DNA from: an uncultured Clostridia bacterium
Lineage (GTDB): Bacteria; Bacillota; Clostridia; TANB77; CAG-508
DNA: 64,000 bases
Assembly (NCBI GenBank): GCA_934183325.1
Contig: CAKPSH010000004.1
Coordinates: forward strand, 27,433 to 91,432
Reading direction: 5' to 3'
In this document: positions 1 to 64,000 of the stretch, piece by piece
Layout of the letters: each line of letters begins with the position of its first letter
Numbering within the stretch: position 1 is the first letter of the stretch
The notes under the pieces: generated by a model
Told to the model about the DNA's origin: nothing
Databases searched by the model: none
Seen by the model: only the letters and a program-made list of their open reading frames with translations
Program-made: the position numbers and the translations under genes

Positions 1-70
1 ATAAGACAAATAGAAATAGATGAATTATTGGAGAAAATGGTAGAAAATTATATAGGAATAGAAGATTAAT

Positions 71-508
71 ATGAGGATACTTGGAATAGATTATGGAGAT
101 GCAAGAGTTGGACTAGCAATAACAGATCCACTTATGATAACTGTACAAGGATTAGAAACAATTCATCACAATGGTAATGACAAGATTGTATTAAAAAGAT
201 TAGAAGAAATTATAGATGAATATAATGTTGAAACAATAGTGCTAGGCATGCCATATAATATGAATGGTTCAAGCTCAGAAAGAGTGGAAGTTACAAAAAA
301 ATTTATCCATAAATTAAAATGTAAATTTAATAAGATTAACATTGAAACAATGGATGAAAGACTTACAACAGTCGCTGCACATAAAACTATGAATTTATTA
401 GAAGTAAATAAAAAAAATAAAAGGAATATTGTTGATACCATATCGGCAGAATATATATTGGAAATGTATATAAACAGAATTAAAAGAGAGGAGAAAGTTA
501 ATGGATAA
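71..508 (+). CDS. ruvX: Holliday junction resolvase-like protein RuvX/YqgF
   Basis: N-terminal MRILGIDYGDARVGLAITD motif typical of YqgF/RuvX RNase H-fold; ~140 aa. Confidence 0.85.
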   Translation: MRILGIDYGDARVGLAITDPLMITVQGLETIHHNGNDKIVLKRLEEIIDEYNVETIVLGMPYNMNGSSSERVEVTKKFIHKLKCKFNKINIETMDERLTTVAAHKTMNLLEVNKKNKRNIVDTISAEYILEMYINRIKREEKVNG

Positions 509-806
509 CGAACAAAATGGAATGAACGAAGAATTAGACAATATTGTTATACTAAATGATGAAAATGGAGAAGAAGTCAGATTTGAATTTTTAGATTTAA
601 TAGAATTAGATGGAGAAGAATATGTAGTGCTTCTTCCAGCAGATGATGAAACATCAGATGAAGTTGTTATACTAAAAGTAGAAGACACTGACTCAGATGA
701 TGAAGAAGCATATGTTAGTGTTGAAGATGAAGATATATTAAATACAGTATTTAATATGTTTAAAGAAAAATTTAAAGACGAATTTGATTTTGTAGATGAA
801 GATTAA
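501..806 (+). CDS. DUF1292-family acidic protein (YrzB-like), conserved partner downstream of ruvX in Firmicutes
   Basis: Highly acidic 101-aa ORF overlapping ruvX stop; EEVRFEF..LDGEEYVVL motif. Confidence 0.6.
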   Translation: MDNEQNGMNEELDNIVILNDENGEEVRFEFLDLIELDGEEYVVLLPADDETSDEVVILKVEDTDSDDEEAYVSVEDEDILNTVFNMFKEKFKDEFDFVDED

Positions 807-981
807 AAAATAGAGAATTATTCCACTGCAATATCTTTATATTCTAAATACTAAAGAAAATTTTTAGAATATAAAAAGGTGAAATAATTCTCTTTTATAA
901 TTTGGGTATGATAATGAAGAATCGAAATTAAAAATATTTAAATAGCAAAATGCTAATAATGTCAGCTTTTGTTCTAAAAAA

Positions 982-2301
982 TTGGAAGGATTGAAAAAAA
1001 TGAATGTTGGATTTATATCATTAGGATGCAGTAAAAATCTAGTTGTAACAGAAGAAGTAATAGGATTATTTAAAAAACATAATTTTACGGTTGTAAATAA
1101 TGAAAAAGATGCAGACATAATAATAATAAATACATGTGGATTTATTGAATCTGCTAAACAAGAAGCTATAGATACAATATTAGAAATGGCTGAATATAAA
1201 AAAGGCAGATGTAAATATTTAATTGCTATGGGATGCATGGTAGAAAGATATGAAGAAGAAATGAAAAAAGCATTACCAGAAGTTGATTTATTTATAAAAA
1301 TAAGTGAATACAATAAAATTTGGTCTAAAATATCAGATTTATTAAAATTAAATGAACCAAATGCCTGCATGCAATGGGAGGATAGAGTTATAACTACAGG
1401 AAGTACAATGGCATATTTAAAAATTGCTGAAGGTTGTAGTAATCATTGTACATATTGTGCAATTCCAAAAATACAAGGACCATATATATCAAGAAAAATA
1501 GAGGATATTATTGAAGAAGCAAAAAGATTAGCAGATGCTGGTATAAAAGAAATTATAGTAATAGCACAAGATACTACTAAATATGGTATTGATTTATATG
1601 GAAAGCCAAGACTAGCAGAATTGCTAACAGAACTATGCAAAATTGAAGGAATAGAATGGATAAGATTTTTATATGCATATCCAGAAAGCATATCAGATGA
1701 ATTAATAAAAGTGGTCAAGGAGAATGAAAAAATTTGCAAATATTTTGATATTCCAATTCAACATATATCTGATAAAATTTTGAAAAAAATGAATAGAAAA
1801 AGCAATGGAAAGAGCATAAAAGAACTAATTAAAAAGATAAGAAATGAAATTCCAGATGTAATCTTAAGAACAACCTTAATAGTTGGATTTCCAGGCGAAG
1901 ATAAAGAAGATTTTGAAGAATTATATAATTTTGTCAAAGATGCTAAATTTGATAAATTAGGTGCTTTTATGTATTCAAAAGAAGATGGAACTCCAGCTGC
2001 AATTATGAAAGAGCAAGTACATCCAAGCACAAAAAAATCTAGATATAATAAAATAATGCAGATACAACAGCTTAATTCTAAGGAAAGTTTAGAAAAAAGA
2101 GTTGGAAAGATTTATAAAACATTAATTGAAGAAAAATCTTTTGACGGTAAATATTTGATAGGAAGAACATATATGGATGTACCAGATATGGATGGAGTTG
2201 TATTTATAAAAAATACAAATGAAAAAGATCTTATTGGAAAATTTGTTAATGTAAAAATTACAGAGATAAGTGAATATGACATGATTGGAAAAATAGTATA
2301 G
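982..2301 (+). CDS. rimO: Ribosomal protein S12 methylthiotransferase RimO (MiaB-family radical SAM with C-terminal TRAM domain)
   Basis: MNVGFISLGCSKNLV N-terminal MTTase domain, CxxxCxxC (CSNHCTYC) radical SAM triad, C-terminal TRAM-like region; likely true start ATG at 1000 (MNVGF). Confidence 0.75.
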   Translation: MEGLKKMNVGFISLGCSKNLVVTEEVIGLFKKHNFTVVNNEKDADIIIINTCGFIESAKQEAIDTILEMAEYKKGRCKYLIAMGCMVERYEEEMKKALPEVDLFIKISEYNKIWSKISDLLKLNEPNACMQWEDRVITTGSTMAYLKIAEGCSNHCTYCAIPKIQGPYISRKIEDIIEEAKRLADAGIKEIIVIAQDTTKYGIDLYGKPRLAELLTELCKIEGIEWIRFLYAYPESISDELIKVVKENEKICKYFDIPIQHISDKILKKMNRKSNGKSIKELIKKIRNEIPDVILRTTLIVGFPGEDKEDFEELYNFVKDAKFDKLGAFMYSKEDGTPAAIMKEQVHPSTKKSRYNKIMQIQQLNSKESLEKRVGKIYKTLIEEKSFDGKYLIGRTYMDVPDMDGVVFIKNTNEKDLIGKFVNVKITEISEYDMIGKIV

Positions 2302-2324
2302 GAAAAAGTACATTAACAATTGTA

Positions 2325-3329
2325 GTGAAAATAAAGGGAAGGAAAAAAATGATAAAAATAATCTTAATGATTTTTTTTACAATAGTGGCTATGTGTATTC
2401 TTCTAAATATAAGTTATGTACAGTTAGCATATGAAAAATTAAGTAATAAAAGAAAAATTGCAGTGCGTGTATTATTAGTAACAGTCATTAGTATATTAAT
2501 ATTATGTGAATATTTAGAGAATAAGTCAGATAAAGATATGGAACAAGAGATAAAAAGAGAACAAGAAACATTAGAAGAATATTCTAAAGAAGAAAGTAGT
2601 TTTTATAATATGACCATAAATAAAAATTATGAAAAGCAAAATCAACAAGAACCATATATACCAGAAGACTTTAAATATGTAGATGGAAATTGGAACGATG
2701 GATTTGTTATACAAGATAATAATGAAAATCAATATGTGTGGGTTCCTTGCACTAATAAAGCAGATAATGAATACACTTTATTAAATAAATATAATTTTGA
2801 CAAAAATCCATGGATAAGTACAAATGAATGTTATGATACAGAATATAAAGAATTTTTAAAAAGTGCATTAAACTATGGTGGATTTTATATAGCAAGATAT
2901 GAAGTGTGTAGAGATAAAGAAGAAAAACCAATAATAAAAGAAAACAGTGCAATTTGGACTAATATAAATGAAAAAGAAATTGAACAAATAGTAAATATAA
3001 TAAAATCACAATATGATTCAGATATAGAAGTACAGTTAATTAATTCATATGCTTATGATACAACTATAAAATGGATAGAAGAAAAAAACACAATAGAATT
3101 TTATAAGAAATCAGAAAGATATAGCGGAACTAAAGAATATAATAATATTTATGATTTGTTTGACACAATATTAGAAATTACAACTGAGAAGTTTTGTGAT
3201 GAAAAAAATATTTATAGAGGAAATTGTGGAGAAATCTTACAGATAAAAAATAAAAAAGAGACTAGAATATCGTTAATAAATAGTCAATTAGAAAATGTGA
3301 CAATGAGAATGATATTATATAAAAAATAA
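2325..3329 (+). CDS. Hypothetical membrane-anchored extracytoplasmic protein
   Basis: N-terminal TM helix (IILMIFFTIVAMCILL), then a hydrophilic domain; no family recognised. Confidence 0.4.
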   Translation: MKIKGRKKMIKIILMIFFTIVAMCILLNISYVQLAYEKLSNKRKIAVRVLLVTVISILILCEYLENKSDKDMEQEIKREQETLEEYSKEESSFYNMTINKNYEKQNQQEPYIPEDFKYVDGNWNDGFVIQDNNENQYVWVPCTNKADNEYTLLNKYNFDKNPWISTNECYDTEYKEFLKSALNYGGFYIARYEVCRDKEEKPIIKENSAIWTNINEKEIEQIVNIIKSQYDSDIEVQLINSYAYDTTIKWIEEKNTIEFYKKSERYSGTKEYNNIYDLFDTILEITTEKFCDEKNIYRGNCGEILQIKNKKETRISLINSQLENVTMRMILYKK

Positions 3330-3357
3330 AAGACAGGAATATTTAATTCCTGTCTTT
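3329..3357. terminator. Bidirectional rho-independent terminator between convergent genes
   Basis: 12-bp stem aaagacaggaat/attcctgtcttt with 5-nt loop, T-run after. Confidence 0.5.
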
Positions 3358-3424
3358 ATGTATTTAAACATAAAGTTGGGAAGTAAATATTCCTATCAAT
3401 TATAAAACAAAGCTAGTATATAAC

Positions 3425-3625
3425 TTATTTATTAGCCATATTATTTTCAGCTTGTTGTATTAATTTTTTTACCATGTTACCACCAATTCTACCAGCATCT
3501 CTTGAAGATAAGTTACCATTATAACCATCTTTTAAAGTTACACCAACTTCATTAGCTACTTCATATTTAAACTTTTCTAAAGCATCTATAGCTTCAGGAA
3601 CTAATTTTTTATTTGAATTTGTCAT
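3425..3625 (-). CDS. Small acid-soluble spore protein, alpha/beta type
   Basis: MTNSNKKLVPEA..ALEKFKYEVA..LSSRDAGRIGGNMVKKLI signature of alpha/beta SASP; start ATG at 3625 preceded by GGGAGGTGA RBS (the ORF track over-extends to 3733). Confidence 0.85.
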   Translation of the reverse strand: MTNSNKKLVPEAIDALEKFKYEVANEVGVTLKDGYNGNLSSRDAGRIGGNMVKKLIQQAENNMANK

Positions 3626-3804
3626 TATATTCACCTCCCAGTAAAAACATATCAATAGAAATAATTTATTGAAAATCATTTCATAATATATGATGCACAA
3701 TATAAAAAAAAATAAACAAGAAAAATTTACCAAAAAAGTAAAATAAAAACATTGTAAAAAAATGTATTATAATGGTATAATTATAAAATAAAACTAAGGA
3801 AAGG

Positions 3805-4692
3805 GTGTTAAACTTGAGCTATAAATTATTAGCAATTGATTTGGACGGTACATTATTGAACTCATATGGAGAAATATCAGAGGAAAATAAAAGAGCTATA
3901 AAAAAAGCGCAAGAGAATGGAATAGAAGTAGTTTTGGCATCAGGAAGAGTGCCAGATTCAATAGAAAGATATGCAAAGGAAATTGATTCACAAAAATTCT
4001 TAATTGCTGGAAATGGAACAATTTTAAAAGATATACAAAAAAATGAAATAATATATAATAATTTTATCTCAAAAGAGAAAGCTTTAAAAATAATAAGAAT
4101 GTGTGAAGAAAATAGTGTATTTTGCAATGTCTATACACAAAAAACAATAATAACAAAAGAATTAAACTATAATGTACAATATTATTATTATGAAAACAGC
4201 AAGAAAGATGATGAATTAAGAACTAATATAAATGTGGTTAATGATATTTATAAATATGTAGAACAAATAAATACAAGTCCAATTTCTAAAATAAATATAT
4301 GTGACGAAAATAAAATTATATTTAATAGTATAGTAAATAAATTAAAAAGAATAAACGGTGTGACAATTTTAGATGTTGAACATATGTCAAAAAAAGTCAT
4401 AAAAAAGGGATCAGAATTTATAGATTTACAATACTATTATACCGAAATAACAAATGAAATGGCAGACAAATGGGAGGCTATAAAGGAGCTGGCCAGAATT
4501 ATGAAGATACAAAAAAATGAAATTATTGCAATAGGAGATAATATAAATGACGAAAAAATGATTAATAATGCAGGACTCGGAATTGTTATGGGAGATAGTG
4601 CTTTAAGCCTAAAAAATGACAAAGATATTATCACTAAAAGTAATAATGAAGACGGAGTAGCGTATGCAATTGAAAACTATATATTAAAATAA
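3805..4692 (+). CDS. Cof-type HAD-IIB family hydrolase (sugar-phosphatase-like)
   Basis: LLAIDLDGTLL motif I, GR motif, and a C-terminal GDNINDEKMINNAG motif IV region characteristic of Cof/YidA phosphatases. Confidence 0.7.
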   Translation: MLNLSYKLLAIDLDGTLLNSYGEISEENKRAIKKAQENGIEVVLASGRVPDSIERYAKEIDSQKFLIAGNGTILKDIQKNEIIYNNFISKEKALKIIRMCEENSVFCNVYTQKTIITKELNYNVQYYYYENSKKDDELRTNINVVNDIYKYVEQINTSPISKINICDENKIIFNSIVNKLKRINGVTILDVEHMSKKVIKKGSEFIDLQYYYTEITNEMADKWEAIKELARIMKIQKNEIIAIGDNINDEKMINNAGLGIVMGDSALSLKNDKDIITKSNNEDGVAYAIENYILK

Positions 4693-4746
4693 ATATTACA
4701 AAAATATTACAAAACAAAAACATTTTGAATACAAAGACAGAAATTG

Positions 4747-4775
4747 TTGAACAATAAAATAATGTGTTATATAAT
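4747..4775 (+). promoter_or_regulatory. Candidate sigma-A promoter for the pilus operon (TTGAAC-17-TATAAT)
   Basis: -35 TTGAAC at 4747-4752, 17-nt spacer, -10 TATAAT at 4770-4775, ~40 nt upstream of the cpaB-like start. Confidence 0.35.
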
Positions 4776-4816
4776 AAAATATGAGAAAAAATAAAGAGAT
4801 AAGGGAGGAATTTGAA

Positions 4817-5725
4817 ATGCCATCAAATCCAATGCAAAGAAAAGCAAGAAATTCATTCTTAATAGGAGTTTTAGTAACTACAATTGTAATGGGAGCAATA
4901 ATAGGATTACTATTGTTTAAAATGAAAAAACAACAAGATGAACAGAAAAAAAAGGAAAGCGCAGTAAAAGCCGTCTATGTGTTAACAGCTGATTGCACAG
5001 CTGGAGAGAATATTAGTGCAAAATTAAGCAAGAAAAATGTGCAAAGTGATTTAGCACCTATAAATGCTTTAGATGAAACAACATATTTAACAAAAGTGGA
5101 TGCTGATACAGTTGCAAAGATCAATTTAAAAACAGGAACAATTGTAACAGATGAGATGGTTGTGCAAAGTGATAATGTTGTTTCTAATGATACAAGAGAA
5201 CAAGAATTAAATATGATTGTATTGCCAACATATTTGGAACAAGATGATTATATAGATATAAGACTAAGCTTACCAAGTGGAGAAGATTTTATAGTTGTCT
5301 CAAAGAAAAAAATAGTAAACTCAAATGAATCTACTATGTGGATAAATTGTACCGAAGATGAAACATTAATTTTGTCAAATGCTATTGTTGAATCATATCA
5401 AATATTAGGTTCAAAATTATATGCTGTAAGATATGTTGAACCAGGACTTCAAGATACAGCATCAGTTACATATGTACCAAGCAATGCTGTTATAAACTTA
5501 ATTAATTCAGATCCTAATATAGTAGAAAAAGCTAAAACAGAGTTAGCAAATAGAATTAATAACTTATATAAATATAGAACAGAAGTAATTAATTCAGCAT
5601 TAAATGCTAATAGTGAAGATGCACAAAGCAATATACAAAGTGGAGTAGCAACTTCTATTGAAACTCAAAAGGAGCAAAGAGAAAATTATATAAAAGAATT
5701 AGATGCTGCAGGAACAGTAAATTAA
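4817..5725 (+). CDS. cpaB: CpaB/RcpC-like Flp pilus assembly protein (N-terminal TM anchor, SAF-like domain)
   Basis: Start MPSNPMQRK after AAGGGAGG RBS; TM helix FLIGVLVTTIVMGAIIGLLLF; position as first gene of a Tad-type cluster. Confidence 0.5.
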   Translation: MPSNPMQRKARNSFLIGVLVTTIVMGAIIGLLLFKMKKQQDEQKKKESAVKAVYVLTADCTAGENISAKLSKKNVQSDLAPINALDETTYLTKVDADTVAKINLKTGTIVTDEMVVQSDNVVSNDTREQELNMIVLPTYLEQDDYIDIRLSLPSGEDFIVVSKKKIVNSNESTMWINCTEDETLILSNAIVESYQILGSKLYAVRYVEPGLQDTASVTYVPSNAVINLINSDPNIVEKAKTELANRINNLYKYRTEVINSALNANSEDAQSNIQSGVATSIETQKEQRENYIKELDAAGTVN

Positions 5726-5740
5726 AAAGGAGAAATGAAA

Positions 5741-6442
5741 ATGAAAAAAGTTGGATTTATTGGTACAATAGACAAAACAAATCTAATTTTAAGTATTGCA
5801 AAAATATTAACAGTGAAATCCAAAAGAGTATTAATAATAGATGTAACAGTTGAACAAAAATTAAAGTATATTGTACCAACAGTCCATCCAACTAAGACAT
5901 ATATTACAACTTGGGACGATATAGATGTTGCAGTTGGATTTGAAGACTTAAATCAAATTTGTGAATATGCAGGAATAAAAAAATTAGAAGATGAATATGA
6001 TGTTGTTCTATTTAATATAGATGATGTTGAAGCTATAAATAAAATGCAAATTTATGAAGATGATGTTAATTTATTTGTTACAGCTGTGGACTTGTATTCA
6101 ATCAGAAAAGGAATGGAAATATTTGGAAACATAAAAAAACCTATGAAAATGATAAAAATTATATTTTCAATAATAATGGATGATGCAGAAAATGAATATA
6201 TTGATAGCGAAGCTGAAAACTATAGAGTAGAATGGGAAGGAAAACATATATTTTTCCCTCTAATTTTAGAGGACAGATATACAGAAATGGCTAATCAATT
6301 AATATATAAAATAGGTTTTCGAGAGATGAGCCAAATGTATAAAGATAGTTTAGCACACTTAATAGGTGTAATATTTAAAGATGAAATTAAAGAAAATGAT
6401 GTTAAAAAGTTGATAAAAAACTTTGAAAAGGATGGGGTGTAA
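5741..6442 (+). CDS. ParA/MinD-like protein with degenerate P-loop (pilus-locus accessory protein)
   Basis: VGFIGTIDKTNLILSIAKIL occupies the position of a deviant Walker A but lacks GKT; start ATG 5741 after AAAGGAG. Confidence 0.4.
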   Translation: MKKVGFIGTIDKTNLILSIAKILTVKSKRVLIIDVTVEQKLKYIVPTVHPTKTYITTWDDIDVAVGFEDLNQICEYAGIKKLEDEYDVVLFNIDDVEAINKMQIYEDDVNLFVTAVDLYSIRKGMEIFGNIKKPMKMIKIIFSIIMDDAENEYIDSEAENYRVEWEGKHIFFPLILEDRYTEMANQLIYKIGFREMSQMYKDSLAHLIGVIFKDEIKENDVKKLIKNFEKDGV

Positions 6443-6444
6443 AA

Positions 6445-7293
6445 ATGGCTGTAATATCTTTTTGGAATAATAGTAAAGGCGGAAATATAGGACAAACATC
6501 ATCAATAATTGCAACTGCTACATTAATGGCTATTGAACACAACTATAAAATATTGGTAATATCTACAACTAATAATGATATTGAACTTGAAAAAGCATAT
6601 GGTGTAGTTGAAAGTGCTGCAGTTAAAATTTTGAAATTGAAAGAATCAAAATTTAACTCTGGAATTGAAGGAATAATGAAATTAGCATCTAGTGGAAAAC
6701 TTACACCTGAGTTGATTGGAAATTATACTAAGATAGTGTTAAAAAACAGACTAGAAGTTGTAGCAGGAAAAAAAGATGATGAAGATACTGATGAAAATGA
6801 AAAGTTTGATTATCATTCTTATCCTGATGTAATAAAAATAGCCAATAAATATTATGATATGGTTTTTATAGACTTAAATAGAGATCAACAAGATGAAGTA
6901 GTACAAAACATATTAAAACTTTCAGACCTAATTATATTCAACTTTGAACAAAAATACGAAAACATAGATAAGGTATTAAATTTTCAAAAGGAACAAGAAG
7001 AATTATTGCCAAAAAAGAAAACATTATATTTAATAAATAAATATGAAAAAAAATCAAAGTTTAATAGAAAAAACATAATAAGAAATTCAGATATGAAGAA
7101 AAATTTATATGTTGTTCCATATAATGTTATGTTTGCGGATATGATGCAAGCAGGGACAACAGATAGCTGGTTTTTAAATCCAAAAGTAAGAAAAGCTAAA
7201 CCAGAAGAGGAATATGGAGATTTCATAAAAAGCTTAAATGAATTATGTGATGAAATAATAAATAAATTAAGAGAATTACATATATTTAGATAA
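6445..7293 (+). CDS. tadZ: TadZ/CpaE-like MinD/ParA-family pilus assembly protein (non-canonical Walker A)
   Basis: SFWNNSKGGNIGQTSS in place of KGGxGKT; ParA-like length and location between cpaB-like and tadA-like genes. Confidence 0.5.
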   Translation: MAVISFWNNSKGGNIGQTSSIIATATLMAIEHNYKILVISTTNNDIELEKAYGVVESAAVKILKLKESKFNSGIEGIMKLASSGKLTPELIGNYTKIVLKNRLEVVAGKKDDEDTDENEKFDYHSYPDVIKIANKYYDMVFIDLNRDQQDEVVQNILKLSDLIIFNFEQKYENIDKVLNFQKEQEELLPKKKTLYLINKYEKKSKFNRKNIIRNSDMKKNLYVVPYNVMFADMMQAGTTDSWFLNPKVRKAKPEEEYGDFIKSLNELCDEIINKLRELHIFR

Positions 7294-7350
7294 AATAAGA
7301 AAGAAACATAGGAAAGGAGGCATAGCTAATGAAATTCATTAGCTGAGAAA

Positions 7351-9240
7351 ATGAACTATATTTTAATATTTTTAATTGTATGTGGTGCTGTTGCTGGTAT
7401 ATATTTCTTAATAAGAAGTAAAAAAAATGCAGAAGTAGAAAAAGATGTTGAAGTAGATGACAAAACGTATTCACTAGAATTGATGTCTAAATTTGTAAAA
7501 AAGAGACTAGATGATATTACAAAAGTTAATTTATATGATATTGGTCTTTCAGAAGAAGAGTTAAAAAGAAGAAAGAATAAAAAATATGAATTAAAAAAAG
7601 CTTTAAAAGGATGTACTTATGGAGATGTCAATGATAAAAAATATGTAAAAGGGATAATGTTTGATTTATTACTTAAAGAATATGGAGTAGATGAAACAAA
7701 TATATCAAAAGCAATTCCTTTTGATGTTCCATCATTACTTACACCTCAAGATAAATTTGATATAATAATATATAAATATAAAAAAGAATTTGGATATGAG
7801 GCGCTTACACAACTTATAAAAAAATATAATTTAGCGGTTTTAAAATATTTGGAGGGAGAAGCAAAGCCTTCTTATGTTATAACTTCACAGGAAATTTGTG
7901 ATATATTTGAAAAAGAACAAATTCAACTTGAATTTGATGAAAAACTAGAAGTAGTAGTTCAAAGAATATATCAATATTATAAAGGATATAGTAGTATTGA
8001 TGAAGTAAGAGATATGAACATAGATGGTGTGTCTGGAGGTGTATCTGGTTTACCAGAATCATTCTTAAGCCAAGTAGCACAGACAGATGGGGATTATTTA
8101 GGACAAGTAATGGATAACAAAGTTCCAAGATCATGTGATAGTATATGGATATTCTTCCAAGGAAAATCAATAAGATTAGCATTTTTATCATTTGGAAGTG
8201 AAAGTGAACTAAAAAGAGTATGTCAAAATATTTATAAATATAATAATCCAGGACAGTTATCAGATTCAAATGGTTATAAAATCAATGAAATGAAAGATGG
8301 TTCACGTGTCGTTGTTGTTAGACCAAGTATGGCAGAGTCATGGGCATTTTTCGTAAGAAAGTTCGATGTTAAACGTGCAACTTTGGAACAAATTATTACT
8401 TTTGAAGGAAAAGAAATGGCAATTGATTTGCTAAAATTTTTAGTAAAAGGAGCAAGAATTATTTCTCTTACAGGAGAGCAAGGTTGTGGTAAAACAACAA
8501 TGCTTATGGCAATGATTGAAAATATATATGAAACATTAAATATAAGGGTTCAAGAGATGGCTTTTGAGTTACACTTAAGAAAAATCTATCCAACAAGAAA
8601 TATTTTATCATTAAGAGAGACAGAAACAATATCTGGACAGGAAGGTCTAGATGTTCAAAAAAAGACAGATGGTTCTGTTAATATCATTGGTGAGGTTGCT
8701 ACAGACCCAGTTGCTTCATGGATGATACAAGCCGCACAGGTTGCTTCAAAATTCACATTATTTACTCACCACGCAAAAACATTTCCAAATCTCGTTACAG
8801 CATTAAGAAACTCAATGTTAAGAACAGGTGTATTCAAAGATGAAAAAACGGCAGAAGAACAAGTTATTCAAGTATTGAATTTTGATATTCACTTAATAAA
8901 AGACTTTAGAGGAAGAAGATATATTGAAAGAGTTACAGAGTGTGTGCCAATAGAAAATGCAAATCCATATAATAGAGATTATAGAAACGAAAAAACAATA
9001 GAGGGAAAAATAGAAAAATTTATGGATAATGCAACAAATTATTTCCAAAATGTTACAGACAGACAAACTTATGAATATCATAACATTATGGAATTTAGAG
9101 GAGATAAATATGTTTTAACTCATAAAATATCTGACAAAAATATTAGAGAAATGAGAGAAAACATGGATGACGCAGATGCAAAGGATTTTGATGCATTTAT
9201 AGAAAAGTATTGGGGAAAACAATCAAAAGCATCAAAGTAA
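7351..9240 (+). CDS. tadA: TadA/CpaF-family secretion ATPase (VirB11/PilT superfamily) with N-terminal TM segment
   Basis: Walker A GEQGCGKTT, downstream Asp/His box regions; N-terminal hydrophobic helix ILIFLIVCGAVAGIYFLI. Confidence 0.75.
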   Translation: MNYILIFLIVCGAVAGIYFLIRSKKNAEVEKDVEVDDKTYSLELMSKFVKKRLDDITKVNLYDIGLSEEELKRRKNKKYELKKALKGCTYGDVNDKKYVKGIMFDLLLKEYGVDETNISKAIPFDVPSLLTPQDKFDIIIYKYKKEFGYEALTQLIKKYNLAVLKYLEGEAKPSYVITSQEICDIFEKEQIQLEFDEKLEVVVQRIYQYYKGYSSIDEVRDMNIDGVSGGVSGLPESFLSQVAQTDGDYLGQVMDNKVPRSCDSIWIFFQGKSIRLAFLSFGSESELKRVCQNIYKYNNPGQLSDSNGYKINEMKDGSRVVVVRPSMAESWAFFVRKFDVKRATLEQIITFEGKEMAIDLLKFLVKGARIISLTGEQGCGKTTMLMAMIENIYETLNIRVQEMAFELHLRKIYPTRNILSLRETETISGQEGLDVQKKTDGSVNIIGEVATDPVASWMIQAAQVASKFTLFTHHAKTFPNLVTALRNSMLRTGVFKDEKTAEEQVIQVLNFDIHLIKDFRGRRYIERVTECVPIENANPYNRDYRNEKTIEGKIEKFMDNATNYFQNVTDRQTYEYHNIMEFRGDKYVLTHKISDKNIREMRENMDDADAKDFDAFIEKYWGKQSKASK

Positions 9241-9266
9241 AAGATTTCCAGTGAAAGGAGAAAAAA

Positions 9267-18675: not shown

Positions 18676-18790
18676 TATTCTTAGGAAAGTCATCTATGAA
18701 ATAGTGAGTTTCCTTAGAAGATAATTATGGAAGAATTAAATTTTCTTATGTGCCTTTGGCACTTAGAAAATGTTATTTTTTTTTTATATT
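18668..18790 (+). repeat. Intergenic repeated element, copy A (shared with 58604-58750)
   Basis: ~50 nt identical block tttttttatattcttaggaaagtcatctatgaaatagtgagtttccttagaa containing a 9-bp-stem hairpin, plus a second conserved block ttcttat.tgc.tt..ggcacttagaaaat.ttattttttt. Confidence 0.45.
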
Positions 18791-18894
18791 CAAAAAAATT
18801 GTATGTTTTATTATATCTATTTCTTATATATCAGTATAAATAATTGAAGAAAATGCAATATTAAATATAAACTAAGTTTAAGAAAGAGGTTTAA

Positions 18895-19014
18895 TATGGA
18901 ATTTAGTGAAGATAAAGTAATTAATGGAGAATTTATACCTTCATATTTTGCATGGCTAACTTTGGAAAAGCAAAAGGAAGTAGCAGATAAACTTTCAAAT
19001 ATGACAAATAAATA
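18895..19014 (+). CDS. Possible small protein (39 aa), unannotated short ORF
   Basis: ATG preceded by AAGAGG RBS at 7-nt spacing; MEFSEDKVINGEFIPSYFAWLTLEKQKEVADKLSNMTNK; below ORF-track size cutoff. Confidence 0.25.
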
Positions 19015-19254
19015 AATCAATAATTAAGAGGTAAAATTTATAAGGATTTTATCTCTTTTTTGATTGCATAAATTATTATTATTAAGAATATTTTATATTT
19101 TATAATTTAAGAAAAATATATAACAAAATTCGAGTAATTATTATTGAAATGAACAAAAAATAGTATAGAGAATTATAATTTTTAAGAAATATATTGAAAA
19201 AGATATAAATAAAACAGTGAAAAAAATTAATGTTGTCAATTTTATTATTACTAT

Positions 19255-19294
19255 TAGAACCTTTGTCTAACACATAGAACCTTTGTCGAACATA
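19255..19294 (+). promoter_or_regulatory. Tandem 20-bp direct repeats (candidate operator) abutting the clpC -35
   Basis: tagaacctttgtctaacaca / tagaacctttgtcgaacata, 17/20 identical, immediately upstream of the TTGAAC -35. Confidence 0.35.
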
Positions 19295-19323
19295 TTGAAC
19301 TTAAAAAAATATATGATTATAAT
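19295..19323 (+). promoter_or_regulatory. Candidate sigma-A promoter of clpC (TTGAAC-17-TATAAT)
   Basis: -35 TTGAAC 19295-19300, 17-nt spacer, -10 TATAAT 19318-19323, 28 nt upstream of the RBS. Confidence 0.45.
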
Positions 19324-19351
19324 TTGAACAAAAAACAAAGGAGATAAAATT

Positions 19352-21793
19352 ATGTTAGATTATAAATTTACAAAAAGTGCAAATAAAGCAATAGAAATGG
19401 CTAGTGAAATAGCTGTAAAATTTGGACATAATTATGTAGGAACAGAACATTTATTATATGGATTGGCTAGTGAAAATACAGGTGTAGCATTTAAAGTATT
19501 AGAAAGACAAAATATTACACCTGATGATATTTTAGATGATATAGAAGAATTAATTGGAAAGAATGATGAAGGAGTTGATAAAACATTAGGATTTACACCA
19601 AGATGTAAAAAAGCTTTTGAAAATGCATATAGAGAAGCAAAGAAAATTAGTTCAGATTTTGTAGGAACTGAACATATACTAGTTGGCATTGTTAAAGAAA
19701 CGGATAGTATAGCCGTTAGAATTTTAAATGATTTAGGTATAGATATACAGAAAATGTATAATGAAATAGTTAAGATATTAGATGAACAAAACTTTAGTGA
19801 TGAAGATTTTATGAAAAGTATAAACATAAAGAATAAAGGAAGTTATGGAATGACGAATACATTAAATCAATATAGTGTTGATTTAACAATAGAAGCTCAA
19901 AAGGGAAAGTTAGATAGTATTATTGGAAGAAATAAAGAAATAGAAAGGGTCATACAAATATTAACTAGAAGAACAAAAAATAATCCTTGTTTAATTGGAG
20001 AGCCAGGAGTAGGAAAAACAGCAATAGTTGAAGGATTAGCAGAAAAAATAGTAGAAGATGATGTGCCAGAAATGTTAAGAAATAAAAGAGTAGTATCATT
20101 AGATATTTCTAGTATGGTAGCAGGAGCAAAATATAGAGGAGATTTTGAAGAAAGAATAAAAAAAGCACTTAATGAAGTTAGAAAAGCAAAAGATATTATT
20201 TTATTTATAGATGAAATACACACAATAGTAGGAGCAGGAGCAGCAGAAGGAGCAATAGATGCAGCTAATATTTTAAAACCATTATTATCAAGAGGAAAAA
20301 TACAACTAGTAGGAGCAACGACAATAAATGAATATAGAAAATATATAGAAAAAGATGCTGCATTAGAACGTAGATTTAGTTCAGTATTAGTTGAAGAACC
20401 AAGTATTAGTGATACAGTAATGATTTTAAGTGGAATAAGAGATAAATATGAATTACATCATAATGTAAAAATAAATGATTCAGCCTTAGAAGAGGCGGTA
20501 ATTTTATCATCAAGATATATAAATGATAGATTTTTACCAGATAAAGCAATAGATATATTAGATGAAGCAGCATCAACAGCAAAGATGAAAAAATATAAAC
20601 TGCCTGAAAAGATAAGAGAAATGGAAGAAGAAATGCTTGAAACGAAAAGAGCAAAAGAGGAGGCAATTAAGACACAGAATTTTGAAGATGCAGCAATATT
20701 AAGGGATAAAGAGGAAAAACAAAAAGCAAAAATGAATGATGAAAAAGAAAAATGGTCTGAAAAAAATGGAAGTGAAAGAATCGAAATTACAAAAGAAGAT
20801 ATAGCAAATATAATATCAAGCTGGACTAATATCCCTGTAAAGAAAATAAATGAAGATGAAAATGAAAAATTGAAAAATTTAGAAAAATCATTACATCAAA
20901 GAGTAATAGGACAAGAAGAAGCAATTAGTGCTTTAGCAAAAGCAATCAGAAGAGGAAGAGTTGGCTTAAAAGATCCTAATAGACCGATAGGTTCTTTTTT
21001 ATTCTTAGGACCTACTGGAGTTGGAAAAACAGAGACAGCAAAGGCTTTAGCAACAGAATTATTTGGTAATGAAAATGCAATGATTAGGTTAGATATGTCA
21101 GAATTTATGGAAGCACATTCAGTAGCCAAATTAATAGGTGCTCCTCCAGGATATGTGGGTTTTGACGAAGGAGGACAATTAACTGAAAAAGTAAGAAGAA
21201 AACCATATTCTGTTATTTTATTTGATGAAATAGAGAAAGCACATATAGATGTAATGAATATATTATTACAAGTATTAGAAGATGGAAGACTTACAGATTC
21301 AACAGGGAGAACCATTGATTTTAAAAATACGGTAATAATATTAACCTCCAATATAGGAGCTTCAAAAATAAATAAAAAGAATACTTTAGGATTTACCGAA
21401 AAAGTTAATGATGAAAAACAAAGAGAATATGAAGATATAAAAAATGAAGTTATGGAAGAAGTAAAAAAAGAGCTAAAGCCAGAGTTTATAAATCGTATAG
21501 ATGAAATAGTGGTATTTCATAAATTAAATGATGAAGAGATAGATAAAATAATAGAACTATTATTAGTACAAGTGGAAAAAAGATTGTTAGATAATGGATA
21601 TAATATAAAAATTGATAGGAGCGTAATAGAAGAAATAAAAAAGAAAGGATATGACAAAAATTATGGAGCACGTCCATTAAGAAGAAGTATTCAAACATTA
21701 GTTGAAGATAAGATAGCAGAAGAAATTTTAGAAGGAAAATTGAAAAATAATCAAAAGTTTTCACTAGAAAGCAAAAAAGTATTTACAAAGTAA
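19352..21793 (+). CDS. clpC: ATP-dependent Clp protease ATP-binding subunit ClpC (double AAA+)
   Basis: Two Clp-N repeats, two Walker A sites (GEPGVGKTAI, GPTGVGKTE), UVR-like linker; 813 aa. Confidence 0.85.
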   Translation: MLDYKFTKSANKAIEMASEIAVKFGHNYVGTEHLLYGLASENTGVAFKVLERQNITPDDILDDIEELIGKNDEGVDKTLGFTPRCKKAFENAYREAKKISSDFVGTEHILVGIVKETDSIAVRILNDLGIDIQKMYNEIVKILDEQNFSDEDFMKSINIKNKGSYGMTNTLNQYSVDLTIEAQKGKLDSIIGRNKEIERVIQILTRRTKNNPCLIGEPGVGKTAIVEGLAEKIVEDDVPEMLRNKRVVSLDISSMVAGAKYRGDFEERIKKALNEVRKAKDIILFIDEIHTIVGAGAAEGAIDAANILKPLLSRGKIQLVGATTINEYRKYIEKDAALERRFSSVLVEEPSISDTVMILSGIRDKYELHHNVKINDSALEEAVILSSRYINDRFLPDKAIDILDEAASTAKMKKYKLPEKIREMEEEMLETKRAKEEAIKTQNFEDAAILRDKEEKQKAKMNDEKEKWSEKNGSERIEITKEDIANIISSWTNIPVKKINEDENEKLKNLEKSLHQRVIGQEEAISALAKAIRRGRVGLKDPNRPIGSFLFLGPTGVGKTETAKALATELFGNENAMIRLDMSEFMEAHSVAKLIGAPPGYVGFDEGGQLTEKVRRKPYSVILFDEIEKAHIDVMNILLQVLEDGRLTDSTGRTIDFKNTVIILTSNIGASKINKKNTLGFTEKVNDEKQREYEDIKNEVMEEVKKELKPEFINRIDEIVVFHKLNDEEIDKIIELLLVQVEKRLLDNGYNIKIDRSVIEEIKKKGYDKNYGARPLRRSIQTLVEDKIAEEILEGKLKNNQKFSLESKKVFTK

Positions 21794-21847
21794 AAAAATA
21801 TATAATATAATATGGAATATATTGAAAACAAGAAGGAATGAGAAAAA

Positions 21848-23212
21848 ATGGCAAAAGTGAAATCTGTGTTTGTTTGTAATGAATGTGGATATGAATCAGC
21901 TAAATGGATGGGAAAATGCCCAGCATGTAATGCTTGGAATAGCTTTTTTGAAGAAAAAATCACAAAAAGTTCTTCAGGAACTAGTAGTGGCGAAAAGAAA
22001 AAAAGTGTTACACCCCAAAAATTAAATCAAGTTGTGGGAACAGAGGCAACAAGAGTATCAACAGGATTTAAAGAACTAGATAGTGTATTAGGTGGAGGCT
22101 TAGTTAATGGTTCATTAGTACTATTAGGAGGAGAACCAGGAATAGGAAAATCAACACTAATATTGCAAATATGTGATAAATTAAAAACAGATGGAACAAT
22201 TTTATATGTTTCTGGTGAGGAATCAGCAGAACAGATAAAAATTAGAGCAGATAGATTAAAAGTAAATAAGGATAATTTACTATTTTTAGGAGAAACAGAT
22301 ATCGATTTAATTGAAGAGGCGATAAATAATACAAAACCTAAGCTTGTAATCATAGATTCTGTACAGACTATTTACTCAGAAGATGTAACCTCAGCTCCAG
22401 GAAGTGTAAGTCAGGTAAGAGAAGTTACAGCAAGAATAATGAAGATGTGCAAAGCACAGGCAATTACCACAATAATAATCGGTCATGTTACAAAAGATGG
22501 AAATATTGCTGGACCTAGAGTATTGGAACATATGGTAGATGTAGTTTTATATCTTGAAGGAGAAAGATATTTCTCATATAGAGTACTTAGAGGTGTAAAA
22601 AATAGATTTGGATCAACAAATGAAATTGGAATGTTTGAAATGGCAGGAGTTGGGCTTAAAGAAATAGAAAATCCATCAGCTGTTATGATATCTGAAAGAG
22701 ATGATAATCCAGCAGGTTCAGTTGTTGTTGCAAGTATAGAAGGAACTAGACCTTTATTAATAGAAATACAAGCATTAACATCACAAACCGTTTTTGGATT
22801 ACCAAGAAGAACAGCAAATGGATTAGATTATAATAGATTAACATTATTAATAGCTGTACTAGAAAAGAAAGCTGGATTAAACCTTGGAAATCAGGATGTT
22901 TATTTAAATATAGTAAATGGTATAAAAGTAAATGAGCCAGCAATAGATTTAGGGATAATGTTAGCAGCAGCTTCAAGTTATAAGAACATACCAATTTCAA
23001 ATAAGCTAGTGGCAATTGGAGAAGTTGGATTAACAGGAGAAGTAAGAAATGTTAATTTAATTGAAAAAAGACTTAAGGAAGCAGAAAAATTAGGATTTAC
23101 AACTTGCATAATACCAGAAAGCAATAAAAGATACCTTAAAGAAAGTTTTAATCTCCAAATAATTGGTGTAAAAAATATAAATGAAGCTATGAAAGGTGCT
23201 GGGATAAAATGA
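21848..23212 (+). CDS. radA: DNA repair protein RadA/Sms
   Basis: N-terminal C4 zinc finger CNECGYES..CPAC, RecA-like GEPGIGKST P-loop, C-terminal Lon-like domain. Confidence 0.9.
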   Translation: MAKVKSVFVCNECGYESAKWMGKCPACNAWNSFFEEKITKSSSGTSSGEKKKSVTPQKLNQVVGTEATRVSTGFKELDSVLGGGLVNGSLVLLGGEPGIGKSTLILQICDKLKTDGTILYVSGEESAEQIKIRADRLKVNKDNLLFLGETDIDLIEEAINNTKPKLVIIDSVQTIYSEDVTSAPGSVSQVREVTARIMKMCKAQAITTIIIGHVTKDGNIAGPRVLEHMVDVVLYLEGERYFSYRVLRGVKNRFGSTNEIGMFEMAGVGLKEIENPSAVMISERDDNPAGSVVVASIEGTRPLLIEIQALTSQTVFGLPRRTANGLDYNRLTLLIAVLEKKAGLNLGNQDVYLNIVNGIKVNEPAIDLGIMLAAASSYKNIPISNKLVAIGEVGLTGEVRNVNLIEKRLKEAEKLGFTTCIIPESNKRYLKESFNLQIIGVKNINEAMKGAGIK

Positions 23213-24279
23213 GAGAAACAAAGAAAGATGACATAACAGAAGTATTGAAAATAATATCACCAGGAACTCCGATAAGAGAAGGACTAGAAAATATTTTGAA
23301 AGCAAAGACTGGTGGACTTATAGTAATAGGAGATTCGCAAGAAGTATTGGATATTGTAGATGGTGGATTTAATATAAATGAAGAGTACACTCCATCAAGG
23401 CTTTATGAATTAGCAAAAATGGATGGAGCTATAGTTATAAGCAGTGATTTAAAAAAAATATTATATGCAAACACACAATTGATTCCAAATCCTGAAATAG
23501 AAACCAAAGAAACAGGAACAAGACATAGAACTGCAGAAAGAACAGCCAAACAAACTAAACAACTTGTAATAAGCATATCACAGAGAAGAAGTGTCATAAC
23601 TGTATATAAGGGAAATAGTAAGTATGTAATAGAGGATACTTCAAAAGTATTAGAAAAAGCGAACCAAGCATTACAGACAGCGGAAAAATATAAAAAAGTA
23701 TATGATAGAGAAATAAATACTTTAAATGAGTACGAATTTAATGATATTGTAACTCTAGAAAATGTAATAACTGTAATTCAAAGAGCTGAATTAGTTATGA
23801 AAATGGTTGATGAAGTAAGATGTATGGTGTATGAATTGGGAGAAGAAGGAAGACTAGTTGAAATGCAATTGGAAGAGCTGGTTGGAGATTTGGAAAAAGA
23901 AGAAAATTTAATAATAAAGGATTATGTAACAAAAAAGAAAAAAGCAGAAAAAGTTTTAAAAGAAATAATTGATTTGGAAGTTCAAAATCTTTTAAATCCT
24001 ACAACAATAGCAAAAATCTTAGGATACGAGAATTTTGAAAACTTTGATGAAGTTGGAGTATATACGAAAGGATATAGAATATTAAGTAAGGTTCCAAAAA
24101 TGCCATCAAATATAGTAGATAATTTAATAAAATCATTTAAATCCTTCCAACACATATTGATTGCAGATATTCCTGCTTTAGATGAGGTTGAAGGAATAGG
24201 AGAAGTAAGAGCAAGAACGATAAAACAATCATTACAAAGAATGCAAGAACAATTTGTTTTTGATAAAATGTTGTCTTAA
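23209..24279 (+). CDS. disA: DNA integrity scanning protein DisA (diadenylate cyclase)
   Basis: DAC domain with DGAIVI and RHRTAER motifs, C-terminal HhH region; overlaps radA stop as in the Firmicute radA-disA arrangement. Confidence 0.85.
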   Translation: MRETKKDDITEVLKIISPGTPIREGLENILKAKTGGLIVIGDSQEVLDIVDGGFNINEEYTPSRLYELAKMDGAIVISSDLKKILYANTQLIPNPEIETKETGTRHRTAERTAKQTKQLVISISQRRSVITVYKGNSKYVIEDTSKVLEKANQALQTAEKYKKVYDREINTLNEYEFNDIVTLENVITVIQRAELVMKMVDEVRCMVYELGEEGRLVEMQLEELVGDLEKEENLIIKDYVTKKKKAEKVLKEIIDLEVQNLLNPTTIAKILGYENFENFDEVGVYTKGYRILSKVPKMPSNIVDNLIKSFKSFQHILIADIPALDEVEGIGEVRARTIKQSLQRMQEQFVFDKMLS

Positions 24280-24332
24280 TAATAAAACAATGATATAATA
24301 TGAAAAATCAAAAAGATAAAATTTAGAAAGGA

Positions 24333-25148
24333 TTGATAAAAATGAAAAAAGCAGTACTAATTATTGCAATTTTATTAGTAATAGTTTTGATAGGTGGAGT
24401 TAGTTTTGGTATTGTAAAATATGCAACACAAAAAGTAGAAAATCCAGTTGCAACAATAAAATTTAAAGATTATGATGAGGCAGTTGTTGTTGAATTGTAT
24501 CCAGAATATGCTGAAAACACAGTTACAAATTTTATTAAATTAGCAGATAATGGATATTATAATGGATTAAAAATACATAGAGTAGAGGAATCTTTAATAC
24601 AAGGAGGGGATTCAAAAGGAGATGGTTCTGGTTCACCAACACAAGGTGCAATTGATAAAAGTATAGAGTCAGGATCAGATGCAGATAAAGAATATGCAAT
24701 CCCAGGAGAATTTGCAAAAAATGGATATAAAAATAATACACTAAAATTTGAAAGAGGCACAATAGGAATGGCAAGAGGGGACTATACAAATTATGATTCA
24801 AGTTTAACAGATGAGAGTTATAACTCAGCTGGTTCTCAATTTTTTATATTAACAAAAACATCATCAAGCTTAAATGGAAATTATTGTGCATTTGGTAAAG
24901 TTACAAGTGGAATGGATACAGTTGACGCAATTTCAAAAGTTGAAACAGCTGTTGATGAAGAAAAAAATGAAGAAACAGGAGAAACAACACAAAAAGAAAC
25001 AACAAGACCTGCAACAGATGTTATTATTGAAAGCATAACAATAGATTCAAAAGGTGTTGATTATGGAATGCCTACAACAAATGAAGTATTTGATTTTTCA
25101 ACTTGGTATATGTCTAAATATTATTCAAGTAGTTCTTCATCAAACTAA
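24333..25148 (+). CDS. Membrane-anchored cyclophilin-type peptidyl-prolyl cis-trans isomerase
   Basis: Signal anchor then cyclophilin core (FHRV-like KIHRV, GTIGMAR, SQFFI) and a Ser-rich tail. Confidence 0.75.
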   Translation: MIKMKKAVLIIAILLVIVLIGGVSFGIVKYATQKVENPVATIKFKDYDEAVVVELYPEYAENTVTNFIKLADNGYYNGLKIHRVEESLIQGGDSKGDGSGSPTQGAIDKSIESGSDADKEYAIPGEFAKNGYKNNTLKFERGTIGMARGDYTNYDSSLTDESYNSAGSQFFILTKTSSSLNGNYCAFGKVTSGMDTVDAISKVETAVDEEKNEETGETTQKETTRPATDVIIESITIDSKGVDYGMPTTNEVFDFSTWYMSKYYSSSSSSN

Positions 25149-25275
25149 AATAAGCAAAAAAAATTACCACATTATGTGGTAATTTTTTTTCTTTCTAGAA
25201 AAAGAGCAAGTAATATATTGAAAAAAATAGGTCTTAGAATTATAATAAATTTAATATTATTACAGGGAGATAAAA

Positions 25276-26364
25276 ATGTTAAAAAAGATTTATAAATTAG
25301 GAGAAATGACACTAATAAAAATGTATAGAGAACAAGAATATAAGGAACATAAACTAATAGATTTGTTTTGGGAATGCACTTTAACATGTAATGCTAAATG
25401 TAAACATTGTGGAAGCAGTGCTGAGAATAAGAAATATGATGATGAGTTAACAACAGAAGAAATAAAAAATGCATTTAAGCAAATTGCAAATGATATGGAT
25501 GCAAATAAAATTTTGATTAATGTAACAGGAGGAGAACCTTTAATAAGAAAAGATCTGTATGAAGTTATGGAATATGCTACCAATGAATTAGGATTTCATT
25601 GGGGGATGACTACAAACGGAATATTATTAAATGATGAAAATATTAAAAAATTAAAAAAGGCAAATATGGAAACAATTTCAATAAGTATAGATGGAATAGA
25701 AGAAACACATGATAGCTTTAGAGGAGTTCATGGAGCTTATAGAATAATAATTGACAATATAAAAAAATTAAATAAGGCTAATTTTGTGAAACATATTCAA
25801 GTTACAACTGTGTTTCATAAAAAAAATATTGACCAATTAGATGAATTATATTATATAATGAAAGATTTGAAATTAGATTCTTGGAGATTAGTAGCAATGG
25901 ATCCAATAGGAAGGGCAAAAGAGAATAGCAATTTATTATTAGATGGAGAAGAATTAAAAAAAATATTAGATTTTATTAAAACAAAGAAAAATGATAGAAA
26001 ACCGGAAATAACTTATGGATGTTCTAGTTTTCTCGGATTGGATTATGAAAAAGAAGTTAGAAAATATTATTTTTATTGTAAATCAGGAATAAATGTAGCA
26101 AGTATATTATATAATGGGGATTTATTTGTATGTCCTAATGTTCCAAGAAGAAAAGAATTAATACAAGGAAACATTAAAGTTGACAATTTTAAAGACGTAT
26201 GGGATAATAAATATAAACAATTTAGAAATAAAAATAGAACAAAATGTAGTTCTTGTGAACAATGCGAGCAATGGGAGTATTGCTTAGGCGGTTCTTTTCA
26301 TACTTGGGATTTTAATGAAAATATACAAAATAGATGTGTATATAAAATGATTAATAATAAGTAG
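25276..26364 (+). CDS. Radical SAM protein with C-terminal SPASM domain
   Basis: CNAKCKHC (Cx3Cx2C) cluster, GGEPL motif, and C-terminal CSSCEQCEQWEYCLGGS SPASM-like cysteine array. Confidence 0.7.
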   Translation: MLKKIYKLGEMTLIKMYREQEYKEHKLIDLFWECTLTCNAKCKHCGSSAENKKYDDELTTEEIKNAFKQIANDMDANKILINVTGGEPLIRKDLYEVMEYATNELGFHWGMTTNGILLNDENIKKLKKANMETISISIDGIEETHDSFRGVHGAYRIIIDNIKKLNKANFVKHIQVTTVFHKKNIDQLDELYYIMKDLKLDSWRLVAMDPIGRAKENSNLLLDGEELKKILDFIKTKKNDRKPEITYGCSSFLGLDYEKEVRKYYFYCKSGINVASILYNGDLFVCPNVPRRKELIQGNIKVDNFKDVWDNKYKQFRNKNRTKCSSCEQCEQWEYCLGGSFHTWDFNENIQNRCVYKMINNK

Positions 26365-26373
26365 AGGAAAATT

Positions 26374-26733
26374 ATGAAAGAAGTAATAAATAAGTTAAAA
26401 AAATTTTTATCAAAATTAAAAGGCATAATTGGTGGTATAGGAGTAGGAATATTAGCATTTGCAAATAAAATATATGCGGTTCCTCTTAATATAATAAATC
26501 AAGCAGGAATGATAGAAACTGTTTATGGTATTCCAAGACCAAGTCCAATAAAGGTGATTATTAAAGTATCACAAGTGTTTATTATACCAATAGCCATGTT
26601 AATTGGATTATTAGTTTATTTTAAGAAAAGTAAAAGTAGTAAAAAGAAAAAGATATTAGTAATATTAGGAATTATTATTATAGCTATAGTATTTTACTTT
26701 ATAGTGAATAAAATTATGTATGAGTTATTTTAA
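26374..26733 (+). CDS. Small membrane protein (2-3 TM) downstream of the rSAM gene
   Basis: Hydrophobic segments IIGGIGVGILAF, IIPIAMLIGLLVYF, ILVILGIIIIAIVFYFIV; lysine-rich loop. Confidence 0.4.
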   Translation: MKEVINKLKKFLSKLKGIIGGIGVGILAFANKIYAVPLNIINQAGMIETVYGIPRPSPIKVIIKVSQVFIIPIAMLIGLLVYFKKSKSSKKKKILVILGIIIIAIVFYFIVNKIMYELF

Positions 26734-26782
26734 TAAAAAAGGATTTTGAAAAATATAATTAATTTCAAAATCCTTTTTTATA

Positions 26783-28174
26783 TTAAAAATCACAATTTTT
26801 TGGTGTTCTAGGGAATGGAATAACATCACGTATGTTTTGCATTCCAGTTAAATACATCATCATTCTTTCAAAACCTAATCCAAATCCAGAGTGAACAACA
26901 GAACCATATTTTCTTAAATCCATATACCAATCATAAGTATTTTCATCCATTCCTAGTTCTTTTATTTTTGCAGATAATTTATCGAAATCTTCCTCTCTTT
27001 GACTTCCACCAATTATTTCTCCAATACCAGGAGCAAGTAAATCAGTAGCTGCAACAGTTTTTCCATCAGGATTTTGTTTCATATAAAAAGCTTTAATTTC
27101 AGCAGGATAATCTGTTACGAAAACAGGTTTACCAAATAATTGCTCACAAATATATCTTTCATGTTCTGTTTGTAAATCAACTCCCCAAGAAACTTTATAT
27201 TCAAATTTATCATTAACTTTTTCTAATTCTTTAATAACATCTGTATAAGTGATTCTACCAAAATCAGAATTGATAACATTGTGTAATCTATCCAATAAGG
27301 TATTATCAATGAATTTATTAAAGAATTCCATTTCTTCAGGACATTCATTTAATACATAAGTAATTATATATTTTATCATATCTTCTGCTAAATCCATATC
27401 ATCTTTTAAATCAGCAAAACAGATTTCAGGTTCAATCATCCAAAATTCTGCAGCATGTTTAACGGTATTTGAATTTTCAGCTCTAAAAGTAGGACCAAAA
27501 GTATATACATTTCTAAAAGATGTAGCAAATGCTTCTGCATTTAATTGACCGCTAACAGTCAAATGAGCAGGTTTACCAAAGAAATCTTTGGAATAATCAA
27601 CTTTTCCATCATCAGTCATAGGAACATTAGCTAAATCAAAAGAATTTACATTAAACATTTCTCCTGCACCTTCAGCATCGCTAGATGTAATAAGTGGGGT
27701 ATGAACATATACAAATCCTCTTTCTTGAAAAAATTTGTGTATTGCAAAAGATAATACACTTCTAACTCTAAAAACAGCACTAAAAGTATTTGTACGAGGA
27801 CGTAAGTGAGATACTGTTCTTAAATATTCAAAACTTGTTTTCTTCTTTTGAAGTGGATAATCAAGAGAAGATAAATTTTCAATTGTTATTTCATTAGCTT
27901 TTATTTCAAAAGCTTGTTTTGCTCCTTCTGTTTTTATAAGAGTTCCTGTAACTTTGATAGAAGAACTAATTGATAATTTACATATTTCATTAAAATTAGA
28001 TAAGGTATCCTCAAAAACGATTTGAACATTTTTAAAAAAACTTCCATCATTTAATTCTATAAAACCAAAAGCTTTTGAATTTCGAACTGTTCTAACCCAA
28101 CCTTCTAAAATAACTTGCTTATCAACGTATTCGCTAGTATTACGGTACAAATCTTTAATTGTTAATTTCTTCAT
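26783..28174 (-). CDS. asnS: Asparagine--tRNA ligase
   Basis: N-terminal OB anticodon-binding region ([21 protein letters not shown]), class II motifs (FRAE, GLGFER); 463 aa from ATG 28174 after AGGGATGA RBS. Confidence 0.85.
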
Positions 28175-28313
28175 AAAATCATCCCTTCTATAATATAAGA
28201 TTTCAATATTATATACCAAAAAAGGTTGAAAATTCAATAGATTATACGAAATATATAGAAAAAATGAAAAAAAGATGATATAATACTTGTTATGTAAATT
28301 AGGAGGAGAAGAA

Positions 28314-30317
28314 ATGAGAAAACATATTTCTAACGAAAAAAAATTAAATTTAATTCTGGAGTATATAAATGAAAAAGGAACAAAACCAATTTATAGTTCA
28401 GAATATAAAGGATATTCTGTTGGGGTATATTTAATATATTTAAGAAAATTAGCATTTGATACAAGAGATTTAGATGAAAAAATAGTACAAACAATGATAG
28501 AAAATGGTTTACTAGATAAAAAATGCGATTTTATTGAAGACAAATTATATAGATTAGAAAAATTTTGTAGAAAATATCCACAAATATGGAGAGAAAGAAG
28601 ATATAAAAGCAGAGATGAACTATTCGCAAGTATTCCAGAGGAAAGAGAAAAAGTAGAGCCATTATTAGAGCAAGCAATAAGTGATTACAGATATATTTCA
28701 GTAAGAAAAGATGATGGAAAAATATCTGAAAAAGATATTTTAAGATTAAGAGAAGCTGGAGCTGGATATAAATTTGAAGATGATAAAGTAATAGAAAGTA
28801 TAGTAAAGAAATATGGAATATCAAAAAATGATTTAGCTGTTGTATGTAACAAATATGGAAATATAAAAAATTTCAAAAACGAATATGTAAAAGCATTAAC
28901 AGAAAGAAGACTTAATGAAATACAACAAAATATACCAAAAAATATTTATGAAAGACTTATAAAAGGATTTGATATATCTCAACCAGACTTTATAAAAAGA
29001 AATAACGGAATAGAAAAACTTATAGACGATATTGTAGGAGCTGAAGAAGGAAATATTGTAAATTTAGAACCAATAAGAAAAAAAATAAAGGAAATAATGA
29101 CAAGAGGAGATAGAAAAAAACAATATGAATTAATAAAATTAAAATATGGAATAGAGGATGGAATAGAAAGAAGTAATGCACAAGTAGCAAAAATAATCGG
29201 CATATCTAGTGAAGCAGTTAGACAATCAAAAGAACATACAATAAATGCTTTGAAAAGAACAGAGGTAAAAATTGTATATGAGGAAGAAAAAATAACAGGA
29301 AAAAGAAGAAGTGAATTTATAGAGGAATTCTTTAGAAATTATGATATATTTATGCCAGATGAGTATATAGAAATAGATAAGGCTGTAAGCATGAAATTAG
29401 AAGAGTTATGTATGAAAGAAAATAAAGTTAGAGAGACTTACAAAAGAAAAATAGAAATATATGGAGATATAAAATTATCAAAAACGATGTTAAGAGGATA
29501 TATTGTAGAAAAATTGAATAAAATTGAAATAGATACTATAGAAGAATTAACACAATATTCAGAAGAGGAATTAATAAAAAAATCAAAATTTAGTAAAAGG
29601 ATAATAATACAAATAAAGGAAGCTTTAAAGGAATTTGGACTAGGATTAGGAAAAACTGTAATAAACCACCAAACAGATGAAAATAGAAACAGTGATATAA
29701 AGCAAAGTCAAGACATTACTAATAATACTAGTATAACAATTGCACATAAAAGTAGAAAAATAGAAGTATTAGATTTAAGTCCTTGTTTATATAATATTCT
29801 TAGAAGAAATGGAATAGAAAATATTGAAGATATTGGAGACATATCAGATAAGAAAAATATTTCAAGATTATTATTAATGAAGGGGTTAGGAAGACAATAT
29901 TTAAATGAATTAGTATATAAAATGAACAATATTAGAGAGTTAAATATAGAAAAACAAAAAACAAACAAAGGTAAAAGTGAAACAGAAAAGAATGATAATG
30001 AGGATATAAGAATAGAAGATACAGGAGAACTAAATAAATATACAATATTAAGAAAATTAAATGATAGAGGAATAATTACACTAGGAGATTTGACTAAGTA
30101 CAATGAAGAAGAATTGAAACTTATTGCAAAAATTAATTTTCAAAGCATTGCAAAAATAAAAGTAATGTTAAAAAAATATGGATTACACTTAGAAGAAAGA
30201 AAAGATAAAAATATAGATGCAGAATTAATGCAGGCAATTCAAGAGTTGCGAGATGCATATAAACAAAAAGTACAAAATAGAATACCAGAACACACATCAG
30301 CAGGAGAAGAAAGATAG
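28314..30317 (+). CDS. Large protein with a sigma-70 region-4 HTH plus three RpoA alpha-CTD-like helix-hairpin-helix repeats
   Basis: [41 protein letters not shown] matches sigma region 4.2. Three segments ([32 protein letters not shown]; [46 protein letters not shown]; [46 protein letters not shown]) resemble the alpha-CTD fold seen in rpoA at 57048-57995. Start ATG 28314 after AGGAGGAG. Confidence 0.5.
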
Positions 30318-30331
30318 TAGGGGATTAAATA

Positions 30332-30487
30332 ATGAATAGATTAGAACAGACAATGGAAGATATGGAAATATTAAAGAAAATAGTAAATGCCGAAATTGAT
30401 ATAAAGAGTGTAGAATATTGTCAGAAAAAAAGAATACTTGACATCTGTAAACAAGAATTAGTAAAATTAAAAAAAGAAAAGTGTTGA
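30332..30487 (+). CDS. Possible small protein (51 aa) between the sigma4/alphaCTD gene and rlmD
   Basis: ATG with AGGGGA RBS; MNRLEQTMEDMEILKKIVNAEIDIKSVEYCQKKRILDICKQELVKLKKEKC; under the ORF-track cutoff. Confidence 0.25.
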   Translation: MNRLEQTMEDMEILKKIVNAEIDIKSVEYCQKKRILDICKQELVKLKKEKC

Positions 30488-30498
30488 GGAGAGATCAA

Positions 30499-31866
30499 GT
30501 GGAAAAAGAAATAAGAAAAAACGATGAATATATCGTTGATATAGTAGATAATGGATTTGAAGGAGAAGGAATTGCAAAAATAAACAATTTTACAATTTTT
30601 GTAAAAGGAGCAATTGAAGGAGAAAAAGTAAGAATACTAATTGTAAAAGTAAATTCATCTTATGCTTTTGCAAAAATACTAGAAATAATAAAAAAATCTC
30701 CATATAGATGTGATGAGGATTGTTCAACATATAAAAGATGTGGAGGATGTGATTTAAGACATATAAAGTATGAAAAAACATTAGAAATAAAGAAAAACAT
30801 GGTACAATCACTAGTTAACAAAACATTAGAAAATAAAATAGATGTAAATAATACAGTTGGAATGGAAAAGCCATTTAATTATAGAAATAAAGCACAATAT
30901 CCAGTAGGTATTAATAAAAACGGAGAACCAATATTTGGAGTTTTTGCAAATAGAACACATGAAATAATTCCTATTGACGATTGCAAAATTCAAACAAAAA
31001 TATCAGAAAGAATTGCACAATATGTAATTAATTTTATGAAAGATAATAAAATAAAAGTTTATGATGAAAAAAACAATAAGGGTGTATTAAGACATATTGT
31101 TGTAAAAGTTGGAATGAAGACTAATGAAGTAATGTGTGTATTAGTTGTAAATGAAGAAAAAATAAAAAATGAAGATGAATTGGTAAAAGGATTAATTGAT
31201 GCATTTCCAGAAATAAAAACAGTAGTAAAAAATGTAAATACAAAGAATACAAATGTAATATTAGGCAATAGAAATATAATTTTATATGGAAACGGATATA
31301 TAAAAGACAAATTAGGTGATTTTATATTTAAAATTTCACCAATGTCGTTTTATCAAATAAATCCAGTACAAACAGAAAAATTATACAATTTAGCAATTCA
31401 AAATGGAGAATTAAGCAAAGATAAAGTAATATTTGATTTATATTGTGGAATAGGAACAATTGGAATTTTTGCATCAAAGAATGTAAAAAAAGTATATGGA
31501 ATTGAAATTGTACCTCAAGCAATAGAAGATGCAAAGGAGAATGCAAAACTAAACAATATACAGAATGCAGAATTTATGGTTGGAGACGTAGAATTTGCAC
31601 TATCAGAATTAATAGAAAAAAGAAATATAATACCAGATGTAGTATTTGTAGATCCACCAAGAAGAGGATTAGACACTACTACTATTAAAAATTTAGAAAA
31701 AGTAAAACCAGAAAAAATAGTGTATATTAGTTGTAATCCAGCTACATTAGTAAGGGACTTAAAAATGTTTGAAGAAGAATATGAAATTAAAAGCATAATC
31801 CCAGTCGATTTATTCCCTTGGACTAAACATGTGGAATGTGTTTCGATATTATGTTGCAAAAACTAG
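30499..31866 (+). CDS. rlmD: 23S rRNA (uracil-C5)-methyltransferase RlmD/RumA family (TRAM + 4Fe-4S + SAM MTase)
   Basis: N-terminal TRAM fold, four-Cys cluster (C..CGGCDLRH), SAM-binding DLYCGIGTIG and catalytic region; start probably GTG 30499 after GAGGAGAG. Confidence 0.75.
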   Translation: MEKEIRKNDEYIVDIVDNGFEGEGIAKINNFTIFVKGAIEGEKVRILIVKVNSSYAFAKILEIIKKSPYRCDEDCSTYKRCGGCDLRHIKYEKTLEIKKNMVQSLVNKTLENKIDVNNTVGMEKPFNYRNKAQYPVGINKNGEPIFGVFANRTHEIIPIDDCKIQTKISERIAQYVINFMKDNKIKVYDEKNNKGVLRHIVVKVGMKTNEVMCVLVVNEEKIKNEDELVKGLIDAFPEIKTVVKNVNTKNTNVILGNRNIILYGNGYIKDKLGDFIFKISPMSFYQINPVQTEKLYNLAIQNGELSKDKVIFDLYCGIGTIGIFASKNVKKVYGIEIVPQAIEDAKENAKLNNIQNAEFMVGDVEFALSELIEKRNIIPDVVFVDPPRRGLDTTTIKNLEKVKPEKIVYISCNPATLVRDLKMFEEEYEIKSIIPVDLFPWTKHVECVSILCCKN

Positions 31867-31967
31867 AAAAATATAGTAAAATATTTATGTCTATTTGTTG
31901 ATATCCTGGTTTCAGGACGACTCGAGACATCCGCAAGAAAAAAACAATGTTTCTGGGAGGAAAAACA

Positions 31968-32429
31968 ATGAAATTATTTCACAAAGAAAATGGACAAGAG
32001 ACAGTCTATGTGCAGATGCAGGATATTTTGTATCTGGTGCATGAAAGTAATGTTTCTGTTCCGGCGTCTATCTTCGAAAAAGTCTTTTCAGTAGGAGCGG
32101 TTTTTGTTACTGATGCAAACCGGTTTGACTTTATAAGGTTTGAAGAAGAACATGAGGTTGACTTTTTTAAGAAACTTGAGTTTGTTATCGACTATGACCA
32201 GTACAAAGATTTCTCTGAAGAACAGCTTATAGCAGAGGTGAAAAAGTTAGAGGATAAGGCGAACGAGATCGCTGAAAAATGGAACGATATGACATCAGAA
32301 GAGAGAAGAGAAAACAGCGAGCTATACGAAGAACACCAGAATCTCGACTATATGTGCAGGTTTTTGTGTGAGATTTACTTCGTGAAACACGGCAAGAGGT
32401 CTATGCCATTTCCTGACTTTGTAAAATAA
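31968..32429 (+). CDS. Hypothetical protein on a compositionally atypical (about 40% GC by eye) islet
   Basis: ATG after GGGAGG RBS; ORF GC well above the surrounding window; followed by GC-rich hairpins; no family recognised. Confidence 0.45.
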   Translation: MKLFHKENGQETVYVQMQDILYLVHESNVSVPASIFEKVFSVGAVFVTDANRFDFIRFEEEHEVDFFKKLEFVIDYDQYKDFSEEQLIAEVKKLEDKANEIAEKWNDMTSEERRENSELYEEHQNLDYMCRFLCEIYFVKHGKRSMPFPDFVK

Positions 32430-32583
32430 CCCACAAAAGCTCTATCAAAAGAGCTAGAAGAAGTGAGAAGAACAAAGCTCTGCCTGTAGGCAGGGCTTTG
32501 TTCGTTATAATAAATAAGAAAATAATTGTAAAGTAAGTAGAACTGTGATACATTATATATAAATAATATTAGGAGAGTAAGAG

Positions 32584-32916
32584 ATGCAAAAATATTATGA
32601 ATGGTGTATAGAATTATTAAATAATTGGAAAAGCAAAAACATTGAAAATATAGTTAATTTATTTGATGAAAAAGTGGAGTATTATGAAACTCCTAAAGAA
32701 AAAATAAATACGATAAAAGAAATTGAAAAAATGTGGGAAGAGATAAAGGAACAAAATACAAATAATATAGAATTTAATATATTATGCCAAAATTACGAAT
32801 GCTGTATAGTTAATTTTATTCTAAAAGACGTAGAATCATATGATATGATTTATCAAATAAAATTAAATGAAAACAATAAGTGTATATTCCTAAAACAATG
32901 GTATATGACTATTTAG
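32584..32916 (+). CDS. Hypothetical small protein
   Basis: 110-aa ORF with RBS AGGAGAG; no family recognised. Confidence 0.4.
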   Translation: MQKYYEWCIELLNNWKSKNIENIVNLFDEKVEYYETPKEKINTIKEIEKMWEEIKEQNTNNIEFNILCQNYECCIVNFILKDVESYDMIYQIKLNENNKCIFLKQWYMTI

Positions 32917-32952
32917 AAATTAATAAAATTTAATTGAAGAAAGAGAAAGTAT

Positions 32953-33486
32953 ATGGGAAAAGTATTAAAGATAAGAGAAATAGGCGATCCTATTCTTAAT
33001 AAGAAATGTGATGAAGTAGATATAAAAAACATAGATGAAAATATTTTAGATATTGTAGAAGATTTAAAAGCAACATTAGAATTTGGAATAGGATTAGGGA
33101 TAGCAGCTCCTCAAATTGGTATAAATAAGAGAATTATAGTAGTAGGAGCAAAAAAAGAAGAAATAAAATATAATAATGCGGAAGAAATACCAATAACAGT
33201 AATGATTAACCCAAAATGGAAAAAAGTATCAGAAGATACAGATATACAATTTGAAGGATGTATGAGTGTTCCTAGTATAAGAGGAAAAGTAGAAAGATAT
33301 ACAAATATAGAAGTAGAATATTATAATGAAGAAGGAAAAAGGATAATAAAACAAATAAATGGATTTTTTGCAAGACTAGTGCAACATGAATGTGATCATT
33401 TGGATGGAGTAGTTTTCCTAGAAAAAGTAAAAGAACATAAAGAATTTGCAACACCAGAAAATATCAAAAAGTATAATTTGAGATAA
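32953..33486 (+). CDS. def: Peptide deformylase
   Basis: GIGLAAPQIG, EGCMSVP and HECDHLDG metal-binding motifs. Confidence 0.9.
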   Translation: MGKVLKIREIGDPILNKKCDEVDIKNIDENILDIVEDLKATLEFGIGLGIAAPQIGINKRIIVVGAKKEEIKYNNAEEIPITVMINPKWKKVSEDTDIQFEGCMSVPSIRGKVERYTNIEVEYYNEEGKRIIKQINGFFARLVQHECDHLDGVVFLEKVKEHKEFATPENIKKYNLR

Positions 33487-33698
33487 AAAAATATTCATAA
33501 TACAAAATTTATAGTATTGAGGGATAGCAAAATTATAGAAAAATATTTAGAAGAAGAATTTAGCAAAATAATATCTGAACAAAAATAGATGAAATTTGTA
33601 AAAGAATTCTAAAATAAAACCAAATATAGAGAGTTAATATATGGATGAAGCTATAATACGAAAGGCAACAATATCAGATTTAATTATATGGAGGAATA

Positions 33699-34103
33699 AT
33701 GGATTTTATTGAATATAATAGTGAAAAGTTAATTGAGTTTTATAAAGAAAATGGTCTTGAATTTGATGAAAATAAAGGATACTTTGGAAAAAATACAAAA
33801 TCATTTATATTAAAAGAGAATAATATAATTATAGGAGCAGTAACTGTTTCAAATTATAAAGATAAGAATTTTATAGAAGCATTAGCAGTGGATAAACTAT
33901 ATAGAAATAAGAATTATGGTAGAGCATTATTAGAAAAAGCTATAAATGAGCTAGAAAAACCAATATATGTAATATCTAAAATAGATAAATTTTATTTAAA
34001 AAACAAGTTTAAATATGATAATACTGATTTGATAGGTAAAGAATGCAAAGAGTGTAAAATGTATAATAAAAATTGTTTCCCAAGAGTATTAGTATATAAT
34101 TAA
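33699..34103 (+). CDS. GNAT-family N-acetyltransferase (C-terminal portion; N-terminus lies in another frame from 33642)
   Basis: Frame 33642-33713 encodes MDEAIIRKATISDLIIWRNNGFY* (typical GNAT N-terminus). It is joined to the GNAT core only by a +1 shift near 33700. Confidence 0.45.
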   Translation: MDFIEYNSEKLIEFYKENGLEFDENKGYFGKNTKSFILKENNIIIGAVTVSNYKDKNFIEALAVDKLYRNKNYGRALLEKAINELEKPIYVISKIDKFYLKNKFKYDNTDLIGKECKECKMYNKNCFPRVLVYN

Positions 34104-34186
34104 ATGATATATTGATATGCAAATATGATAATAAAGATAGAATATAATTAATAAAAATGAACAATATAAAACAAGAGGTGGATAAG

Positions 34187-35185
34187 ATGTTTAAACCAAA
34201 AGCTTTATATTGTGAAAGAAATATTGAAAATTACACTTTAGGAAAAGAGATATTAGAAAAATATAAAGATGTTCCGATTATTGAAATAGATAATCATAAT
34301 AATATAGAAGAAATGAGAAAAAAACAGAATTCAGAATTTCCTGATATGAAAAGAAATTTGATAATAGGAGTGAGGAAAACCCACAAATTTGTAGAAAATC
34401 ATAAAACATCAGACTATTTAGTACCATATACATCTTCTGGGTGCACAGCAATGTGTATGTATTGCTATTTAGTGTGTAATTATAATAAATGTGCGTATTT
34501 AAGATTATTTGTTAATAGAGAAGAAATGCTAGATAAAATAATAAAAACAGCACAAAAAAGTGAAAAAGAACTAACATTTGAAATAGGAAGTAATAGTGAT
34601 TTAATATTAGAAAATACAATTACAAATAATTTAGTATGGACAATAGAAAATTTTGCCAATACAGAAAAAGGAAAACTTACATTACCTACTAAATTTAATA
34701 TGGTTGATGATATATTAACATTAAAACATAATAGAAAAGTAATTATAAGAATGAGTGTAAATCCAGAAGAGATTATTAATAAAGTAGAATTTGGAACTTC
34801 CAGATTAGCTCAAAGAGTAGAAGCAATAAATAAACTAATAGAAGCGGATTATCCAGTAGGGATATTAATTGCACCTGTAATATTAGTAGAGAATTGGAAA
34901 GAATTATATTCAAATTTAATAAAATATTTATATGACAATTTAAGTAAAAAAGTAAAAAAAGAAGTGTTTTTTGAAATTATATTTATGACATACAGTTATG
35001 TGCATAATGCAATAAATAGAGAAGCTTTTCCAAATGCAATTAATTTATTTGATAAAGATATAATGACTGGTAGAGGAAAAGGAAAATACATGTATAAAGA
35101 ATATATAAGAAAAGAAGGAGAAGAATTTTTAAGAAATGAAATGAATAAATATTTTAAAAATAATAAAATAATGTATGTAGTATAA
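34187..35185 (+). CDS. splB: Spore photoproduct lyase SplB (radical SAM)
   Basis: LIIGVRKTHKF, SGCTAMCMYCYL (Cx3Cx2C), GKLTLPTKF, VEFGTSRLAQRVEAINKLIEADYPVGILIAPV align with Bacillus SplB; start ATG 34187 after AAGAGGTGGA. Confidence 0.85.
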   Translation: MFKPKALYCERNIENYTLGKEILEKYKDVPIIEIDNHNNIEEMRKKQNSEFPDMKRNLIIGVRKTHKFVENHKTSDYLVPYTSSGCTAMCMYCYLVCNYNKCAYLRLFVNREEMLDKIIKTAQKSEKELTFEIGSNSDLILENTITNNLVWTIENFANTEKGKLTLPTKFNMVDDILTLKHNRKVIIRMSVNPEEIINKVEFGTSRLAQRVEAINKLIEADYPVGILIAPVILVENWKELYSNLIKYLYDNLSKKVKKEVFFEIIFMTYSYVHNAINREAFPNAINLFDKDIMTGRGKGKYMYKEYIRKEGEEFLRNEMNKYFKNNKIMYVV

Positions 35186-35307
35186 ATATCAAAGAATTAA
35201 ATTTGAATGTGCACAATAGTAGCACGAAAAATTTAATTCTTTTTTATATTTTAAATGTTGAGTATAAGAAAAATATATGTTATAGTAGATGGAAAAAAGG
35301 AGAGAAA

Positions 35308-35772
35308 ATGGAATTATTAGAAATATTAGAGAATATAAATATACAATATGAAAAAATAGAACATAAAGCAGTATGTACAGTAGAAGATGGAAAAAATATA
35401 AGAAACATGATTGAGGGAGTACAATGTAAAACATTATTTTTAACAGATAAGAAGGAAAATTATTATTTAGTAGTATTAGAAGGAGACAAGAAAGCTAATA
35501 TAAAAGAAATAGGTAAGATACTTAATAGTTCACATTTAACTTTTGGTAGTGAAGAAAAATTAGAAGAATTATTACATTTATATAGAGGAAGTGTTACACC
35601 ATTTGGAATAATAAATGATAAGGAAAATAAAGTGAAAATTCTATTAAATCATGAATTGATAGGAGAAAAACTATTATTACATCCTAATAGAAATACTGCA
35701 ACAATATCAATAAAATTTGAAGATTTAGAAAAGTTTATAAAATATGAAAACCATGAATATATAATATTTTAA
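35308..35772 (+). CDS. YbaK/ProX-family aminoacyl-tRNA deacylase
   Basis: Start MELLEILENINIQYEKIEH after AAAGGAGAG RBS; ~155 aa YbaK-like domain (the track ORF from 35203 is an upstream over-extension). Confidence 0.65.
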   Translation: MELLEILENINIQYEKIEHKAVCTVEDGKNIRNMIEGVQCKTLFLTDKKENYYLVVLEGDKKANIKEIGKILNSSHLTFGSEEKLEELLHLYRGSVTPFGIINDKENKVKILLNHELIGEKLLLHPNRNTATISIKFEDLEKFIKYENHEYIIF

Positions 35773-35796
35773 GGAGAGAAAAGAAGGAAGAAGCTT

Positions 35797-36291
35797 ATGA
35801 AAAAGAAAATTGTAATTATGATATTAATAGTGATTTGGATGGGAGTGGTATTTTCATTTTCAAATCAAGGTGCAACAGAATCAAGTGGAGTCAGTGGAAA
35901 GGTAACTGAAAGAATAGTAGATTCATTACATATAACAGAAGGATGTAATCAGGAAGATGCAAAAATCGTGTTAAAAAATATCGAAAATATAGTAAGAAAA
36001 ATAGCACATTTTTCGATATATACAATTGGAGGAATTTTAATATATTTAGAATTAAATTTATATAATATATCAGATTCTAAAAAAATAATATATTCACAAA
36101 TTCTAGGTTCTCTATATGCAAGTACAGATGAGCTTCATCAATTGATAATACCTGGTAGATCAGGAGAAATAAGAGATGTAGTAATAGATTCCTGTGGGAT
36201 ATTTACAGGTATAATAATTATATTAATAGTATTAACAATTATAGAAAAAATAAAAAATGAAATAAAAATTAAAAAAACTATTGACAAGTAA
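35797..36291 (+). CDS. VanZ-like family membrane protein
   Basis: 4-TM small protein with the conserved central loop typical of VanZ/YoaI-like proteins. Confidence 0.45.
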   Translation: MKKKIVIMILIVIWMGVVFSFSNQGATESSGVSGKVTERIVDSLHITEGCNQEDAKIVLKNIENIVRKIAHFSIYTIGGILIYLELNLYNISDSKKIIYSQILGSLYASTDELHQLIIPGRSGEIRDVVIDSCGIFTGIIIILIVLTIIEKIKNEIKIKKTIDK

Positions 36292-36309
36292 TTATATAAA
36301 TAGTATAAT
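36281..36309 (+). promoter_or_regulatory. Consensus sigma-A promoter for tRNA-Leu (TTGACA-17-TATAAT)
   Basis: Perfect -35 TTGACA 36281-36286, 17-nt spacer, perfect -10 TATAAT 36304-36309, 20 nt upstream of the tRNA 5' end. Confidence 0.55.
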
Positions 36310-36329
36310 AATCATCGTCAGTTGAAAAT

Positions 36330-36416
36330 GCAGATGTGGCGAAACTGGCAGACGCACAGGACTTAAAATCCTGCGGGACTTATACTCCCGTGCCGGTTCG
36401 ATTCCGGCCATCTGCA
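36330..36416 (+). tRNA. tRNA-Leu (anticodon TAA), class II with long variable arm; CCA encoded at 36417-36419
   Basis: Acceptor stem gcagatg/catctgc, D-loop gcgaaactggcagacgc, anticodon loop ggacTTAAAatcc, long variable arm, T-arm gccggttcgattccggc. Confidence 0.85.
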
Positions 36417-36423
36417 CCAAGAC

Positions 36424-36456
36424 AAGACTTAAAGCTTAGCTTTAAGTCTTTTTTGT
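36424..36456 (+). terminator. Rho-independent terminator after tRNA-Leu
   Basis: 12-bp stem aagacttaaagc/gctttaagtctt, 3-nt loop, TTTTTT. Confidence 0.55.
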
Positions 36457-36651
36457 TTTATATTCAGAAAAATTCTAATAAAAATAGAATTTTGTAAATA
36501 AATATGATAAAATAAATTCAAAATGAAAATCAATAAAAAAGAATATTAATATGTAAAATTATTATTTTTATATAAAGAAAAGAATTAGATTGAGAAAAGT
36601 ATAGCTTTTATTTATATGGTTAAATAATAAATATGGAAGGGGAAAAGATTA

Positions 36652-37356
36652 ATGCTAAAAGAAAAAACACTTAAATTATTAAATACAGAAGAAAAAAATT
36701 TTAAAAATTTATTTTCAATATGTATAGGCAATATGTATAATATACAAAATAGATTTATTGAATATATAGGTGAATATTCTAGGTGGGATACTGATCTAAC
36801 AAAATGTTTTTTACAATTAGATGAAAGAAAATATGATGTTGAATATATAGGAACAACAAGTACAACGGATAACTTTTGGTATTCTGCTGAGCTTGAAAGT
36901 GTAATTCCAGATAAAGGTGCAAAATTAATAAAGAAAGCTCGTAAGAATCTAGAAAAATTTGGAGTAAAAGATTTAGCAAGTAAAAAAGTGCAGATAAGTG
37001 GTGATATAAATGGATATAATTTATCAATGATTTATATGGTTTTTACTAATGCTAATACGGCATATTTTTGTGGAGGATCAGATGACGCTAAGATATATAT
37101 GTTTGTAAAAAATCTAGATAAACAACTTTTTAGAAGAATTAATTCATTGGAATTTTCAAATAGAATTTTTGAAATTGTTTCAACATTTAATGTAAATCAT
37201 AAATTAATGATAAAAGCAATATTAACCGAAAATGATATTGAGTACTATGAAGAAGAAAATAATATTATTGCCAAATTTAATAAAAATTCTATACTCACAG
37301 TTTCTTTTAATACAAATAATTTATTAGAAAAGTGTTCCGGAAATTTGTCTTTATAA
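36652..37356 (+). CDS. Hypothetical protein (tRNA-adjacent accessory region)
   Basis: 234-aa ORF with GGAAGGGGAAAAG RBS; no family recognised. Confidence 0.4.
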   Translation: MLKEKTLKLLNTEEKNFKNLFSICIGNMYNIQNRFIEYIGEYSRWDTDLTKCFLQLDERKYDVEYIGTTSTTDNFWYSAELESVIPDKGAKLIKKARKNLEKFGVKDLASKKVQISGDINGYNLSMIYMVFTNANTAYFCGGSDDAKIYMFVKNLDKQLFRRINSLEFSNRIFEIVSTFNVNHKLMIKAILTENDIEYYEEENNIIAKFNKNSILTVSFNTNNLLEKCSGNLSL

Positions 37357-37410
37357 AGATGAAAAGACGAAAAAGCATTATAGTAAAAAAGTGAAAGGAA
37401 AACGAAGAAA

Positions 37411-38469
37411 ATGAACATGGAATATTCTAATATGATAGAACATTCTGATTTATCGAGCATAGATAAAAAGAAATTAAGGGATTTCATAGAAGTATTAAAT
37501 AAAAACATGATCCAGATAACTTTCCTAATTATACAAAAGAAGAACTAAAACATATATTTCAAATTGCTAAAATTAGTTCAAAATTGCAATTTGAAATGTG
37601 GAAAATGTTGCCAGACGATGTTGTTAATGATTCAGAAAATATAGAAATTTTTGAAGAGGTTCTTGATAATAGATTTGGAGAATATATAAAAGAGATTATT
37701 AATCTATCAGAACATGAAAATGATGAAAAAAAGCTGAATATTATAGAAGGTATTATTATTTCCATAAAAAAGAACTATTAGCAATAAGTAAAGATGTTTC
37801 TCCATTTTATAAAGTTGATATGGAAAGAGAATTTTTAGATTTATATGCTAGACAATATGATAGAGCATTAGGTATACAAGCTAATAGAATTCAAGATGTT
37901 ACTTATGATGGCAAGAATATTCCTGTAATCCTTTTGGAATTTCAAATGAAAATATTTCTATAATTCAAGCTGCTATTGAGTATCATGAACATAAAGAAAG
38001 AAAAAAGCGTGTTACTGATGATGGAAAATTACGAAATTTAGCTTGTCAATATAATGTTGACGATAAAAAATATGCATCTTTGGTAAAAATAAGTAATCTA
38101 TTAAAAGATGCAGATGCATTAGACAGAGCTAGGTTTGGAAAGAAGAATGAAAATAGATGGAGCTTAGATGCAGACTATTTAAAAAGCAATACAGCTAAAA
38201 GTATTTCTATGTTAAGATTTTCAGAAGAATGCAATTTTATATTTAAAGAAAAAGAAAGTCAAACTTTAGGTGGACTTTCTGAAAATAGTGTAGAGAAAAT
38301 ATTTGAAAGCGAACTAAATGAATTCAAAAGGCCAAAAATTCAAATGTCCTCAATAAAAGAAGTTACTTCTGAAATAACTGCAGTTCAAAAGAAAACAATT
38401 ATGGATGTCTTTAGAGATATTCGAGCAAGAATCAAAGAAACTTTAAAGACATTGAAAGATGAGAAGTAA
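37411..38469 (+). pseudogene. Multiply frameshifted gene remnant of unknown function
   Basis: Four ORF pieces read consecutively in three different frames (37411-37548, 37537-37781, 37764-37961, 37928-38469). Adjacent pieces overlap by a few codons and join into one ~350-aa protein if two +2 and one +1 frameshifts are corrected. Confidence 0.5.
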
Positions 38470-38472
38470 AAC

Positions 38473-38931
38473 ATGGTAAAAAAAGAAATAGTTTATTCTA
38501 AGGCTTTTAAAGAAGTTAATGAAATAATTAAATTTTTTCCTAGAAGTGAATATGAAAAAATTTCAAAATATTTTATCAATTTTATTGAAGAAAATATGAA
38601 TAACGATTATAATTATATAGTAAAACATATAGATGATCTTCAAAATCAAGAAATGCTAGAAGAAACTAAAATTATGTTAGCAATTATATATAGAGAATTT
38701 ATAGCATCAAATGAAGGAAGAAAACAAATCTATGAAACAGAAAAATTAGAAATTATTCAGGAAGAAAAAAGAAATTTTGAAAAATACAATCCAGAAGGTT
38801 TATTTAAAAAGCAAAATGATAAAGAAAAAAGTGATGAAGTATCAGAAAATATGCAAATTATTGAGCATAAGCCACAAAATTTATTTTATAGAATATTAAA
38901 TAAATTAGTTGATTTCTTTAAAGGTAAATAA
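38473..38931 (+). CDS. Hypothetical protein
   Basis: 152-aa ORF 4 nt after the upstream stop; no family recognised. Confidence 0.4.
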   Translation: MVKKEIVYSKAFKEVNEIIKFFPRSEYEKISKYFINFIEENMNNDYNYIVKHIDDLQNQEMLEETKIMLAIIYREFIASNEGRKQIYETEKLEIIQEEKRNFEKYNPEGLFKKQNDKEKSDEVSENMQIIEHKPQNLFYRILNKLVDFFKGK

Positions 38932-39029
38932 CTTTTTATAATCAAAATTAGAAATGAATTAATATATAAAATAGAGTCAGATAAAAATAGGGTACTAATT
39001 AATATAAAGAAAAATGGGGGAAAAAATAT

Positions 39030-39785
39030 ATGGAATATAATAAAAATGAATTAAATAAAGTATTAAATGAAATAGAAAGTGATAATAATAAAGACAAGCA
39101 AGAAAAAGCAAAAAAGAATAAAAAAGGTAGAAATTTAATAAGAGCTCTTTTAGGAATTATATTAATAATAATTGCGATGGGAATGCTATTTATAATATAT
39201 GATTATGTATATGGAAGATATGGTGCAGTTGTAGACATGAAACCGATAATATATTTATATCCAACTGAAGATATGCAAGTCTCTGTTAAATTAAAATATA
39301 ACAATAATATAATTGTTTCATATCCGGAGTATTCAAATGGATGGAATGTATTAGCAAAAACAAATGGGACAATGACAGATTTAGTAACGAATAGGGAACT
39401 ATACTCATTATATTATGAAAGCGAAAATGTAGTAAAATTTAAAATGGAAAAAGATGGATTTGTTATTAATAAGAATGATTTAATTACATTTTTTGAAGAA
39501 AAACTAGCAACTCTAGGACTTACAGAAAGAGAAGCAGAAGAGTTTATAATATATTGGTTACCAATTCTTCAAAAGAATGAATATAACTATATAAGATTTG
39601 CAACAACAGAAGAGATAGAAGAAAATACACCATTAGAGATAGAACCTAAACCAGATACAACTATTAGAATTTTAATGACATATAAGGGATTAAAAAAGCC
39701 AATAGAAATTGAAGAACAAAAATTAATTACTCCAGAAAGAAATGGATTTACAGCAGTTGAATGGGGAGGAACAGAAATCGAGTAG
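39030..39785 (+). CDS. Hypothetical membrane-anchored protein
   Basis: Charged N-terminus, one TM helix (LLGIILIIIAMGMLFIIY), extracytoplasmic domain; hairpin terminator follows (39815-39840). Confidence 0.4.
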   Translation: MEYNKNELNKVLNEIESDNNKDKQEKAKKNKKGRNLIRALLGIILIIIAMGMLFIIYDYVYGRYGAVVDMKPIIYLYPTEDMQVSVKLKYNNNIIVSYPEYSNGWNVLAKTNGTMTDLVTNRELYSLYYESENVVKFKMEKDGFVINKNDLITFFEEKLATLGLTEREAEEFIIYWLPILQKNEYNYIRFATTEEIEENTPLEIEPKPDTTIRILMTYKGLKKPIEIEEQKLITPERNGFTAVEWGGTEIE

Positions 39786-39978
39786 ATATGATAATAGTAT
39801 TATTTAAGAAGAAGCTTTTTATAGCTTCTTTTATTTATAAAAGATAAAGAGAGCACTGTTGTAAATTTCAAAAAATAATACAATATAGTGAGAAAAAGAA
39901 AGATAGAAAAAAATCGAAAAGTATGATACAATATCAACGAATAAAAAATAAATATCATAATTTGAAAGGATGATACCA

Positions 39979-41421
39979 ATGGATAAAAAATATGACATAA
40001 TAATTGTTGGAGCAGGACCAAGTGGAGTATTTACTGCATATGAACTAATTCAACTAGGACTTAACAAAACAAAGAAAATAGTAATTATAGAACAAGGAAA
40101 AAAAGTAGAAGATAGAATTTGCCCAATAGAAAAAGTAGGAAAATGTATAAAATGTAAACCATATTGCAACATTACAAGTGGATTTTCAGGAGCAGGAGCT
40201 TTCTCAGATGGAAAATTAACATTACCAAATAAAGATGATGATCATATTGAAGTTGGTGGAAATTTACAAGATTACTTAGGCGTAGAAAAAACAAAAGAAT
40301 TAATGTTTTATGCAGATGATATTTATTTAAGATTTGGAGCAGATCCAAAAGTAGAAGGCTTGGAAAACTTAGATAAAATAAATGAAATAGCTAAGAAAGC
40401 TAAAGAAAATGATATTCTATTATGTAATTGTCCAATTAGACATTTAGGAACAGAAAAAAGTCATGAACTATATGGAAAAATTGAACAATATTTATTAGAA
40501 AATAATATAGAAATCATGTTCCAAACAAATGTAAAAGATTTAATAATAGAAAATAATAATATAAAAGGAGCAATAATAGAAAAGTCAGGACATCCAGAAG
40601 AAAATGAAAATATATATGCAGATACTGTTATACTTGGAATAGGAAGAAAAGGAGCAGAATGGCTTGCAGAAATGTGTGAAAAACACAATATAGAAAACAC
40701 AGCAGGAGTTGTTGATATTGGTGTAAGATATGAATTGCCAGATGAAGTTATGAAAGATGTAAATAAATATATGTATGAAGGCAAATTTGTTGGATATTTA
40801 CCACCATATGGAGATAAAGTAAGAACTTTCTGTCAAAACCCAAGTGGATTTGTTGCAAATGAAGTATATGATAACAATTTGACATTAGTAAATGGACATG
40901 CATATAAAGACAGAAAAAGCACAAATACAAATTTAGCAATATTAGCATCACATCATTTTAATAATCCATTCAAAGAACCAATAAAATATGGAATGAATAT
41001 AGCAGAAAATGCAAATCAATTAGGAAAAGGAAATGTTTTAGTTCAAAGACTAGGAGACATATTAAATGGAAAGAGAACATGGGAAAAAGAACTTGAAAAC
41101 AATAACGTAGTTCCTACATTAAAAACAGCAATAGCTGGAGATATTACTTATGCAATAGGTTATAGAACAATGGTGGATATACTAGAATTTATAAAAAGGA
41201 TGGATAAGGTTATTCCGGGATTTGCAAATCCAGATAATTTATTATATGCAGCAGAAATAAAATTCTATTCTAATCAATTAATAATAGATAATAATTTTGA
41301 AACAAGTATAAATGGATTGTATTCAATTGGTGATGGAGGAGGACTAACAAGAGGATTAATAATGGCATCTGCAAGTGGAATACAAATGGCAAGAGTAATT
41401 GACAGCAAAAACGAAAAATAA
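39979..41421 (+). CDS. FAD-dependent oxidoreductase (uncharacterised FAD-dependent dehydrogenase family)
   Basis: DIIIVGAGPSGVFTAYEL dinucleotide-binding motif; CxxC..C cluster; C-terminal GDGGG motif. Confidence 0.7.
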   Translation: MDKKYDIIIVGAGPSGVFTAYELIQLGLNKTKKIVIIEQGKKVEDRICPIEKVGKCIKCKPYCNITSGFSGAGAFSDGKLTLPNKDDDHIEVGGNLQDYLGVEKTKELMFYADDIYLRFGADPKVEGLENLDKINEIAKKAKENDILLCNCPIRHLGTEKSHELYGKIEQYLLENNIEIMFQTNVKDLIIENNNIKGAIIEKSGHPEENENIYADTVILGIGRKGAEWLAEMCEKHNIENTAGVVDIGVRYELPDEVMKDVNKYMYEGKFVGYLPPYGDKVRTFCQNPSGFVANEVYDNNLTLVNGHAYKDRKSTNTNLAILASHHFNNPFKEPIKYGMNIAENANQLGKGNVLVQRLGDILNGKRTWEKELENNNVVPTLKTAIAGDITYAIGYRTMVDILEFIKRMDKVIPGFANPDNLLYAAEIKFYSNQLIIDNNFETSINGLYSIGDGGGLTRGLIMASASGIQMARVIDSKNEK

Positions 41422-41455
41422 TATAATGTAGAAAAACTTGAAAGGATGAGCAAAA

Positions 41456-41614
41456 ATGAAAGTCTTTATTACAGCGTGTATCCTTGGAACTATTGGCGGT
41501 TTGATCATTCGGGTAACATTCGATGAAAAACAAAAACGAAAGGAAAAAATTAAAAAGAATATAATGTTGGTAACGGCTTGCATTGTGATTCTTGCGATTG
41601 CAAGTAAGATTTGA
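41456..41614 (+). CDS. Possible 52-aa two-helix membrane peptide
   Basis: ATG after AAAGGATGA; MKVFITACILGTIGGLIIRV..KQKRKEKIKKN..IMLVTACIVILAIASKI; followed by a hairpin terminator; below ORF-track cutoff; locally elevated GC. Confidence 0.35.
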   Translation: MKVFITACILGTIGGLIIRVTFDEKQKRKEKIKKNIMLVTACIVILAIASKI

Positions 41615-41823
41615 GAGATGCAAAAGAGTATAATTCTGTTAAAGGAGTTATGCTCTTTTGCGTTTTTTATAGATATATAAAATAATAATACTCTTTATAT
41701 AAGATAATGCAATTACACGATAATAAAAGTTACTATATATACTGTAAAGTTTGAAATTTTATTATTAACTTTTTATACAAAAAATATAATATACTAAAAA
41801 ATTAAAGAAATGGTAGAATTTTC

Positions 41824-41852
41824 TTGACATATTAAAGAATCCAGTATATAAT
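41824..41852 (+). promoter_or_regulatory. Consensus sigma-A promoter of the S10 ribosomal operon (TTGACA-17-TATAAT) with ~280-nt leader
   Basis: -35 TTGACA 41824-41829, 17-nt spacer, -10 TATAAT 41847-41852. Confidence 0.5.
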
Positions 41853-42130
41853 ATTAAAGCTATAAATTTGCGATGAAACAGAATGTGGCTACAAATATTA
41901 AGTAACAATATTTGGAGGGAACTTCTGCGGAGCATGTCATGGCTTAGACCAGGCGATAAGTTTTATATATAGAAACGCTTATCCCAAGAAAAATATTGCA
42001 AAATAACTTGGGATTAAATGTTATCATAAAAAGAAACACTAGGAAGCGTTTTAAAACTTGCCGTAATAATTTAGCTAAAGCACAGATTTTTAGCAAGTTA
42101 AAAAGATTTAAAAGGAGGGAAAAAATTACT

Positions 42131-42460
42131 ATGGCAGTTGCAAACAAAGTTACAAGTAGTGAAAAAATTAGAATAAGATTAAAAGCTTATGATCATGATG
42201 TTTTAGATCAGTCTGCTGCAAAAATAGTAGATACTGCTAAAAGAACAGGAGCAAAGGTTTCAGGTCCTATTCCACTACCAACAAAGAAAGAAGTCGTAAC
42301 AGTTTTACGTTGTCCACATAAGTACAAAGATTCAAGAGAACAATTCGAAATGAGAACACATAAAAGAGTTATAGACATAGCTTACCCAACACAAAAAACA
42401 ATTGATAGTTTAATGAAATTAGAACTACCAGCTGGTGTTGATATCGAAATGAAATTGTAA
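42131..42460 (+). CDS. rpsJ: 30S ribosomal protein S10
   Basis: [28 protein letters not shown] canonical S10; start ATG 42131 after AAAGGAGGG (the track ORF from 41996 is over-extended). Confidence 0.95.
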
Positions 42461-42603
42461 TTTTAAGTTACAAAATAATAATTATTAAAAAATATTTTTA
42501 AGAAGTAACCATGCTGACGAAAGCCAGCCAATAGTTAAGTTAGCCGTTCGAAAGAACATTACGGATAACTTATACGGTGAAACGTATAGGAGGAAAATTT
42601 AAA

Positions 42604-43239
42604 ATGGAAAAAGCAATTATAGGTAAAAAAATTGGAATGACACAAATATTTGATGAAAACGGATTAGTAGTTCCAGTTACAGCAATTGAAGCCGGACCAT
42701 GTGTTGTAGCACAAGTAAAAACAATTGAAAACGATGGATACAATGCAATTCAATTAGGTTACGGTGATGTTAAAGAAAATAGAATAAACAGACCAGAAAA
42801 AGGTCATTTTACAAAAGCAAATATTACAGCAAAAAAACATTTAAGAGAATTCAGAGTTTCAGATGTTGCTGATGTAACAGTTGGAAGCGAAGTTAAAGCA
42901 GATGTTTTTGAAGCTGGAGATAAAATAGATGTTCAAGGTACTTCAAAAGGAAAAGGATTCCAAGGCGTAATTAAACGTCACGGACAATCTAGAGGACCTA
43001 TGGGACATGGTTCTATGTATCATAGAAGACCAGGTTCAATGGGATCAACATCAACACCAGGAAGAGTATTTAAAGGTAAAAAACTACCAGGACACATGGG
43101 AGTTCAAACAGTTACAATACAAAACTTAGATGTTGTTAAAGTTGACCTTGATAAAAATGTAATATTAGTAAAAGGTAGTGTACCAGGACCAAAAGGTGCA
43201 ATATTAAAAATAAGAAAAACTGTAAAGAGCAGTAAATAG
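42604..43239 (+). CDS. rplC: 50S ribosomal protein L3
   Basis: [10 protein letters not shown]..canonical L3; start ATG 42604 after ATAGGAGGAA. Confidence 0.95.
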
Positions 43240-43259
43240 TAGAAAGGAGGAAGTAGAAA

Positions 43260-43883
43260 ATGCCAAAAATAGATGTATATGATATAAATGGTAAAAAAGT
43301 AAGCGAAGTTGAATTAAACGAAGAAGTATTTGGAATTGAACCAAATGAAGAATTAGTTCAAGCAGCAGTAGTTAATTATTTAGCAAATCAAAGACAAGGA
43401 ACACAAAGCACAAAAACTAGAGCTGAAGTTAGAGGCGGTGGAAGAAAACCTTGGAGACAAAAAGGAACAGGTAGAGCTAGACAAGGAAGTATACGTGCTC
43501 CACAATGGATAAAAGGTGGTATTGCATTAGGACCAAAACCACGTTCATACAGATATACAATCAATAAGAAAGAAAGAAGAATTGCTATCAAATCTGTATT
43601 AAGTTCAAAAGTATTAGAAAATCAATTAACTGTTGTTGATAATATTTCATTTGATGAAATAAAAACAAAGAATATGGTAACAGCACTTAACAATTTAAAA
43701 GTTGAAGGAAAAACTTTAATAATGTTAGCTGAAAAGAATGAAAACGTTCAAAAATCAGCAAGAAATATTGAAGGAGTAAAAACAACTTTAGTAAATACAA
43801 TAAATGTATATGATTTATTAAAATACAATAAACTTGTTGTTACTCTTGATACTGTTAAAAAATTAGAGGAGGTGTACGCATAA
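43260..43883 (+). CDS. rplD: 50S ribosomal protein L4
   Basis: Canonical L4, position after rplC. Confidence 0.95.
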
Positions 43884-44230
43884 TGATAGCAGAAGAAATT
43901 ATAATAAGACCAGTTGTAACAGAAAAATCAAGCGATGGGTTACAAGATGGAAAGTATACCTTTGAAGTTAACAAAAAAGCTACTAAAGTTGAAATTGCAA
44001 AAGCAGTTGAAAAACTTTTCGAAGTTAAAGTTTTAAAAGTTAACACAGTAACAGTAAGAGGAAAAGAAAAAAGAGTAGGTGTTCATACAGGAAGAACATC
44101 TGAATGGAAGAAAGCTATTGTAACAATAGATAGAAATCCAGAAGCAAAATCTTACCTTACAAAAGGTGGAAAAGAAGTTAAATCTTCTAAGAAATTCAAA
44201 GATTCAATTGATGAATTTATGGGTGCTTAA
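43883..44230 (+). CDS. rplW: 50S ribosomal protein L23 (with ~20-aa lysine-rich C-terminal extension)
   Basis: Canonical L23 core; overlaps rplD stop (TAATG). Confidence 0.9.
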
Positions 44231-44356
44231 TTAAGATAAAATTATCGAGAAATTACTCGGATAAAAAAGAATATCTGTGATACGGAGCAGGAAAAAATCC
44301 GTAAATATAATAAATGAGAAAACAATTAATATTGTTTGTAAAGAAAGGAAAATAAG

Positions 44357-45187
44357 ATGAAACACTTTAGAGCATATACTCCATCAAGAAGAAACATGGT
44401 TCTTTCTGATTATGCAGAAATCACAAAGAAAACTCCTGAAAAATCTTTATTAACAACAAAGAAAGAAAAAGCAGGAAGAAACTCTTATGGTAGAATAACA
44501 GTTAGACACCAAGGTGGAGGAAATAGACAAAAATATAGAATTATAGATTTTAAACGTAATAGAAATGATGATATGGAAGCAACAGTAATTGGTATCGAAT
44601 ATGATCCAAACAGAAGTGCAAACATAGCATTAATCGAATATGAAAATGGAGAAAGAGCTTATATTTTAGCACCAATCGGATTAACAGATGGAGCTAAAGT
44701 AGTAGCAGGAAAGAAAGCTGACATTAAACCAGGAAATTGTATGGAAATTGAAAGTATCCCAGTTGGTACAATGATTCACAACATAGAATTAAATCCAGGT
44801 CAAGGTGGAAAGCTAGTAAGAAGTGCTGGTCAAGCTGCACAATTAATGGCTAAAGAAGGTAAATATGCACATGTTAGATTACCTTCAGGAGAAATGAGAT
44901 TAGTTTTAGTAAATTGTAGAGCTACAGTAGGAACTGTAGGAAATACAGATCACGAAAACGTAAAATTAGGAAAAGCTGGAAAAACAAGACATTTAGGTAT
45001 ACGTCCATCAGTTCGTGGTAGCGTTATGAACCCAGTAGATCACCCTCATGGTGGTGGTGAAGGTAGAGCTCCAGTAGGACGTCCAGGACCAATGACTCCA
45101 TGGGGAAAACCAGCAAACGGATATAAGACAAGAAAGAAACATAATAGAACAGACAGACTAATTGTTAAGAGAAGAGGTGGAAAATAA
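44357..45187 (+). CDS. rplB: 50S ribosomal protein L2
   Basis: Canonical L2 ([14 protein letters not shown]... HPHGGGEG). Confidence 0.95.
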
Positions 45188-45468
45188 TGTCAAGATCAAG
45201 TAAAAAAACACCATTCGTAGAACCTAAACTATTAAAAAGAATAGAAGCTATGAATGAATCAGGAAAGAAAGAAGTTCTAAAAACCTGGTCAAGAGCATCT
45301 ACTATTTATCCACAAATGATTGGTCATACAATCGCAGTTCATGATGGTAGAAAACACGTACCAGTATACATTTCAGAAGAAATGATAGGACATAAATTAG
45401 GAGAATTTGCTCCAACAAGAACATTCAAAGGCCATGCCGGAGAAAAGGCAACAACAGTAAAGAAATAG
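45187..45468 (+). CDS. rpsS: 30S ribosomal protein S19
   Basis: [20 protein letters not shown].. canonical S19. Confidence 0.95.
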
Positions 45469-45486
45469 AAGGAGGTAATAGGTAAG

Positions 45487-45840
45487 ATGGAAGAAAATAC
45501 AGTATTAGAAGCTAGAGCAACTTTAAATAACGCTAGAATTTCTGCTAGAAAAGTTAAAATAGTTGCAGACTTAATAAGAGGAAAAGATGTTAATGAAGCT
45601 TTAGCTATCGTTAAATATACACCAAAAGCAGCATCACCAATGGTTGAAAAATTATTAAAATCAGCTATAGCAAATGCTGAAAACAATCATAATATGAATG
45701 GTCAAAACTTATATATTGCTGAAATCTATGCAAACCAAGGTCCAACAATGAAAAGAATTAGAGCAGCAGCAAAAGGTTCAGCTGTAAGAATAAGAAAGAG
45801 AACAAGTCATATAACAATAGTTTTAAGAGAGAGAGTATAA
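45487..45840 (+). CDS. rplV: 50S ribosomal protein L22
   Basis: Canonical L22. Confidence 0.95.
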
Positions 45841-45859
45841 GGAAAGGAGGATTTAAAAA

Positions 45860-46522
45860 ATGGGACAAAAAATGCATCCACATGGATTAAGAGTAGGTGT
45901 AATTAAAGATTGGAATTCAAAATGGTATGCTGATTCTAAAAACTTTAGTGATTACTTAGTTGAAGATAAAAAAATCCGTGAATATGTAAAGAAAAAATTA
46001 TACGTTAGTGGTATTTCTAAAATAGAGATTGAAAGAAATGCTAAAATCGTAAAAGTTAACGTATATACTGCTAAACCAGGATTAGTAATTGGTAAAGGCG
46101 GAGCATTAGTAGAAAGCTTAAAAGCTGAACTACAAAAAATGATAAATAAAGACGTAAATTTAAATATTGTTGAGGTAAAGGATTTCGATACAGACGCACA
46201 ATTAGTTGCTGAAAATATCGCATCTCAACTTGAAAGAAGAATTTCATTCAGAAAAGCAATGAAACAAGTAATGCAAAAAGCTATGAAAGCTGGAGCATTA
46301 GGAATAAAAACAGCAGTTTCAGGAAGATTAGCTGGAGCTGATATGGCAAGAACAGAATTCTATAAGGAGGGAACAATTCCTCTACAAACTTTAAGAGCTG
46401 ATATAGATTATGGATTTGCTGAAGCAAATACAACTTATGGAAAAATAGGTGTAAAAGTTTGGATTTATAAGGGTGAAGTTCTTCCTGAAAAAAAAGTTAA
46501 AACAGAAGGGGGAGAACAATAA
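45860..46522 (+). CDS. rpsC: 30S ribosomal protein S3
   Basis: [14 protein letters not shown].. KH domain; canonical S3. Confidence 0.95.
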
Positions 46523-46962
46523 TGCCATTAATGCCAACAAGAACAAAATATAGAAAAGTACAAAAAGGTAGAATTAGAGGTAAAGCTTCTAGAGGAAACC
46601 AAGTTACAGATGGTGAATTTGGTCTTCAAGCTTTAGAGATTGGAAGAATCAAATCTAATCAAATAGAAGCAGCACGTATTGCTATGACTCGTTACATTAA
46701 AAGAGGTGGTCAAGTTTGGATTAAAATATTCCCAGACAAACCAGTAACATCTAAACCTCTAGGAACTCGTATGGGTAAAGGAAAAGGAGCTCCAGAATAT
46801 TGGGTAGCACCAGTTAAACCAGGTAGAGTAATGTTCGAAATAGCAGGTGTACCTGAAGCAGACGCAAGAGAAGCTTTAAGATTAGCAGCAAACAAGTTAC
46901 CTATAAAAACAAAGTTTGTAGCTAAAGTAAATAATGTAGGTGGTGATAGCGATGAAGATTAA
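46522..46962 (+). CDS. rplP: 50S ribosomal protein L16
   Basis: Canonical L16. Confidence 0.95.
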
Positions 46963-47149
46963 TAAAATAAATGAAATGTCTTCACCAGAACTTGAAAAAG
47001 AATTAGGTGAGTTAAAAACTGAGTTATTCAAATTAAGATTCAGCCTAGCTACAAATGGATTAGATAATCCATTAAAAATAAAGGAAGTAAAAAAAGATAT
47101 AGCAAGAATAAATACAGTTTTAAGACAAAGAGAATTAAGTAATAAATAA
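46952..47149 (+). CDS. rpmC: 50S ribosomal protein L29
   Basis: [30 protein letters not shown].. canonical L29; start overlaps rplP end. Confidence 0.9.
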
Positions 47150-47194
47150 TAAAGGCATAAAATATTAGTGATTGAACTAAGAAAGGAGAAGATT

Positions 47195-47458
47195 ATGGAA
47201 GAAAGAAATCTTCGTAAAGTTATGATTGGTACAGTTGTATCTGACAAAATGGATAAAACAGTAGTAGTATCAGTTGAAACTAGTGTTAGACATAGTATAT
47301 ATAACAAAACTATGAAAAGAACATACAAATTAAAAGCACATGACGAAGAAAATGCTTGTCATGTAGGAGATAAAGTAAAAGTAATGGAAACAAGACCACT
47401 TTCTAAAGACAAGAGATGGAGAGTTGTTGAAATTATGGAAAAGGCAATAGTTAAATAA
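47195..47458 (+). CDS. rpsQ: 30S ribosomal protein S17
   Basis: [25 protein letters not shown].. canonical S17; start after GAAAGGAGAAG. Confidence 0.9.
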
Positions 47459-47542
47459 CATAATTTCTAAACTCGTTTTTAGTCATGAATATTAGAAAGC
47501 TAAAAAAATTTGAAATAAGAAATCGAAAAGGAGGACACTAAA

Positions 47543-47911
47543 ATGGTACAACAACAAACTGTATTAAAAGTAGCTGATAACACAGGTGCAAAAGAAATTA
47601 TGTGCATTAGATGTTTAGGTGGATCTTATAGAAGATATGCTCACATTGGTGATGTAATAGTAGCTTCTGTAAAATCAGCTGCTCCAGGTGGAACTGTAAA
47701 AAAAGGTCAAGTAGTTAAAGCTGTAGTTGTAAGAACAAAAAATCCAACAAGACGTGCAGACGGATCTTATGTTAGATTTGATGAAAATGCAGCAGTAATA
47801 ATAAAAGAAGACGGAACACCAACAGGTACTCGTATATTTGGACCAGTAGCTAGAGAATTAAGAGATGGTGGATATATGAAAATATTATCTTTAGCTCCAG
47901 AAGTTCTTTAG
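47543..47911 (+). CDS. rplN: 50S ribosomal protein L14
   Basis: Canonical L14. Confidence 0.95.
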
Positions 47912-47958
47912 ATTAAATAATATTAGTGAATAAAATAGCTAAAAAAGAGGTGAAATTA

Positions 47959-48267
47959 ATGAATATAAAAAAAGGTGATACAGTAAAAATCTTATCAGGA
48001 AATGATAAAGGTAAAACAGGAGAAGTAATGGAAGTAATACCTAAAACAGAGAAAATTGTTGTAAAAGGTATTAATATAAGAAAAAAACATGTAAAACCTA
48101 GAAAACAAGGTGAAGAAGGCGGAATTATTCCAGTAGAATGTGCTATACATAGCTCAAAAGTAAATCTTGTTTGTCCAAAATGTGGAAAAGCAACAAGAAT
48201 TGGTTATGTAATGGAAAAAGACGAAAAAGTACGTGTTTGTAAAAAATGTGGTGCAAAAATAAAATAA
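47959..48267 (+). CDS. rplX: 50S ribosomal protein L24 (variant carrying a C-terminal CxxC...CxxC zinc-ribbon)
   Basis: KOW motif KKGDTVKILSGNDKGK; C-terminal CPKCGK..CKKCGAK; start ATG 47959 after AAGAGGTGA. Confidence 0.9.
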   Translation: MNIKKGDTVKILSGNDKGKTGEVMEVIPKTEKIVVKGINIRKKHVKPRKQGEEGGIIPVECAIHSSKVNLVCPKCGKATRIGYVMEKDEKVRVCKKCGAKIK

Positions 48268-48291
48268 TTTAAAGAAAGGAGGAATTAAAAA

Positions 48292-48831
48292 ATGAGCGAA
48301 TTAAAGGAAAAATATTTAAAAGAAGCTGTTCCAGCTTTAACAAAAAAATTCGAATACAAATCAGTTATGCAAGTTCCAAAACTTGATAAAATAGTTATAA
48401 ATATAGGTCTTGGAGATACAAGAGATAATCCAAAAGACTTAGAAAATGCAATTAAAGATTTAAGCATAATAACAGGTCAAAAACCAATTATTACAAAAGC
48501 TAAAAAATCAATAGCTGCATTCAAATTAAGAGAGGGAGCAAATGTAGGATGCAAAGTTACTTTAAGAGGAGAAAAAATGTATGAATTTGCTTATAAATTA
48601 TTCAATACAGCTCTTCCAAGAGTAAGAGATTTTAGAGGTGTTTCTACAACTTCTTTTGATGGAAAAGGAAATTATTCATTAGGAATTAAAGAACAATTAA
48701 TATTCCCAGAAATTGAATATGATAAAATTGATAAATTAAGAGGAATGGATATAATTTTCGTAACAACAGCAAATAAAGACGAGGAAGCAAGAGAATTATT
48801 ATCTCTATTGGGAATGCCGTTTAGAAGCTAG
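48292..48831 (+). CDS. rplE: 50S ribosomal protein L5
   Basis: Canonical L5. Confidence 0.95.
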
Positions 48832-48950
48832 AAATTAGAAGTTAGAGGTTAGAAAGTAGAAAAATTCTAACATCTAATGTCTAACATCTAAAAAGTATTT
48901 CTAAAATTATAAAAAGATATATGAAGATATAAAAAGGAGGAAAATTCTAA

Positions 48951-49136
48951 ATGGCAAAAAAATCAATGATTGCAAAACAACAAAGACCACAAAAATTTTC
49001 AACAAGAAAATATAATAGATGTAAATTATGTGGTAGACCACATGGATATATAAGAAAATATGGAATATGCCGTGTATGCTTTAGAGAATTAGCTCATAAA
49101 GGTGAAATCCCTGGAGTAAAGAAAGCTAGCTGGTAA
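48951..49136 (+). CDS. rpsN: 30S ribosomal protein S14 type Z (zinc-binding, 61 aa)
   Basis: [21 protein letters not shown]4 motif. Confidence 0.95.
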
Positions 49137-49204
49137 AATTTAAGTTAGATAAGAGAAATCTAACAAAAAATAATTGAGTTATAAGTAAGGAGGGAAATTA
49201 AAAA

Positions 49205-49603
49205 ATGGTAACAACAGATCCAATAGCAGATATGTTAACAAGAATCAGAAATGCTAATACAGCAAAACATAAAACAGTTGATATTCCTGCATCAAAAATG
49301 AAATTAGCTATTGCTAATATATTATTTAAAGAAGGATATATAAAATCTTTCGAAGAAATAGCTGGGGAAAACCAAGCAACAATAAGAGTTACTTTAAAGT
49401 ATGATGAAAAAGGTAAAAGAGTTATAGACGGTATAAAGAGAATAAGTAAACCAGGATTAAGAATATATACTTCAAAAGAAGATTTACCAAGAGTATTAAA
49501 TGGTTTAGGTATAGCAATTGTATCTACATCAAAAGGAATAATGACAGATAAAGAAGCAAGATCATTAGGATTAGGTGGAGAAATAATCGCTTACGTATGG
49601 TAG
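49205..49603 (+). CDS. rpsH: 30S ribosomal protein S8
   Basis: Canonical S8 ([14 protein letters not shown]). Confidence 0.95.
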
Positions 49604-49652
49604 TAAAAAATTATTGAAATATAAAAAGATATATAGAGAGGTGAAAACAATG

Positions 49653-50189
49653 TCAAGAATAGGAAAACAACCTATTACAATTCCAGAAGGAGTTGAAGTA
49701 AAAATAGATGGTAATAAAGTATCTGTAAAAGGACCAAAAGGAAGTCTTGAAAAAGAATTCAATCCATTAATGAACATAACAATCGAAAATAACGAAGTTA
49801 TAGTTACAAGACCAAATGATGAAGAATTATCAAGAAGCTTACATGGTTTAACAAGAACTTTAATCCACAATATGATAATGGGTGTTAAAGATGAATTTAA
49901 GAAAGAATTAGAAATCAATGGTGTTGGTTATAGGGTTGCAAAACAAGGAAACAATCTTAACCTAACATTAGGATATTCTCATCCAGTAATATTTGAAGCA
50001 CCAGCTGGTATAACATTTGACGTTCCAAATCAAAACCAAATCATAGTAAGAGGAATTGACAAAGAATTAGTTGGTCAAACAGCAGCTGTTATAAGAACAA
50101 AGAGATTACCTGAAGTTTATAAGGGTAAAGGTATCAAATATGCTGACGAAGTTATTCGTAGAAAAGAAGGTAAAACTGGTAAAAAATAG
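49653..50189 (+). CDS. rplF: 50S ribosomal protein L6
   Basis: [18 protein letters not shown].. canonical L6; start after AGAGAGGTGAAAA. Confidence 0.95.
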
Positions 50190-50252
50190 TTTTTGCCAAT
50201 TAATTAGAAAACTTTTAAAAATTGTAATAATGAATGGAAAGGAGAGAAAGAA

Positions 50253-50612
50253 ATGGTTTCTAGTACAAACAGAAAAATGGAAAGAGAAAGAAGACATGCT
50301 CGTGTACGTAGAAAGGTTAGTGGAACAGCTGAATGTCCAAGACTTTGCGTATACAGAAGCAATGCAAACATCTATGCTCAAATAATAGATGATGTTAAAG
50401 GAGTAACACTTGTTTCTGCTTCAACATTAGACAAAGAAGTAAAAGAAAAACATAGCAATATTGAAGCTGCAAAAGAAGTTGGAGCTTTAATAGCAAAAAG
50501 AGCTTTAGAAAAGAAAATTGAAAACGTTGTATATGATAGAGGCGGATATATCTATCACGGTGTTGTAAAAGAATTAGCTGAAGCCGCTCGTAATGGAGGA
50601 TTAAAATTCTAA
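50253..50612 (+). CDS. rplR: 50S ribosomal protein L18
   Basis: Canonical L18. Confidence 0.95.
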
Positions 50613-50649
50613 AACATAAATAATGTAAAAAAGGAGGAAAAAACCTAAA

Positions 50650-51144
50650 ATGGAAGAAAATCAAAATCCAGTAGAATTAAAAGAAAAGGTTGTTTCTATC
50701 AGCAGAGTAGCAAAAGTTGTTAAAGGTGGTAGAACATTTAGATTTAGCGCTGTTGTTGTTGTTGGAGACGAAAAAGGACATATTGGTGTAGGAAATGGTA
50801 AATCATCAGAAGTTCCTGATGCTATCAAAAAAGCTATCCAAGATGCAAAGAAAAATCTAGTAACAGTACCTGTTGTTGGAACAACAATTCCACATGAATT
50901 TGTAGGAAGATCTGGAAGTGCAAGAGTTATATTAAAACCTGCTGCAGTTGGTACAGGACTTATAACAGGAGGAAGTGTAAGACCAGTTCTTGAACTTGCA
51001 GGATACAGAGATGTAAGAACAAAGATAATTGGAACAACAAATCCAAGAAACGTAGTAGCAGCTACAATTCAAGCTTTAACAAGCATGAGTACAATAGAAT
51101 CAGTAGCAGCAAAAAGAGGTAAAAAAGTAGAAGATATTCTATAG
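50650..51144 (+). CDS. rpsE: 30S ribosomal protein S5
   Basis: Canonical S5 ([15 protein letters not shown]). Confidence 0.95.
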
Positions 51145-51232
51145 TTCTTAGCTTATATCAAGCGAAGCTAGAATGAAAAAACTTAGAAATAATAAATGAT
51201 AAAATGAATCAATAAAGAAGGAGGGAAAAAAG

Positions 51233-51667
51233 ATGCAACTAGGAGAATTAAAATCAGCTACAGCTAAAGTTTCAAGAAGAAGAATCGGACGTGGTGTAGG
51301 TTCTGGTCTTGGAAAAACTTCTGGAAAAGGACATAAAGGACAAAAAGCAAGAAGTGGTGGAGGAGTAAGACGTGGATTTGAAGGTGGTCAAACTCCATTA
51401 TATAGAAGATTACCAAAAAGAGGATTCAAAAATGTACATGCAAAAGAATATACAGAAGTAACTTTAACTATGTTAAATAAATCAACAGTTGAAGAAGTTG
51501 ATGCAGCAACACTTTTAGCAGATGGTATAATTAAAAAAGTAAGAGATGGAATCGTTATCTTAGGAACAGGTTCTATCGAAAAGAAATTGACAGTTAAAGC
51601 AAATAGATTTACAAAATCTGCAGGAGAAAAAATAGTAGCTGCAGGAGGAAAGATAGAGGTGATTTAA
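51233..51667 (+). CDS. rplO: 50S ribosomal protein L15
   Basis: Canonical L15; no L30 gene in the 88-nt gap after rpsE. Confidence 0.95.
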
Positions 51668-52990
51668 TTGTTACAAACAATAAAGAATGCAATTAAAACT
51701 CCAGATGTAAGAAAAAGATTACTATATACATTATTGCTTATAGTAATCTTTAGGCTTGGTTGTTATTTAACAGTTCCAGGTGTAGATAGTATAGCACTTG
51801 AAAAAGCAATGAATACTACTACAGCTGGATTTGGTGGTTTAATTAATATAATTTCCGGAGGAGCTTTATCAAGATTTACAATGTTTGCTATGAGTATAAG
51901 TCCTTATATCACAGCATCAATTGTAATTCAATTACTTGCAATGGTAATTCCATCATGGGAGAAAATGGCAAAAGAAGGTGGAGAATTAGGTAGACAAAAA
52001 CTTAATAAATACACCAAATTGCTAACAGTTGTACTAGCAATAGTAGAAGGATTAGGAATTTATTTATCTTATAAATCATATGGAATTTTCGTAGATGATA
52101 CAGTATTAACTGGAATAACAGTTGTATTATCATTAGTAACAGGTACTTGCTTACTTATGTGGCTTGGAGATGAAATATCAAACAAGGGAATAGGTAATGG
52201 AATATCAGTTATAATATTTGTTGGTATTATATCAGGTTTACCAGGAGTAGTAGTTACATTATTTAATTTAATATTTACATCATCAGGATTTTCAACAACA
52301 GGTTTAATAACAACTTTAGGAATTATAATTGGAGCAATTATTCTTGTAGCAGGAGTTGTATTTGTACAAGAAGCTGAAAGAAGAGTTCCAGTACAATATG
52401 CAAAAAAAGTAGTAGGAAGAAAAATGTATGGAGGACAAAATACACATATACCACTTAAACTGGTTATGGCTGGTGTTATGCCAATAATTTTTGCCTCATC
52501 ATTTATGACATTCCCTGCAATGATAATTTCAATGTTTAATCAAAACATTGCATCAGAAACAGGTTTTTGGTCAGTAATATATAAATTTTCACTTGCTACT
52601 TCATCATCAAGTGTACCAATAGGATATACAATAGTTAATGCAATTGTATATTTACTATTAATAGTAGGATTTACATTCTTTTATACTTATGCAACATTTA
52701 ATCCAGCAGAAGTATCAAGCAATATAAAGAAAAATGGAGGATTTATACCTGGAATTAGAGCTGGGAAACCAACAACAGATTATTTATCTTCTATAATAAC
52801 AAAAATAACTTGGTTTGGAGGACTATTCTTAGCTGTAATAGCAATACTACCAATGTTATTAAGATTTACAAATCTAGATATTTCTTTCGGAGGAACATCT
52901 ATACTAATCATAGTAGGAGTTGCACTAGAAATTGTACAACAATTAGAATCTCAATTAGTAATGAGACATTACAAGGGATTCTTAGATTAA
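51668..52990 (+). CDS. secY: Preprotein translocase subunit SecY
   Basis: 10-TM SecY; TTG start overlapping rplO stop, after GAGGTGA. Confidence 0.9.
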   Translation: MLQTIKNAIKTPDVRKRLLYTLLLIVIFRLGCYLTVPGVDSIALEKAMNTTTAGFGGLINIISGGALSRFTMFAMSISPYITASIVIQLLAMVIPSWEKMAKEGGELGRQKLNKYTKLLTVVLAIVEGLGIYLSYKSYGIFVDDTVLTGITVVLSLVTGTCLLMWLGDEISNKGIGNGISVIIFVGIISGLPGVVVTLFNLIFTSSGFSTTGLITTLGIIIGAIILVAGVVFVQEAERRVPVQYAKKVVGRKMYGGQNTHIPLKLVMAGVMPIIFASSFMTFPAMIISMFNQNIASETGFWSVIYKFSLATSSSSVPIGYTIVNAIVYLLLIVGFTFFYTYATFNPAEVSSNIKKNGGFIPGIRAGKPTTDYLSSIITKITWFGGLFLAVIAILPMLLRFTNLDISFGGTSILIIVGVALEIVQQLESQLVMRHYKGFLD

Positions 52991-53010
52991 ATTTGAAGGG
53001 AAATAAAATT

Positions 53011-53670
53011 ATGATATTAATTATGTTAGGAGCACCTGGTACAGGAAAAGGAACAGTTGCTGGAATTCTTTCAAAAGAATTAGGAATTGTTAGTGTATCA
53101 AGTGGTGATATATTTAGAAAAGCAATATCAGAAAAAACAGAATTAGGAAAAGAAGTTGAAGGATATCTTGCAAAAGGAGCATTAGTTCCTGATGATTTAA
53201 CAATAAGAGTTATTGAAGCAAGATTATTAGAACCAGATTTAAAAGATGGTGTAATATTAGATGGATTTCCTAGAACAACTCATCAAGCAGAAGTGCTAGA
53301 AGAATTCTTAAAAGAGCATGGAAAGGAAGTTACAAAAGTAATAAACTTAGTAACACCTGAAGAAGAAATTGTCGAAAGAATAGTAAATAGAAGAATATGC
53401 TCAAATCAAAATTGCAAGACAGTATATAATATAAAATTAAATCCACCAAAAGTAGAAGGAATCTGTGACATCTGTGGAGAAAAATTAATTCAAAGAAAAG
53501 ATGACACAGAAGAAGTTATCAAAAGTAGATTGAATACATATTATACTGAAACTGCACCAATAGAAAAATTCTATGAGGAAAAAGGAAAACTATATTCAAC
53601 AAAAGTTAGCCAAAAGATAAATAGATTAGCTCAAGAAGTTGCTAATGATGTTGTAAAATTATTAAAATAA
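53011..53670 (+). CDS. adk: Adenylate kinase (zinc-binding LID: C..C..C..C)
   Basis: MILIMLGAPGTGKGT P-loop, LID CSNQNCKTVY..CDICGEKL; the track ORF from 52810 is an over-extension into secY. Confidence 0.95.
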   Translation: MILIMLGAPGTGKGTVAGILSKELGIVSVSSGDIFRKAISEKTELGKEVEGYLAKGALVPDDLTIRVIEARLLEPDLKDGVILDGFPRTTHQAEVLEEFLKEHGKEVTKVINLVTPEEEIVERIVNRRICSNQNCKTVYNIKLNPPKVEGICDICGEKLIQRKDDTEEVIKSRLNTYYTETAPIEKFYEEKGKLYSTKVSQKINRLAQEVANDVVKLLK

Positions 53671-53723
53671 TTATTAGAGCTTAAAAGCTGATATAAAAGT
53701 TTTGGGTAGCTAAGCAAAAGAGA

Positions 53724-53752
53724 AAGTCGGAAATATTTAATATATCCGACTT
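53724..53752 (+). terminator. Hairpin after adk (weak terminator; a second 9-bp-arm hairpin follows at 53755-53778)
   Basis: aagtcgga-13nt-tccgactt; T-run weak. Confidence 0.3.
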
Positions 53753-53911
53753 AATTGTATACTAGGAAAAGTATACAAAAATAAGTTTATGTAAAGCAAA
53801 AAAGTATAAAAATACTTAATATATATTTTATTTTAATTATAAATATCTGCATAATTTTATAAAAGAGAATAGAAAGGATGTTGGTGTAAGTACCAACAAA
53901 GATATAAAATA

Positions 53912-54682
53912 ATGATAGAAATAAAATCTAAAAGAGAAATTGAATTAATGAAAGAAGCTTGTAGAGTTACAGCATTAGTACATAAAACACTTGAAGAAGC
54001 CATAAGACCAGGAATAACAACATTAGAATTAGATAGAATTGCTGAAAAAGTAATAAGAGAAAATGGAGGAATTCCTGCTGAAAAAGGTTATCCAAGTGGA
54101 GAAAAAGGAGTAATGGATTTCCCAGGTTCAATATGTGCATCAGTAAATGATGAGGTAATACACGGAATACCATCAAATAGAGTAAGATTAAAAGAAGGAG
54201 ACGTAATAAGTATAGATCTTGTTACATACAAAGATGGTTATAATGGTGATGCTGCTAGAACACATATAGTTGGAAAAGGTTCAGAACAAGATAGAAAGCT
54301 AGTAGAAGTAACTAAACAATCTTTTTTCGAAGGAATAAAATTTGCAAAAGTAGGATATAGAATAGGAGATATTTCTTATGCAATACAACAATATGTTGAA
54401 AAAAACGGATTTAGTGTTGTAAGAGAATTTCAAGGACACGGAATAGGAAGACAAATGCATGAAGATCCAGGAATACCAAACTATGGAAAACCAGGAAAAG
54501 GTCCAAAGTTGGAAGCTGGAATGACACTTGCAATTGAACCTATGGTTATAATGGGAAAGCCAGATATATGGGAATTGGAAGATGGATGGACAATAGTTAC
54601 TCAAGATGGAACAAAAGCCGCTCATTATGAAAATACCATTTTAATAACAGAAAAAGAACCAAAAGTGTTGACATTATATTAA
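53912..54682 (+). CDS. map: Type I methionine aminopeptidase
   Basis: Canonical MetAP1 metal ligands (D..D..H..E..E pattern), ~255 aa. Confidence 0.9.
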   Translation: MIEIKSKREIELMKEACRVTALVHKTLEEAIRPGITTLELDRIAEKVIRENGGIPAEKGYPSGEKGVMDFPGSICASVNDEVIHGIPSNRVRLKEGDVISIDLVTYKDGYNGDAARTHIVGKGSEQDRKLVEVTKQSFFEGIKFAKVGYRIGDISYAIQQYVEKNGFSVVREFQGHGIGRQMHEDPGIPNYGKPGKGPKLEAGMTLAIEPMVIMGKPDIWELEDGWTIVTQDGTKAAHYENTILITEKEPKVLTLY

Positions 54683-54751
54683 AAATATTATATAATATTA
54701 CAGTTAACTAGAATAATTAAATGTTACATAATATGAAAGGGGAGAAATCAA

Positions 54752-54970
54752 TTGGCAAAAGAAGATATTATTGAAGTTGATGGAATAGTTGTAGAAACTT
54801 TACCAAGTACTACTTTTAGAGTAGAAATAGAGGGAGGACATAAGGTACTTGCTCAAATATCAGGAAAGTTAAGACAAAATTTTATCAAAATATTACCAGG
54901 AGATAAAGTTCACTTAGAAATATCACCTTATGATTTATCAAGAGGACGAATCGTATGGCGTGCAAAATAA
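54752..54970 (+). CDS. infA: Translation initiation factor IF-1
   Basis: [29 protein letters not shown].. canonical IF-1. Confidence 0.95.
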
Positions 54971-55008
54971 TGTAACAGTTAATATAAAAATTCAGGGAGG
55001 TAAAAACA

Positions 55009-55122
55009 ATGAAAGTAAGACCATCAGTAAAACCAATGTGTGAAAAATGCAAAGTTATAAAAAGAAAAGGTGTTATTAGAGTTATTTGTGAAAATCCAAA
55101 ACATAAACAAAGACAAGGCTAA
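55009..55122 (+). CDS. rpmJ: 50S ribosomal protein L36
   Basis: [37 protein letters not shown]; below ORF-track cutoff; RBS GGGAGG. Confidence 0.9.
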
Positions 55123-55151
55123 TAACCAATTAATTTAATTAAATTTGATAT

Positions 55152-55206
55152 TAACACAAATTTGTTGCGGCTGACAAGCCTCAATAGGCTTACTCAAGTT
55201 TGTGTT
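55152..55206 (+). terminator. Long imperfect hairpin after rpmJ (terminator/attenuator-like)
   Basis: aacacaaatttg...caagtttgtgtt outer stem and aagcct-caat-aggctt inner stem. Confidence 0.35.
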
Positions 55207-55344
55207 TATATATATTTAGTTTATTAGAAAAATTATACAAATATGTATAAATTCGGTAAACTAAGTCAAAATAGCTTAATACTATTTTGAAAATACACAA
55301 AAAAATGATTACTATTGCATTTGTCAACATAAGATATTTAAAAA

Positions 55345-55376
55345 AGTGGATAACTTTGTGGATAACTTGTGATAAA
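55345..55376 (+). promoter_or_regulatory. Cluster of DnaA-box-like motifs upstream of rpsM
   Basis: aGTGGATAA (55345-55353), TGTGGATAA (55357-55365, perfect reverse-complement of TTATCCACA), TGTGaTAAa (55368-55376), all same orientation. Confidence 0.35.
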
Positions 55377-55519
55377 TTGAATAAAAGCAATACATTTCAG
55401 GTTATTTTAATGTGTAAATTCTTTTTTTAGAAATATAATTCTCAAAAAAGATATAAGGAAAACTTTAATAAAGCCTTAAAAGGTTTTCTATAAAATAAAA
55501 ATCGGAGGTGCTAAAATAT

Positions 55520-55897
55520 ATGGCTCGTATAGCAGGTGTAGATTTACCTAAAGAAAAGAGAGTTGAAATAGGACTTACTTATATTTATGGTATAGGTTTA
55601 ACAAGTTCACAAAATATCTTATCTAAAGCTGGAATAAATCCAGATACTAGAATCAAAGATTTAACAGATGAAGAAGTTAATAGCATAAGAAAAATAATAG
55701 ATGAAGAATATAAAGTTGAAGGTGATTTAAGACGTGATATAGCTCTTAACATCAAAAGACTTAAAGAAATTGGATGCTATAGAGGATTAAGACATAGAAA
55801 AGGTTTACCAGTTAGAGGACAAAGAACAAAAACTAATGCTCGTACAAGAAAAGGTCCAAAAAAAGCAGTTATAAAGAGCAAAACTGCAACAAAATAA
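55520..55897 (+). CDS. rpsM: 30S ribosomal protein S13
   Basis: [26 protein letters not shown].. canonical S13; start ATG 55520 after GGAGGTG. Confidence 0.95.
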
Positions 55898-55914
55898 GGA
55901 AGGAGTAAGTTAAA

Positions 55915-56313
55915 ATGGCTAAAACTCAACAAGCAACAAAAAGAACAGCAAAAAGAAATAGAAAAAACATTGATAAAGGTGCTGCACATATTCATTCTAG
56001 TTTCAATAACACAATTGTTACAATAACAGATTCTCAAGGAAATGTTATTTCATGGGCAAGTGCAGGTGGATTAGGATTCAAAGGTTCAAGAAAAAGTACA
56101 CCATTTGCAGCTGGAGAAGCAGCTGAAACTGCTGCAAAAGCAGGAATGGAACATGGATTAAAAACTGTAGAAGTATTTGTAAAAGGACCAGGTGCAGGAC
56201 GTGAAGCTGCAATCAGATCACTTCAAACAGCAGGTCTAGAGATTAGTGCTATAAAAGATATAACACCAATTCCTCATAATGGATGTAGACCACCAAAAAG
56301 AAGAAGAGTTTAA
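55915..56313 (+). CDS. rpsK: 30S ribosomal protein S11
   Basis: Canonical S11. Confidence 0.95.
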
Positions 56314-56349
56314 TAAATTAAAAAATATAGAAAGAGGTGTAATTATTAC

Positions 56350-56976
56350 ATGTCAAGATTTAAAGATGAACAATGCCGTATTTGCCGTAGACAAGGTCAA
56401 AAATTGTTCTTAAAAGGTTCAAGATGCTATTCAGATAAATGTAGTATATCAAGAAGAAATTATGCTCCAGGTGAACATACTACAAAGAAAGCAAAACTTT
56501 CAGAATATGGTATTCAATTAAGAGAAAAACAAAAAACAAAAGCATTTTATGGAGTTAGAGAAAATCAATTTAGAAAATATTTTACAATGGCTGAAAGAGA
56601 AAAAGGAATTACTGGTGAAGAATTATTAAAAATTCTTGAAAGTAGATTAGATAATGTTGTTTATAGATTAGGATATGGTTCTTCAAGACCACAAGCTAGA
56701 CAACTAGTAAACCACGGTTTATTCGAAGTTAATGGTCATAAGGTTGACATTGCTTCTTATCTAGTAAAAGAAGGAGACATAATCAAAGTTAGAGAAAATA
56801 AAAAGGATGCAGAAATAATTAAACAAAATGTTGAATCTAATTCTGCAAGACCTGTTCCAGCTTGGCTTGAAAAAGATGTAAAAGAATTAAGCGGTAAAGT
56901 AGTAAGAAAACCATCTAGAGAAGATGTTGACTTACAAGTTGAAGAACACTTCATCGTTGAGTTATACTCTAAATAG
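56350..56976 (+). CDS. rpsD: 30S ribosomal protein S4 (zinc-binding N-terminus)
   Basis: Canonical S4 with C..C..C..C N-terminal motif. Confidence 0.95.
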
Positions 56977-57047
56977 AATTTAATACTTTAACATAATTTA
57001 GGCTATATGAGAAAGGCCTCAAAAAATAATATATAGTGGAGGTAAAA

Positions 57048-57995
57048 ATGATAGAATTTGAAAAGCCAAATATTGAATGTATAGATGTAGATGAAAAAAA
57101 TAACTATGCTAAATTTGTTTGTGAACCATTAGAAAGAGGATATGGAGTAACAATAGGAAACTCTTTAAGAAGAATATTGTTATCATCACTTCCAGGATGT
57201 GCAATAACAAGCATAAAAGTAGATGGTGTAGTTCATGAATTCTCTACAATACCAGATGTAGTAGAAGACGTTTCTGAATTAATAGTAAACTTAAAAGGTG
57301 TTAGATTCAAATCTTTTGACAACGAAGATAAAATCGTAAAGATAGACTTTAGTGGAGAAGGCGAAGTAACAGCTGGAGATATTCAAACAGATGGTACAAT
57401 TGAAGTTTTAAATCCAGACTTACATATCGCAACAGTAGCTGAAGGTGGTCATTTAAAAATAGAAATGACAGTTGAAAAAGGAAGAGGATATAATACTGCT
57501 GCTAAAAATAAGAAACCAAACCAAGATATATCTGTATTACCGATAGATTCAATTTTTACACCAGTGAAGAAAGTAAATTATTCTGTAGAAAACACAAGAG
57601 TTGGACAAATGGTTGATTTTGATAAATTAGTTATTGAAGTATGGACAGATGGAAGCTTAAAAGCTTATGAAGCATTAAGTTTAGCAGCTAAAGTAATAGT
57701 TGGACATCTTGAATTATTCATAGATTTATCTGAAACAGCAAAAAATACTCAGGTTATGGTAGAAAAGGAAGAATCAAAAACAGCAAAAGTATTAGAAATG
57801 TCTATAGAAGATTTGGAATTATCTGTAAGATCATTCAATTGCTTAAAAAGAGCTGGAATTTCAACAGTTCAAGACTTGACTAACAAAACTGAAGCTGATA
57901 TGATGAAAGTAAGAAATTTAGGAAAGAAATCATTAGATGAAGTAACACATAAGTTATATTCATTAGGATTAGGCTTTGCTAAAGACGAGGGATAA
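57048..57995 (+). CDS. rpoA: DNA-directed RNA polymerase subunit alpha
   Basis: NTD dimerisation domain and CTD ([32 protein letters not shown]); start ATG 57048 after GGAGGT. Confidence 0.95.
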
Positions 57996-58033
57996 AAATA
58001 TAGAAATTAGAACATTATTGTTTTAAAGAAAGG

Positions 58034-58567
58034 GTGAATAAAGTGGCTAGAAATAGAAAATTAGGAAGAACAACTGATCAAAGATTAGCAATGTTAAAAA
58101 CATTAACAACAGATTTTTTACTATATGGAAAAATTGAAACAACTGAAGCTAGAGCAAAGGAAGTAAAATCAATAGTTGATTCTCTAATCTCACTTGCTGT
58201 TAAGGAAAAAGACAATTTTGAAATGGTAGACGTTAAAGTTAGCCGTGCTAAATTGGATGATAAAGGAAATAAAGTTACTGAAAAAGTAAAGAGCAAAAAT
58301 GGTAAAGAATATTTAAGAGTTGTTAGAGAAGAAGTTACTGAATCTAGACAAAAAGATATGCCAACAAGATTAAATGCTAGAAGAAAAATAATGAGAAAAA
58401 CAAACAAAGTTAAAGATTCAGAAGGTAAAAACATAGATTTACCATCAAAATTATTCAATGAAATAGCTCCAAAATATGCTGATAGAGTTGGAGGATATAC
58501 AAGAATAATAAAATTAGGACAAAGACGTGGAGATGCTGCTGAAGTTGTTCTATTACAATTAGTTTAA
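58034..58567 (+). CDS. rplQ: 50S ribosomal protein L17 (with ~50-aa Lys/Glu-rich internal insertion)
   Basis: N-terminal [17 protein letters not shown] and C-terminal [15 protein letters not shown] canonical L17 flanking an insertion; start GTG 58034 or 58043. Confidence 0.9.
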
Positions 58568-58580
58568 TATAATAAAAAAT

Positions 58581-58610
58581 GTTGAAGTTTTTATCCTTCA
58601 GCATTTTTTT
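58581..58610 (+). terminator. Rho-independent terminator after rplQ
   Basis: tgttgaag-ttttta-tccttcagca hairpin followed by TTTTTTT. Confidence 0.5.
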
Positions 58611-58750
58611 ATATTCTTAGGAAAGTCATCTATGAAATAGTGAGTTTCCTTAGAAAATATTATTCTTGTTTTTTTATTGTATAAAATAATAATGAGAAAA
58701 TAGGATTTTCTTATATGCTTTAAGGCACTTAGAAAATCTTATTTTTTTAT
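58604..58750 (+). repeat. Intergenic repeated element, copy B (shared with 18668-18790)
   Basis: Same ~50-nt block with the cttaggaaa..tttccttag hairpin (58616-58653) and second block ttcttatatgctttaaggcacttagaaaatcttattttttt. Confidence 0.45.
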
Positions 58751-58832
58751 TGAAAAAACTAGTTATACGTGTTAAAATAGCACATATAATAAGTATTTTA
58801 ATATATAAATTAAAATACAAGGAGGAATTAAT

Positions 58833-60065
58833 ATGAGATGTGTAAATGAAAATTTTTTAGAATTACAAGAAAGTTATTTATTCTCAACAGTAGCAAAAAA
58901 AGTAAAAGAATATAGTGAAAAAAATCCAGATAAAAGAATTATAAGACTTGGAATAGGAGATGTAACAAGACCAATAGTTCCAGCAGTTATCGAAGCAATG
59001 CATAAAGCAGTTGATGAAATGGGAACAGCAGAAGCATTTAAGGGATATGGTCCAGAACAAGGTTATGACTTCTTAAGAAATGCTATAATAGAAAATGAAT
59101 ATAAAAACTTAGGAATAGAAGCTGACGAAATATTTGTATCAGATGGAGCAAAATGTGATTGTGGAAATATAGTAGACATATTTTCAACTGATAACAAAGT
59201 TGCAATTACAGATCCTGTATATCCAGTTTATTTAGATACAAACGTAATGTCAGGAAGAAGTGGAAAATACAATAAACAATTAGAAAAATATGAGAATATA
59301 GTATATCTACCAGTAACAGCAGAAAACAATTTTATTCCAGAATTACCAAAAGAAAAAGTAGATATGATATATTTATGTTTTCCAAATAATCCAACAGGAA
59401 CAACACTTACAAAAGAACAACTTAAAGTTTGGGTAGATTATGCAAAAGAAAATAAAGTTGTAATTTTATTTGATTCAGCTTATGAAGCATTTATTACTGA
59501 AGACAATGTACCACATTCTATATATGAAATAGAGGGAGCAAAAGAAGTAGCAATAGAATTCAAAAGTTTCTCAAAAACAGCAGGATTTACAGGAGTAAGA
59601 TGTGCATATACTGTTGTCCCAAAAGAATTAAAATTATATACAAAAACAGGAGAAGAAGTATCAGCAAATAAAATATGGAATAGAAGACAATGTACAAAAT
59701 TTAATGGAGTTCCATATATTACACAAAAAGGAGCTGAAGCTACATATTCTGCAGAAGGAAAAAAACAAATTAAAGAAAATATTAACTACTATCTAGAAAA
59801 TGCAAAAATCATAAAAGAAGGACTTGAAGAAGCTGGATTTACAGTATATGGAGGTGTAAATTCACCATATATATGGTTAAGAGTCCCAGAAGGATTAACA
59901 TCATGGGAATTCTTTGATAAATTACTTGAAGATGTAAATGTAGTAGGAACACCAGGAAGTGGATTTGGACCTCATGGAGAAGGATATTTCAGACTAACAG
60001 CATTTGGAAAAAAAGAAGATACGATAGAAGCAGTAGAAAGAATAAAAAAATTAAAAGTTAACTAA
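58833..60065 (+). CDS. dapL: LL-diaminopimelate aminotransferase-like class I PLP aminotransferase
   Basis: N-terminus [33 protein letters not shown] matches the DapL family pattern; SFSKT PLP-lysine motif; 410 aa. Confidence 0.6.
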
Positions 60066-60308
60066 ACATAAAAAAGCAGTGATATGAAAAATATTACTAC
60101 TTTAATAATATTATAAAATTTGCATATATACTTGAATAAACAATATACGCAAACTGAACAAGAGTACATTGTTTAGATATAAATGTAAATGACAATTTTT
60201 CGTGTTTGTCAAATTCAAAATTAATAAAATATCTGTAACCTTTTTCAAAAAAATGTTACTATATATATGTAAGTTAACTGAAAACAAATAAGGAGATTTA
60301 GATCTAAA

Positions 60309-60860
60309 TTGAAAAATATAGTTTTAGAAGAATATTTGATAGAAAAAGAATTAAATATAGATAAAATGATAGATGATTATTACGAATATGTTTATAAAAT
60401 AGTAAAAAATAGTGTAAATATATCGATTACAAATGAAGATATAGAAGAAATAATATCTGATGTGTTTTTTGCTATGTGGAAAAATAGCAAAAGATTAGAA
60501 AAAACAGTAGAAATAAAGCCATATTTAGCAGGCATTGCAAAAAATATTGTAAAAAATAAATACAGAAAGTTAGATTTAAATTTTTCTATATCAGATTATG
60601 AAGAAACAATAATAGATAATTATAGTATTGAAGAAATAGCTGAGCAAAAAGATAAAGATAAAATAATACAAAACACATTAAAACAACTAAGAACAGAAGA
60701 ATATAAGATATTTATAATGTTTTATTATGAAGCAAAAGCAATAAGAGAAATAGCAACAATATTAAACCTATCTATAAGCAATGTAAAAACAATACTTCAT
60801 AGAGTGAGAAAAATAATAAAAATAAAATTAGAAGATGGAGGTTATGGCTATGGAAGATAA
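60309..60860 (+). CDS. ECF-type RNA polymerase sigma factor (sigma-70 family, regions 2 and 4)
   Basis: Region 2 (DVFFAMWKNSKRL) and region 4 HTH (KAIREIATILNLSISNVKTILHRVRKII); TTG start after AAGGAGA. Confidence 0.7.
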   Translation: MKNIVLEEYLIEKELNIDKMIDDYYEYVYKIVKNSVNISITNEDIEEIISDVFFAMWKNSKRLEKTVEIKPYLAGIAKNIVKNKYRKLDLNFSISDYEETIIDNYSIEEIAEQKDKDKIIQNTLKQLRTEEYKIFIMFYYEAKAIREIATILNLSISNVKTILHRVRKIIKIKLEDGGYGYGR

Positions 60861-61596
60861 CAATTTAAAAGAAAACATAAGAAAAAAAGTAAAAGAAAAA
60901 ATAGCTATATCAAACATCAACGAAGAGTTTGATAAAAAAAGTAAAAAAAATAGACAAATAATGTATTGGACAACATCAAGTGCAGCAGTATTGGTATTAG
61001 GAATTGGATTAATAATAGGAAGAAACAATTTAAAAAATACAGATAGTTTAAAAAGTCAAAATTATGAAATCTCAGAATTAAGTCAAAGCGCACCAGAATT
61101 AAGTGTTAGCCAAGATACAGATATTCAAATTAATGAGTTAGAAGGAACAAGAATGGCAAAAATAGATGCCGATGTAAAAAACAAAAATATAGAAGAATTA
61201 CCAGAAAAAATTAAATTCATGAAAAATATATCAATTCCAGAAGAATTTAAACAACTAGACATATATGAAATATATACTAATAGTAATCCAAAAGAAAGAA
61301 AATACGATTTATTACACGATTATGTATTTAACTATAAGAAAGATGATGATAACGAAATCAAGATAGCTTTATCAATGATTGAAGAGCCTATTAGAGACTA
61401 TTGGTATGACGAAGAAAATAAAAAATCTAAAATTGAAGATATTGATGTAGAAATATCACAATATCAAAAACTATATATGGTAACATTCAAAATTGATAAT
61501 ATATATTTTGATATAGAAGCAAATGGAATAACAGAAAATCAATTAATAAATATAATAAAATCAATAATATCACAAAGCAAAATAGACAATAAATAG
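60850..61596 (+). CDS. Putative anti-sigma factor / single-pass membrane protein co-transcribed with the ECF sigma
   Basis: Overlaps sigma stop; cytoplasmic N-terminus, one TM (WTTSSAAVLVLGIGLIIG), extracytoplasmic domain. Confidence 0.4.
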   Translation: MEDNNLKENIRKKVKEKIAISNINEEFDKKSKKNRQIMYWTTSSAAVLVLGIGLIIGRNNLKNTDSLKSQNYEISELSQSAPELSVSQDTDIQINELEGTRMAKIDADVKNKNIEELPEKIKFMKNISIPEEFKQLDIYEIYTNSNPKERKYDLLHDYVFNYKKDDDNEIKIALSMIEEPIRDYWYDEENKKSKIEDIDVEISQYQKLYMVTFKIDNIYFDIEANGITENQLINIIKSIISQSKIDNK

Positions 61597-61681
61597 TAAT
61601 ATTAATAAAAGCTTAATATCCTTGAAATAACTAGGAAAATATGATAAAATACGTAGAAATAAGCAGAAAGTGGAGAGTGTA

Positions 61682-62797
61682 ATGTATAAGATAACGATTA
61701 TAGTACCTATATATAATGCTGAACAATATTTGAGAGACACATTAGAATCAATAGTTAATCAAACAATGAATTTAGAAGATATTCAAGTTATAATGATAGA
61801 TGATGTTTCAACAGATAGTTCAACACAAATAATGGATGAATATTCAGAAAAATACAGTAATTTTATGAGTATAAAATTAAAAGAAAATCATAAAGTTGCA
61901 GGAGCAGCAAGAAATATAGGACTTGAAAAAGCAGAAGGAAAATATATAATGTTTGCAGACGCAGACGATTTCTATATGAATAATGCTTGTGAAGTATTAT
62001 ATAATGAAATAGAAGGCAAAAATGCAGACTTTATTACATCAAATTATATAAATGCAGACTTTGACGGAAAAGTATGGGACAAGCCAATATTCGCAAAAGA
62101 AAAATATAAAGACTTCAAAATGAGTATTTATGATTATGATAAATCATTTTATGTTCTAAATTCAGCAGTTTGGAACAAGATTTTTAGAAAATCATTTATA
62201 GATGAAAACAACATAAAATTTCTAGAAGGAGTAGTAGCAGAAGATGCATATTTTACAATGTCTAGTTTTATGAAAAGCGAAAATGTTTGGTATTGTAGTA
62301 AAGTAATATATGGATATAGACAAAGAAATAAAGGAAATACAGGAAAAAAATCAGTATCTTTTAATTGCTCAGTTGAATACTTTGATCAAATAAATAGAGC
62401 ATATAAAGAAATATATGAAAATTTCAAAAGAAATGATCATATTGCATTTTATAGATTTGTATATGCAAAAAATATGTCATATATGTTATACAAATTTGTA
62501 GACTCAGATATATGTGATAGAAGTAAAATAAATATAATGCAAGAAATGCAATGGTTTTATAAATTAAGTGAAGAACTAAAAGTACCAGGAATACAAAAAA
62601 GCCAAAAAATGGTAATAGAGAAAATCTGTAAAGGAGAATATACAGATGCACTTAATTATTGCAAGATAATGCAAGAAATGAGAAGCTATATGATAAAAGA
62701 AACAAGAGAGAATATGGTAAAACCAAATGCAAAAGTTTATAAAGAAATTAATAAATATTCTGAAGAGTTTGAAAGGAAAAAAGAATGTTTAAATTAA
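61682..62797 (+). CDS. Family 2 glycosyltransferase
   Basis: ITIIVPIYNAEQYL..IDDVSTDSS and DADD (DxD) motifs of GT-A fold GT2. Confidence 0.7.
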   Translation: MYKITIIVPIYNAEQYLRDTLESIVNQTMNLEDIQVIMIDDVSTDSSTQIMDEYSEKYSNFMSIKLKENHKVAGAARNIGLEKAEGKYIMFADADDFYMNNACEVLYNEIEGKNADFITSNYINADFDGKVWDKPIFAKEKYKDFKMSIYDYDKSFYVLNSAVWNKIFRKSFIDENNIKFLEGVVAEDAYFTMSSFMKSENVWYCSKVIYGYRQRNKGNTGKKSVSFNCSVEYFDQINRAYKEIYENFKRNDHIAFYRFVYAKNMSYMLYKFVDSDICDRSKINIMQEMQWFYKLSEELKVPGIQKSQKMVIEKICKGEYTDALNYCKIMQEMRSYMIKETRENMVKPNAKVYKEINKYSEEFERKKECLN

Positions 62798-63636
62798 AAT
62801 ATGCTAAAATGTGCAATAATGAAATATTTGATAAATATGGTATAAAACCTGTTATAGAAGATTATTTTAAAGTAGAATCAAATGCTTTTTGCATAGCAGA
62901 TGGAGTAACCAGAGATTCTATAAAGGGTGAAGCTGTACCATACCCAGAAAATGAAAAAGAGGTAAAAGAATGGATAAAAACATATCCAAATCCAAGTGGT
63001 TCATATTTATCTGCTAAAATATGTGCTGAAACTTTTTTAGAAAATATAAATAAAAATATAGAGATGCTAGAGATAGTAAAAAATATAAATAAAGAAATTT
63101 GGAAAATCAATAAAGATAGAAAAATTGACTATTTAAAAGAAGACTTATATGGCTGTGTTGCTGTAGGTGGAATAATAGAAAAAAATACTTTAAAAGCATT
63201 TTCCATAGGAGATTGCCACATTAAAATATTTGACGAAGAATTCAACGAACTATTTCAAACAACAAATAATCATTTGAATTTTGAAAATTATTTAAATAAT
63301 ATATATGTAAAACAGAATGAATACAATTGGAATAATCCAAAAGACAGAGCTATGGTTAGAAGAGATTTTAGAAATAAGCCAGAAAAACTATATAATGATA
63401 AAGAGATATCTTTTGGAGTTTTAACAGGAGAAAAAGAAGCGGAACATTATATTGATACATATAACATTAATTTAGAAAATGCAAAATATATAGTAGCATA
63501 TTCAGATGGATGTGAACCATTTTTCAATGATAAAGAAACAATAAAAATAATCTTAACAAATCCAAAAGAAATTGAAAAAGAAGGCAAAGAAAGAACATTA
63601 ATTGTTTATGAAAAAGGAGAGGATGATATTGGATAA
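62785..63636 (+). CDS. Hypothetical protein
   Basis: 283-aa ORF overlapping the GT2 stop; no family recognised. Confidence 0.35.
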   Translation: MFKLKYAKMCNNEIFDKYGIKPVIEDYFKVESNAFCIADGVTRDSIKGEAVPYPENEKEVKEWIKTYPNPSGSYLSAKICAETFLENINKNIEMLEIVKNINKEIWKINKDRKIDYLKEDLYGCVAVGGIIEKNTLKAFSIGDCHIKIFDEEFNELFQTTNNHLNFENYLNNIYVKQNEYNWNNPKDRAMVRRDFRNKPEKLYNDKEISFGVLTGEKEAEHYIDTYNINLENAKYIVAYSDGCEPFFNDKETIKIILTNPKEIEKEGKERTLIVYEKGEDDIG

Positions 63637-64000
63637 AGATATAGTATTAATAACAGGTGGTTGCGGAAATATTGCAAAACACGTGGTAAATAAATATTTA
63701 GCAAAAGGTGCGAAAGTAATAGCAGTAGATGTAATTCAAAGAAAATTTGAACATTCAGAAAACGAAAATTATGAATTTTATAAAGTAGATGTTACAAATA
63801 TAGAGCAAATACAAGAATTATATAAAAATATAGAAAGTAAATATGGAAGAATTACTCATTTAATAAGTGCAGCGGGAACACCAATGAAAACAGAAATAGA
63901 TGGATTAGAAACAGCAACATTTGAAGATATTGAAAAATCAATAAACTTAAATTTAAAGAGTCATATTTACTTCACAAAAATATTCTTACCATTAATAGAA
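63629..64000 (+). CDS. SDR-family short-chain dehydrogenase/reductase (5' partial, runs off the window)
   Basis: VLITGGCGNIAKHV Rossmann motif (TGxxxGxG); TTG start after GGAGAGG. Confidence 0.6.
   Translation, partial: MDKDIVLITGGCGNIAKHVVNKYLAKGAKVIAVDVIQRKFEHSENENYEFYKVDVTNIEQIQELYKNIESKYGRITHLISAAGTPMKTEIDGLETATFEDIEKSINLNLKSHIYFTKIFLPLIE

Follow-up and report, generated by a model that had tools for sequence, protein, structure and literature searches.

The DNA analysed here, a stretch of 64 kb referred to below as the window, carries clpC on the + strand, followed by radA and disA; its G+C content is about 26%, and that of the intergenic region upstream of clpC is 26%. An earlier note on this DNA had described about 330 nt of non-coding DNA before clpC, with two 20-bp direct repeats running into a TTGAAC-17-TATAAT promoter. 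Sequence reading and a repeat finder (repeat family D3) gave the same coordinates for the repeats and bear out that wording, and the non-coding stretch measures 336 nt (19016-19351). It is preceded by a conserved ORF of 39 aa that had gone unmentioned. The features of the locus are as follows.

15175-16404: spoIVB, upstream of the repeats
18364-18642: spoVG, upstream of the repeats
18896-19015, + strand: small ORF of 39 aa, MEFSEDKVINGEFIPSYFAWLTLEKQKEVADKLSNMTNK, the upstream boundary of the locus
19027-19061, + strand: weak terminator-like hairpin and T-run, AGAGGTAAAAT...ATTTTATCTCT TTTTT, 3' of the small ORF
19255-19274, + strand: repeat 1, TAGAACCTTTGTCTAACACA
19262-19270, + strand: box 1, TTTGTCTAA, inside repeat 1
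19264-19270, + strand: 0A-like core of box 1, TGTCTAA (6/7 match), about -66 to -60 from the predicted start
19275-19294, + strand: repeat 2, TAGAACCTTTGTCGAACATA
19282-19290, + strand: box 2, TTTGTCGAA, inside repeat 2
19284-19290, + strand: perfect 0A core of box 2, TGTCGAA, about -46 to -40 from the predicted start
19295-19300, + strand: -35 hexamer TTGAAC, abutting repeat 2 and 4 nt past box 2
19318-19323, + strand: -10 hexamer TATAAT, with a spacer of 17 nt to the -35 hexamer
19338-19344, + strand: ribosome-binding site AAGGAGA, read from the sequence and conserved in alignment A1
19352-21793, + strand: clpC, 813 aa, with Clp_N, two AAA modules and ClpB_D2-small
21848-23212, + strand: radA (sms), TIGR00416 at 614 bits
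23209-24279, + strand: disA (diadenylate cyclase / DNA integrity scanning), NF010009 at 481.6 bits, overlapping radA by 4 nt

Upstream of the repeats, murC lies on the opposite strand, and a cyclophilin gene is found downstream of disA. The ClpC of the window differs from the nearest database entry (P0001) at 3 residues. No + strand terminator was found between clpC and radA, the first one lying at about 25156-25190, and the two genes probably share a transcript; radA may also have a promoter of its own, at a promoter-like site at 21782.

The two repeats lie head to tail and are identical at 18 of 20 positions (90%). Transcription of clpC is expected to start near 19330, about 7 nt past the -10 hexamer, and GGAG at 19340-19343 then precedes the ATG at 19352. 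The window holds a single 20-bp tandem with at least 18/20 identity, and 200 composition-matched first-order Markov simulations yielded no such tandem. By itself, the 11-mer GAACCTTTGTC is not significant (two matches in the window, a number reached in 16 of 100 shuffles), and the weight therefore rests on the tandem arrangement and on its conservation in relatives. Box 2 holds the only intergenic TGTCGAA of the window. Further window copies of a 15-mer of the repeat do not exceed chance (9 at up to 3 mismatches, 10.3 expected), so no regulon can be defined from the window.

Three other readings of these bases were considered and set aside. The repeats as a structured RNA find no counterpart among the Rfam covariance models, which at gathering score gave a single tRNA in the whole window and nothing in the clpC region; moreover, the repeats lie upstream of the -35 hexamer, where transcription is not expected. 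A sigma-H promoter, with AGAAC of repeat 1 as -35 and GAAC of repeat 2 as -10, has the right spacing of 12 bp, and was rejected by eye because the sequence is GAAC or GAAG rather than GAAT and the flanks do not fit. A dyad inside repeat 1, TTAGA-N7-TCTAA, is kept neither in repeat 2 nor in relatives.

Conservation of the repeats among relatives

A ClpC scan of a genome collection yielded seven species-level relatives (L001-L007), with ClpC 79-83% identical to that of the window, and four more loci (L201, L203, L209 and L210; 73-78% identical) were added through protein search and contig look-ups. Mouse and human gut are the sources of the relatives, which are MAGs of uncultured Clostridia. Together with the window these 11 loci, with ClpC 73-83% identical to the window's, make up the clade set of 12.

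The comparison of clpC upstream regions among relatives, which the earlier note had proposed as a check, found the repeats with the same geometry in every one of the 12 clade loci. The order is small ORF, terminator (in most loci), W-AGAA-SS-TTTGTCTAA, 3 nt, W-AGAA-SS-TTTGTCGAA and, 4 nt past box 2, TTGAAN, 16-17 nt, TATAAT, ribosome-binding site and clpC. The distances from box 1 over 11 nt to box 2 and over 4 nt to the -35 hexamer are fixed across the clade. The small ORF differs from its counterparts in L001-L007 mostly by synonymous changes, and belongs to a family of 76 protein clusters with neither a Pfam match nor a name. The hairpin behind it was read from the sequence and lies under the scanner's G-C criterion; an equivalent hairpin (GTGAG...CTCAC TTTTTT) occurs at the same place in L001-L007, L203, L209 and L210.

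Box 2 is identical in 12/12 clade loci (mean column identity 1.00) and box 1 in 11 (0.98), L203 alone differing with TTTGTAAAA. The -35 hexamer follows with a mean column identity of 0.93, its TTGAA being invariant in all 12 loci, then the AGAA-SS flanks (0.84-0.88) and the linkers (0.67-0.79). TATAAT is also kept in all clade loci, and the window's spacer between the -35 and -10 hexamers matches those of the others at just 5-8 of 16 positions. Within the AGAA-SS flank, the S positions interchange CC and GG among the clade loci, and flank variants are common to both copies in a genome (TAGAACC...AAC in the window, AAGAACC...AAG in L201), which hints at concerted evolution or selection for identical sites. 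The same region is uniform within the species: seven strains of the window's species, represented by human-gut metagenome contigs, have no variable site across 19255-19323 and about 12 in 19016-19250, the roughly 235 nt upstream of the repeats. On this comparative evidence the repeats form a clear phylogenetic footprint, and the element can be regarded as functional and as behaving like a conserved operator.

The CtsR module in the clade and in sister lineages

The earlier note had also remarked that clpC stands here without ctsR-mcsA-mcsB, and the wider comparison agrees: none of the three genes was detected in the 64-kb window by tblastn with queries that included the closest copies, from L208 (no match better than E = 0.23); relatives, in contrast, carry the operon and its operator in canonical form. 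The search set comprised 24 loci from the clade and its sister lineages, and the other clade loci likewise gave no ctsR, mcsA or mcsB. In the 336-nt spacer no remnants of these genes were found. By tblastn, ctsR is present in about 35 more distant loci and absent from the window and L001-L007.

The repeats themselves had been said to match neither the CtsR box nor CIRCE, and this holds as well. Tandem CtsR heptads (RGTCAAA-NAN-RGTCAAA) occur four times in the window at 2 mismatches, against 4.1 expected, and none of them is near clpC; the CIRCE inverted repeat, TTAGCACTC-N9-GAGTGCTAA, was not matched anywhere in the window with up to 3 mismatches allowed, nor was the LexA/Cheo dyad GAAC-N4-GTTC. 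As positive controls, canonical CtsR operators were found upstream of ctsR in L008, L013, L014, L020, L036, L076 and L205-L208.

Next-closest to the clade are the sister lineages L205, L206, L207 and L208, with ClpC about 68-69% identical. All four have a 52-57-aa homologue of the small ORF directly or closely upstream of ctsR-mcsA-mcsB, and clpC follows this operon in L205, L206 and L208, the L207 contig ending inside mcsB. Their ctsR promoters consist of TTGACA or TTGACT, 17 nt and TATAAT, followed at once by the operator RGTCAAA-GAA-AGTCAAA, and more distant loci present the same picture of ctsR operon and operator. Since the sister lineages keep the small ORF, ctsR-mcsA-mcsB-clpC and the operator, we infer that ctsR-mcsA-mcsB and the CtsR operator were deleted in the window's clade, which is thus in a derived state, with a different promoter-operator at the former ctsR junction.

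Loss of the UVR/M-domain motif of ClpC along with McsB was considered and rejected: KEEAIKTQNFEDAAILRDKE is fully preserved in ClpC, and the Pfam tag is missing because of a threshold. The small ORF is unlikely to encode a regulator that binds the repeats, as it occurs equally in L205, L206 and L208, which have ctsR and lack the repeats.

Compared with the class III operon under CtsR, the present locus is alike in that clpC, with radA and disA downstream, is placed under direct repeats by a strong sigma-A promoter, and in that the small ORF and clpC are orthologous to the genes flanking the sister-lineage operon. It differs in the absence of ctsR, mcsA and mcsB and in the operator, TTTGTCKAA with a 20-bp period upstream of the -35 hexamer as opposed to RGTCAAA-NAN-RGTCAAA with a 10-bp period downstream of the -10 hexamer.

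Candidate 0A boxes and the regulator that may bind them

The core of the 0A box, the binding site of Spo0A, is TGTCGAA, in which bases G2, C4 and G5 are contacted, and it is flanked by A or T residues that vary by analysis (PMC3485338). Box 2 has this core exactly, with a T-rich 5' flank and an A 3' flank. Box 1 matches it at 6 of 7 positions, retaining G2 and C4 and having T in place of G5, a T that never varies among the loci. The two boxes, both of one orientation, lie at the promoter in helical phase, with 20 bp from one to the next. Upstream of clpC, TGTCGAA is found within 3.5 kb, at a fixed position, in 8/8 clade loci examined; of the roughly 50 other clpC loci, mostly with ctsR, hardly any has it. 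Spo0A of B. subtilis and of C. difficile have a common specificity, and in C. difficile the consensus box predicted binding at 4/4 promoters tested (spo0A, sigH, lplA and ssuA); a G5A change in the core lowers affinity about 10-fold (PMC3485338).

A metagenome scan for TTTGTCKAA-N11-TTTGTCKAA returned at least 120 stretches, the loci thus being chosen by the pattern itself. Three classic direct Spo0A targets (spo0A, spoIIA and abrB) are among the matches listed.

L195: pair 54 nt before spoIIAA, in the gap that separates a dacF-like gene from spoIIAA-spoIIAB-sigF
L198: array of three boxes, TTTGTCGAAttaTGTCGAAtTTTGTCGAA, lying 62 nt before a gene for a response regulator with a Spo0A_C domain (120.8 bits)
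L149: pair in the intergenic region of metS and abrB, ahead of a consensus promoter; the facing promoter, that of abrB, is followed by TTTGTCGAAtatTGTTGAA

Their presence among pattern-selected matches is far above random placement and, as an uncalibrated comparison, suggestive of a link between the phased pair and Spo0A targets. None of these three examples (spoIIAA, spo0A and abrB) has the AGAA-SS flank.

No spo0A gene was found in the 64-kb window or in the examined loci of relatives with their flanks. Judging by its gene content, the organism is a spore-former. In addition to spoVG and a full-length SpoIVB (TIGR02860, 362.7 bits, above the curated cut-off), the window encodes two further proteins of this kind:

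3428-3625, - strand: alpha/beta SASP gene
34157-35185: spore-photoproduct-lyase-like gene

With these four genes in the window, Spo0A is very probably encoded by the organism too. Galperin et al. used the presence of Spo0A to sort Firmicute genomes into spore-forming and asporogenous ones and listed spoIVB among the widely conserved sporulation genes; some Spo0A-positive non-spore-formers lack spoIVB and SASP genes (PMC3533761).

The earlier note had suggested that the repeats are the operator of a different stress regulator. Their role as an operator is upheld by conservation; the new stress regulator is probably not the right binder, given the match to the 0A box and the phased pairs at Spo0A targets. 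As such pairs lie by spo0A, spoIIAA-AB and abrB, Spo0A is the likeliest binder, and we lean, by a narrow balance, to the view that the repeats form a conserved operator of two Spo0A-type 0A boxes coupling clpC-radA-disA to sporulation entry. Both functionally and by sequence, Spo0A-box promoters (spo0A, spoIIA, spoIIE, spoIIG and abrB) are the closest known systems, every sequence test for a CtsR operator, CIRCE or Cheo box having failed. They share with the clpC promoter the core TGTCGAA with its T-rich 5' flank, an endospore-forming host and several boxes of the same orientation in helical phase by the promoter, one perfect and one imperfect; the scan adds the 20-bp-phased pairs at spoIIAA (L195) and metS/abrB (L149) and the three-box array upstream of spo0A (L198).

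There are also differences. The target here is clpC-radA-disA, to which binding is predicted, and direct control of these genes, clpC included, by Spo0A was not found described in the literature. The clpC core promoter, with 16-17 bp between its hexamers, is near consensus and does not obviously need an activator; in the spoIIG promoter, which Spo0A activates, the spacer is over-long. The boxes are spaced by 20 bp as against the classical adjacent 10 bp (3-bp spacer). The conserved unit is longer than the 0A box, the 6-7 further conserved bases on its 5' side (AGAA and two G/C) being unexplained by the classical box, and at core position 5, where Spo0A makes a contact, box 1 always carries T. 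These points count against a pair of Spo0A boxes. Co-expression of a ctsR-clpC operon with solventogenic genes is known from C. acetobutylicum, whose operon retains CtsR (PMC2530871).

The main competitor is an operator read by a regulator other than Spo0A, either a new stress regulator acquired after the loss of CtsR or a response regulator of long direct repeats, which would recognize the 16-bp unit AGAA-SS-TTTGTCKAA twice. We consider this a serious but clearly less probable explanation. It would account for the AGAA-SS flank, which is kept in both repeats though other intergenic bases have diverged between sub-lineages, which lies outside the 0A box and which the spoIIAA, spo0A and abrB examples lack; at the S positions, the alternation of CC with GG looks like a constraint on shape or minor groove rather than on specific bases. 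The layout, with 9-bp direct repeats, an 11-bp spacer and a -35 hexamer abutting, is also LytTR-like. Sites of LytTR-type regulators (AgrA, ComE, VirR) are direct repeats of about 9 bp, with about 12 bp between them, immediately upstream of the -35 hexamer, and the two boxes resemble them in repeat length and position. They depart from them in a spacer of 11 bp, in a sequence off consensus (about 5/9 positions by eye) and in the lack of a linked LytTR regulator. In L201, both repeats contain AAAGAAC, reminiscent of SinR-like sites, whose consensus GTTCTYT reads ARAGAAC on the other strand. Against any such regulator speak the lack of a candidate gene linked to the locus, the number of 15-mer copies in the window, which does not exceed chance (9 vs 10.3 expected), and the fact that conservation is strongest precisely in the 9-mers of the 0A boxes. 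More specifically, and with slightly lower probability again, the 16-bp units might be the operator of a regulator that replaced CtsR and McsB over clpC, and perhaps over other protein-quality-control genes; the likeness to 0A boxes would then be coincidental or have arisen from competition with Spo0A. Under a new stress regulator, AGAASSTTTGTCKAA pairs would be expected before chaperone and protease genes such as clpP, groES and dnaK. A composite arrangement, with a second factor on the AGAAC flank and Spo0A on the box, is possible.

The remaining readings together hold only a small share of the probability. It seems very improbable that a divergent CtsR, from a gene elsewhere in the genome, binds the repeats. 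The bottom strand does read AGACAAA and CGACAAA, one and two changes from the heptad AGTCAAA, and clpC is a classical CtsR target, but in the relatives examined ctsR heads the clpC operon and the operator, RGTCAAA-GAA/GAT-AGTCAAA with a 10-bp period, is nearly always just downstream of the -10 hexamer; the present site has a 20-bp period and precedes the -35 hexamer, in a window with neither ctsR, mcsA, mcsB or a remnant of them nor tandem heptads beyond chance. We give equally little credence to a neutral tandem duplication, or mere upstream promoter DNA. Other 20-bp tandems with a TTTGTCGAA-like word and lineage-specific flanks do occur elsewhere (L149), and the flank variants shared within a genome could reflect slippage or gene conversion. 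Neutrality is hard to reconcile with a geometry fixed in 12 loci with ClpC 73-100% identical while adjacent spacers are randomised, with the lack of polymorphism across the repeats within the species, or with the preservation of a G+C-containing motif in an intergenic region of 26% G+C. Least probable of all are Cheo-type LexA boxes (GAAC-N4-GTTC) controlling the repair genes radA and disA: these genes do lie downstream and the window repeats read GAAC-CTTT-GTCT and GAAC-CTTT-GTCG, but the second half-site is GTCT or GTCG and not GTTC, repeat 2 is GAAG-GTTT-GTCG in most relatives, and the element is a direct repeat rather than a dyad, the window having no GAAC-N4-GTTC.

For the tandem Spo0A boxes, the following course of events is proposed. 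In this spore-forming clade of uncultured gut Clostridia, the ancestral ctsR-mcsA-mcsB and CtsR operator were deleted and gave way to a new promoter. The boxes, at about -43 and -63, would lie two helical turns apart on one face of the helix, the proximal one abutting the -35 hexamer, and Spo0A~P is predicted to fill the perfect box 2 first and then, co-operatively, the weaker box 1. Spo0A~P would thereby modulate a clpC promoter of already good basal strength, and transcription of clpC-radA-disA would be tied to stationary phase and sporulation entry. As to the sign of the effect, a boost at sporulation onset through contact with RNA polymerase by the -35 hexamer appears somewhat more plausible than repression, because both boxes are placed entirely ahead of the core promoter, with no overlap with its hexamers, unlike the CtsR operator of relatives and the boxes found downstream of abrB promoters, and because ClpCP has known roles in sporulation. 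These roles include the turnover of SpoIIAB; DisA, for its part, acts as a sporulation DNA-integrity checkpoint. The sporulation roles of ClpCP are established (PMC11960690, PMC11960778), and dimers of Spo0A~P bind perfect and imperfect boxes by core promoters and may activate or repress (PMC2731898). For the activation of sigma-A promoters, contact of Spo0A with sigma has been described (Schyns et al. 1997, as it appears through the references of PMC12090719). Repression would alternatively come about by occlusion of the upstream promoter region, as at the phage Nf promoter A2c (PMC2731898).

The clpC promoter would thus be a new predicted Spo0A target in a lineage devoid of the CtsR-McsAB module. 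If true, this would be a case of natural regulatory rewiring, in which a lineage gave up the CtsR-McsA-McsB arginine-phosphorylation heat-shock module and let the master regulator of sporulation control the ClpC unfoldase along with two DNA-integrity genes, radA and disA. The decision to sporulate would then have a direct link to protein quality control as well as to DNA surveillance, and the question would arise of how ClpC is targeted without McsB. Current understanding would not be overturned: the regulons of Spo0A are sizeable and differ from lineage to lineage, and the organism is uncultured. Binding by Spo0A is easily testable, because the Spo0A DNA-binding domains of model species have a common specificity.

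Among the matches listed from the metagenome scan, phased boxes also occur at these loci:

L081, L112: the window geometry, with box 2, 4 nt, a -35-like hexamer, 16-17 nt and a -10 hexamer
L107, L138, L177, L190, L194: three 10-bp-phased boxes between dnaN and the adjacent gene

The dnaN-adjacent arrays have TTTGTCGAA at each end and a near match between. The neighbour of dnaN belongs to the ComK family in L107 (Pfam), and close homologues of it were recognized by inspection in L177 and L190.

The small ORF and the DNA upstream of clpC

Two features of the window precede the repeats:

18896-19015, + strand: small conserved ORF of 39 aa (…GEFIPSYFAWLTLEKQKE…), with mostly synonymous divergence
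19062-19250: very A+T-rich DNA of about 190 nt, between the terminator of the small ORF and the repeats

The 39-aa ORF belongs to a nameless family of 76 protein clusters, for which no Pfam match was found. It always lies just 5' of clpC in the clade formed by the window and 11 related loci lacking ctsR-mcsA-mcsB, and a homologue stands 5' of ctsR-mcsA-mcsB-clpC in the sister lineages L205-L208. The ORF may encode a small Clp-system partner or regulator. The A+T-rich stretch is confined to the window's species, with only about 10-70 nt at this place in relatives; it contains several promoter-like matches, with both strands represented, and the strain-level polymorphism is almost entirely confined to it.

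Variant clpC loci

At L202 and L214 (ENA ERZ27287107 k141_243283), the flanks, including the repeats, are nearly identical to the window, while the clpC allele encodes a protein with only 77% identity to the window's ClpC and has a 112-aa ORF after it where the window has radA. This clpC is either a recombinant allele or the product of an assembly chimera. Further clpC loci with no ctsR nearby are L009-L011 and L204. The former have in common a conserved element, ATTGGTAAATAATTAGTATAAGTAAATA, about 60-110 nt 5' of clpC, which differs from the window's repeats, and L204 carries ATTGGGTAAAC at its clpC locus (5930-6000). CtsR may have been replaced more than once, independently.

0A-like boxes at other genes

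Five metagenome stretches (L107, L138, L177, L190 and L194; contig G+C 26-37%) carry three 0A-like boxes with 10-bp spacing (e.g. TTTGTCGAAatATGCCGAAatTTGTCGAA) between dnaN and the next gene, which is of the ComK family (PF06338, tested on L107) and is followed by recF. These arrays suggest Spo0A control, predicted from sequence, of the comK-like gene or of replication-proximal DNA. The divergent metS/abrB region of L149 (5578-5790), another metagenome stretch, has a 20-bp tandem (ACAACTATTTGTCGAAAAAT, twice) 5' of a consensus promoter facing metS, as well as classical adjacent 0A-like boxes, TTTGTCGAAtatTGTTGAA, just 3' of the abrB promoter.

Gene order and uncharacterised ORFs in the window

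Two further features lie on either side of the clpC region:

4781-15062, + strand: 11 co-directional ORFs with almost no Pfam/NCBIfam matches, immediately 5' of spoIVB
28287-30317, + strand: 676-aa ORF, matching at residues 487-547 the C-terminal domain of the RNA polymerase alpha subunit (E = 1.7e-11)

In L208 (1642-2757), the small ORF and ctsR come straight after ruvX and a DUF1292 gene. In the window (71-806) this gene pair is 18 kb away from the small ORF, on its 5' side, and the block in between (SASP, the uncharacterised cluster, spoIVB, murC and spoVG) was therefore probably inserted or rearranged in the window's lineage. The cluster's only Pfam or NCBIfam matches are to a T2SSE-type ATPase (7351-9240, E = 3.5e-6) and, weakly, to ParA/MinD-like proteins (5735-6442, E = 0.005), and it resembles a gene cluster for a Tad or type IV-like pilus or secretion system that has diverged strongly. 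Its final three ORFs (144, 306 and 174 aa) are also found 5' of spoIVB in L202. The 676-aa ORF, whose sole Pfam match is the alpha C-terminal domain, encodes an unusual, large protein with an alpha-CTD-like module.

Follow-up and report, generated by a model that had tools for sequence, protein, structure and literature searches.

The tyramine-excising spliceases of the spliceotide pathways (PlpX/PlpY, PcpX, RhaX/RasX and RcsX; IPR026482) act on the sequence X-Y-G, in which X is variable; the natural sites in PlpA read PIRPLYGLPI and AVAAMYGVVFP. A tag of about 10 residues suffices for recognition and a leader is not needed, the short tag has been documented inside unrelated proteins, and binary splicease systems that lack the Y protein exist. 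Scott et al. 2022 (Chem) reportedly sorted splicease types by their YG-rich neighbours. A second described pair consists of TIGR04133 (rSAM_w_lipo) and TIGR04134 ("radical SAM-associated putative lipoprotein"), which are hypothetical equivalogs in NCBIfam and occur in Bacteroidales and Treponema; a literature search on TIGR04133, TIGR04134 and "radical SAM-associated lipoprotein" turned up no relevant work. The RiPP maturases SuiB, CteB, SkfB and ChlB, whose structures have been solved, act on short leader-bearing precursor peptides, and their targets are Cys, Lys-Trp or similar; we know of none among these four enzymes that targets Tyr-Gly.

Here, we analyzed a window of 64,000 nucleotides (the whole stretch of DNA under study) from an uncultured gut bacterium of the Clostridia, in which a radical SAM/SPASM enzyme and a small membrane protein are encoded side by side. 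We propose with moderate confidence that the two genes form a self-contained maturase–substrate cassette, in which a Tyr-Gly site of the exported partner would undergo a splicease-like modification. The features of the locus are given below, where A1 denotes an alignment of 39 homologues of the small protein (21–50% identity).

25156–25190, no strand assigned: palindromic hairpin, a terminator-like site with a 16-bp stem and A/T runs on either side
25218–25246, + strand: promoter-like site TTGAAA-17-TATAAT, 30 nt before the start codon, with 11/12 consensus matches; a consensus match only, and such sites in the region are not above the shuffled expectation
25265–25269, + strand: ribosome-binding site of the enzyme gene (GGGAG), read from the sequence
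25276–26364, + strand: radical SAM/SPASM enzyme, 362 aa, ATG start
25387–25410, + strand: C38-x3-C42-x2-C45 (CNAKCKHC), which bind the radical SAM [4Fe-4S] cluster and are invariant in alignments A2, A3 and A5
25528–25539, + strand: GGEP, aa 85–88, the SAM-binding GGE motif, invariant in alignments A2, A3 and A5
26020–26337, + strand: SPASM auxiliary-cluster region with C249, C268-x12-G281-x4-C286, C327-x2-C330-x5-C336-x5-H342 and C354, from the Pfam SPASM match and conservation
26374–26733, + strand: 119-aa partner, the putative substrate, with an ATG start and its own ribosome-binding site (GAGGA)
26374–26478, + strand: signal-peptide-like N-terminus, aa 1–35, with a K-rich n-region, a hydrophobic core and I-Y-A, from the sequence and A1
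26521–26535, + strand: V50-Y51-G52-I53-P54, the proposed modification site, from A1 and a logo of 260 sites
26566–26622, + strand: predicted TM helix 1, about aa 65–83, a hydrophobic stretch that is conserved in A1 and holds the invariant G78
26623–26652, + strand: KKSKSSKKKK loop, aa 84–93, conserved in A1
26653–26706, + strand: predicted TM helix 2, about aa 94–111, from the sequence and A1
26733–26781, no strand assigned: 19-bp hairpin between runs of A and U
26783–28237, minus strand: asnS (AsnRS), convergent with the operon

The two ORFs, 25276–26364 and 26374–26733, constitute a two-gene operon between terminators on the + strand; the gap between the stop of the enzyme gene and the start of the partner gene is 9 nt, and both genes are in the same reading frame. 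We take the hairpin at 25156–25190 to end transcription of the cyclophilin gene upstream and to mark the operon's 5' boundary. The hairpin at 26733–26781 (RNA fold, −19 kcal/mol; z = −6.1; equally stable shuffles, 0/200) is a bidirectional terminator common to the operon and the convergent asnS, and forms the 3' boundary. No third gene was found in the operon, and the surrounding genes are housekeeping genes, i.e., disA, PPIase (cyclophilin) and asnS. An Rfam search of positions 24000–28500 with a permissive threshold gave only chance-level matches and no riboswitch or other RNA element, and over the whole window a single tRNA was the only match. The preliminary description of this DNA had given the same two ORFs, and their ATG starts and lengths of 362 and 119 aa were confirmed. 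Its statements that the neighbour is a membrane protein without cysteines and that the flanks hold no short Cys-rich ORF also agree with the sequence, in which none of the ORFs of at least 20 aa in or overlapping the gaps 25149–25275 and 26734–26782 is Cys-rich. It had described the enzyme as stand-alone; instead, the enzyme shares an operon with the small membrane protein, and this pairing is repeated in related loci.

The enzyme is evidently a real, strongly conserved gene, and the best 120 database clusters are 74–99% identical to it and almost all 359–368 aa long. Pfam assigned Radical_SAM to aa 34–191 (E = 1.4e-26) and SPASM to aa 268–330 (E = 4.1e-09), and the fold is like that of peptide- and protein-modifying SPASM enzymes. 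The window enzyme has no N-terminal RRE domain, its CX3CX2C motif already beginning at aa 38, unlike SuiB and CteB, which carry such domains. The C-terminal Cys array, CSSCEQCEQWEYCLGG, is located at aa 324–339. The Cx3Cx2C, GGEP and SPASM array that had been pointed out earlier are all present, but the first Cys of the array, C324, is not kept in relatives. The auxiliary-cluster residues conserved among relatives are C249, C268, C286, C327, C330, C336 and C354, together with an invariant His342, and the fourth Cys of the canonical CX2CX5CX3C is missing.

HMM classification, which the preliminary description had suggested as a check, gave no match at cut-off to a housekeeping radical SAM family (AhbD, NirJ or anSME). 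AhbD scored 171 bits and the NirJ types 132–136 bits against cut-offs of 500–650, and no heme genes occur nearby. The anSME model TIGR03942 (cut-off, 349 bits) was outside the 25 best NCBIfam families of the window enzyme, and the relative P0141 scored 73 bits against it; neither a sulfatase nor a C/S-x-P-x-R motif was found nearby, the neighbours being PPIase and AsnRS. Like anSME, which modifies sulfatases, the window enzyme is without an RRE domain; its sequence identity to anSME (PDB 4K36) is 17%, and the target here would be Tyr-Gly. The families with Cys-rich precursors that had been considered earlier did not hold up either. The SCIFF maturase TIGR03974 gave 87 bits (cut-off, 425), the sactipeptide maturases (StsB, AlbA) 101 bits (cut-off, 625) and the ranthipeptide maturase (PapB) 100 bits (cut-off, 340); no Cys-rich ORF of at least 20 aa is present in the flanks, and the motif of the partner is Tyr-Gly, not Cys. 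The mycofactocin maturase MftC (TIGR03962) reached 147 bits of the required 265, and neither MftA (C-terminal GVY) nor MftB was found adjacent to the enzyme. The Agathobacter rectalis match H4 (31% identical) belongs to a different family, with a canonical CX2CX5CX3C, an MFS transporter as neighbour and no YG partner.

The partner contains no Cys and consists of a K-rich N-terminus, a hydrophobic stretch, NKIYA, a 30-aa linker, a TM helix, KKSKSSKKKK and a further TM helix. Pfam and NCBIfam returned nothing meaningful for this protein, nor for nine partners of other types. At the position of its I-Y-A, the family consensus in A1 is K-[VI]-F-A, and both the sequence and A1 point to a possible cleavage before V36; the conserved N-terminal segment could be a leader helix or only a signal peptide. 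From the positive-inside rule, the KKSKSSKKKK loop is expected on the cytoplasmic side. Y51 and G78 are the sole invariant residues in A1, and outside the membrane helices Y51 is the only one; the conservation of G52 is at least 90%. Y[GA] lies within residues 21–80 in 40 of 41 database homologues.

We analyzed whether the motif accompanies the enzyme in other genomes. In 36 loci of uncultured gut Clostridia (enzymes 67–81% identical), one to three small homologous proteins are encoded upstream and/or downstream of the enzyme; the other neighbours vary and the chromosomal position differs between genomes, and the small partner stays with the enzyme. An ECF-type sigma factor precedes the cassette in loci L004–L008. 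The metagenome scan for relatives was run from a 7-sequence alignment, and the wider set comprised 116 related loci with enzymes that were 37–81% identical and a GC content of 24–66%. YG[PVI] was found in a same-strand ORF within 700 nt of the enzyme in 94 of these loci (81%); the remaining loci (∼19%) include short contigs as well as loci that seem genuinely to be without the motif. In a position-based count with control zones, the density of YG[PVI] was 1.50/kb by the enzyme vs. 0.19 and 0.13/kb in the farther zones (motif in 15/88 and 11/82 loci, respectively), i.e., an 8–11-fold enrichment. These co-occurrence data already contradict the explanation that this is a housekeeping radical SAM enzyme without a protein partner (AhbD/NirJ heme maturation, anSME or similar) that lies beside the small gene by chance. 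That explanation can draw on AhbD being the second-best NCBIfam match, on the NirJ-type scores and on the housekeeping genes in the flanks, but all scores are far below the cut-offs, anSME is absent from the top 25 families, the operon has no heme or sulfatase genes, and the partner travels with the enzyme despite its varying chromosomal position. We regard it as very improbable.

In the logo of 260 sites, L or V at position −1 is followed by Y, G, P/V/I at +2 and P at +3; the +2 residue is P, V or I in 225 sites, and S, A, T, C, M and L were also seen. The consensus common to the partners is Q-x-[LV]-Y-G-[PV]-P, and some partners have Y-A, not Y-G (LYAPP, LYAVP and [LV]YASP). The partner architectures are otherwise unrelated, and include zinc-ribbon and soluble repeat proteins, lipoproteins in which VYGPP is repeated 3–5 times, and small proteins that combine a signal peptide with TM helices; one version is a secreted protein of 58 aa without a TM helix. 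In three relatives, a motif-bearing tail is fused to the enzyme itself: P0141 (AVIYGPPE), P0159 (QTLYGPPP) and P0146 (three VYG sites). Modelled with AlphaFold2, the P0141 fusion has a confident core (pLDDT 88, pTM 0.82); the YGPP tail, which is without alignment depth, has a pLDDT of < 50 and is not docked in the active site. A search of PubMed Central for the YGPP motif yielded papers on NMR and peptides, none of them related.

The operon probably does encode the substrate, with the partner membrane protein as the candidate. Where the preliminary description had seen no obvious substrate, a co-occurring partner with an invariant Tyr-Gly was found, and its alternative suggestion of the downstream membrane protein as the substrate is supported by the co-occurrence, the invariant Tyr-Gly and the natural enzyme–motif fusions. 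The co-occurrence analysis that it had recommended placed partner homologues beside the enzyme in nearly all close loci. One might instead regard the membrane protein as an accessory component (an anchor, immunity protein, exporter subunit or regulator) of an enzyme whose substrate is encoded elsewhere or is not a peptide. The TM region is conserved as much as the motif, with the invariant G78 and the conserved KKSK loop, and the ECF-type sigma factor would also fit a signalling role. However, the TM architecture is dispensable, as all that the lipoprotein, zinc-ribbon and soluble repeat partners retain is the motif, often in multiple copies, and the 58-aa partner has no TM helix at all; an accessory membrane protein would also hardly account for a motif fused to the enzyme. 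An accessory role therefore appears unlikely.

Among the curated families, TIGR04133 is the best for the window enzyme, with 314.1 bits vs. 171 for the next, although its cut-off of 425 bits is not reached. True members of TIGR04133 score 607.9 and 451.4 bits, and TIGR04134 lipoproteins adjoin both; the lipoproteins at loci L125 and L126 match TIGR04134. At the unannotated locus L128, which was scored against neither TIGR model, the arrangement of enzyme and lipoprotein is the same by homology. These three lipoproteins (two of TIGR04134 and that of L128) contain CEYGSP, CYGMP and CEYGTP right after the lipobox. The window enzyme and TIGR04133 agree in their domain layout, from which an RRE domain is absent, and in the auxiliary-cluster signature C-x2-C-x5-C-x5-H, which is seen in L128, counted here as a true member. 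Both also have an exported neighbour with Y-G-x-P near the mature N-terminus, a feature derived here that is outside the curated definition. In contrast, the window enzyme is below the cut-off, is 32% identical to a true member and belongs to the Clostridia. Its partner is a 119-aa protein with a putative signal peptide and two predicted TM helices, and lacks a lipobox, a beta-sandwich domain and any TIGR04134 match at E ≤ 0.01. The wider clade, i.e., TIGR04133 and the Clostridial branch, comprises 382 representative clusters at E ≤ 1e-30, for which no functional annotation was found.

With the spliceases, the locus has in common a radical SAM enzyme with SPASM and a co-encoded (here putative) substrate in which X-Y-G is conserved and X is variable (here V50-Y51-G52), and in both, a substrate can have several such sites. 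The residues around the site are nearly the same: P-L-Y-G-L-P in PlpA2 and A-M-Y-G-V-V in PlpA3 vs. T-V-Y-G-I-P in the partner. In contrast, we saw neither a Nif11/NHLP leader nor a Y protein or RRE in the window operon, and the putative substrates here carry Sec signal peptides or lipoboxes and would stay membrane-anchored, whereas spliceotides are released as peptides. With TIGR04103, which we take to correspond to the splicease family IPR026482, as a proxy for validated splicease sequences (PlpX, RhaX), the window enzyme scored 118.5 bits against a cut-off of 725 and is not a family member; this score is no better than those of AhbD (171), TIGR04053 (159) and MftC (147). With the enzyme outside TIGR04103, it is the similarity of the substrate motifs that suggests splicease chemistry.

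The same enzyme–substrate pair and Tyr-Gly target might be combined with another chemistry, such as a Tyr cross-link (e.g., a triceptide-like three-residue cyclophane from the ring to C-beta of the residue after Gly), hydroxylation or epimerisation at C-beta or C-alpha of Tyr, or an MftC-like oxidation. The splicease model fits the enzyme no better than other SPASM maturases do, and MftC, with its higher score, attacks a Tyr; the +2 residue, mostly P, V or I, could join the reaction, and the clade-specific C-x2-C-x5-C-x5-H without a fourth Cys suggests an unusual auxiliary cluster. On the other hand, the +2 position is not fixed, the TIGR04134 sites being YGS, YGM and YGT, and a fixed Y and G after a free −1 position is the pattern reported for splice sites. 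To our knowledge, no cross-linking family targets X-Y-G-P. We consider a chemistry other than splicing possible but rather doubtful.

In the cassette with splicease-like modification that we favour, the cytoplasmic enzyme would recognise the short linear consensus motif, here E-T-V-Y-G-I-P-R-P, in the co-translated 119-aa protein, about 15 residues past its signal-peptide-like N-terminus. The Tyr-Gly would be modified before export, and the two C-terminal helices would then anchor the protein in the membrane with the modified segment outside the cell. Based on the sequence motif, the chemistry is most likely of the tyramine-excising splicease type: the 5'-deoxyadenosyl radical would attack Tyr, and N, C-alpha, C-beta and the phenol ring would be removed (−135.07 Da), leaving a ketoamide. 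Ketoamides are electrophilic warheads of Ser/Cys-protease inhibitors, and therefore the product would be a surface-anchored protease inhibitor. The residue before Tyr differs between paralogues (L, V, M, A, D or E), and may set differing protease specificities among them. An exported substrate would need to be modified ahead of Sec translocation, which we count as a point against the proposal.

More tentatively, we suggest that the whole enzyme clade, TIGR04133 and the Clostridial branch together, installs a backbone modification at Tyr-Gly-x-Pro of cell-envelope proteins (lipoproteins and membrane-anchored proteins) of gut anaerobes, the products being either genetically encoded, surface-tethered ketoamide protease inhibitors or the result of an undescribed Tyr-Gly chemistry. 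If so, the native substrates would be whole proteins with Sec signal peptides, not leader-bearing RiPP precursors, and many genes annotated as "radical SAM protein" or "hypothetical protein" in gut metagenomes would gain a functional hypothesis and a specified site of modification. Being short, the recognition motif might also find use in protein engineering as a compact tag. Should the chemistry prove to be tyramine splicing, beta-amino-acid ketoamides would occur beyond secreted peptides, also in the envelope-anchored proteins of abundant gut anaerobes, with resistance to host or competitor proteases as a possible role; if it is not, Tyr-Gly-x-Pro would define a new post-translational modification. 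In this way, the curated but uncharacterised TIGR04133/TIGR04134 pair gains its first functional hypothesis.

In the window, whose chromosomal DNA is AT-rich (∼26% GC) and carries housekeeping genes almost all running in one direction, the radical SAM (rSAM) enzyme and the small open reading frame (ORF) behind it are arranged as follows.

25156–25190: hairpin ending the upstream cyclophilin gene
25218–25246: promoter-like site, TTGAAA-17-TATAAT
25276–26364, + strand: radical SAM/SPASM enzyme, 362 aa (Pfam Radical_SAM, E 1.4e-26; SPASM, E 4.1e-09)
26374–26733, + strand: Cys-free partner protein, 119 aa; ORF in the same frame as the enzyme, nine bases past its stop codon
26733–26781: strong hairpin (z = -6.1) dividing the gene pair from the convergent asnS gene

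Because hairpins flank the pair and a promoter-like site precedes it, the two genes form an operon, at which no riboswitch was found. The preliminary description had reported a 362-aa rSAM enzyme with CX3CX2C, GGEP and a SPASM Cys array beside a 119-aa membrane protein without Cys, and no Cys-rich short ORF in the flanks. The ORFs, the Pfam matches and the motifs (C38-x3-C42-x2-C45; GGEP at aa 85–88) agree with this, and no Cys-rich small ORF was found near the gene pair. Directly upstream, a membrane-anchored cyclophilin-type PPIase (24333–25148) has D-Y-G-M-P in its C-terminal tail (aa 243–247; 25059–25073). Window ORFs of at least 30 aa hold just three YG[PVILM]P sites; since two of these lie on either side of the rSAM gene, the PPIase is a candidate second substrate. 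Downstream of asnS, there is a 676-aa K/E-rich ORF (28287–30317), for which annotation precomputed on identical contigs gave only faint RNA_pol_A_CTD and RAD51D_N (helix-hairpin-helix) matches; the ORF varies among strains, one contig having another gene in its place.

The 119-aa protein consists of a K-rich N-terminus, a hydrophobic core extending to NKIYA, a 30-residue linker and two transmembrane (TM) helices joined by a KKSKSSKKKK loop. It is identical on 41 contigs and adjoins the enzyme wherever the context was read. On the first further contig (locus L001), a 78%-identical enzyme in another chromosomal neighborhood lies between an upstream 114-aa and a downstream 58-aa protein, which share the N-terminus of the window protein and carry LYAPP or LYGPP. 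At 36 loci of GTDB species representatives, nearly all of them by title MAGs of uncultured Clostridia (several sampled from the gut of humans, ruminants or rabbits), one to three such proteins adjoin the enzyme (67–81% identity) on one side or on both, whereas the remaining neighbors vary. When 39 of these proteins (21–50% identical to the window protein) were aligned, only Tyr51, within VYGIP, and Gly78, within TM helix 1, were invariant, and Gly52 was conserved in at least 90%. A profile search added 41 homologues, none of them named or with a Pfam domain; 40 have Y[GA] in the same region.

The motif extends beyond this protein family. Scanning metagenomes with a small alignment built from distant relatives added 80 loci (37–77% identity; GC 24–66%). 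At 94 of all 116 loci (81%), YG[PVI] occurred in a same-strand ORF within 700 nt of the enzyme, a density of 1.50 motifs per kb; zones 1200–1900 and 2000–2700 nt away, which served as controls, gave 0.19 and 0.13 per kb (15/88 and 11/82 loci). Several loci counted as lacking it have the variants LYGLP, LYGMP, IYGAMP or [LV]YASP, or lie on truncated contigs. Some partners are small proteins that have a signal peptide plus TM helices; others are lipoproteins in which VYGPP is repeated three to five times, proteins whose motif sits between two zinc ribbons, or soluble proteins containing QLVYGPPQ or QKVYGPAP repeats. They do not form one protein family; the motif is their common feature. The logo, built from 260 sites that lie in 134 distinct partner ORFs, reads Q at -3, P/T/D at -2, L (81), V (73), M (17), D (14) or A (12) at -1, then Y and G, with P (103), V (91) or I (31) at +2 and P (128) at +3. 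In one sub-lineage (loci L004–L008), the cassette opens with a small protein of DYGV type, followed by the rSAM enzyme and a further pair of small proteins, and is directly preceded by an ECF-type sigma factor with a ∼110-aa C-terminal extension (L004:2366–3205, L008:3812–4645, also L005–L007).

In three representatives, the enzyme is naturally fused to an extension that carries the motif.

P0141: …AVIYGPPE… plus a zinc ribbon
P0159: …QTLYGPPP… between zinc ribbons
P0146: N-terminal VVYGCATP, RVYGVATP and EVYGTPS

From the co-occurrence, the conserved Tyr-Gly and these fusions, we consider the small protein very probably the substrate of the enzyme, an assignment that replaces the earlier view of an orphan enzyme. 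In the window, as in several close loci, the TAG stop of the enzyme and the ATG of the partner are nine bases apart and in frame (26362–26376); read-through would yield a comparable fusion, and the gap may be just inherited spacing. Other relatives are fused to JAB/MPN, polytopic M50-like (HExxH) membrane (P0210, P0214, P0239), GNAT acetyltransferase (P0357, P0358) or TerY_C metal-binding (P0413) domains. The sister group with the C-terminal JAB/MPN-like domain (HSHP…S..D; P0126, P0131, P0142; L121:2992–4602, L122:265–1923) has, at L121 and L122, a next ORF ending in …VCYYGCPNSKKA…, a Cys-flanked version of Tyr-Gly-x-Pro. A 31%-identical rSAM/SPASM enzyme of Agathobacter rectalis (L127:2522–3676, NZ_CP143948.1), with canonical CX2CX5CX3C, an MFS transporter next to it and no Tyr-Gly partner, marks the outer limit of the clade associated with Tyr-Gly.

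The enzyme is strongly conserved: the best 120 database clusters are 74–99% identical, ∼362 aa long and generically named or unnamed, and 382 clusters reached E ≤ 1e-30 when 1.84 billion representative sequences were searched exhaustively. NCBI curated families hold no model for its branch or its partner, and source names are generic. The best NCBIfam model was TIGR04133 (“rSAM_w_lipo”; 314 bits, cut-off 425), followed by AhbD (171), TIGR04053 (159), MftC (147), NirJ types (∼135), the splicease-type TIGR04103 (118.5), PqqE, StsB and PapB (∼100) and the SCIFF maturase (87). Because every model behind TIGR04133 scored far below its own cut-off and anSME fell outside the top 25, we rejected housekeeping assignments (AhbD, NirJ-type, anSME) and the Cys-directed SCIFF, sactipeptide and ranthipeptide families proposed initially. 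The C-terminal Cys array described earlier is present, but its first residue, C324, is not conserved and the fourth Cys of canonical CX2CX5CX3C is absent. The conserved set is C249, C268, C286, C327, C330, C336 and C354 with an invariant His342. The resulting C-x2-C-x5-C-x5-H (26254–26301; aa 327–342) is clade-wide, including true TIGR04133 members; the His may stand in for a Cys ligand, or a coordination site may be left open on one auxiliary cluster.

When annotated plasmid and chromid records were searched at the protein level, true TIGR04133 enzymes came up from Parabacteroides distasonis (608 bits) and from Treponema saccharophilum (451 bits). Each adjoins a protein labeled “radical SAM-associated putative lipoprotein” (TIGR04134; 207 and 44 bits, respectively). 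Phocaeicola massiliensis provides a third, unannotated example, and its enzyme has the same C-x2-C-x5-C-x5-H layout as the window enzyme. Directly past the lipobox, all three lipoproteins carry the motif (…GFSCGENGEIPCEYGSPH…, …LTSCYGMPENY…, …FTACDSDGPGNELCEYGTPS…). The window system is thus a Clostridial sister branch of TIGR04133/TIGR04134 in which the partner has another architecture; we found no publication on either of these two families. In the close Clostridial clade (70% identity), a short acidic lipoprotein with ALYGVPP and DLYGVPAP replaces the two-TM partner at L032:6089–6331 and L034:6089–6316, and bridges to TIGR04134-type partners.

To our knowledge, tyramine-excising spliceases, the rSAM/SPASM enzymes of spliceotide pathways, are the only enzymes that target X-Tyr-Gly. 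Their X residue is Met or Leu in nature and broadly variable; PlpXY recognizes a tag of ∼10 residues placed in unrelated proteins and needs no leader to do so, and binary systems without a Y protein exist. Since the natural PlpA sites that serve as splice tags, PIRPLYGLPI and AVAAMYGVVFP, match our logo in motif and local context, we propose that the window enzyme would excise tyramine at V50-Y51-G52 while the 119-aa protein is nascent, ahead of Sec export. A ketoamide would then remain on a short segment outside the cell, held there by the two TM helices. Such splicease-like chemistry is plausible though unproven, at even odds or slightly less. By sequence the enzyme lies outside TIGR04103 (118.5 vs. 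725 bits), Y-A variants occur among the partner sites, and in an AF2 model of the P0141 fusion, whose tail had no alignment depth, the motif is not docked (pLDDT < 50 over residues 404–428). A different Tyr-centered reaction at the same site is a serious alternative. Taking substrate and chemistry together, we lean slightly toward the explanation as stated. Ketoamide products of spliceases inhibit Ser and Cys proteases.

According to a secondary source, Scott et al. (Chem 2022) looked for YG-rich neighbors of every rSAM-SPASM protein in the UniProt reference proteomes, found such systems in 189 genera and confirmed 27 pairs. The enzyme type and the probable motif are already known. In the literature accessible to us, neither a class of membrane-anchored substrates with a signal peptide nor a connection to TIGR04133/TIGR04134 is documented.

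Follow-up and report, generated by a model that had tools for sequence, protein, structure and literature searches.

Sigma region 4 and the C-terminal domain of the alpha subunit (alpha-CTD) are textbook parts of the RNA polymerase (RNAP) holoenzyme, and sigma factors and RpoA are normally the only proteins that contain them. Phage proteins attack these two more often than any other part of RNAP. The main core-binding determinant of a sigma factor is region 2, which also serves in -10 recognition and melting. For alpha-CTD, we take R265, N268, G296 and K298 (E. coli numbering) to be the '265 determinant' for UP-element DNA binding; Y263 of the B. subtilis subunit is the Spx contact.

Here we describe a gene from an uncultured Clostridia bacterium whose product contains both kinds of domain. 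It lies in a 64-kb stretch of DNA, which we call the window. The closest described systems each resemble the window protein in part. With SigA of S. aureus and B. subtilis (4g6d, 7ckq), it shares region (3.2-)4.2, including the motif YG[LI]xDG...T/S. Unlike primary sigma factors, it lacks regions 1.2-3 (region 2 among them), carries its sigma region 4 mid-way in a larger protein and has R584 and R586 replaced. Compared with the alpha-CTD of RpoA (1z3e, 1lb2, 9zum), it has three copies of the same ~60-aa (HhH)2 fold (1.2-1.5 A) in tandem, and no alpha N-terminal assembly domain. Many of its relatives retain the R265/N268/G296/K298 signature, which the window protein has mostly lost.

Three further comparisons can be made. 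One is with proteins of the helicase-associated (HA, PF03457) domain and the SF2 helicases that carry it (structure 2kta, B. vulgatus BVU_0683); HA units form tandem arrays elsewhere too. Compared with HA helicases, the window protein has no helicase core, and known HA proteins are not described with sigma region 4 or alpha-CTD. The design of M. kandleri topoisomerase V (8df9) is comparable: its C-terminal repeats, too, are a row of helix-hairpin-helix (HhH)-type domains that serves a DNA enzyme, whether fused to it or acting alongside it. Topoisomerase V is the top Foldseek match for the whole model, but a weak one (E 0.016, probability 0.2), and the window repeats differ in being of alpha-CTD subtype and combined with a sequence-specific helix-turn-helix (HTH). 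In engineered sigma-4/beta-flap-tip chimeras (3t72, 7kuf, 6ido), as in the window protein, an amphipathic helix follows sigma region 4.

Gene and features

The features of the locus, all on the forward (+) strand, are as follows.

28256..28284, +: promoter-like site TAGAAA-17 nt-TATAAT with extended -10 TG (consensus scan)
28287-30317, +: open reading frame (ORF list)
28301..28308, +: ribosome-binding site AGGAGGAG, 6 nt 5' of ATG 28314 (sequence reading)
28314..30317, +: gene for the HA-sigma4-alphaCTD protein, 667 aa (ORF list; identical product on other contigs)
28314..28523, +: HA-like repeat 1, aa 1-70
28524..28793, +: HA-like repeat 2, aa 71-160 (family alignments)
28794..29009, +: helical subdomain, aa 161-232 (alignments; motifs KYGIS...YGxxxxF and FDxSxPDF)
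29010..29273, +: sigma-70 region 4 (perhaps 3.2-4.2) HTH, aa 233-320 (profile, phmmer, superposition)
29274..29468, +: acidic helical linker, aa 321-385 (conserved in the family alignment)
29469..29657, +: alpha-CTD-like domain 1, aa 386-448 (RNA_pol_A_CTD 22.3 bits, E 1e-4 alone)
29745..29948, +: alpha-CTD-like domain 2, aa 478-545 (RNA_pol_A_CTD 30.1 bits alone)
30009..30197, +: alpha-CTD-like domain 3, aa 566-628 (RNA_pol_A_CTD 17.4 bits, E 4e-3 alone)
30332-30487, +: 51-aa partner ORF, small helical basic protein (conserved in the allele and in relatives)

Translation from ATG 28314 gives 667 aa plus a stop, or 668 codons. The gene reported in an earlier note on this DNA as encoding a 668-aa protein is real, with the stop codon counted in the length. 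A spurious ORF is ruled out by the strong ribosome-binding site, identical calls on other contigs, a dN/dS of 0.31 and a high-confidence fold. Gene callers predict the identical 667-aa product (P0001) on other contigs, in a cluster of 35 members. The dN/dS value was obtained against an 88%-identical allele (L003) and indicates purifying, not diversifying, selection overall. The AlphaFold model has a mean pLDDT of 84.4. The gene is divergent from asnS across a 139-bp intergenic region that contains the candidate promoter at 28256..28284, which has 10/12 consensus matches plus TG and is a consensus match only.

The whole protein has a pI of 8.9. Its folded modules are basic (pI 9.0-9.6), with the exception of HA repeat 2 (pI 6.6, net charge 0), and each is of a kind known or suspected to bind nucleic acid.

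The possible 51-aa ORF that had been pointed out downstream exists and is conserved. A GGGGA lies 9 nt ahead of it, and there is overlap between its stop codon and the rumA ribosome-binding site. In the allele L093 it is retained with 2 nt differences and called as a gene. It also resembles the ORFs downstream of distant family members in L084 (Smith-Waterman z 8.8) and L001 (z 5.3); 0/2000 shuffles reach the score.

Domain identities

N-terminal module. HA-like repeats 1 and 2 align with each other in hhalign (probability 69%, E 4e-5). Repeat 2 holds the family-invariant residues Y125, Y127 and R131 in the motif DYxYIxxRKxxGKL. Pfam HA gives no significant match on the window protein's own N-terminus; PF03457 matches the N-terminal repeats in 14/24 family members. 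The helical subdomain that follows (aa 161-232) is conserved and confidently modelled (pLDDT about 90), and it has no Pfam or PDB match. These 232 residues, missed by the earlier note, define the family.

Sigma region 4. The reading of the central segment as sigma region 4 is borne out by several comparisons. The NCBIfam SigB model matches aa 234-317 (E 4e-8), M. tuberculosis SigB is the top PDB match in phmmer, and the family profile matches sigma-A region 4 structures (4g6d, 7ckq) with E about 1e-13 (9e-14 for 4g6d). In Foldseek, the AlphaFold model superposes on sigma-A domain 4 (4g6d_A) at 2.0 A over 62 columns. Judged by its sequence, the domain is of group-1, or primary-sigma, type. Contact residues were scored over R584-Q589 in E. 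coli numbering. The window recognition helix keeps E585, R588 and Q589, with R584 and R586 replaced, and so retains 3/5 contact positions. Among 105 family members, R586 is kept in 61, Q589 in 65, and R or K stands at R584 in 50. The region 4 HTH is present, and a true sigma factor is ruled out by the absence of region 2 (Pfam Sigma70_r2).

Linker. The linker (net charge -4, pLDDT 87-94) carries the invariant residues F335 and F346 and the motif F[IV]RxYFxxxDIF..ELD. We considered the post-sigma-4 helix (ExFIRxYF) as a mimic of the beta-flap tip (EKLLRAIF). The two are alike by eye, without statistical support: the profile score was -1.2 bits and 453/2000 shuffles scored at least as high. This candidate was rejected on the sequence evidence.

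Alpha-CTD-like domains. Pfam RNA_pol_A_CTD (PF03118) matches the whole protein in three stretches with 44.2 bits (E 1.6e-11; curated cut-off 23.8), in agreement with the three alpha-CTD-like domains proposed earlier; only the middle repeat exceeds the cut-off by itself. Of the Pfam families that had been suggested for this protein, this one is found; Sigma70_r4 (16-18 bits) stays under its cut-off of 24.1. NCBIfam rpoA models match with E 1e-12, and PDB RpoA-CTD matches in phmmer span aa 400-451 (domain 1). The model superposes on solved alpha-CTD structures at 1.2 A over 65 columns (1z3e_B) and 1.5 A over 63 columns (1lb2_E). Domain 3 shows the same helical pattern as the other repeats (pLDDT about 90) and is followed by a C-terminal helix, aa 632-656. 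The rpoA equivalogs match solely over their C-terminal ~50-80 positions and score far below their cut-offs (47.6 bits against 277), leaving out the alpha N-terminal dimerisation/assembly domain. The alpha-CTD fold is present, and an RpoA paralogue is ruled out by the absence of the N-terminal domain; the true rpoA gene occupies 57048-57995, in agreement with the earlier note.

The canonical contacts R265/N268/G296/K298 are kept at 1/4, 2/4 and 0/4 positions in domains 1, 2 and 3. Domain 1 has R for K298 and S for G296; MAFFT places an R opposite R265, in a segment that is unaligned in the alignment used for the 1/4 score. R265 and K298 are C and Q in domain 2, and N and Q in domain 3, so that both are lost in 2/3 copies and the full signature is present in none. 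Because the signature is mostly lost, the label of UP-element-binding modules is doubtful for the window protein; it fits many relatives. Across the family, 97/145 alpha-CTD copies keep at least three of the four contacts, and several helicase-fused members (e.g. P0004, P0074, P0087) are near-canonical. An aromatic residue stands at the Y263-equivalent position in 3/3 window repeats and in 81/145 family copies.

Family and genomic context

Extent. The family comprises ~120 protein clusters, all from uncultured, mostly gut Clostridia, whose annotations go no further than 'hypothetical protein' and 'DEAD/DEAH box helicase family protein'. It is rare and patchy, and clusters mostly have 1-4 members. 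Its proteins are K/E-rich; word-index homologue searches gave 4 and 7 matches, and members were collected by a full HMMER scan. A genome-contig search with the window protein found no match. An AsnRS-based contig search recovered the synteny, but no family member beside asnS in 80 species.

Alignments and a module HMM scan of 172 proteins show a fixed domain order, HA-HA-X-sigma4-linker-(alphaCTD)1-4; the module scan also finds relatives with 8-12 alpha-CTD copies. The window protein has this order and the invariant residues Y125, Y127, R131, F335 and F346. The architecture had been called unusual, and our literature searches turned up no account of it. As far as found, the family is uncharacterised, and we predict that it consists of modular DNA-binding proteins restricted to Clostridia.

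Helicase link. The family is linked to an SF2 helicase both by fusion and by neighbourhood. About 10% of the family carries the helicase as an N-terminal fusion; the core (ResIII/DEAD plus Helicase_C) was found in 6/30 relatives and is absent from the window protein. The neighbourhood evidence comes from 10 loci. At two with standalone members (L091, L088), a homologous helicase lies 1-3 kb upstream and is 29-31% identical to the helicase part of fused members (E 1e-34 to 1e-55). L088 also has a 145-aa small ORF (95% identical) after the helicase and again after the family gene. No helicase of the linked clade occurs within the 64-kb window. Neither the helicase link nor the HA module had been noticed in the earlier note.

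Small downstream ORFs. A small ORF without a Pfam match lies directly downstream of the family gene in 9/10 loci (the window, L001/L002, L084, L085/L086, L088/L089, L090, L091, L092 and L093; not L087). Homology between two groups of these ORFs, S1 (window, L001, L084) and S2 (L085, L090, L091, L092), is not supported (hhalign probability 0.2%).

Phage and defence searches. The window gene is flanked by the chromosomal housekeeping genes asnS and rumA, has the GC content and skew of its surroundings, and has no integrase or phage genes in its flanks; housekeeping neighbours are the rule in most family loci. Neither the N-terminal module nor the whole architecture occurs in phage genomes, plasmids, IMG/VR contigs or BFVD structures, where we found isolated alpha-CTD or sigma region 4 pieces only. 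PHROGs has no match for the window protein; PHROG 351 'sigma factor' matches 5/30 family members. A phage, plasmid or viral origin was rejected on these searches. Membership of a known defence system was likewise rejected: neither the window protein nor the 51-aa ORF has a match in PADLOC-DB. In fused relatives, the matches to the PbeA, mREase_IV, MzaA and PglW models are confined to their generic helicase-core and HTH portions.

Interpretation

Our preferred reading, held with slightly less than even confidence, is that the window gene is a functional chromosomal gene whose product, assembled from promoter-reading modules, is an adaptor that binds or targets DNA independently of RNAP. Such a protein would bind DNA without RNAP, via the same two reading heads that the holoenzyme uses upstream of promoters. 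The sigma region 4 domain would read a -35-like hexamer, and the alpha-CTD/HhH and HA modules would bind adjacent A/T-rich duplex, thereby marking or tethering the protein to promoter-like DNA. In about one-tenth of relatives, the array would serve an SF2 (RadD/XPB/SauUSI-like) helicase as its C-terminal targeting arm. Standalone members such as the window protein would either be a separate adaptor to a helicase of this kind whose gene lies at another site, or act alone as an occluding or architectural regulator. Either way, they would act jointly with the small helical protein encoded directly downstream.

For the family, DNA is the probable ligand because many members keep canonical contact residues in both sigma region 4 and alpha-CTD. 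Recognition of promoter-like DNA is weakest for the window protein itself, since its alpha-CTD domains keep 1, 2 and 0 of 4 contacts and its sigma region 4 keeps 3/5. The HA module and the recurrent SF2 helicase shift the likely role away from the alpha-CTD mimic or anti-alpha factor of the earlier note, which is not supported as stated, and towards a helicase-family DNA-targeting adaptor.

The protein might instead bind RNAP, which we consider unlikely. Its sigma region 4 would dock on the beta-flap tip as sigma-A region 4 does, and its alpha-CTD domains would substitute for or compete with alpha-CTD. It would then modulate transcription as a competitor of sigma region 4 or anti-alpha factor, or tether a helicase to RNAP for recycling or removing stalled complexes, as in RapA or HelD. 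RNAP is known to have helicase/ATPase partners, an established class to which RapA belongs (PMC8501970). The domain is of primary-sigma type by profile (E about 1e-13 to sigma-A region 4), and its fold superposes on structures in which the domain is partner-bound (4g6d, 8cwt). The DNA-contact residues lost from the window alpha-CTD domains would fit protein-protein roles, and the aromatic residue at the Spx-contact position is present in all three repeats and over half of the family copies. Against RNAP binding, sigma region 2 is missing, the flap-tip mimicry failed its profile test and the canonical DNA-contact residues of many relatives point to DNA as the ligand.

Less probable still is an anti-phage or anti-mobile-element decoy or sensor, in which displayed copies of sigma region 4 and alpha-CTD would sponge or sense phage factors, with the helicase and small protein as effector or partner. 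This would suit the rarity and patchiness of the family and the window domains, which preserve their folds but have degraded DNA-contact residues, and it would suit the variable slot between asnS and rumA, which in the two closest species holds a CPBP (Abi-type) membrane protease instead. The alleles are mosaic: linker, alpha-CTD1 and spacer are 34-73% identical, the rest 94-100%. For the fused helicase, the best matches are SauUSI (7clg), a type IV restriction enzyme, and the PbeA/mREase_IV models, and L088 contains a HicB antitoxin gene. However, these helicase matches to defence models are generic SF2-core matches, the PADLOC search was negative for the window protein and its small ORF, and the protein has no nuclease or other effector domain. 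Housekeeping neighbours in most loci and purifying rather than diversifying selection overall also argue against a decoy.

A phage-derived RNAP modifier was also proposed earlier; the gene would belong to a prophage or be left over from a phage, and its product would redirect the host polymerase. This is very improbable: small phage proteins made of one alpha-CTD domain exist (BFVD, e.g. A0A6J5MNY7) and PHROG 351 matches some relatives, but the phage, viral-contig and plasmid records lack the architecture, PHROGs lacks the window protein, and the gene's composition and flanks are those of the chromosome.

Significance

The family unites sigma region 4 and alpha-CTD outside the polymerase, and adds HA repeats, a recurrent SF2 helicase and, in 9/10 loci, a micro-protein partner. 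With promoter-like DNA as its ligand, as in the adaptor reading, the module would amount to a natural 'holoenzyme-free promoter reader'. It could be a new route to direct a helicase or repressor to promoters, and might be put to use in bringing other proteins to promoter DNA. Should its ligand instead be RNAP or phage factors, the module would represent a new regulator or decoy. A bolder and doubtful proposal is that the two heads were detached from the polymerase and rebuilt with HA repeats as either an RNAP-independent guide of SF2 helicases to promoters or an RNAP-surface decoy for phage anti-sigma and anti-alpha factors. If either were true, gut Clostridia would have a new class of transcription-linked or immunity-linked machinery that works with a micro-protein dedicated to it. 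Confined as it is to uncultured, mostly gut Clostridia with small genomes, the family exemplifies lineage-specific invention in a poorly studied part of the gut microbiota.

Gene and domain composition

The gene lies between the divergent asnS (26783-28174) and rumA, in a window of ~26% GC with uniform positive GC skew that AsnRS identity (79-89%) groups with uncultured gut Clostridia MAGs such as Clostridium sp. CAG:389. It is called identically on other contigs (cluster n=35). The gene reported in the earlier note at 28314-30317 stands. Its length does not: the product has 667 aa, and the 668 given previously included the stop codon. Between the window gene and the metagenome allele L003, dN/dS is 0.31.

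Features of the gene and its product
28256-28284, + strand, extended -10 promoter-like site (consensus match)
28287-30317, + strand, ORF in the ORF list
28314, + strand, ATG start, with AGGAGGAG 6 nt upstream
30332-30487, 51-aa ORF
aa 1-70, module A
aa 71-160, module B, with invariant Y125, Y127 and R131
aa 161-232, module C
aa 233-320, sigma-4
aa 321-385, conserved acidic linker, with invariant F335 and F346
after the linker, alpha-CTD domains, three copies here (1-4 across the family), with variable spacers between them

The earlier note read the protein as sigma region 4 plus three alpha-CTD-like domains. Pfam RNA_pol_A_CTD scores 44.2 bits (cut-off 23.8) over three stretches, and 22.3, 30.1 and 17.4 bits on repeats 1, 2 and 3 scanned separately. 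Sigma70_r4 is below threshold on the whole protein and reaches 18.3 bits when scanned alone. NCBIfam rpoA models match (E 1e-12), as does the SigB model at aa 234-317 (E 4e-8), and PDB phmmer is consistent with these assignments. Family alignment A2, used as a profile, matches region 4 of the S. aureus, B. subtilis and C. difficile sigma-A proteins (E ~1e-13). An AlphaFold2 model built from an alignment of 30 sequences has a mean pLDDT of 84.4, with disorder confined to both inter-repeat spacers and the final residues. In Foldseek, parts of the model superpose on alpha-CTD (1z3e_B, 1.2 Å over 65 columns; 1lb2_E, 1.5 Å over 63; 9zum, 1.2-1.3 Å) and on sigma-A domain 4 (4g6d_A, 2.0 Å over 62 columns). 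With sequence, profile and structure matches in agreement, the observation is therefore confirmed, far beyond chance.

Separately, Phage_rep_org_N (PF09681) gives a sub-threshold match at 30057-30284 (aa 582-657; 21.9 bits, cut-off 23.3), where TIGR01714 also matches (E 2e-3). The match, which overlaps the C-terminal helix as well as alpha-CTD copy 3, probably reflects generic helical similarity.

A family with a fixed architecture

A word-index search found only four relatives of the window protein. Scanning 1.84 billion cluster representatives in full with HMMER raised this to 167 (E <= 1e-3), most of them aligning across aa 1-400 and not the alpha-CTD part. Family alignments, together with scans using module HMMs built from them, show a fixed module order across ~120 proteins. 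Of 24 N-modules, 14 match PF03457, the helicase-associated (HA) domain, the window copy itself having no match; this N-terminal HA module is the part overlooked in the earlier note. Among 30 members, Pfam finds RNA_pol_A_CTD in 28, Sigma70_r4 in 19 and ResIII/DEAD/Helicase_C in six. Clusters are tiny (mostly 1-4 members). Members are named in public sources only as 'hypothetical protein' or 'DEAD/DEAH box helicase family protein', in each case from Clostridia MAGs, and literature searches found nothing on the architecture. The family is real and unusual, a new uncharacterised architecture assembled from known domains.

The HMMER scan also returned proteins with only part of this arrangement. 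Five metagenomic proteins (P0033, P0130, P0096, P0080, P0139) carry 7-12 tandem alpha-CTD-like domains without the HA/sigma-4 module and apparently form a separate uncharacterised family. Five others (P0152, P0124, P0148, P0064, P0123) consist solely of 3-10 tandem HA-like repeats whose unit corresponds to aa 1-70 of the window protein. Models of the BREX kinase PglW (PADLOC, NCBIfam) show weak alignments with the members' alpha-CTD region (E 1e-4 to 7e-3), which suggests an alpha-CTD-like segment in PglW at profile positions ~780-955.

Contact residues

We compared the positions that we take to contact the -35 and UP elements (E. coli numbering: sigma R584/E585/R586/R588/Q589; alpha R265/N268/G296/K298). 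Across 105 members, the sigma-4 contacts are kept in 50 (R584, as R or K), 34 (E585), 61 (R586), 40 (R588) and 65 (Q589). At least three of the four alpha contacts are kept in 97 of 145 alpha-CTD copies, and several fused members, which carry an N-terminal helicase, have near-canonical sets (e.g. P0004, P0074, P0087). In the window protein, E585, R588 and Q589 are present, with S584 and A586 in place of arginine, and alpha-CTD copies 1, 2 and 3 retain one, two and none of the four contacts. The suggestion that such copies are UP-element-binding modules suits many relatives; for the window protein specifically it is doubtful, its degraded contacts weakening the analogy. Among the folded modules of this protein, HA repeat 2 (pI 6.6) is the only one that is not basic, the others having pI 9.0-9.6. 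Flap-tip mimicry by the conserved helix that follows sigma-4 was not supported when tested by sequence.

Helicase and small-ORF linkage

In fused members (e.g. P0004, P0013, P0176) an SF2 helicase, closest in the PDB to SauUSI (7clg), RadD and XPB, precedes the HA module. In two loci a large separate helicase gene lies 1-3 kb upstream of a standalone member (L091, 929 aa; L088, 1709 aa), and these helicases are 29-31% identical to the fused domain (E 1e-34 to 1e-55). No helicase of the fused/L088/L091 type was found within the 64-kb window. L088 also holds two 95%-identical 145-aa ORFs (3914-4351 and 8022-8459); one comes after the 1709-aa DEAD/ResIII helicase and the other after family member P0010, with a HicB-like antitoxin gene between the copies.

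A small ORF without a Pfam match begins within 45 nt of the family-gene stop, or overlaps it, in 9 of 10 loci. The 51-aa ORF, listed as possible in the earlier note, gains support: it is retained in allele L093 (one synonymous and one non-synonymous change) and resembles the small ORFs of loci L084 and L001 (Smith-Waterman z 8.8 and 5.3; 0/2000 shuffles reach the score), where the preceding family proteins share just 23-28% identity with that of the window. It has no match in Pfam, PHROG or PADLOC. Small ORFs of L085, L090, L091 and L092 form a second group (z 6-36 among themselves), and homology between the two groups was not demonstrated.

No terminator was found between the window gene, the 51-aa ORF and rumA. 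A near-consensus promoter-like site (TTGACA-18 nt-TAAAAT, 30438-30467) lies within the 51-aa ORF, just 5' of rumA. The stretch 30485-30501 holds the likely start of that gene, a GTG ~12 nt past the ORF stop with AGGAGA ahead of it, in place of the listed GTG at 30481.

Locus variation

The nearest GTDB species are two (AsnRS 89% identical), and both have a CPBP-type membrane protease of 356-368 aa in the asnS-rumA slot, which makes this slot a gene-swap hotspot. This CPBP/CAAX-type (Abi-family) intramembrane protease (L004 1829-2935; L005 4517-5587; equivalent to window 28238-30480) replaces both the family gene and the 51-aa ORF. A family member is absent from all 80 asnS loci examined in related species; metagenome allele L003 shares the window's asnS-family gene arrangement. 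P0002 is 94-100% identical to the window protein but only 34-73% in the linker/alpha-CTD1/spacer (29274-29744), whereas P0003 shows the opposite pattern, diverging chiefly in HA1 and sigma-4. This mosaic divergence within a species cluster suggests recombination between alleles.

Other parts of the window also vary or lack annotation. Between the PPIase gene and asnS (25276-26733), a 362-aa radical-SAM/SPASM enzyme and a 119-aa membrane protein without a Pfam match are missing at that position in same-lineage contig L003 and sister species L004; the pair could represent another variable insertion, perhaps a cassette for peptide maturation. At 7351-11351, upstream of the studied region, an unannotated pair comprises a 629-aa protein (weak T2SSE secretion-ATPase match) and, after it, a 694-aa protein without a Pfam match. 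Two ORFs at 31947-32916 (160 and 110 aa), flanked by rumA and the gene for peptide deformylase, likewise lack a Pfam match.

Interpretation

The best-supported reading, which we hold tentatively, is that the window protein would be an RNAP-independent DNA-binding or targeting array of promoter-reading modules. Its function would be linked to that of an SF2 helicase and of a partner micro-protein. For the window protein itself, we infer DNA binding, promoter-like specificity and cooperation with a helicase. A modulator that binds RNAP is an unlikely alternative, and a protein that senses phage factors or acts as their decoy is more doubtful still. The phage-derived RNAP modifier proposed in the earlier note is essentially excluded: searches of phage genomes, plasmids, IMG/VR contigs and BFVD found no relatives. 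PHROG 351 'sigma factor' matches some of the family members only. The mechanism is a proposal; the family is of interest to transcription and helicase biology.

Follow-up and report, generated by a model that had tools for sequence, protein, structure and literature searches.

A moron-like single-gene cassette, probably derived from mobile elements, at the 3' end of rlmD in a gut Clostridia species

We analyzed a compositionally distinct islet located between rlmD and the next host gene in a 64-kb stretch of DNA from an uncultured Clostridia bacterium, hereafter referred to as the window. The islet is probably a moron-like accessory cassette that came from mobile elements, is retained by selection and has its alleles exchanged by recombination. 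The cassette is a self-contained unit with a single gene and has spread horizontally, and the occurrence of very old, swapped alleles points to a possible role of its product in conflicts with mobile DNA.

Limits, signals and composition of the cassette

The preliminary description had called attention to a GC-richer islet at positions 31880-32510, encoding a single 153-aa protein behind a GGGAGG ribosome binding site and ending in two GC-rich hairpins, and these features were all recovered in our analysis. GC content was 0.36-0.41 in 300-nt windows between 31800 and 32500, as compared with 0.21-0.28 in the flanks (0.22-0.28 in rlmD and 0.21 in the downstream genes). The ORF spans positions 31968-32429 on the + strand and is preceded by GGGAGG at 31955-31960, 7 nt 5' of the ATG. 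A further in-frame ATG upstream, at 31947, was rejected as the start codon since the family members all begin with MKLFH; the equivalent ATG runs into a stop codon in one of the homologous loci (L104).

The limits of the cassette were set by blastn homology to other loci, which returned a span from 31854 to about 32503-32512 and a length of about 650 bp. Homology with the loci L109, L138 and L121 begins at 31849-31854 and homology to other loci stops at 32502-32512, the right end of the unit. Within these limits the cassette comprises its own putative promoter, a leader bearing a hairpin, the ribosome binding site, the ORF and a terminator with a 15-bp stem. Neither terminal inverted repeats nor target duplications were detected at the junctions.

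A putative sigma-70 promoter (31854-31882, + strand) occupies the left end, with a -35 box TTGCAA at 31854-31859, a 17-nt spacer and a -10 box TAAAAT at 31877-31882. The -35 box overlaps the final codons of rlmD (TGT TGC AAA AAC TAG) and the cassette start falls within the last 3-4 of these codons (CCKN). The pattern match taken alone was not significant in the AT-rich DNA of the window, where 147 matches were found against 143 expected in shuffled sequences, and the assignment is suggested by the conserved position of the promoter at the 5' edge of homologous cassettes. Equivalent elements are TTGTAA-17-TAAAAT in L109, TTGCAA-17-TAGAAT in L104 and L117, TTGCAA-17-TATAAT in L138 and TTGCAA-17-TATACT in L115. 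The 5' leader (31883-31967, + strand; about 85 nt, GC 0.38) contains a small hairpin in which TCCTG (31904-31908) pairs with CAGGA (31913-31917). Its fold alone was not significant (z = -1.0) and an Rfam search returned sub-threshold chance matches and no family; a hairpin of the ATCCT...AGGAT type together with the motif ATGTTTyTrrGGAGG also occurs in L109, L104 and L115.

Downstream of the ORF, a first hairpin (32438-32455, + strand), consisting of AGCTCT, the loop ATCAAA and AGAGCT, is identical in all three alleles described below. The following segment at 32456-32469 (agaagaagtgagaa) resembles the 3' end of longer homologues of 168-170 aa, in which it codes for a basic tail, and may be a relic of such a coding sequence. 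The second hairpin (32470-32503, + strand), whose stem turned out to be longer than previously noted, is of the intrinsic terminator type, with a 15-bp stem formed by GAACAAAGCTCTGCC and GGCAGGGCTTTGTTC around the loop TGTA. The two hairpins together fold at -34.4 kcal/mol (z = -6.3), a stability reached by 0 of 200 shuffled sequences, and the terminator stem includes one G-U pair, giving the better stem in the + strand RNA. A GCTCTGC-loop-GCAGGGC hairpin is also present 3' of the homologues in L096, L109, L112, L100, L086 and L104. Nearby terminator-like sites of the host are AT-richer, as had been remarked, with 3-5 G-C pairs per stem of 12-20 pairs. An AT-rich spacer of 80 nt separates the cassette terminator from the next host gene.

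The left flank is an intact rlmD/rumA-type gene for a 23S rRNA (uracil-5)-methyltransferase (30481-31866, + strand), recognized by the Pfam domains TRAM and tRNA_U5-meth_tr, while the right-hand neighbours are a gene of host composition coding for a 110-aa protein (from 32584) and def. Homology to rlmD of other species stops at 31839-31852, although one locus (L030) aligns through the stop codon, to 31870. No recombinase ORF or fragment was found within 28-36 kb.

The sliding-window GC and codon usage analyses proposed in the preliminary description revealed, besides the rise in GC, a GC3 of 0.43 for the cassette ORF against a mean of 0.127 for the 67 window ORFs of at least 100 aa, the next highest value being 0.20. 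Among the neighbours, rlmD has a GC3 of 0.12 and the gene for the 110-aa protein 0.20. The signal therefore lies at the codon level, with no amino-acid effect; the GC-richer DNA elsewhere in the window, at 42-57 kb, differs in that GC1 and GC2 are raised whereas GC3 reaches only 0.07-0.15. Moreover, the family gene was GC3-richer than its neighbours in each of the 12 other contexts examined, AT-rich mobile elements included. A simple model of recent arrival leaves this excess inside AT-rich mobile elements unexplained. As the foreign GC3 is a property of the family in every context, it cannot by itself date the acquisition, a caution that applies to the method in general.

Presence and allele classes within the species

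The conspecific contigs that carry the downstream 110-aa protein in exactly the same form all had the cassette at this site (21 of 21 contigs read, with 8 places shown). Its ORF was intact in all 35 conspecific contigs examined (L001-L008, L080-L085, L088-L095 and L108), among which no empty site was found, and exact and near-identical forms of the protein occur on about 70 contigs. The cassette is thus fixed in this gut Clostridia species. Conservation of the ORF at the same position in all relatives with native codon usage had been indicated as an argument against acquisition: the position was indeed the same in every conspecific contig read, whereas it was not kept in other species and codon usage was non-native.

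At least three allele classes, designated A, B and C, occur at this site within the species. The protein products of B and C are 85% and 73% identical to A respectively, and alleles B and C sit in flanks that are 98-100% identical. Between alleles, dS in the ORF ranges from 0.56 to 0.97 with a dN/dS of 0.13-0.17, while dS in the flanks is 0-0.04 for the right-hand genes and 0.05-0.08 for rlmD, so that synonymous divergence between alleles is 10-60 times the flank value. Variation is highest in a core comprising codons 72-125 (32180-32345, + strand), corresponding to two long helices and their tip, in which A and B have 20-30 differing sites per 100 nt; over most of the flanking sequence the figure is 0-2.

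Codons 71-140 showed a dS of 1.2-2.2 and a dN/dS of 0.09-0.14, and the highest local dN/dS, 0.29-0.34, was found at codons 101-125. No window of the ORF had a dN/dS above 1, so that the data show ancient divergence under constraint but give no sign of diversifying selection. The gene is kept intact under purifying selection.

The leader is 90% identical between A-type and B/C-type alleles, and L091 is a mosaic in which an A-type leader precedes a B-type ORF. All classes have a GC3 of 0.38-0.44. The three alleles are one another's nearest relatives among the 120 homologues listed, and no donor with allele B or C at another place was found. The data do not distinguish between persistence within the lineage (trans-species polymorphism) and introgression from sister lineages outside the sample.

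Two other sources of the divergence were considered and rejected. In-situ hypermutation, or the action of a diversity-generating retroelement (DGR), would call for another mutation spectrum: the differences between A and B are not confined to adenines (A 21, C 13, G 15, T 13; 63% transitions), no template copy or second variable-region copy is present in the window, the untranslated regions vary less than the ORF, and the dN/dS stands at 0.13-0.17. Faster decay of GC-rich sites under AT-biased mutation, which by a rough estimate would have at most a two-fold effect, does not agree with the balance of GC-to-AT and AT-to-GC differences between A and B, nor with a GC3 of about 0.4 in all alleles.

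The protein family and its settings at other loci

The ORF codes for a protein of 18.5 kDa with a pI of 4.7, belonging to an uncharacterised family that comprises 706 clusters at 50% identity. An AlphaFold2 model (pLDDT 91) predicted an N-terminal alpha/beta domain (residues 1-80) followed by a long C-terminal helical hairpin (residues 84-140), the whole predicted fold holding only three strands plus the hairpin. The alignment of the wide family has just two invariant positions, M1 and K2, and seven that are nearly so (V15, Q16, D19, F55, F67, D75 and P149). Synonymous-site constraint across the family showed a modest excess at codons 1-10 and 46-60 only, which gives no clear indication of a nucleic-acid element embedded in the ORF.

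The earlier statement that the family is unknown was borne out by database searches. Pfam (at E<=0.1), NCBIfam and PHROG returned chance matches only for the 153-aa protein, as did PADLOC-DB v2 (NsnC 0.0019, JetB 0.0029, Csx23 0.013), and ten distant or longer family members had no match in Pfam. A profile search of PDB sequences gave nothing below E = 0.089 and a Foldseek search of the model against PDB and BFVD revealed no fold match. Eight family clusters whose names were looked up were annotated only as hypothetical protein, and a database search with a profile of distant members returned neither names nor Pfam domains. Nothing in the Pfam and PDB results pointed to a resemblance to ArdA, KlcA or other known factors.

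Horizontal acquisition of the cassette, already proposed in the preliminary description, is indicated by its non-native codons and by its distribution. None of 62 rlmD loci from other genomes has it 3' of the gene, and homologous units occur at unrelated loci and in mobilisable elements. Since the downstream genes of these 62 loci are not common to the present locus either, the exact empty site cannot be reconstructed. In one lineage, whose RlmD is 65% identical, the cassette lies one gene further downstream of rlmD.

The relatives were found in two settings. In other species they occur as lone cassettes between core genes, namely between rseP and polC, adjoining uvrA, and between spoIIP and ychF. 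In small mobilisable elements, homologues with 64% identity hold a fixed place beside the relaxase gene, in the order Tyr-integrase, DUF6076, variable cargo (Fic, PemK or HD_3), family gene, relaxase, MobC, TnpV and RepA_N. The block formed by the family gene, relaxase and MobC is 91% identical across variants of the element (L134, L135 and L140), in which the upstream cargo is swapped. A further mobile context consists of a serine recombinase, TnpV, Schlafen/AlbA_2 and the family gene adjoining pheS. In L138 a relaxase-like gene is present but not next to the family gene, and both in L138 and in L086 the family gene is placed at the extreme end of islands bearing a recombinase.

The upstream partners of the family gene vary among PemK, HD_3, a DinD-like gene, small ORFs or none. 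The DinD-like gene, which matches the PADLOC candidate PDC-S13 (E = 2.7e-86), adjoins the family gene in about six independent contexts, as against 2 of 63 control loci; a literature search for PDC-S13 found nothing. Genes for ToxN, PemK, Fic and Schlafen/AlbA_2 proteins are also located near the family gene at other loci. In the window itself no association with defence-type genes was seen and no toxin gene adjoins the cassette.

The insertion of a phage moron, as had been suggested, received no support from the searches of viral and plasmid collections: neither the window protein nor a distant family member of 270 aa had a match in INPHARED or PLSDB by blastn and tblastn, a scan of IMG/VR found no family relative and PHROG contained no significant match.

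Possible origin and role

A scheme consistent with these data is that a promoter-to-terminator unit circulates among AT-rich gut Clostridia, either bordering the cargo region in small integrative mobilisable elements or as lone insertions between core genes, and that in this species it would have inserted at the very 3' end of rlmD. Purifying selection, deep dS in near-identical flanks, mosaics and foreign GC3 in all alleles argue that the alleles did not diverge in place; they would rather have been imported or exchanged by homologous recombination, with cross-overs placed in the conserved ends of the cassette and in rlmD, and would be kept by balancing (frequency-dependent) selection or repeatedly introgressed. 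The product would be a soluble acidic protein made of two parts, a conserved N-terminal domain carrying a common activity and a variable helical hairpin serving as the recognition surface for a partner that itself varies. Such a partner would most likely be a protein encoded by rival mobile elements or belonging to a conflict system (defence, toxin or exclusion), and the host might keep the gene because of the protection or discrimination it affords. We infer a conflict or recognition function from this pattern.

Phage morons are independent promoter-gene-terminator units located between phage genes, such as the one for the HK97 superinfection exclusion protein gp15; they are dispensable to their carrier, spread horizontally and are often protective in conflicts (PMC13492144). 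The cassette resembles them in being a single gene with its own putative promoter and a conserved terminator, and in having a composition different from the adjacent genes, but it lies outside any prophage, its carriers being integrative mobilisable elements and bare chromosomal intergenic sites, and the family is absent from the phage collections mentioned above. It also shares features with the small Firmicutes integrative mobilisable elements bearing integrase, RepA_N, TnpV and MobC/relaxase, where its homologues lie beside the relaxase, although the window copy has no surrounding element and its promoter type is common to other lone copies. Unlike an integron cassette, a promoterless ORF with attC behind it in an array beside intI, it has its own conserved putative promoter and is solitary with no integrase nearby, and its 3' hairpin, a perfect stem with a G-U pair, is terminator-like in fold. 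It differs from type II antitoxin or immunity genes as well, since no cognate toxin gene is adjacent in the window.

Polymorphic specificity loci with conserved flanks include the comQXP pherotypes of B. subtilis, the lambdoid immunity regions and orphan immunity genes. The islet is similar to comQXP-type loci in its allele classes with near-saturated dS set in almost identical flanks, its mosaics and its variation on one structural part, whereas it codes for a single cytosolic protein, has no linked signalling, repressor or toxin component in the window and bears no signal of positive selection in the ORF.

As for alternative origins, rumA has been documented as a primary site used by the single serine integrases of streptococcal ICEs and of C. 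difficile CTn5, whose integration changes the RumA C-terminus (PMC4701971), and the islet might accordingly be what is left of an ICE, the rumA/rlmD 3' end being the attachment site and a terminal cargo gene having survived the deletion of the rest. The target gene end is the same as for the Tn5252/Tn1549-type streptococcal ICEs and CTn5, and signs of insertion are visible in relatives: their RlmD tails after HVEC differ block-wise, many of their contigs break at the rlmD 3' end, and a ParA/ParB-bearing element has 33-35% GC and lies directly 3' of rlmD in L024. In addition, the family gene is terminal in the islands of L138 and L086. We consider this origin unlikely. The junction coincides with the stop codon and lies about 15-25 nt beyond the conserved HVEC-coding site, after which the tails of relatives differ; the cassette measures only 650 bp and has no integrase or conjugation genes; no integrase fragment, displaced rlmD 3' end or element gene occurs between 32503 and 32584; and the same promoter-to-terminator limits recur at unrelated loci other than rumA. 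Similar size, a single ORF of about 150 aa and hairpins are typical of IS200, and copies of the cassette at several unrelated intergenic sites in different species would suit an autonomous mini insertion sequence with the 153-aa protein as transposase and the hairpins as ends. This reading is scarcely credible and already largely refuted, as the protein has no Y1/HUH (PF01797) or other transposase domain, the family alignment contains no conserved His/Tyr catalytic set (neither His-hydrophobic-His nor a Tyr motif), the unit and its ends each occur only once in the 64-kb window, the junctions are devoid of the repeats and duplications sought, and the alleles diverge deeply at one fixed site with no spread of identical copies. 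That a small, unannotated gene with no function on record is a functionless hitch-hiker, either neutral leftover DNA or a native gene of odd composition, seems very improbable in view of an ORF intact in all 35 contigs at a dN/dS of 0.13-0.17 with dS up to about 1, the conserved ribosome binding site, leader and terminator, and a patchy distribution with copies on mobile elements.

Two further alternatives concern the role of the product. An orphan immunity protein (or antitoxin) directed against a polymorphic toxin, with a different variant from competitors or mobile elements neutralised by each allele, would be in line with a small, acidic, cytosolic protein of a very diverse family, with a solitary and horizontally spread gene, with deep allele classes whose variation is concentrated on one structural element, and with the PemK or Fic toxin gene found upstream in two variants of one mobilisable element. 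Nevertheless it appears quite unlikely, because no toxin gene is consistently adjacent and the upstream partners vary, known immunity and antitoxin families gave no match, and the mobilisable elements carry the gene within the conserved block beside the relaxase, outside the swapped toxin cargo. The conservation of that block beside exchanged cargo, together with the absence of the family from phage collections, would instead suit a relaxase-linked backbone accessory factor of mobilisable elements acting in transfer, establishment, exclusion or anti-defence; some anti-restriction proteins are likewise acidic and helical. The chromosomal copy would then be domesticated or left behind and would interfere with or help incoming elements. 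We regard such a factor as decidedly improbable, given that many copies stand alone at a distance from any relaxase, that the relaxase-like gene of L138 is not adjacent and that ArdA, KlcA and other known factors show no similarity.

A more novel but rather unlikely possibility, which we put forward tentatively, is that the family represents a new single-protein recognition or immunity module in gut Clostridia and the mobilisable elements they bear, with a conserved N-terminal domain of novel fold and specificity carried by a swappable hairpin. The copy after rlmD would be a domesticated type-specific protector, acting for instance in element exclusion or effector neutralisation; frequency-dependent selection would have held its allele classes in balance for a very long time, while recombination at the conserved cassette ends shuffled them. 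GC-biased gene conversion accompanying this recombination would account for the persistent GC3 excess.

If the moron-like reading holds, the islet marks an unannotated and widespread family, devoid of Pfam domains and of structural relatives in PDB and BFVD, that moves around human-gut Clostridia together with mobilisable elements and cargo of the defence or toxin type. In the present species its gene has become fixed in the host chromosome and forms a multi-allelic locus. Recognition and conflict genes classically show deep allele classes set in near-identical flanks, and the locus would therefore offer a testable entry into the interactions of elements and hosts in gut lineages that are uncultured and very AT-rich. 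Three alleles with deep divergence, the context-independent GC3 excess and the start of the unit inside the last rlmD codons were observed in addition to what the preliminary description had reported.

Composition and limits of the islet

The DNA after rlmD had been described from its sequence as GC-richer than its surroundings, and a sliding-window GC and codon-usage analysis bore this out. Against an overall GC content of 0.273 for the 64-kb window, 300-nt windows across ~31800-32500 gave values of 0.36-0.41, compared with 0.22-0.28 in rlmD and 0.21 in the downstream genes. The 153-aa ORF showed a GC3 of 0.43, while the window's 67 ORFs of 100 aa or more averaged 0.127 and all others were at or below 0.20; the GC signal of the islet is located at synonymous sites. 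At 42-57 kb GC1 and GC2 are high but GC3 is only 0.07-0.15, and because of this ordinary GC3 these stretches are not comparable to the islet. A plain GC plot would wrongly class 42000-57000 with it; taken alone, the composition of this region would fit conserved, highly expressed genes, such as those for ribosomal proteins.

The limits of the unit were defined by homologous DNA at unrelated loci (L numbers), compared by blastn. Homology to L109, L110 and L111 spans 31854-32502, homology to L138 and L121 begins at 31854 and 31849 respectively, and homology to L096, L112 and L124 stops at 32503-32512, while rlmD homology to other species stops at 31839-31852. On the + strand, a putative promoter lies at the left limit, with a -35 box TTGCAA (31854-59), a 17-nt spacer and a -10 box TAAAAT (31877-82). 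A promoter scan was by itself uninformative in this AT-rich DNA (147 matches versus 143 expected), and the assignment was made because the pair recurs at the matching position in other cassettes (TTGTAA/TAAAAT in L109, TTGCAA/TAGAAT in L104, TTGCAA/TATAAT in L138, TTGCAA/TATACT in L115). The final codons of rlmD, TGT TGC AAA AAC TAG, run into the -35 box, so that the end of RlmD (…HVECVSILCCKN) is partly encoded by the cassette. In the leader of ~85 nt following the -10 box on the + strand, a short hairpin lies at 31904-31917 and the motif ATGTTTyTrrGGAGG is conserved; the leader matched no Rfam family and its fold was not significant.

The RBS GGGAGG (31955-31960), the ORF (31968-32429) and both GC-rich hairpins (32438-32455 and 32470-32503), all on the + strand, were found where the preliminary description had placed them, the second, terminator-type hairpin having a longer stem than claimed, 15 bp (GAACAAAGCTCTGCC-TGTA-GGCAGGGCTTTGTTC). 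For the 3' region a folding energy of -34.4 kcal/mol was obtained (z = -6.3), and the G-U pair of the terminator hairpin favours RNA of the + strand. A GCTCTGC-loop-GCAGGGC hairpin occurs downstream of the gene at many homologous loci, whereas nearby host terminator-like sites have far fewer G-C pairs, in agreement with the difference noted earlier. Since putative promoter, leader, gene and terminator lie within the limits of homology, the cassette appears to be a complete transcription unit of ~650 bp.

Occurrence of the family in mobile elements and at solitary sites

Homologues of the ORF were found in an integrative, mobilisable element of ~10 kb (L134, L140) with the order Tyr-integrase, 67-aa ORF, DUF6076, variable cargo, family gene, relaxase, MobC, DUF6664, TnpV and RepA_N. 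The cargo consists of NTase-like and PemK genes in L134 and of Fic, a 338-aa ORF and HD_3 in L140; a block that starts 14 nt upstream of the family ATG and takes in relaxase and MobC is 91% identical in the two copies, the cargo being swapped. The backbone is 90-91% identical to either side of the swapped cargo. A second element, adjoining host pheS, runs from a serine recombinase and TnpV to Schlafen-AlbA_2 and the family gene, and in a third mobile context, L086, a tyrosine integrase closes off the island.

In other AT-rich Clostridia, lone or near-lone copies occupy sites among core genes: one between rseP and polC (L104-107, L117), one together with a DinD-like gene between spoIIP and ychF (L013/L014), and others adjoining uvrA (L130), feoB (L120) and a tRNA cluster with rpmF (L100). 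Directly upstream of the L100 cassette three tRNA genes were recognised by eye (9250-9510), and this cassette has a second promoter type followed by a perfect, operator-like palindrome, AACTTGCAATATGCAAGTT, which is conserved in L014, L086, L118, L119, L126 and L128.

These homologous units at unrelated loci and in mobile elements, together with the foreign GC3, substantiated the proposal of a horizontally acquired single-gene cassette. The further proposal of a phage moron applied well to the anatomy, which is moron-like, and found no support as to the phage attribution, the family being absent from IMG/VR and INPHARED; it was likewise not found in PLSDB.

A GC3 excess accompanied the family gene in 12/12 contexts examined (0.25-0.43 versus 0.08-0.22 in the neighbours), also where the neighbours are genes of its AT-rich mobilisable carriers. 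Some partners show a similar excess (HD_3, 0.31; an 81-aa ORF, 0.34; a 151-aa ORF, 0.28). Along the ORF, GC3 climbs from 0.34 to 0.54 in the window alleles, and synonymous constraint across the family is raised only mildly, at codons 1-10 and 46-60. Either new arrivals of the module from a GC-richer pool outpace its decay, or GC is maintained at synonymous sites, for which one conceivable agent is a recombination hot spot with GC-biased gene conversion.

A DinD-like gene, intact or fragmentary, adjoins the family gene in about six independent contexts (L014:5154-5846, L110:3113-3949, L112:6823-7182, L124:6712-7053, L086:5606-5812, L138:8520-8820) versus 2/63 control loci, and matches the PADLOC candidate PDC-S13 (E = 2.7e-86). 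At some loci ToxN, PemK, Fic or Schlafen/AlbA_2 genes lie near the family gene. DinD-like genes also occur near rlmD in L032, L038 and L110. A toxin/immunity role of the 153-aa protein, as had been suggested, would be one possibility. Separately, CotJC-like Mn-catalase ORFs (126 or 201 aa) adjoin a large serine recombinase in L009:9697-12477, L010:9603-11855 and L016:6856-9636, with a ToxN-type toxin gene in between in L009 and L016, an arrangement that looks like an intervening element within a sporulation gene.

The rlmD 3' end as a probable insertion site

A scan of RlmD loci with one genome per species contained no representative of the source species, the nearest RlmDs (75-81% identity) belonging to uncultured low-GC Clostridia. 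As to presence or absence in relatives, a check proposed in the preliminary description, neither the cassette nor the 110-aa gene or def was found downstream of rlmD at any of the 62 loci of other genomes, and every conspecific contig examined was positive: the cassette stood at the rlmD site in 21/21 of the contigs inspected for an exact copy of the neighbouring 110-aa protein (8 places listed), and also in the places listed for the exact 153-aa protein. In one metagenomic lineage (RlmD 65% identical) the cassette lies one gene further downstream, after a 113-aa ORF. Its cassette DNA is 71.6% identical and its rlmD 74%, and because of this similarity the neighbourhood may be either a long-standing location of the cassette or one that was targeted repeatedly.

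RlmD tails after HVEC (L017-L079; equivalent to window ~31830-31866) fall into discrete types with block-wise differences, and one tail (CCSVLYLKDSIQ) is shared without change by RlmDs of only 62-75% identity. At least a dozen contigs of relatives stop at rlmD or shortly past it, genes for ParA/ParB and a Cna-like surface protein (33-35% GC) directly follow rlmD in L024, and low-GC DNA is found at this position in high-GC hosts. Within this clade the rlmD 3' end is clearly a hot spot. The gene rumA is a documented target of serine-integrase ICEs (PMC4701971), and the pattern fits such attachment. However, the cassette has no integrase, its junction lies at the stop codon and it keeps its limits at loci other than rumA; in these respects it does not look like a rumA ICE insertion. 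On the other side of rlmD, the stretch 28287-30487 has a 676-aa ORF, in which three helix-hairpin-helix stretches resemble the RNA-polymerase alpha-CTD and sigma-70 region 4 was matched weakly, followed by a 51-aa ORF, both with host-like GC3; in the asnS-rlmD interval of L024 a membrane protein takes their place.

The protein and its alleles

The family had been called unknown, and indeed the 153-aa protein matched no Pfam, NCBIfam, PHROG or PADLOC family. Not one of the 174 relatives from a close search had a name or a Pfam domain. When 1.84 billion cluster representatives were searched with a profile, 706 clusters passed E<=1e-3, of which 408 also passed E<=1e-10. Some members reach 250-290 aa through an added C-terminal part, also without a Pfam domain, and many have a short basic C-terminal tail, missing from the window copy. 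The protein is acidic (pI 4.7; 33 D+E versus 19 K+R). A confident AF2 model (pLDDT 91, pTM 0.82; 39 sequences) placed a beta-hairpin, helices and one further strand in residues 1-80 and, over residues 84-140, two long antiparallel helices that form a hairpin. Invariance throughout the wide family is limited to M1 and K2, with V15, Q16, D19, F55, F67, D75 and P149 nearly invariant, a pattern that would suit a binding protein more than an enzyme.

Three allele classes occupy the rlmD site in the source species: A (the window and 99%-identical variants, ~70 contigs), B (85% aa identity; L080, L081, L089 and L091, from differing samples and assemblers, Hadza metagenomes included) and C (73% aa identity; L082-L085). 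They are mutually nearest relatives among the 120 homologues listed. ORFs A and B differ at dS 0.56-0.62 (dN/dS 0.13) and either differs from C at dS 0.84-0.97 (dN/dS 0.14-0.17), compared with dS 0-0.04 in the genes to the right and 0.05-0.08 in rlmD. Between carriers, identity reaches 98.4-100% for the 110-aa gene, def, the GNAT gene and spl (at least 300 nt aligned) and 98-100% for the 3' UTR with both hairpins. Differences peak at 20-30 per 100 nt at 32180-32330 (codons 72-125, the helical hairpin), fall to 0 directly after the stop codon and drop unevenly leftward, with patches in the rlmD 3' half. No ORF window exceeded a dN/dS of 0.34, giving no positive-selection signal.

DGR-type or other local hypermutation was excluded, as all four bases are affected and GC-to-AT and AT-to-GC changes are balanced between A and B; this balance and the GC3 of 0.38-0.44 kept in every allele also excluded decay in place. 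With both excluded, the data point to exchange of alleles by homologous recombination, for which rlmD, the UTRs and the conserved ends of the ORF are the probable anchors. In L091 a leader of type A precedes an ORF of type B, and recombinants therefore exist. The alleles may come from an unsampled pool by introgression or be an old polymorphism under balancing selection. Best supported overall is an accessory cassette from mobilisable elements that became fixed after rlmD and is kept there by selection, and whose old alleles are exchanged by recombination. Tentatively, its product might serve allele-specific protein recognition in conflicts involving mobile elements, with the helical hairpin as the specificity surface. 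While moron-like cassette anatomy was already known, the protein family, its recurrence as solitary insertions, the presence of several alleles and the lasting GC3 excess are new.

In L004, L005 and L094, spl (34157-35185) is only 96% identical over 350-550 nt, the rest of these contigs being 99.8-100% identical, which we read as a second local recombination patch.

Follow-up and report, generated by a model that had tools for sequence, protein, structure and literature searches.

A probable remnant of a mobile HD-domain gene cassette in a strain-variable slot beside tRNA-Leu of an uncultured Clostridia bacterium

The broken coding sequence at 37411-38469 of the window (i.e., the whole 64,000-nucleotide stretch that was analysed) is probably the non-functional remnant of a mobile gene cassette, A-BC-D, that is decaying in a strain-variable slot beside tRNA-Leu; we place the probability of this reading at about 0.8. 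Because the slot varies among strains and adjoins a tRNA gene used by mobile elements, we regard the locus as a case of ordinary accessory-gene decay. It has little importance in itself beyond being a clean example of a dispensable cassette eroding at a tRNA-adjacent slot in an uncultured gut Clostridia species, and it led to a widespread, wholly unannotated gene pair comprising a large HD-domain protein and a family of ~150-aa proteins.

The initial annotation had described a gene of ~350 aa broken by at least three frameshifts. The sequence does read in three frames with overlapping pieces, and it derives from genuine coding sequence: in tblastn, an intact homologue aligns with 37927-38436 (E 4e-78) and with 37727-37927 (E 2e-27). 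The gene count and the lesions needed revision: these are the leftovers of two genes, A (115 aa) and the HD-domain gene BC (~860 aa), damaged by two deletions and two indels. A and BC together span 2915 bp in L062, the fullest conspecific allele, and the pieces compare with it as follows:

37411..37697, + strand: gene A relic, ~95 of 115 codons, with the frame shifted by +AA (the run 37501-37505 is A5 in the window against A3 in L062 and L001)
37687..37697, + strand: junction of deletion 1 (613 bp), where one copy of TAAAAGAGATT remains of the two that L062 carries at a spacing of 613 bp
37698..37926, + strand: relic of BC residues ~206-272, with the frame shifted by -A (the run 37726-37732 is A7 in the window against A8 in L062 and L001)
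37926..37927, + strand: junction of deletion 2 (1244 bp, L062 2149-3392), common to L001, L073 and L076
37927..38469, + strand: what remains of the C-terminal part of BC (residues ~687-864), i.e., the HD-domain tail with YHEH and KDADALDRARFG followed by C-terminal helices; no indels relative to L062

Deletion 1 fuses A to BC near BC residue 206. Deletion 2 removes BC residues ~273-686 and with them the H...HD...H metal ligands (the equivalents of H619, H623, H655-D656 and H669); KDADALDRARFG (38104-38139), an invariant C-terminal motif of the HD domain in the BC family, is retained. Since the HD catalytic residues are lost, the relic has no enzymatic role now, and the reconstructed 353-aa sequence gave no Pfam match. 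Between alleles, the C-terminal relic has a dN/dS of 0.2-0.3, a value that rests on few substitutions and may merely reflect changes that preceded inactivation. Intact full-length homologues exist elsewhere and the window copy has broken frames and deletions, as befits a pseudogene.

These lesions are real and not sequencing errors, and the decay of the cassette, as first proposed, is genuine and ongoing in the species. Two sequences from independent samples and metagenome assemblies (L075 and L077) differ from the window by one SNP over 3551 bp and carry the same lesions, and their ORF pattern recurs in many further contigs, the window-type allele being the common one. Conspecific alleles are 96-99% identical and form nested states of decay:

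L062/L063: near-complete cassette with one extra C (a frameshift) outside repeat tracts
L073/L076: deletion 2 only
L001: deletions 2 and 3, with gene D cut by deletion 3
Window, L075 and L077: deletions 1 and 2 and two A-run indels
L074: cassette replaced
L072: whole block absent

Deletion 3 lies between 14-nt repeats at 38176-38189 and 38801-38814. Not one allele recovered at the tRNA-Leu locus has an uninterrupted BC. The six allelic states in one species offer a natural time series, in a genome of 24% GC, of deletion mechanisms such as short direct repeats and A-run slippage.

The interval from the tRNA-Leu terminator to the promoter region of the FAD gene is a strain-variable slot, with the following features:

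36281..36309, + strand: promoter-like site of tRNA-Leu, sigma-70-like TTGACA-17-TATAAT, 12/12
36330..36419, + strand: tRNA-Leu, anticodon taa (ARAGORN; Rfam RF00005, 59 bits)
36362..36419, + strand: 58-nt 3' part of tRNA-Leu, from the anticodon loop to CCA, duplicated beside a foreign element in L236/L246
36424..36457, + strand: tRNA-Leu terminator, hairpin (36424-36450) plus T-run; last sequence in common with the block-less strain L072
36458..39832, no strand: strain-variable block of 3375 bp (DUF6882, A-BC relic, D, 251-aa membrane protein), missing in L072 and partly replaced in L074
36652..37356, + strand: intact DUF6882 (PF21813) gene, 234 aa; Pfam E 5.3e-11, 43 bits against a cut-off of 23.9, 139/142 profile positions
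38473..38931, + strand: gene D, 152 aa, intact; small partner 3' of BC in every lineage, no Pfam family
39030..39785, + strand: gene of a 251-aa protein (TM251) with an N-terminal membrane helix and no family; inside the variable block, outside the cassette elsewhere
39970..41421, + strand: FAD-dependent oxidoreductase, the conserved flank, under strong purifying selection (dN/dS 0.00-0.04)

As the initial annotation had it, tRNA-Leu(TAA) heads the block, which begins 39 nt past the tRNA, directly after its terminator. The content of the interval differs among conspecific strains with sharp boundaries: in L072 the whole of 36458-39832 is absent and the tRNA terminator is joined directly to the region upstream of the FAD gene, and L074 holds other content. 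The replacement genes of L072 and L074 yielded nothing useful in Pfam, NCBIfam, PHROGs or PADLOC, and the same scans gave no usable match for the relic, D or TM251. All three intact reading frames of the block exist as described, and the label "orphan genes" fits them only in part: 36652 is a DUF6882 gene and so has a recognisable family, and 38473 (gene D) belongs to a large, unannotated family of 1272 clusters that has no Pfam entry.

The tRNA gene itself is a live attachment site, occupied by a mobilisable element in one conspecific strain. In that strain (contig L236/L246), a foreign element adjoins a 58-nt copy of the 3' part of tRNA-Leu, and homology to the window begins at 36362 with 99.9% identity. 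Genes of this element encode a Mob_Pre relaxase and a ThsB-like TIR protein, and one partial ORF weakly matches an integrase N-terminus. The duplicate beside this element identifies 36362-36419 as the att core of a tRNA-Leu-integrating element. The window block lies distal to the attR of that element (i.e., outside it), so that its own insertion via tRNA-Leu is inferred rather than demonstrated.

Beyond this species, intact A-BC-D cassettes were found in related gut Clostridia. Across contexts, homology starts 20-100 nt upstream of A and stops at the end of D, and the A/BC boundary has a conserved ATGGATGA overlap; the DUF6882 gene is not part of the cassette in other lineages. In three of six independent contexts a tRNA gene lies upstream of the cassette at a distance of no more than about 1 kb, for which the chance expectation is roughly 3% by our estimate (~50 tRNA genes per 1.8-Mb genome). 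Contexts include:

L067: tRNA-Gly with TnpV and 66-nt flanking repeats; cassette directly downstream of the tRNA
L068: tRNA-Gln, between enolase and an ABC transporter; cassette directly downstream of the tRNA
L070: conjugative element with RadC, ArdA, relaxase and DNA methylase

D-like genes invariably come with a BC-like partner, including BC relatives of just 23-31% identity, and extra paralogues occur on the conjugative element. Frameshifted relatives exist as well (L062, L064 and P0017). Viral contigs yielded an isolated HD domain only, at 22-33% identity and with the cassette absent, and plasmids only generic HD-domain proteins; literature searches on HD-CE and on conjugative leading regions yielded nothing specific.

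How, then, did the block come to lie where it does? The initial annotation had suggested an old, eroded insertion at the tRNA, and the strain-variable block, the mobility of the cassette elsewhere and the live att site agree with this. The hallmarks of integration were sought at the locus itself. Within the window, the last 23 nt of the tRNA are unmatched at up to 3 mismatches; the search for an attR of the 58-nt core in 36451-42000 gave a best local alignment score of 10 against 10.4 +/- 1.0 for shuffles, so that a downstream partial tRNA copy, envisaged at the outset, did not emerge above the shuffle level. As first reported, there is neither a repeat of the tRNA 3' end nor an integrase; family scans of the block match DUF6882 only, and the Pfam labels of identical conspecific contigs show no recombinase out to ±8 kb. 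Nor is there a break in composition (GC 0.20-0.28 in the block vs 0.21-0.29 in the immediately adjoining genes, skew unchanged).

These observations count towards a different account, in which the block is ancestral chromosome, A-BC-D decayed in place, L072 and L074 are secondary variants by deletion or replacement and the tRNA is coincidental. A hairpin plus T-run precedes each edge of the block, and a deletion between such similar T-rich sequences could yield the L072 arrangement; the position of the block distal to the attR of the L236 element fits as well. Against an ancestral block stand the cassettes at unrelated sites in other lineages, with their excess downstream of tRNA genes, and the copy on a conjugative element. 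Furthermore, the neighbourhood of the FAD gene is not shared with any other species examined: among 60 FAD-oxidoreductase loci of other species (contig scan, best 87% identity), none is near VanZ, tRNA-Leu, DUF6882, TM251 or S10. DUF6882 genes also occur within an integrase-bearing predicted island of Fusobacterium (bioRxiv 10.1101/2025.08.21.671586), the one preprint that a literature search on this family returned. On balance, insertion here is the likelier reading and ancestry with deletion in L072 an unlikely one, although the block shows no att repeat, integrase or compositional anomaly and none of those 60 loci supplies an outgroup of like synteny.

Gene D, intact in the window where A and BC are destroyed, might instead be retained for a function of its own, e.g., as an antitoxin or immunity gene orphaned when a toxic BC was lost. 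Its constant pairing with BC-like genes, the extra paralogues and the size of its family are compatible with such a role. Other observations speak against it: conspecific D alleles differ by 14 non-synonymous vs 2-4 synonymous changes (dN/dS 0.66-1.35, from small counts, vs 0.00-0.04 for the FAD gene), D is cut by deletion 3 in L001 and missing in L072 and L074, and it matches nothing in PADLOC or Pfam. Retention of D in its own right is accordingly improbable.

It is very improbable that the broken frame represents a regulated state, i.e., phase variation by slipped-strand mispairing in the A-runs or programmed frameshifting. The indels in A5 and A7 runs, the frameshifts in related genes and the conserved ATGGATGA overlap at the A/BC boundary might suggest it. 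But even with both A-runs restored, two out-of-frame deletions would remain and the HD catalytic residues would be missing; besides, both runs are short, the extra C of L062 sits outside a repeat tract and no allele at the locus has an uninterrupted BC; for the window allele, the deletions rule this reading out. Homopolymer errors of sequencing or assembly in a gene that is intact in the organism can be dismissed, for although two of the four lesions are A-run length changes (error-prone sites on some platforms), independent assemblies have the same sequence (short of a systematic artefact common to them all), homopolymer errors could not produce deletions of 613 and 1244 bp, and deletion 2 is common to four alleles that differ elsewhere.

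The reading that we prefer, a mobile cassette in decay, can be set out as a course of events. The original cassette comprised a 115-aa helical protein A, translationally coupled via the ATGGATGA overlap to the ~860-aa BC, followed by the ~150-aa D. It would have come to the slot by horizontal transfer as a mobile accessory module. What the alleles do show is that it is inactive in this species and is being pared down by deletions (two of three between short direct repeats) and by slips of one or two bases in A-runs. Presumably it was either dispensable or costly, and so was lost here.

The homologues of the relic are HD-domain proteins, intact relatives of which match Pfam HD (PF01966) above its 22-bit cut-off, at E 2e-7 to 9e-6; intact forms measure 850-867 aa and 963-986 aa. 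The predicted layout runs from a helical N-terminus through a beta-rich middle domain and FNNNREG helices to a C-terminal metal-dependent phosphohydrolase domain of HD/PDE fold (AF2 model, pLDDT 80, pTM 0.70), which has the all-alpha HD fold of the PF01966 phosphohydrolases. The conserved residues H619, H623, H655-D656, H669, H706, D747 and D752 lie in or adjoin the part deleted in the window. Neither the N-terminal 555 aa nor, taken more widely, the about 590 residues that precede the HD domain had a fold match in the PDB, where Foldseek returned nothing below E 0.001 and where sequence searches gave a marginal HD-GYP match only (a phage HD-fusion protein gave spurious MBP matches); the D profile matched no PDB sequence. 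Apart from the Pfam HD match of BC relatives, intact BC, A and the distant relatives drew nothing useful from Pfam, NCBIfam, PHROGs or PADLOC. Specifically, no PADLOC-DB 2.0 profile matched BC, its distant relatives, D or the relic, and A matched BrxA at E 0.004 only.

The cassette would most likely be a conflict (defence or anti-defence) module, the effector of which would hydrolyse a nucleotide-type phosphoester; no functional match in NCBIfam or PHROGs supported a conflict role. More tentatively, A-BC-D may be a mobile conflict module of low-GC gut Firmicutes that has yet to be described, with a role in defence, anti-defence or toxin-immunity, in which BC (~860 to 1640 aa) would be a PDE/SidE-like HD effector with N-terminal domains unmatched in the PDB, D a ~150-aa partner and A a coupled or fused helical adaptor. 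If so, the frequent independent inactivation (the window, L062, L064 and P0017) would reflect a cost of carriage. As the BC-D pair travels on conjugative elements and lands beside tRNA genes, it is a reasonable candidate for functional screening.

Among known systems, the HD domain of BC is structurally nearest to the C-terminal domain of PPX/GppA, class I cyclic-nucleotide phosphodiesterases and the PDE domain of SidE/SdeD; its sequence likeness to solved HD proteins is marginal (best HD-GYP 4mcw, E 0.019 with the family profile). Unlike those enzymes, BC has no ART, PPX or GAF-type partner domains, and the window relic lacks the HD dyad. The block resembles tRNA-linked islands and integration hotspots in its position downstream of a tRNA, its presence/absence and content polymorphism among strains and its decaying accessory cargo—and in that tRNA-Leu is used elsewhere by an integrating mobilisable element that left a 58-nt 3' duplication. 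It differs from integrase-mediated islands in having no integrase, no flanking tRNA direct repeat and no compositional signature. The relic itself follows the pattern of pseudogenes formed by repeat deletion and homopolymer slippage, since two of the three deletions are bounded by direct repeats (11 nt and 14 nt) and two indels lie in A-runs; it is unusual only in that a single species displays the decay in six allelic states.

Downstream of tRNA-Leu(taa), the initial annotation had described four ORFs without recognisable families, among them a decayed gene, and this observation is essentially right. The tRNA gene is followed by a broken, multi-frame coding stretch. The absence of known families holds for gene D, which matches nothing in Pfam or the PDB, and not for the first ORF, which belongs to DUF6882.

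Features of the tRNA-Leu locus (window coordinates)
36281-36309: sigma-70-type promoter of tRNA-Leu, a perfect match
36330-36419, plus strand: tRNA-Leu(taa) (ARAGORN, with Rfam in agreement), the sole tRNA found in the window by ARAGORN
36424-36450: terminator of tRNA-Leu, a 12-bp hairpin
36652-37356: intact ORF, DUF6882, 234 aa
37411-38469: broken coding stretch (the relic), sense switching among all three plus-strand frames
38473-38931: intact ORF, gene D, 152 aa
39030-39785: intact ORF, TM251, 251 aa

The region is flanked by housekeeping genes, both upstream (GNAT, spore photoproduct lyase, a tRNA-editing domain protein, VanZ) and downstream (an FAD oxidoreductase, then the S10 ribosomal operon), and GC is ~24% throughout, with no compositional break. 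The host lineage comprises uncultured spore-forming gut Clostridia of ~24–28% GC, with relatives that go under the labels “uncultured Clostridium sp.” or “Clostridia bacterium” (CAG:452 and CAG:492 among them). Elsewhere in the window, a 160-aa ORF (31947-32429) lies in a stretch of ~34–40% GC within ~24% GC surroundings; it has no Rfam match, and its counterpart in conspecific contigs is called as a 153-aa gene without a recorded Pfam family.

Conceptually translated, the relic matches only unnamed metagenomic proteins, its C-terminal half resembling HD-domain (PF01966) proteins of ≤550 aa and its middle part N-terminal fragments. The fullest version of the locus is carried by L062, a contig of the same species (96–99% identical), in the order DUF6882, A (115 aa), BC, D (152 aa), the 251-aa protein and the FAD gene, with one extra C as the sole interruption of BC. 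Searches with the repaired BC recovered ~40 intact full-length proteins (850–867 aa, or 963–986 aa where A is fused) as well as relatives of ~1310–1340 aa; in unfused forms the A/BC overlap is conserved as ATGGATGA.

Measured against the L062 allele, the relic is not a ~350-aa gene with at least three frameshifts, as first proposed, and instead represents a remnant of A plus BC with four differences: two deletions and two A-run indels. Specifically, a 613-bp deletion (del1) between two copies of TAAAAGAGATT, of which a single copy remains at 37687-37697, joins A to BC at residue ~206; a second deletion, of 1244 bp (del2; junction 37926/37927), removes BC residues ~273–686; and the A-runs at 37501-37505 and 37726-37732 have gained AA and lost one A, respectively. 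The arithmetic closes, in that 2915 - 613 - 1244 + 2 - 1 = 1059 bp, the length of 37411-38469. The invariant metal ligands of the BC family (H619, H623, H655-D656, H669) all fall inside the deleted part, the only motifs left are YHEH and KDADALDRARFG, and a Pfam scan no longer detects an HD domain in the reconstructed relic.

Sequencing error as the source of the frameshifts is contradicted by the contigs L075 and L077, which come from different samples and assemblies and match the window throughout the tRNA-to-FAD-gene span save for 1 SNP. The same ORF pattern recurs in ~12 further contigs, and proteins identical to D and TM251 are on record for 41 and 34 contigs, respectively. An allele survey (exact VanZ protein look-up followed by blastn mapping) revealed six allelic states of the locus within the species.

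Allelic states of the locus (conspecific contigs)
L062, L063: full length, one frameshift
L073, L076: del2 only
L001: del2 and a private 625-bp deletion (del3) between 14-nt repeats TATTTAAAAAGCAA (window 38176 and 38801), D truncated
Window, L075, L077: del1, del2 and indels
L074: DUF6882 retained, the cassette and 5' part of the 251-aa gene swapped for 1.3 kb
L072: whole block 36458-39832 missing, the tRNA terminator joined directly to FAD-gene upstream sequence

The replacement DNA in L074 holds an unrelated 301-aa ORF of unrecognised family (L074 9710-10615), and in L072 a different gene, encoding a 256-aa low-complexity lipoprotein-like protein (L072 8745-9515), is inserted immediately upstream of the FAD gene. 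Block content in the tRNA-Leu–FAD interval varies between strains. No allele recovered at the locus has an uninterrupted BC. When window alleles were compared with those of L062 and L073, dN/dS values were 0.66–1.35 for D, 0.15–0.47 for DUF6882 and 0.00–0.04 for the FAD gene, which, with few substitutions, are only suggestive. The window lesions are real, not artefactual, and decay is still under way.

In other lineages, A-BC-D occupies unrelated positions, and homology between contexts starts 20–100 nt 5' of A and ends at the end of D. On L067, an intact A-BC-D with an 88-aa ORF and TnpV lies between two tRNA-Gly(tcc) genes (8990-14264); the cassette is 620 nt downstream of the first, adjoins TnpV and is bracketed by TATTCAC-rich 66-nt direct repeats (9257-9322 and 13610-13675, 86% identity). 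Also present there, 172 nt downstream of the first tRNA-Gly (9220-9241), are 22 nt that duplicate the 3' end of the tRNA plus flank. On L068, tRNA-Gln lies 210 nt upstream of the cassette and the site is flanked by enolase and an ABC transporter; on L070/L071 the cassette rides a conjugative element with RadC, ArdA, a relaxase and a DNA methylase (L070 10001-22705), where A is fused to BC (969 aa). L070 additionally carries two D-like paralogues (16527-16973 and 19215-19682) on either side of an unannotated 725-aa protein, with an unannotated 740-aa protein ~0.8 kb downstream of the second. Frameshifted BC genes also occur in other lineages, as events separate from the lesions of the window species: in L064 (4461-7021) the break is at ...KYY/AFSYD, and the tail of the BC-family protein P0017 is out of frame.

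The tRNA-Leu gene also serves as a live attachment site. In the conspecific contig L236/L246 (ERZ28615439 scaffold_6849), foreign DNA abuts 58 nt duplicated from the 3' part of the tRNA, starting at the anticodon loop (window 36362-36419); the usual terminator and DUF6882 come next, as expected for the attR of a tRNA-integrated element. This mobilisable element (L236 1-5710; L246 1-7208) encodes a Mob_Pre relaxase, a ThsB-like TIR protein adjoining an 8xMP protein, and a 301-aa ORF; the contig stops 171 aa into a further protein, which weakly resembles the N-terminal domain of an integrase (2kd1, E 0.01), and attL and the catalytic part of this putative integrase fall beyond the contig. The window block is situated outside that attR and, as initially reported, contains no recombinase and no tRNA-derived repeat, nor does it have a compositional signature. 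Its presence/absence polymorphism has sharp edges (L072 comparison), and none of 60 FAD-gene loci from other species shares the window locus neighbours. The initial island-and-decay interpretation is partly right: decay stands, with six allelic states, and insertion at the live tRNA-Leu site is a probable reading. Weighing the evidence for and against such insertion, we consider horizontal acquisition into a tRNA-adjacent hotspot the better reading (probability about 0.6–0.7), rather than a demonstrated one.

Distant BC relatives (23–39% identity, 800–1640 aa, on low-GC gut contigs) have in common with BC a beta-rich middle domain, FNNNREG helices and an HD domain, of which Pfam recognises the HD alone; a D-like gene also sits beside them, and the D family is large and unannotated (1272 clusters at E ≤ 1e-3). 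Phage contigs carry the HD domain in isolation, with no more of the cassette. An IMG/VR contig (L085 9047-10450) encodes a 467-aa phage protein joining an uncharacterised N-terminal domain (phrog_4776) to the same HD subtype (KDADALDRVRFG), and L080 (9986-10519) encodes a 177-aa stand-alone version. The cassette proteins match no defence-system model. Because the cassette is carried by mobile elements, is patchily distributed, has been inactivated repeatedly and independently, and includes a small partner gene that is conserved, our best guess, a tentative one, is that A-BC-D might be a conflict module whose effector would be a metal-dependent phosphodiesterase with a nucleotide-type substrate. 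What lies at this locus is an unexceptional accessory cassette undergoing decay at a variable site beside a tRNA gene, and its parent gene family is uncharacterised, yet not demonstrably new in kind.
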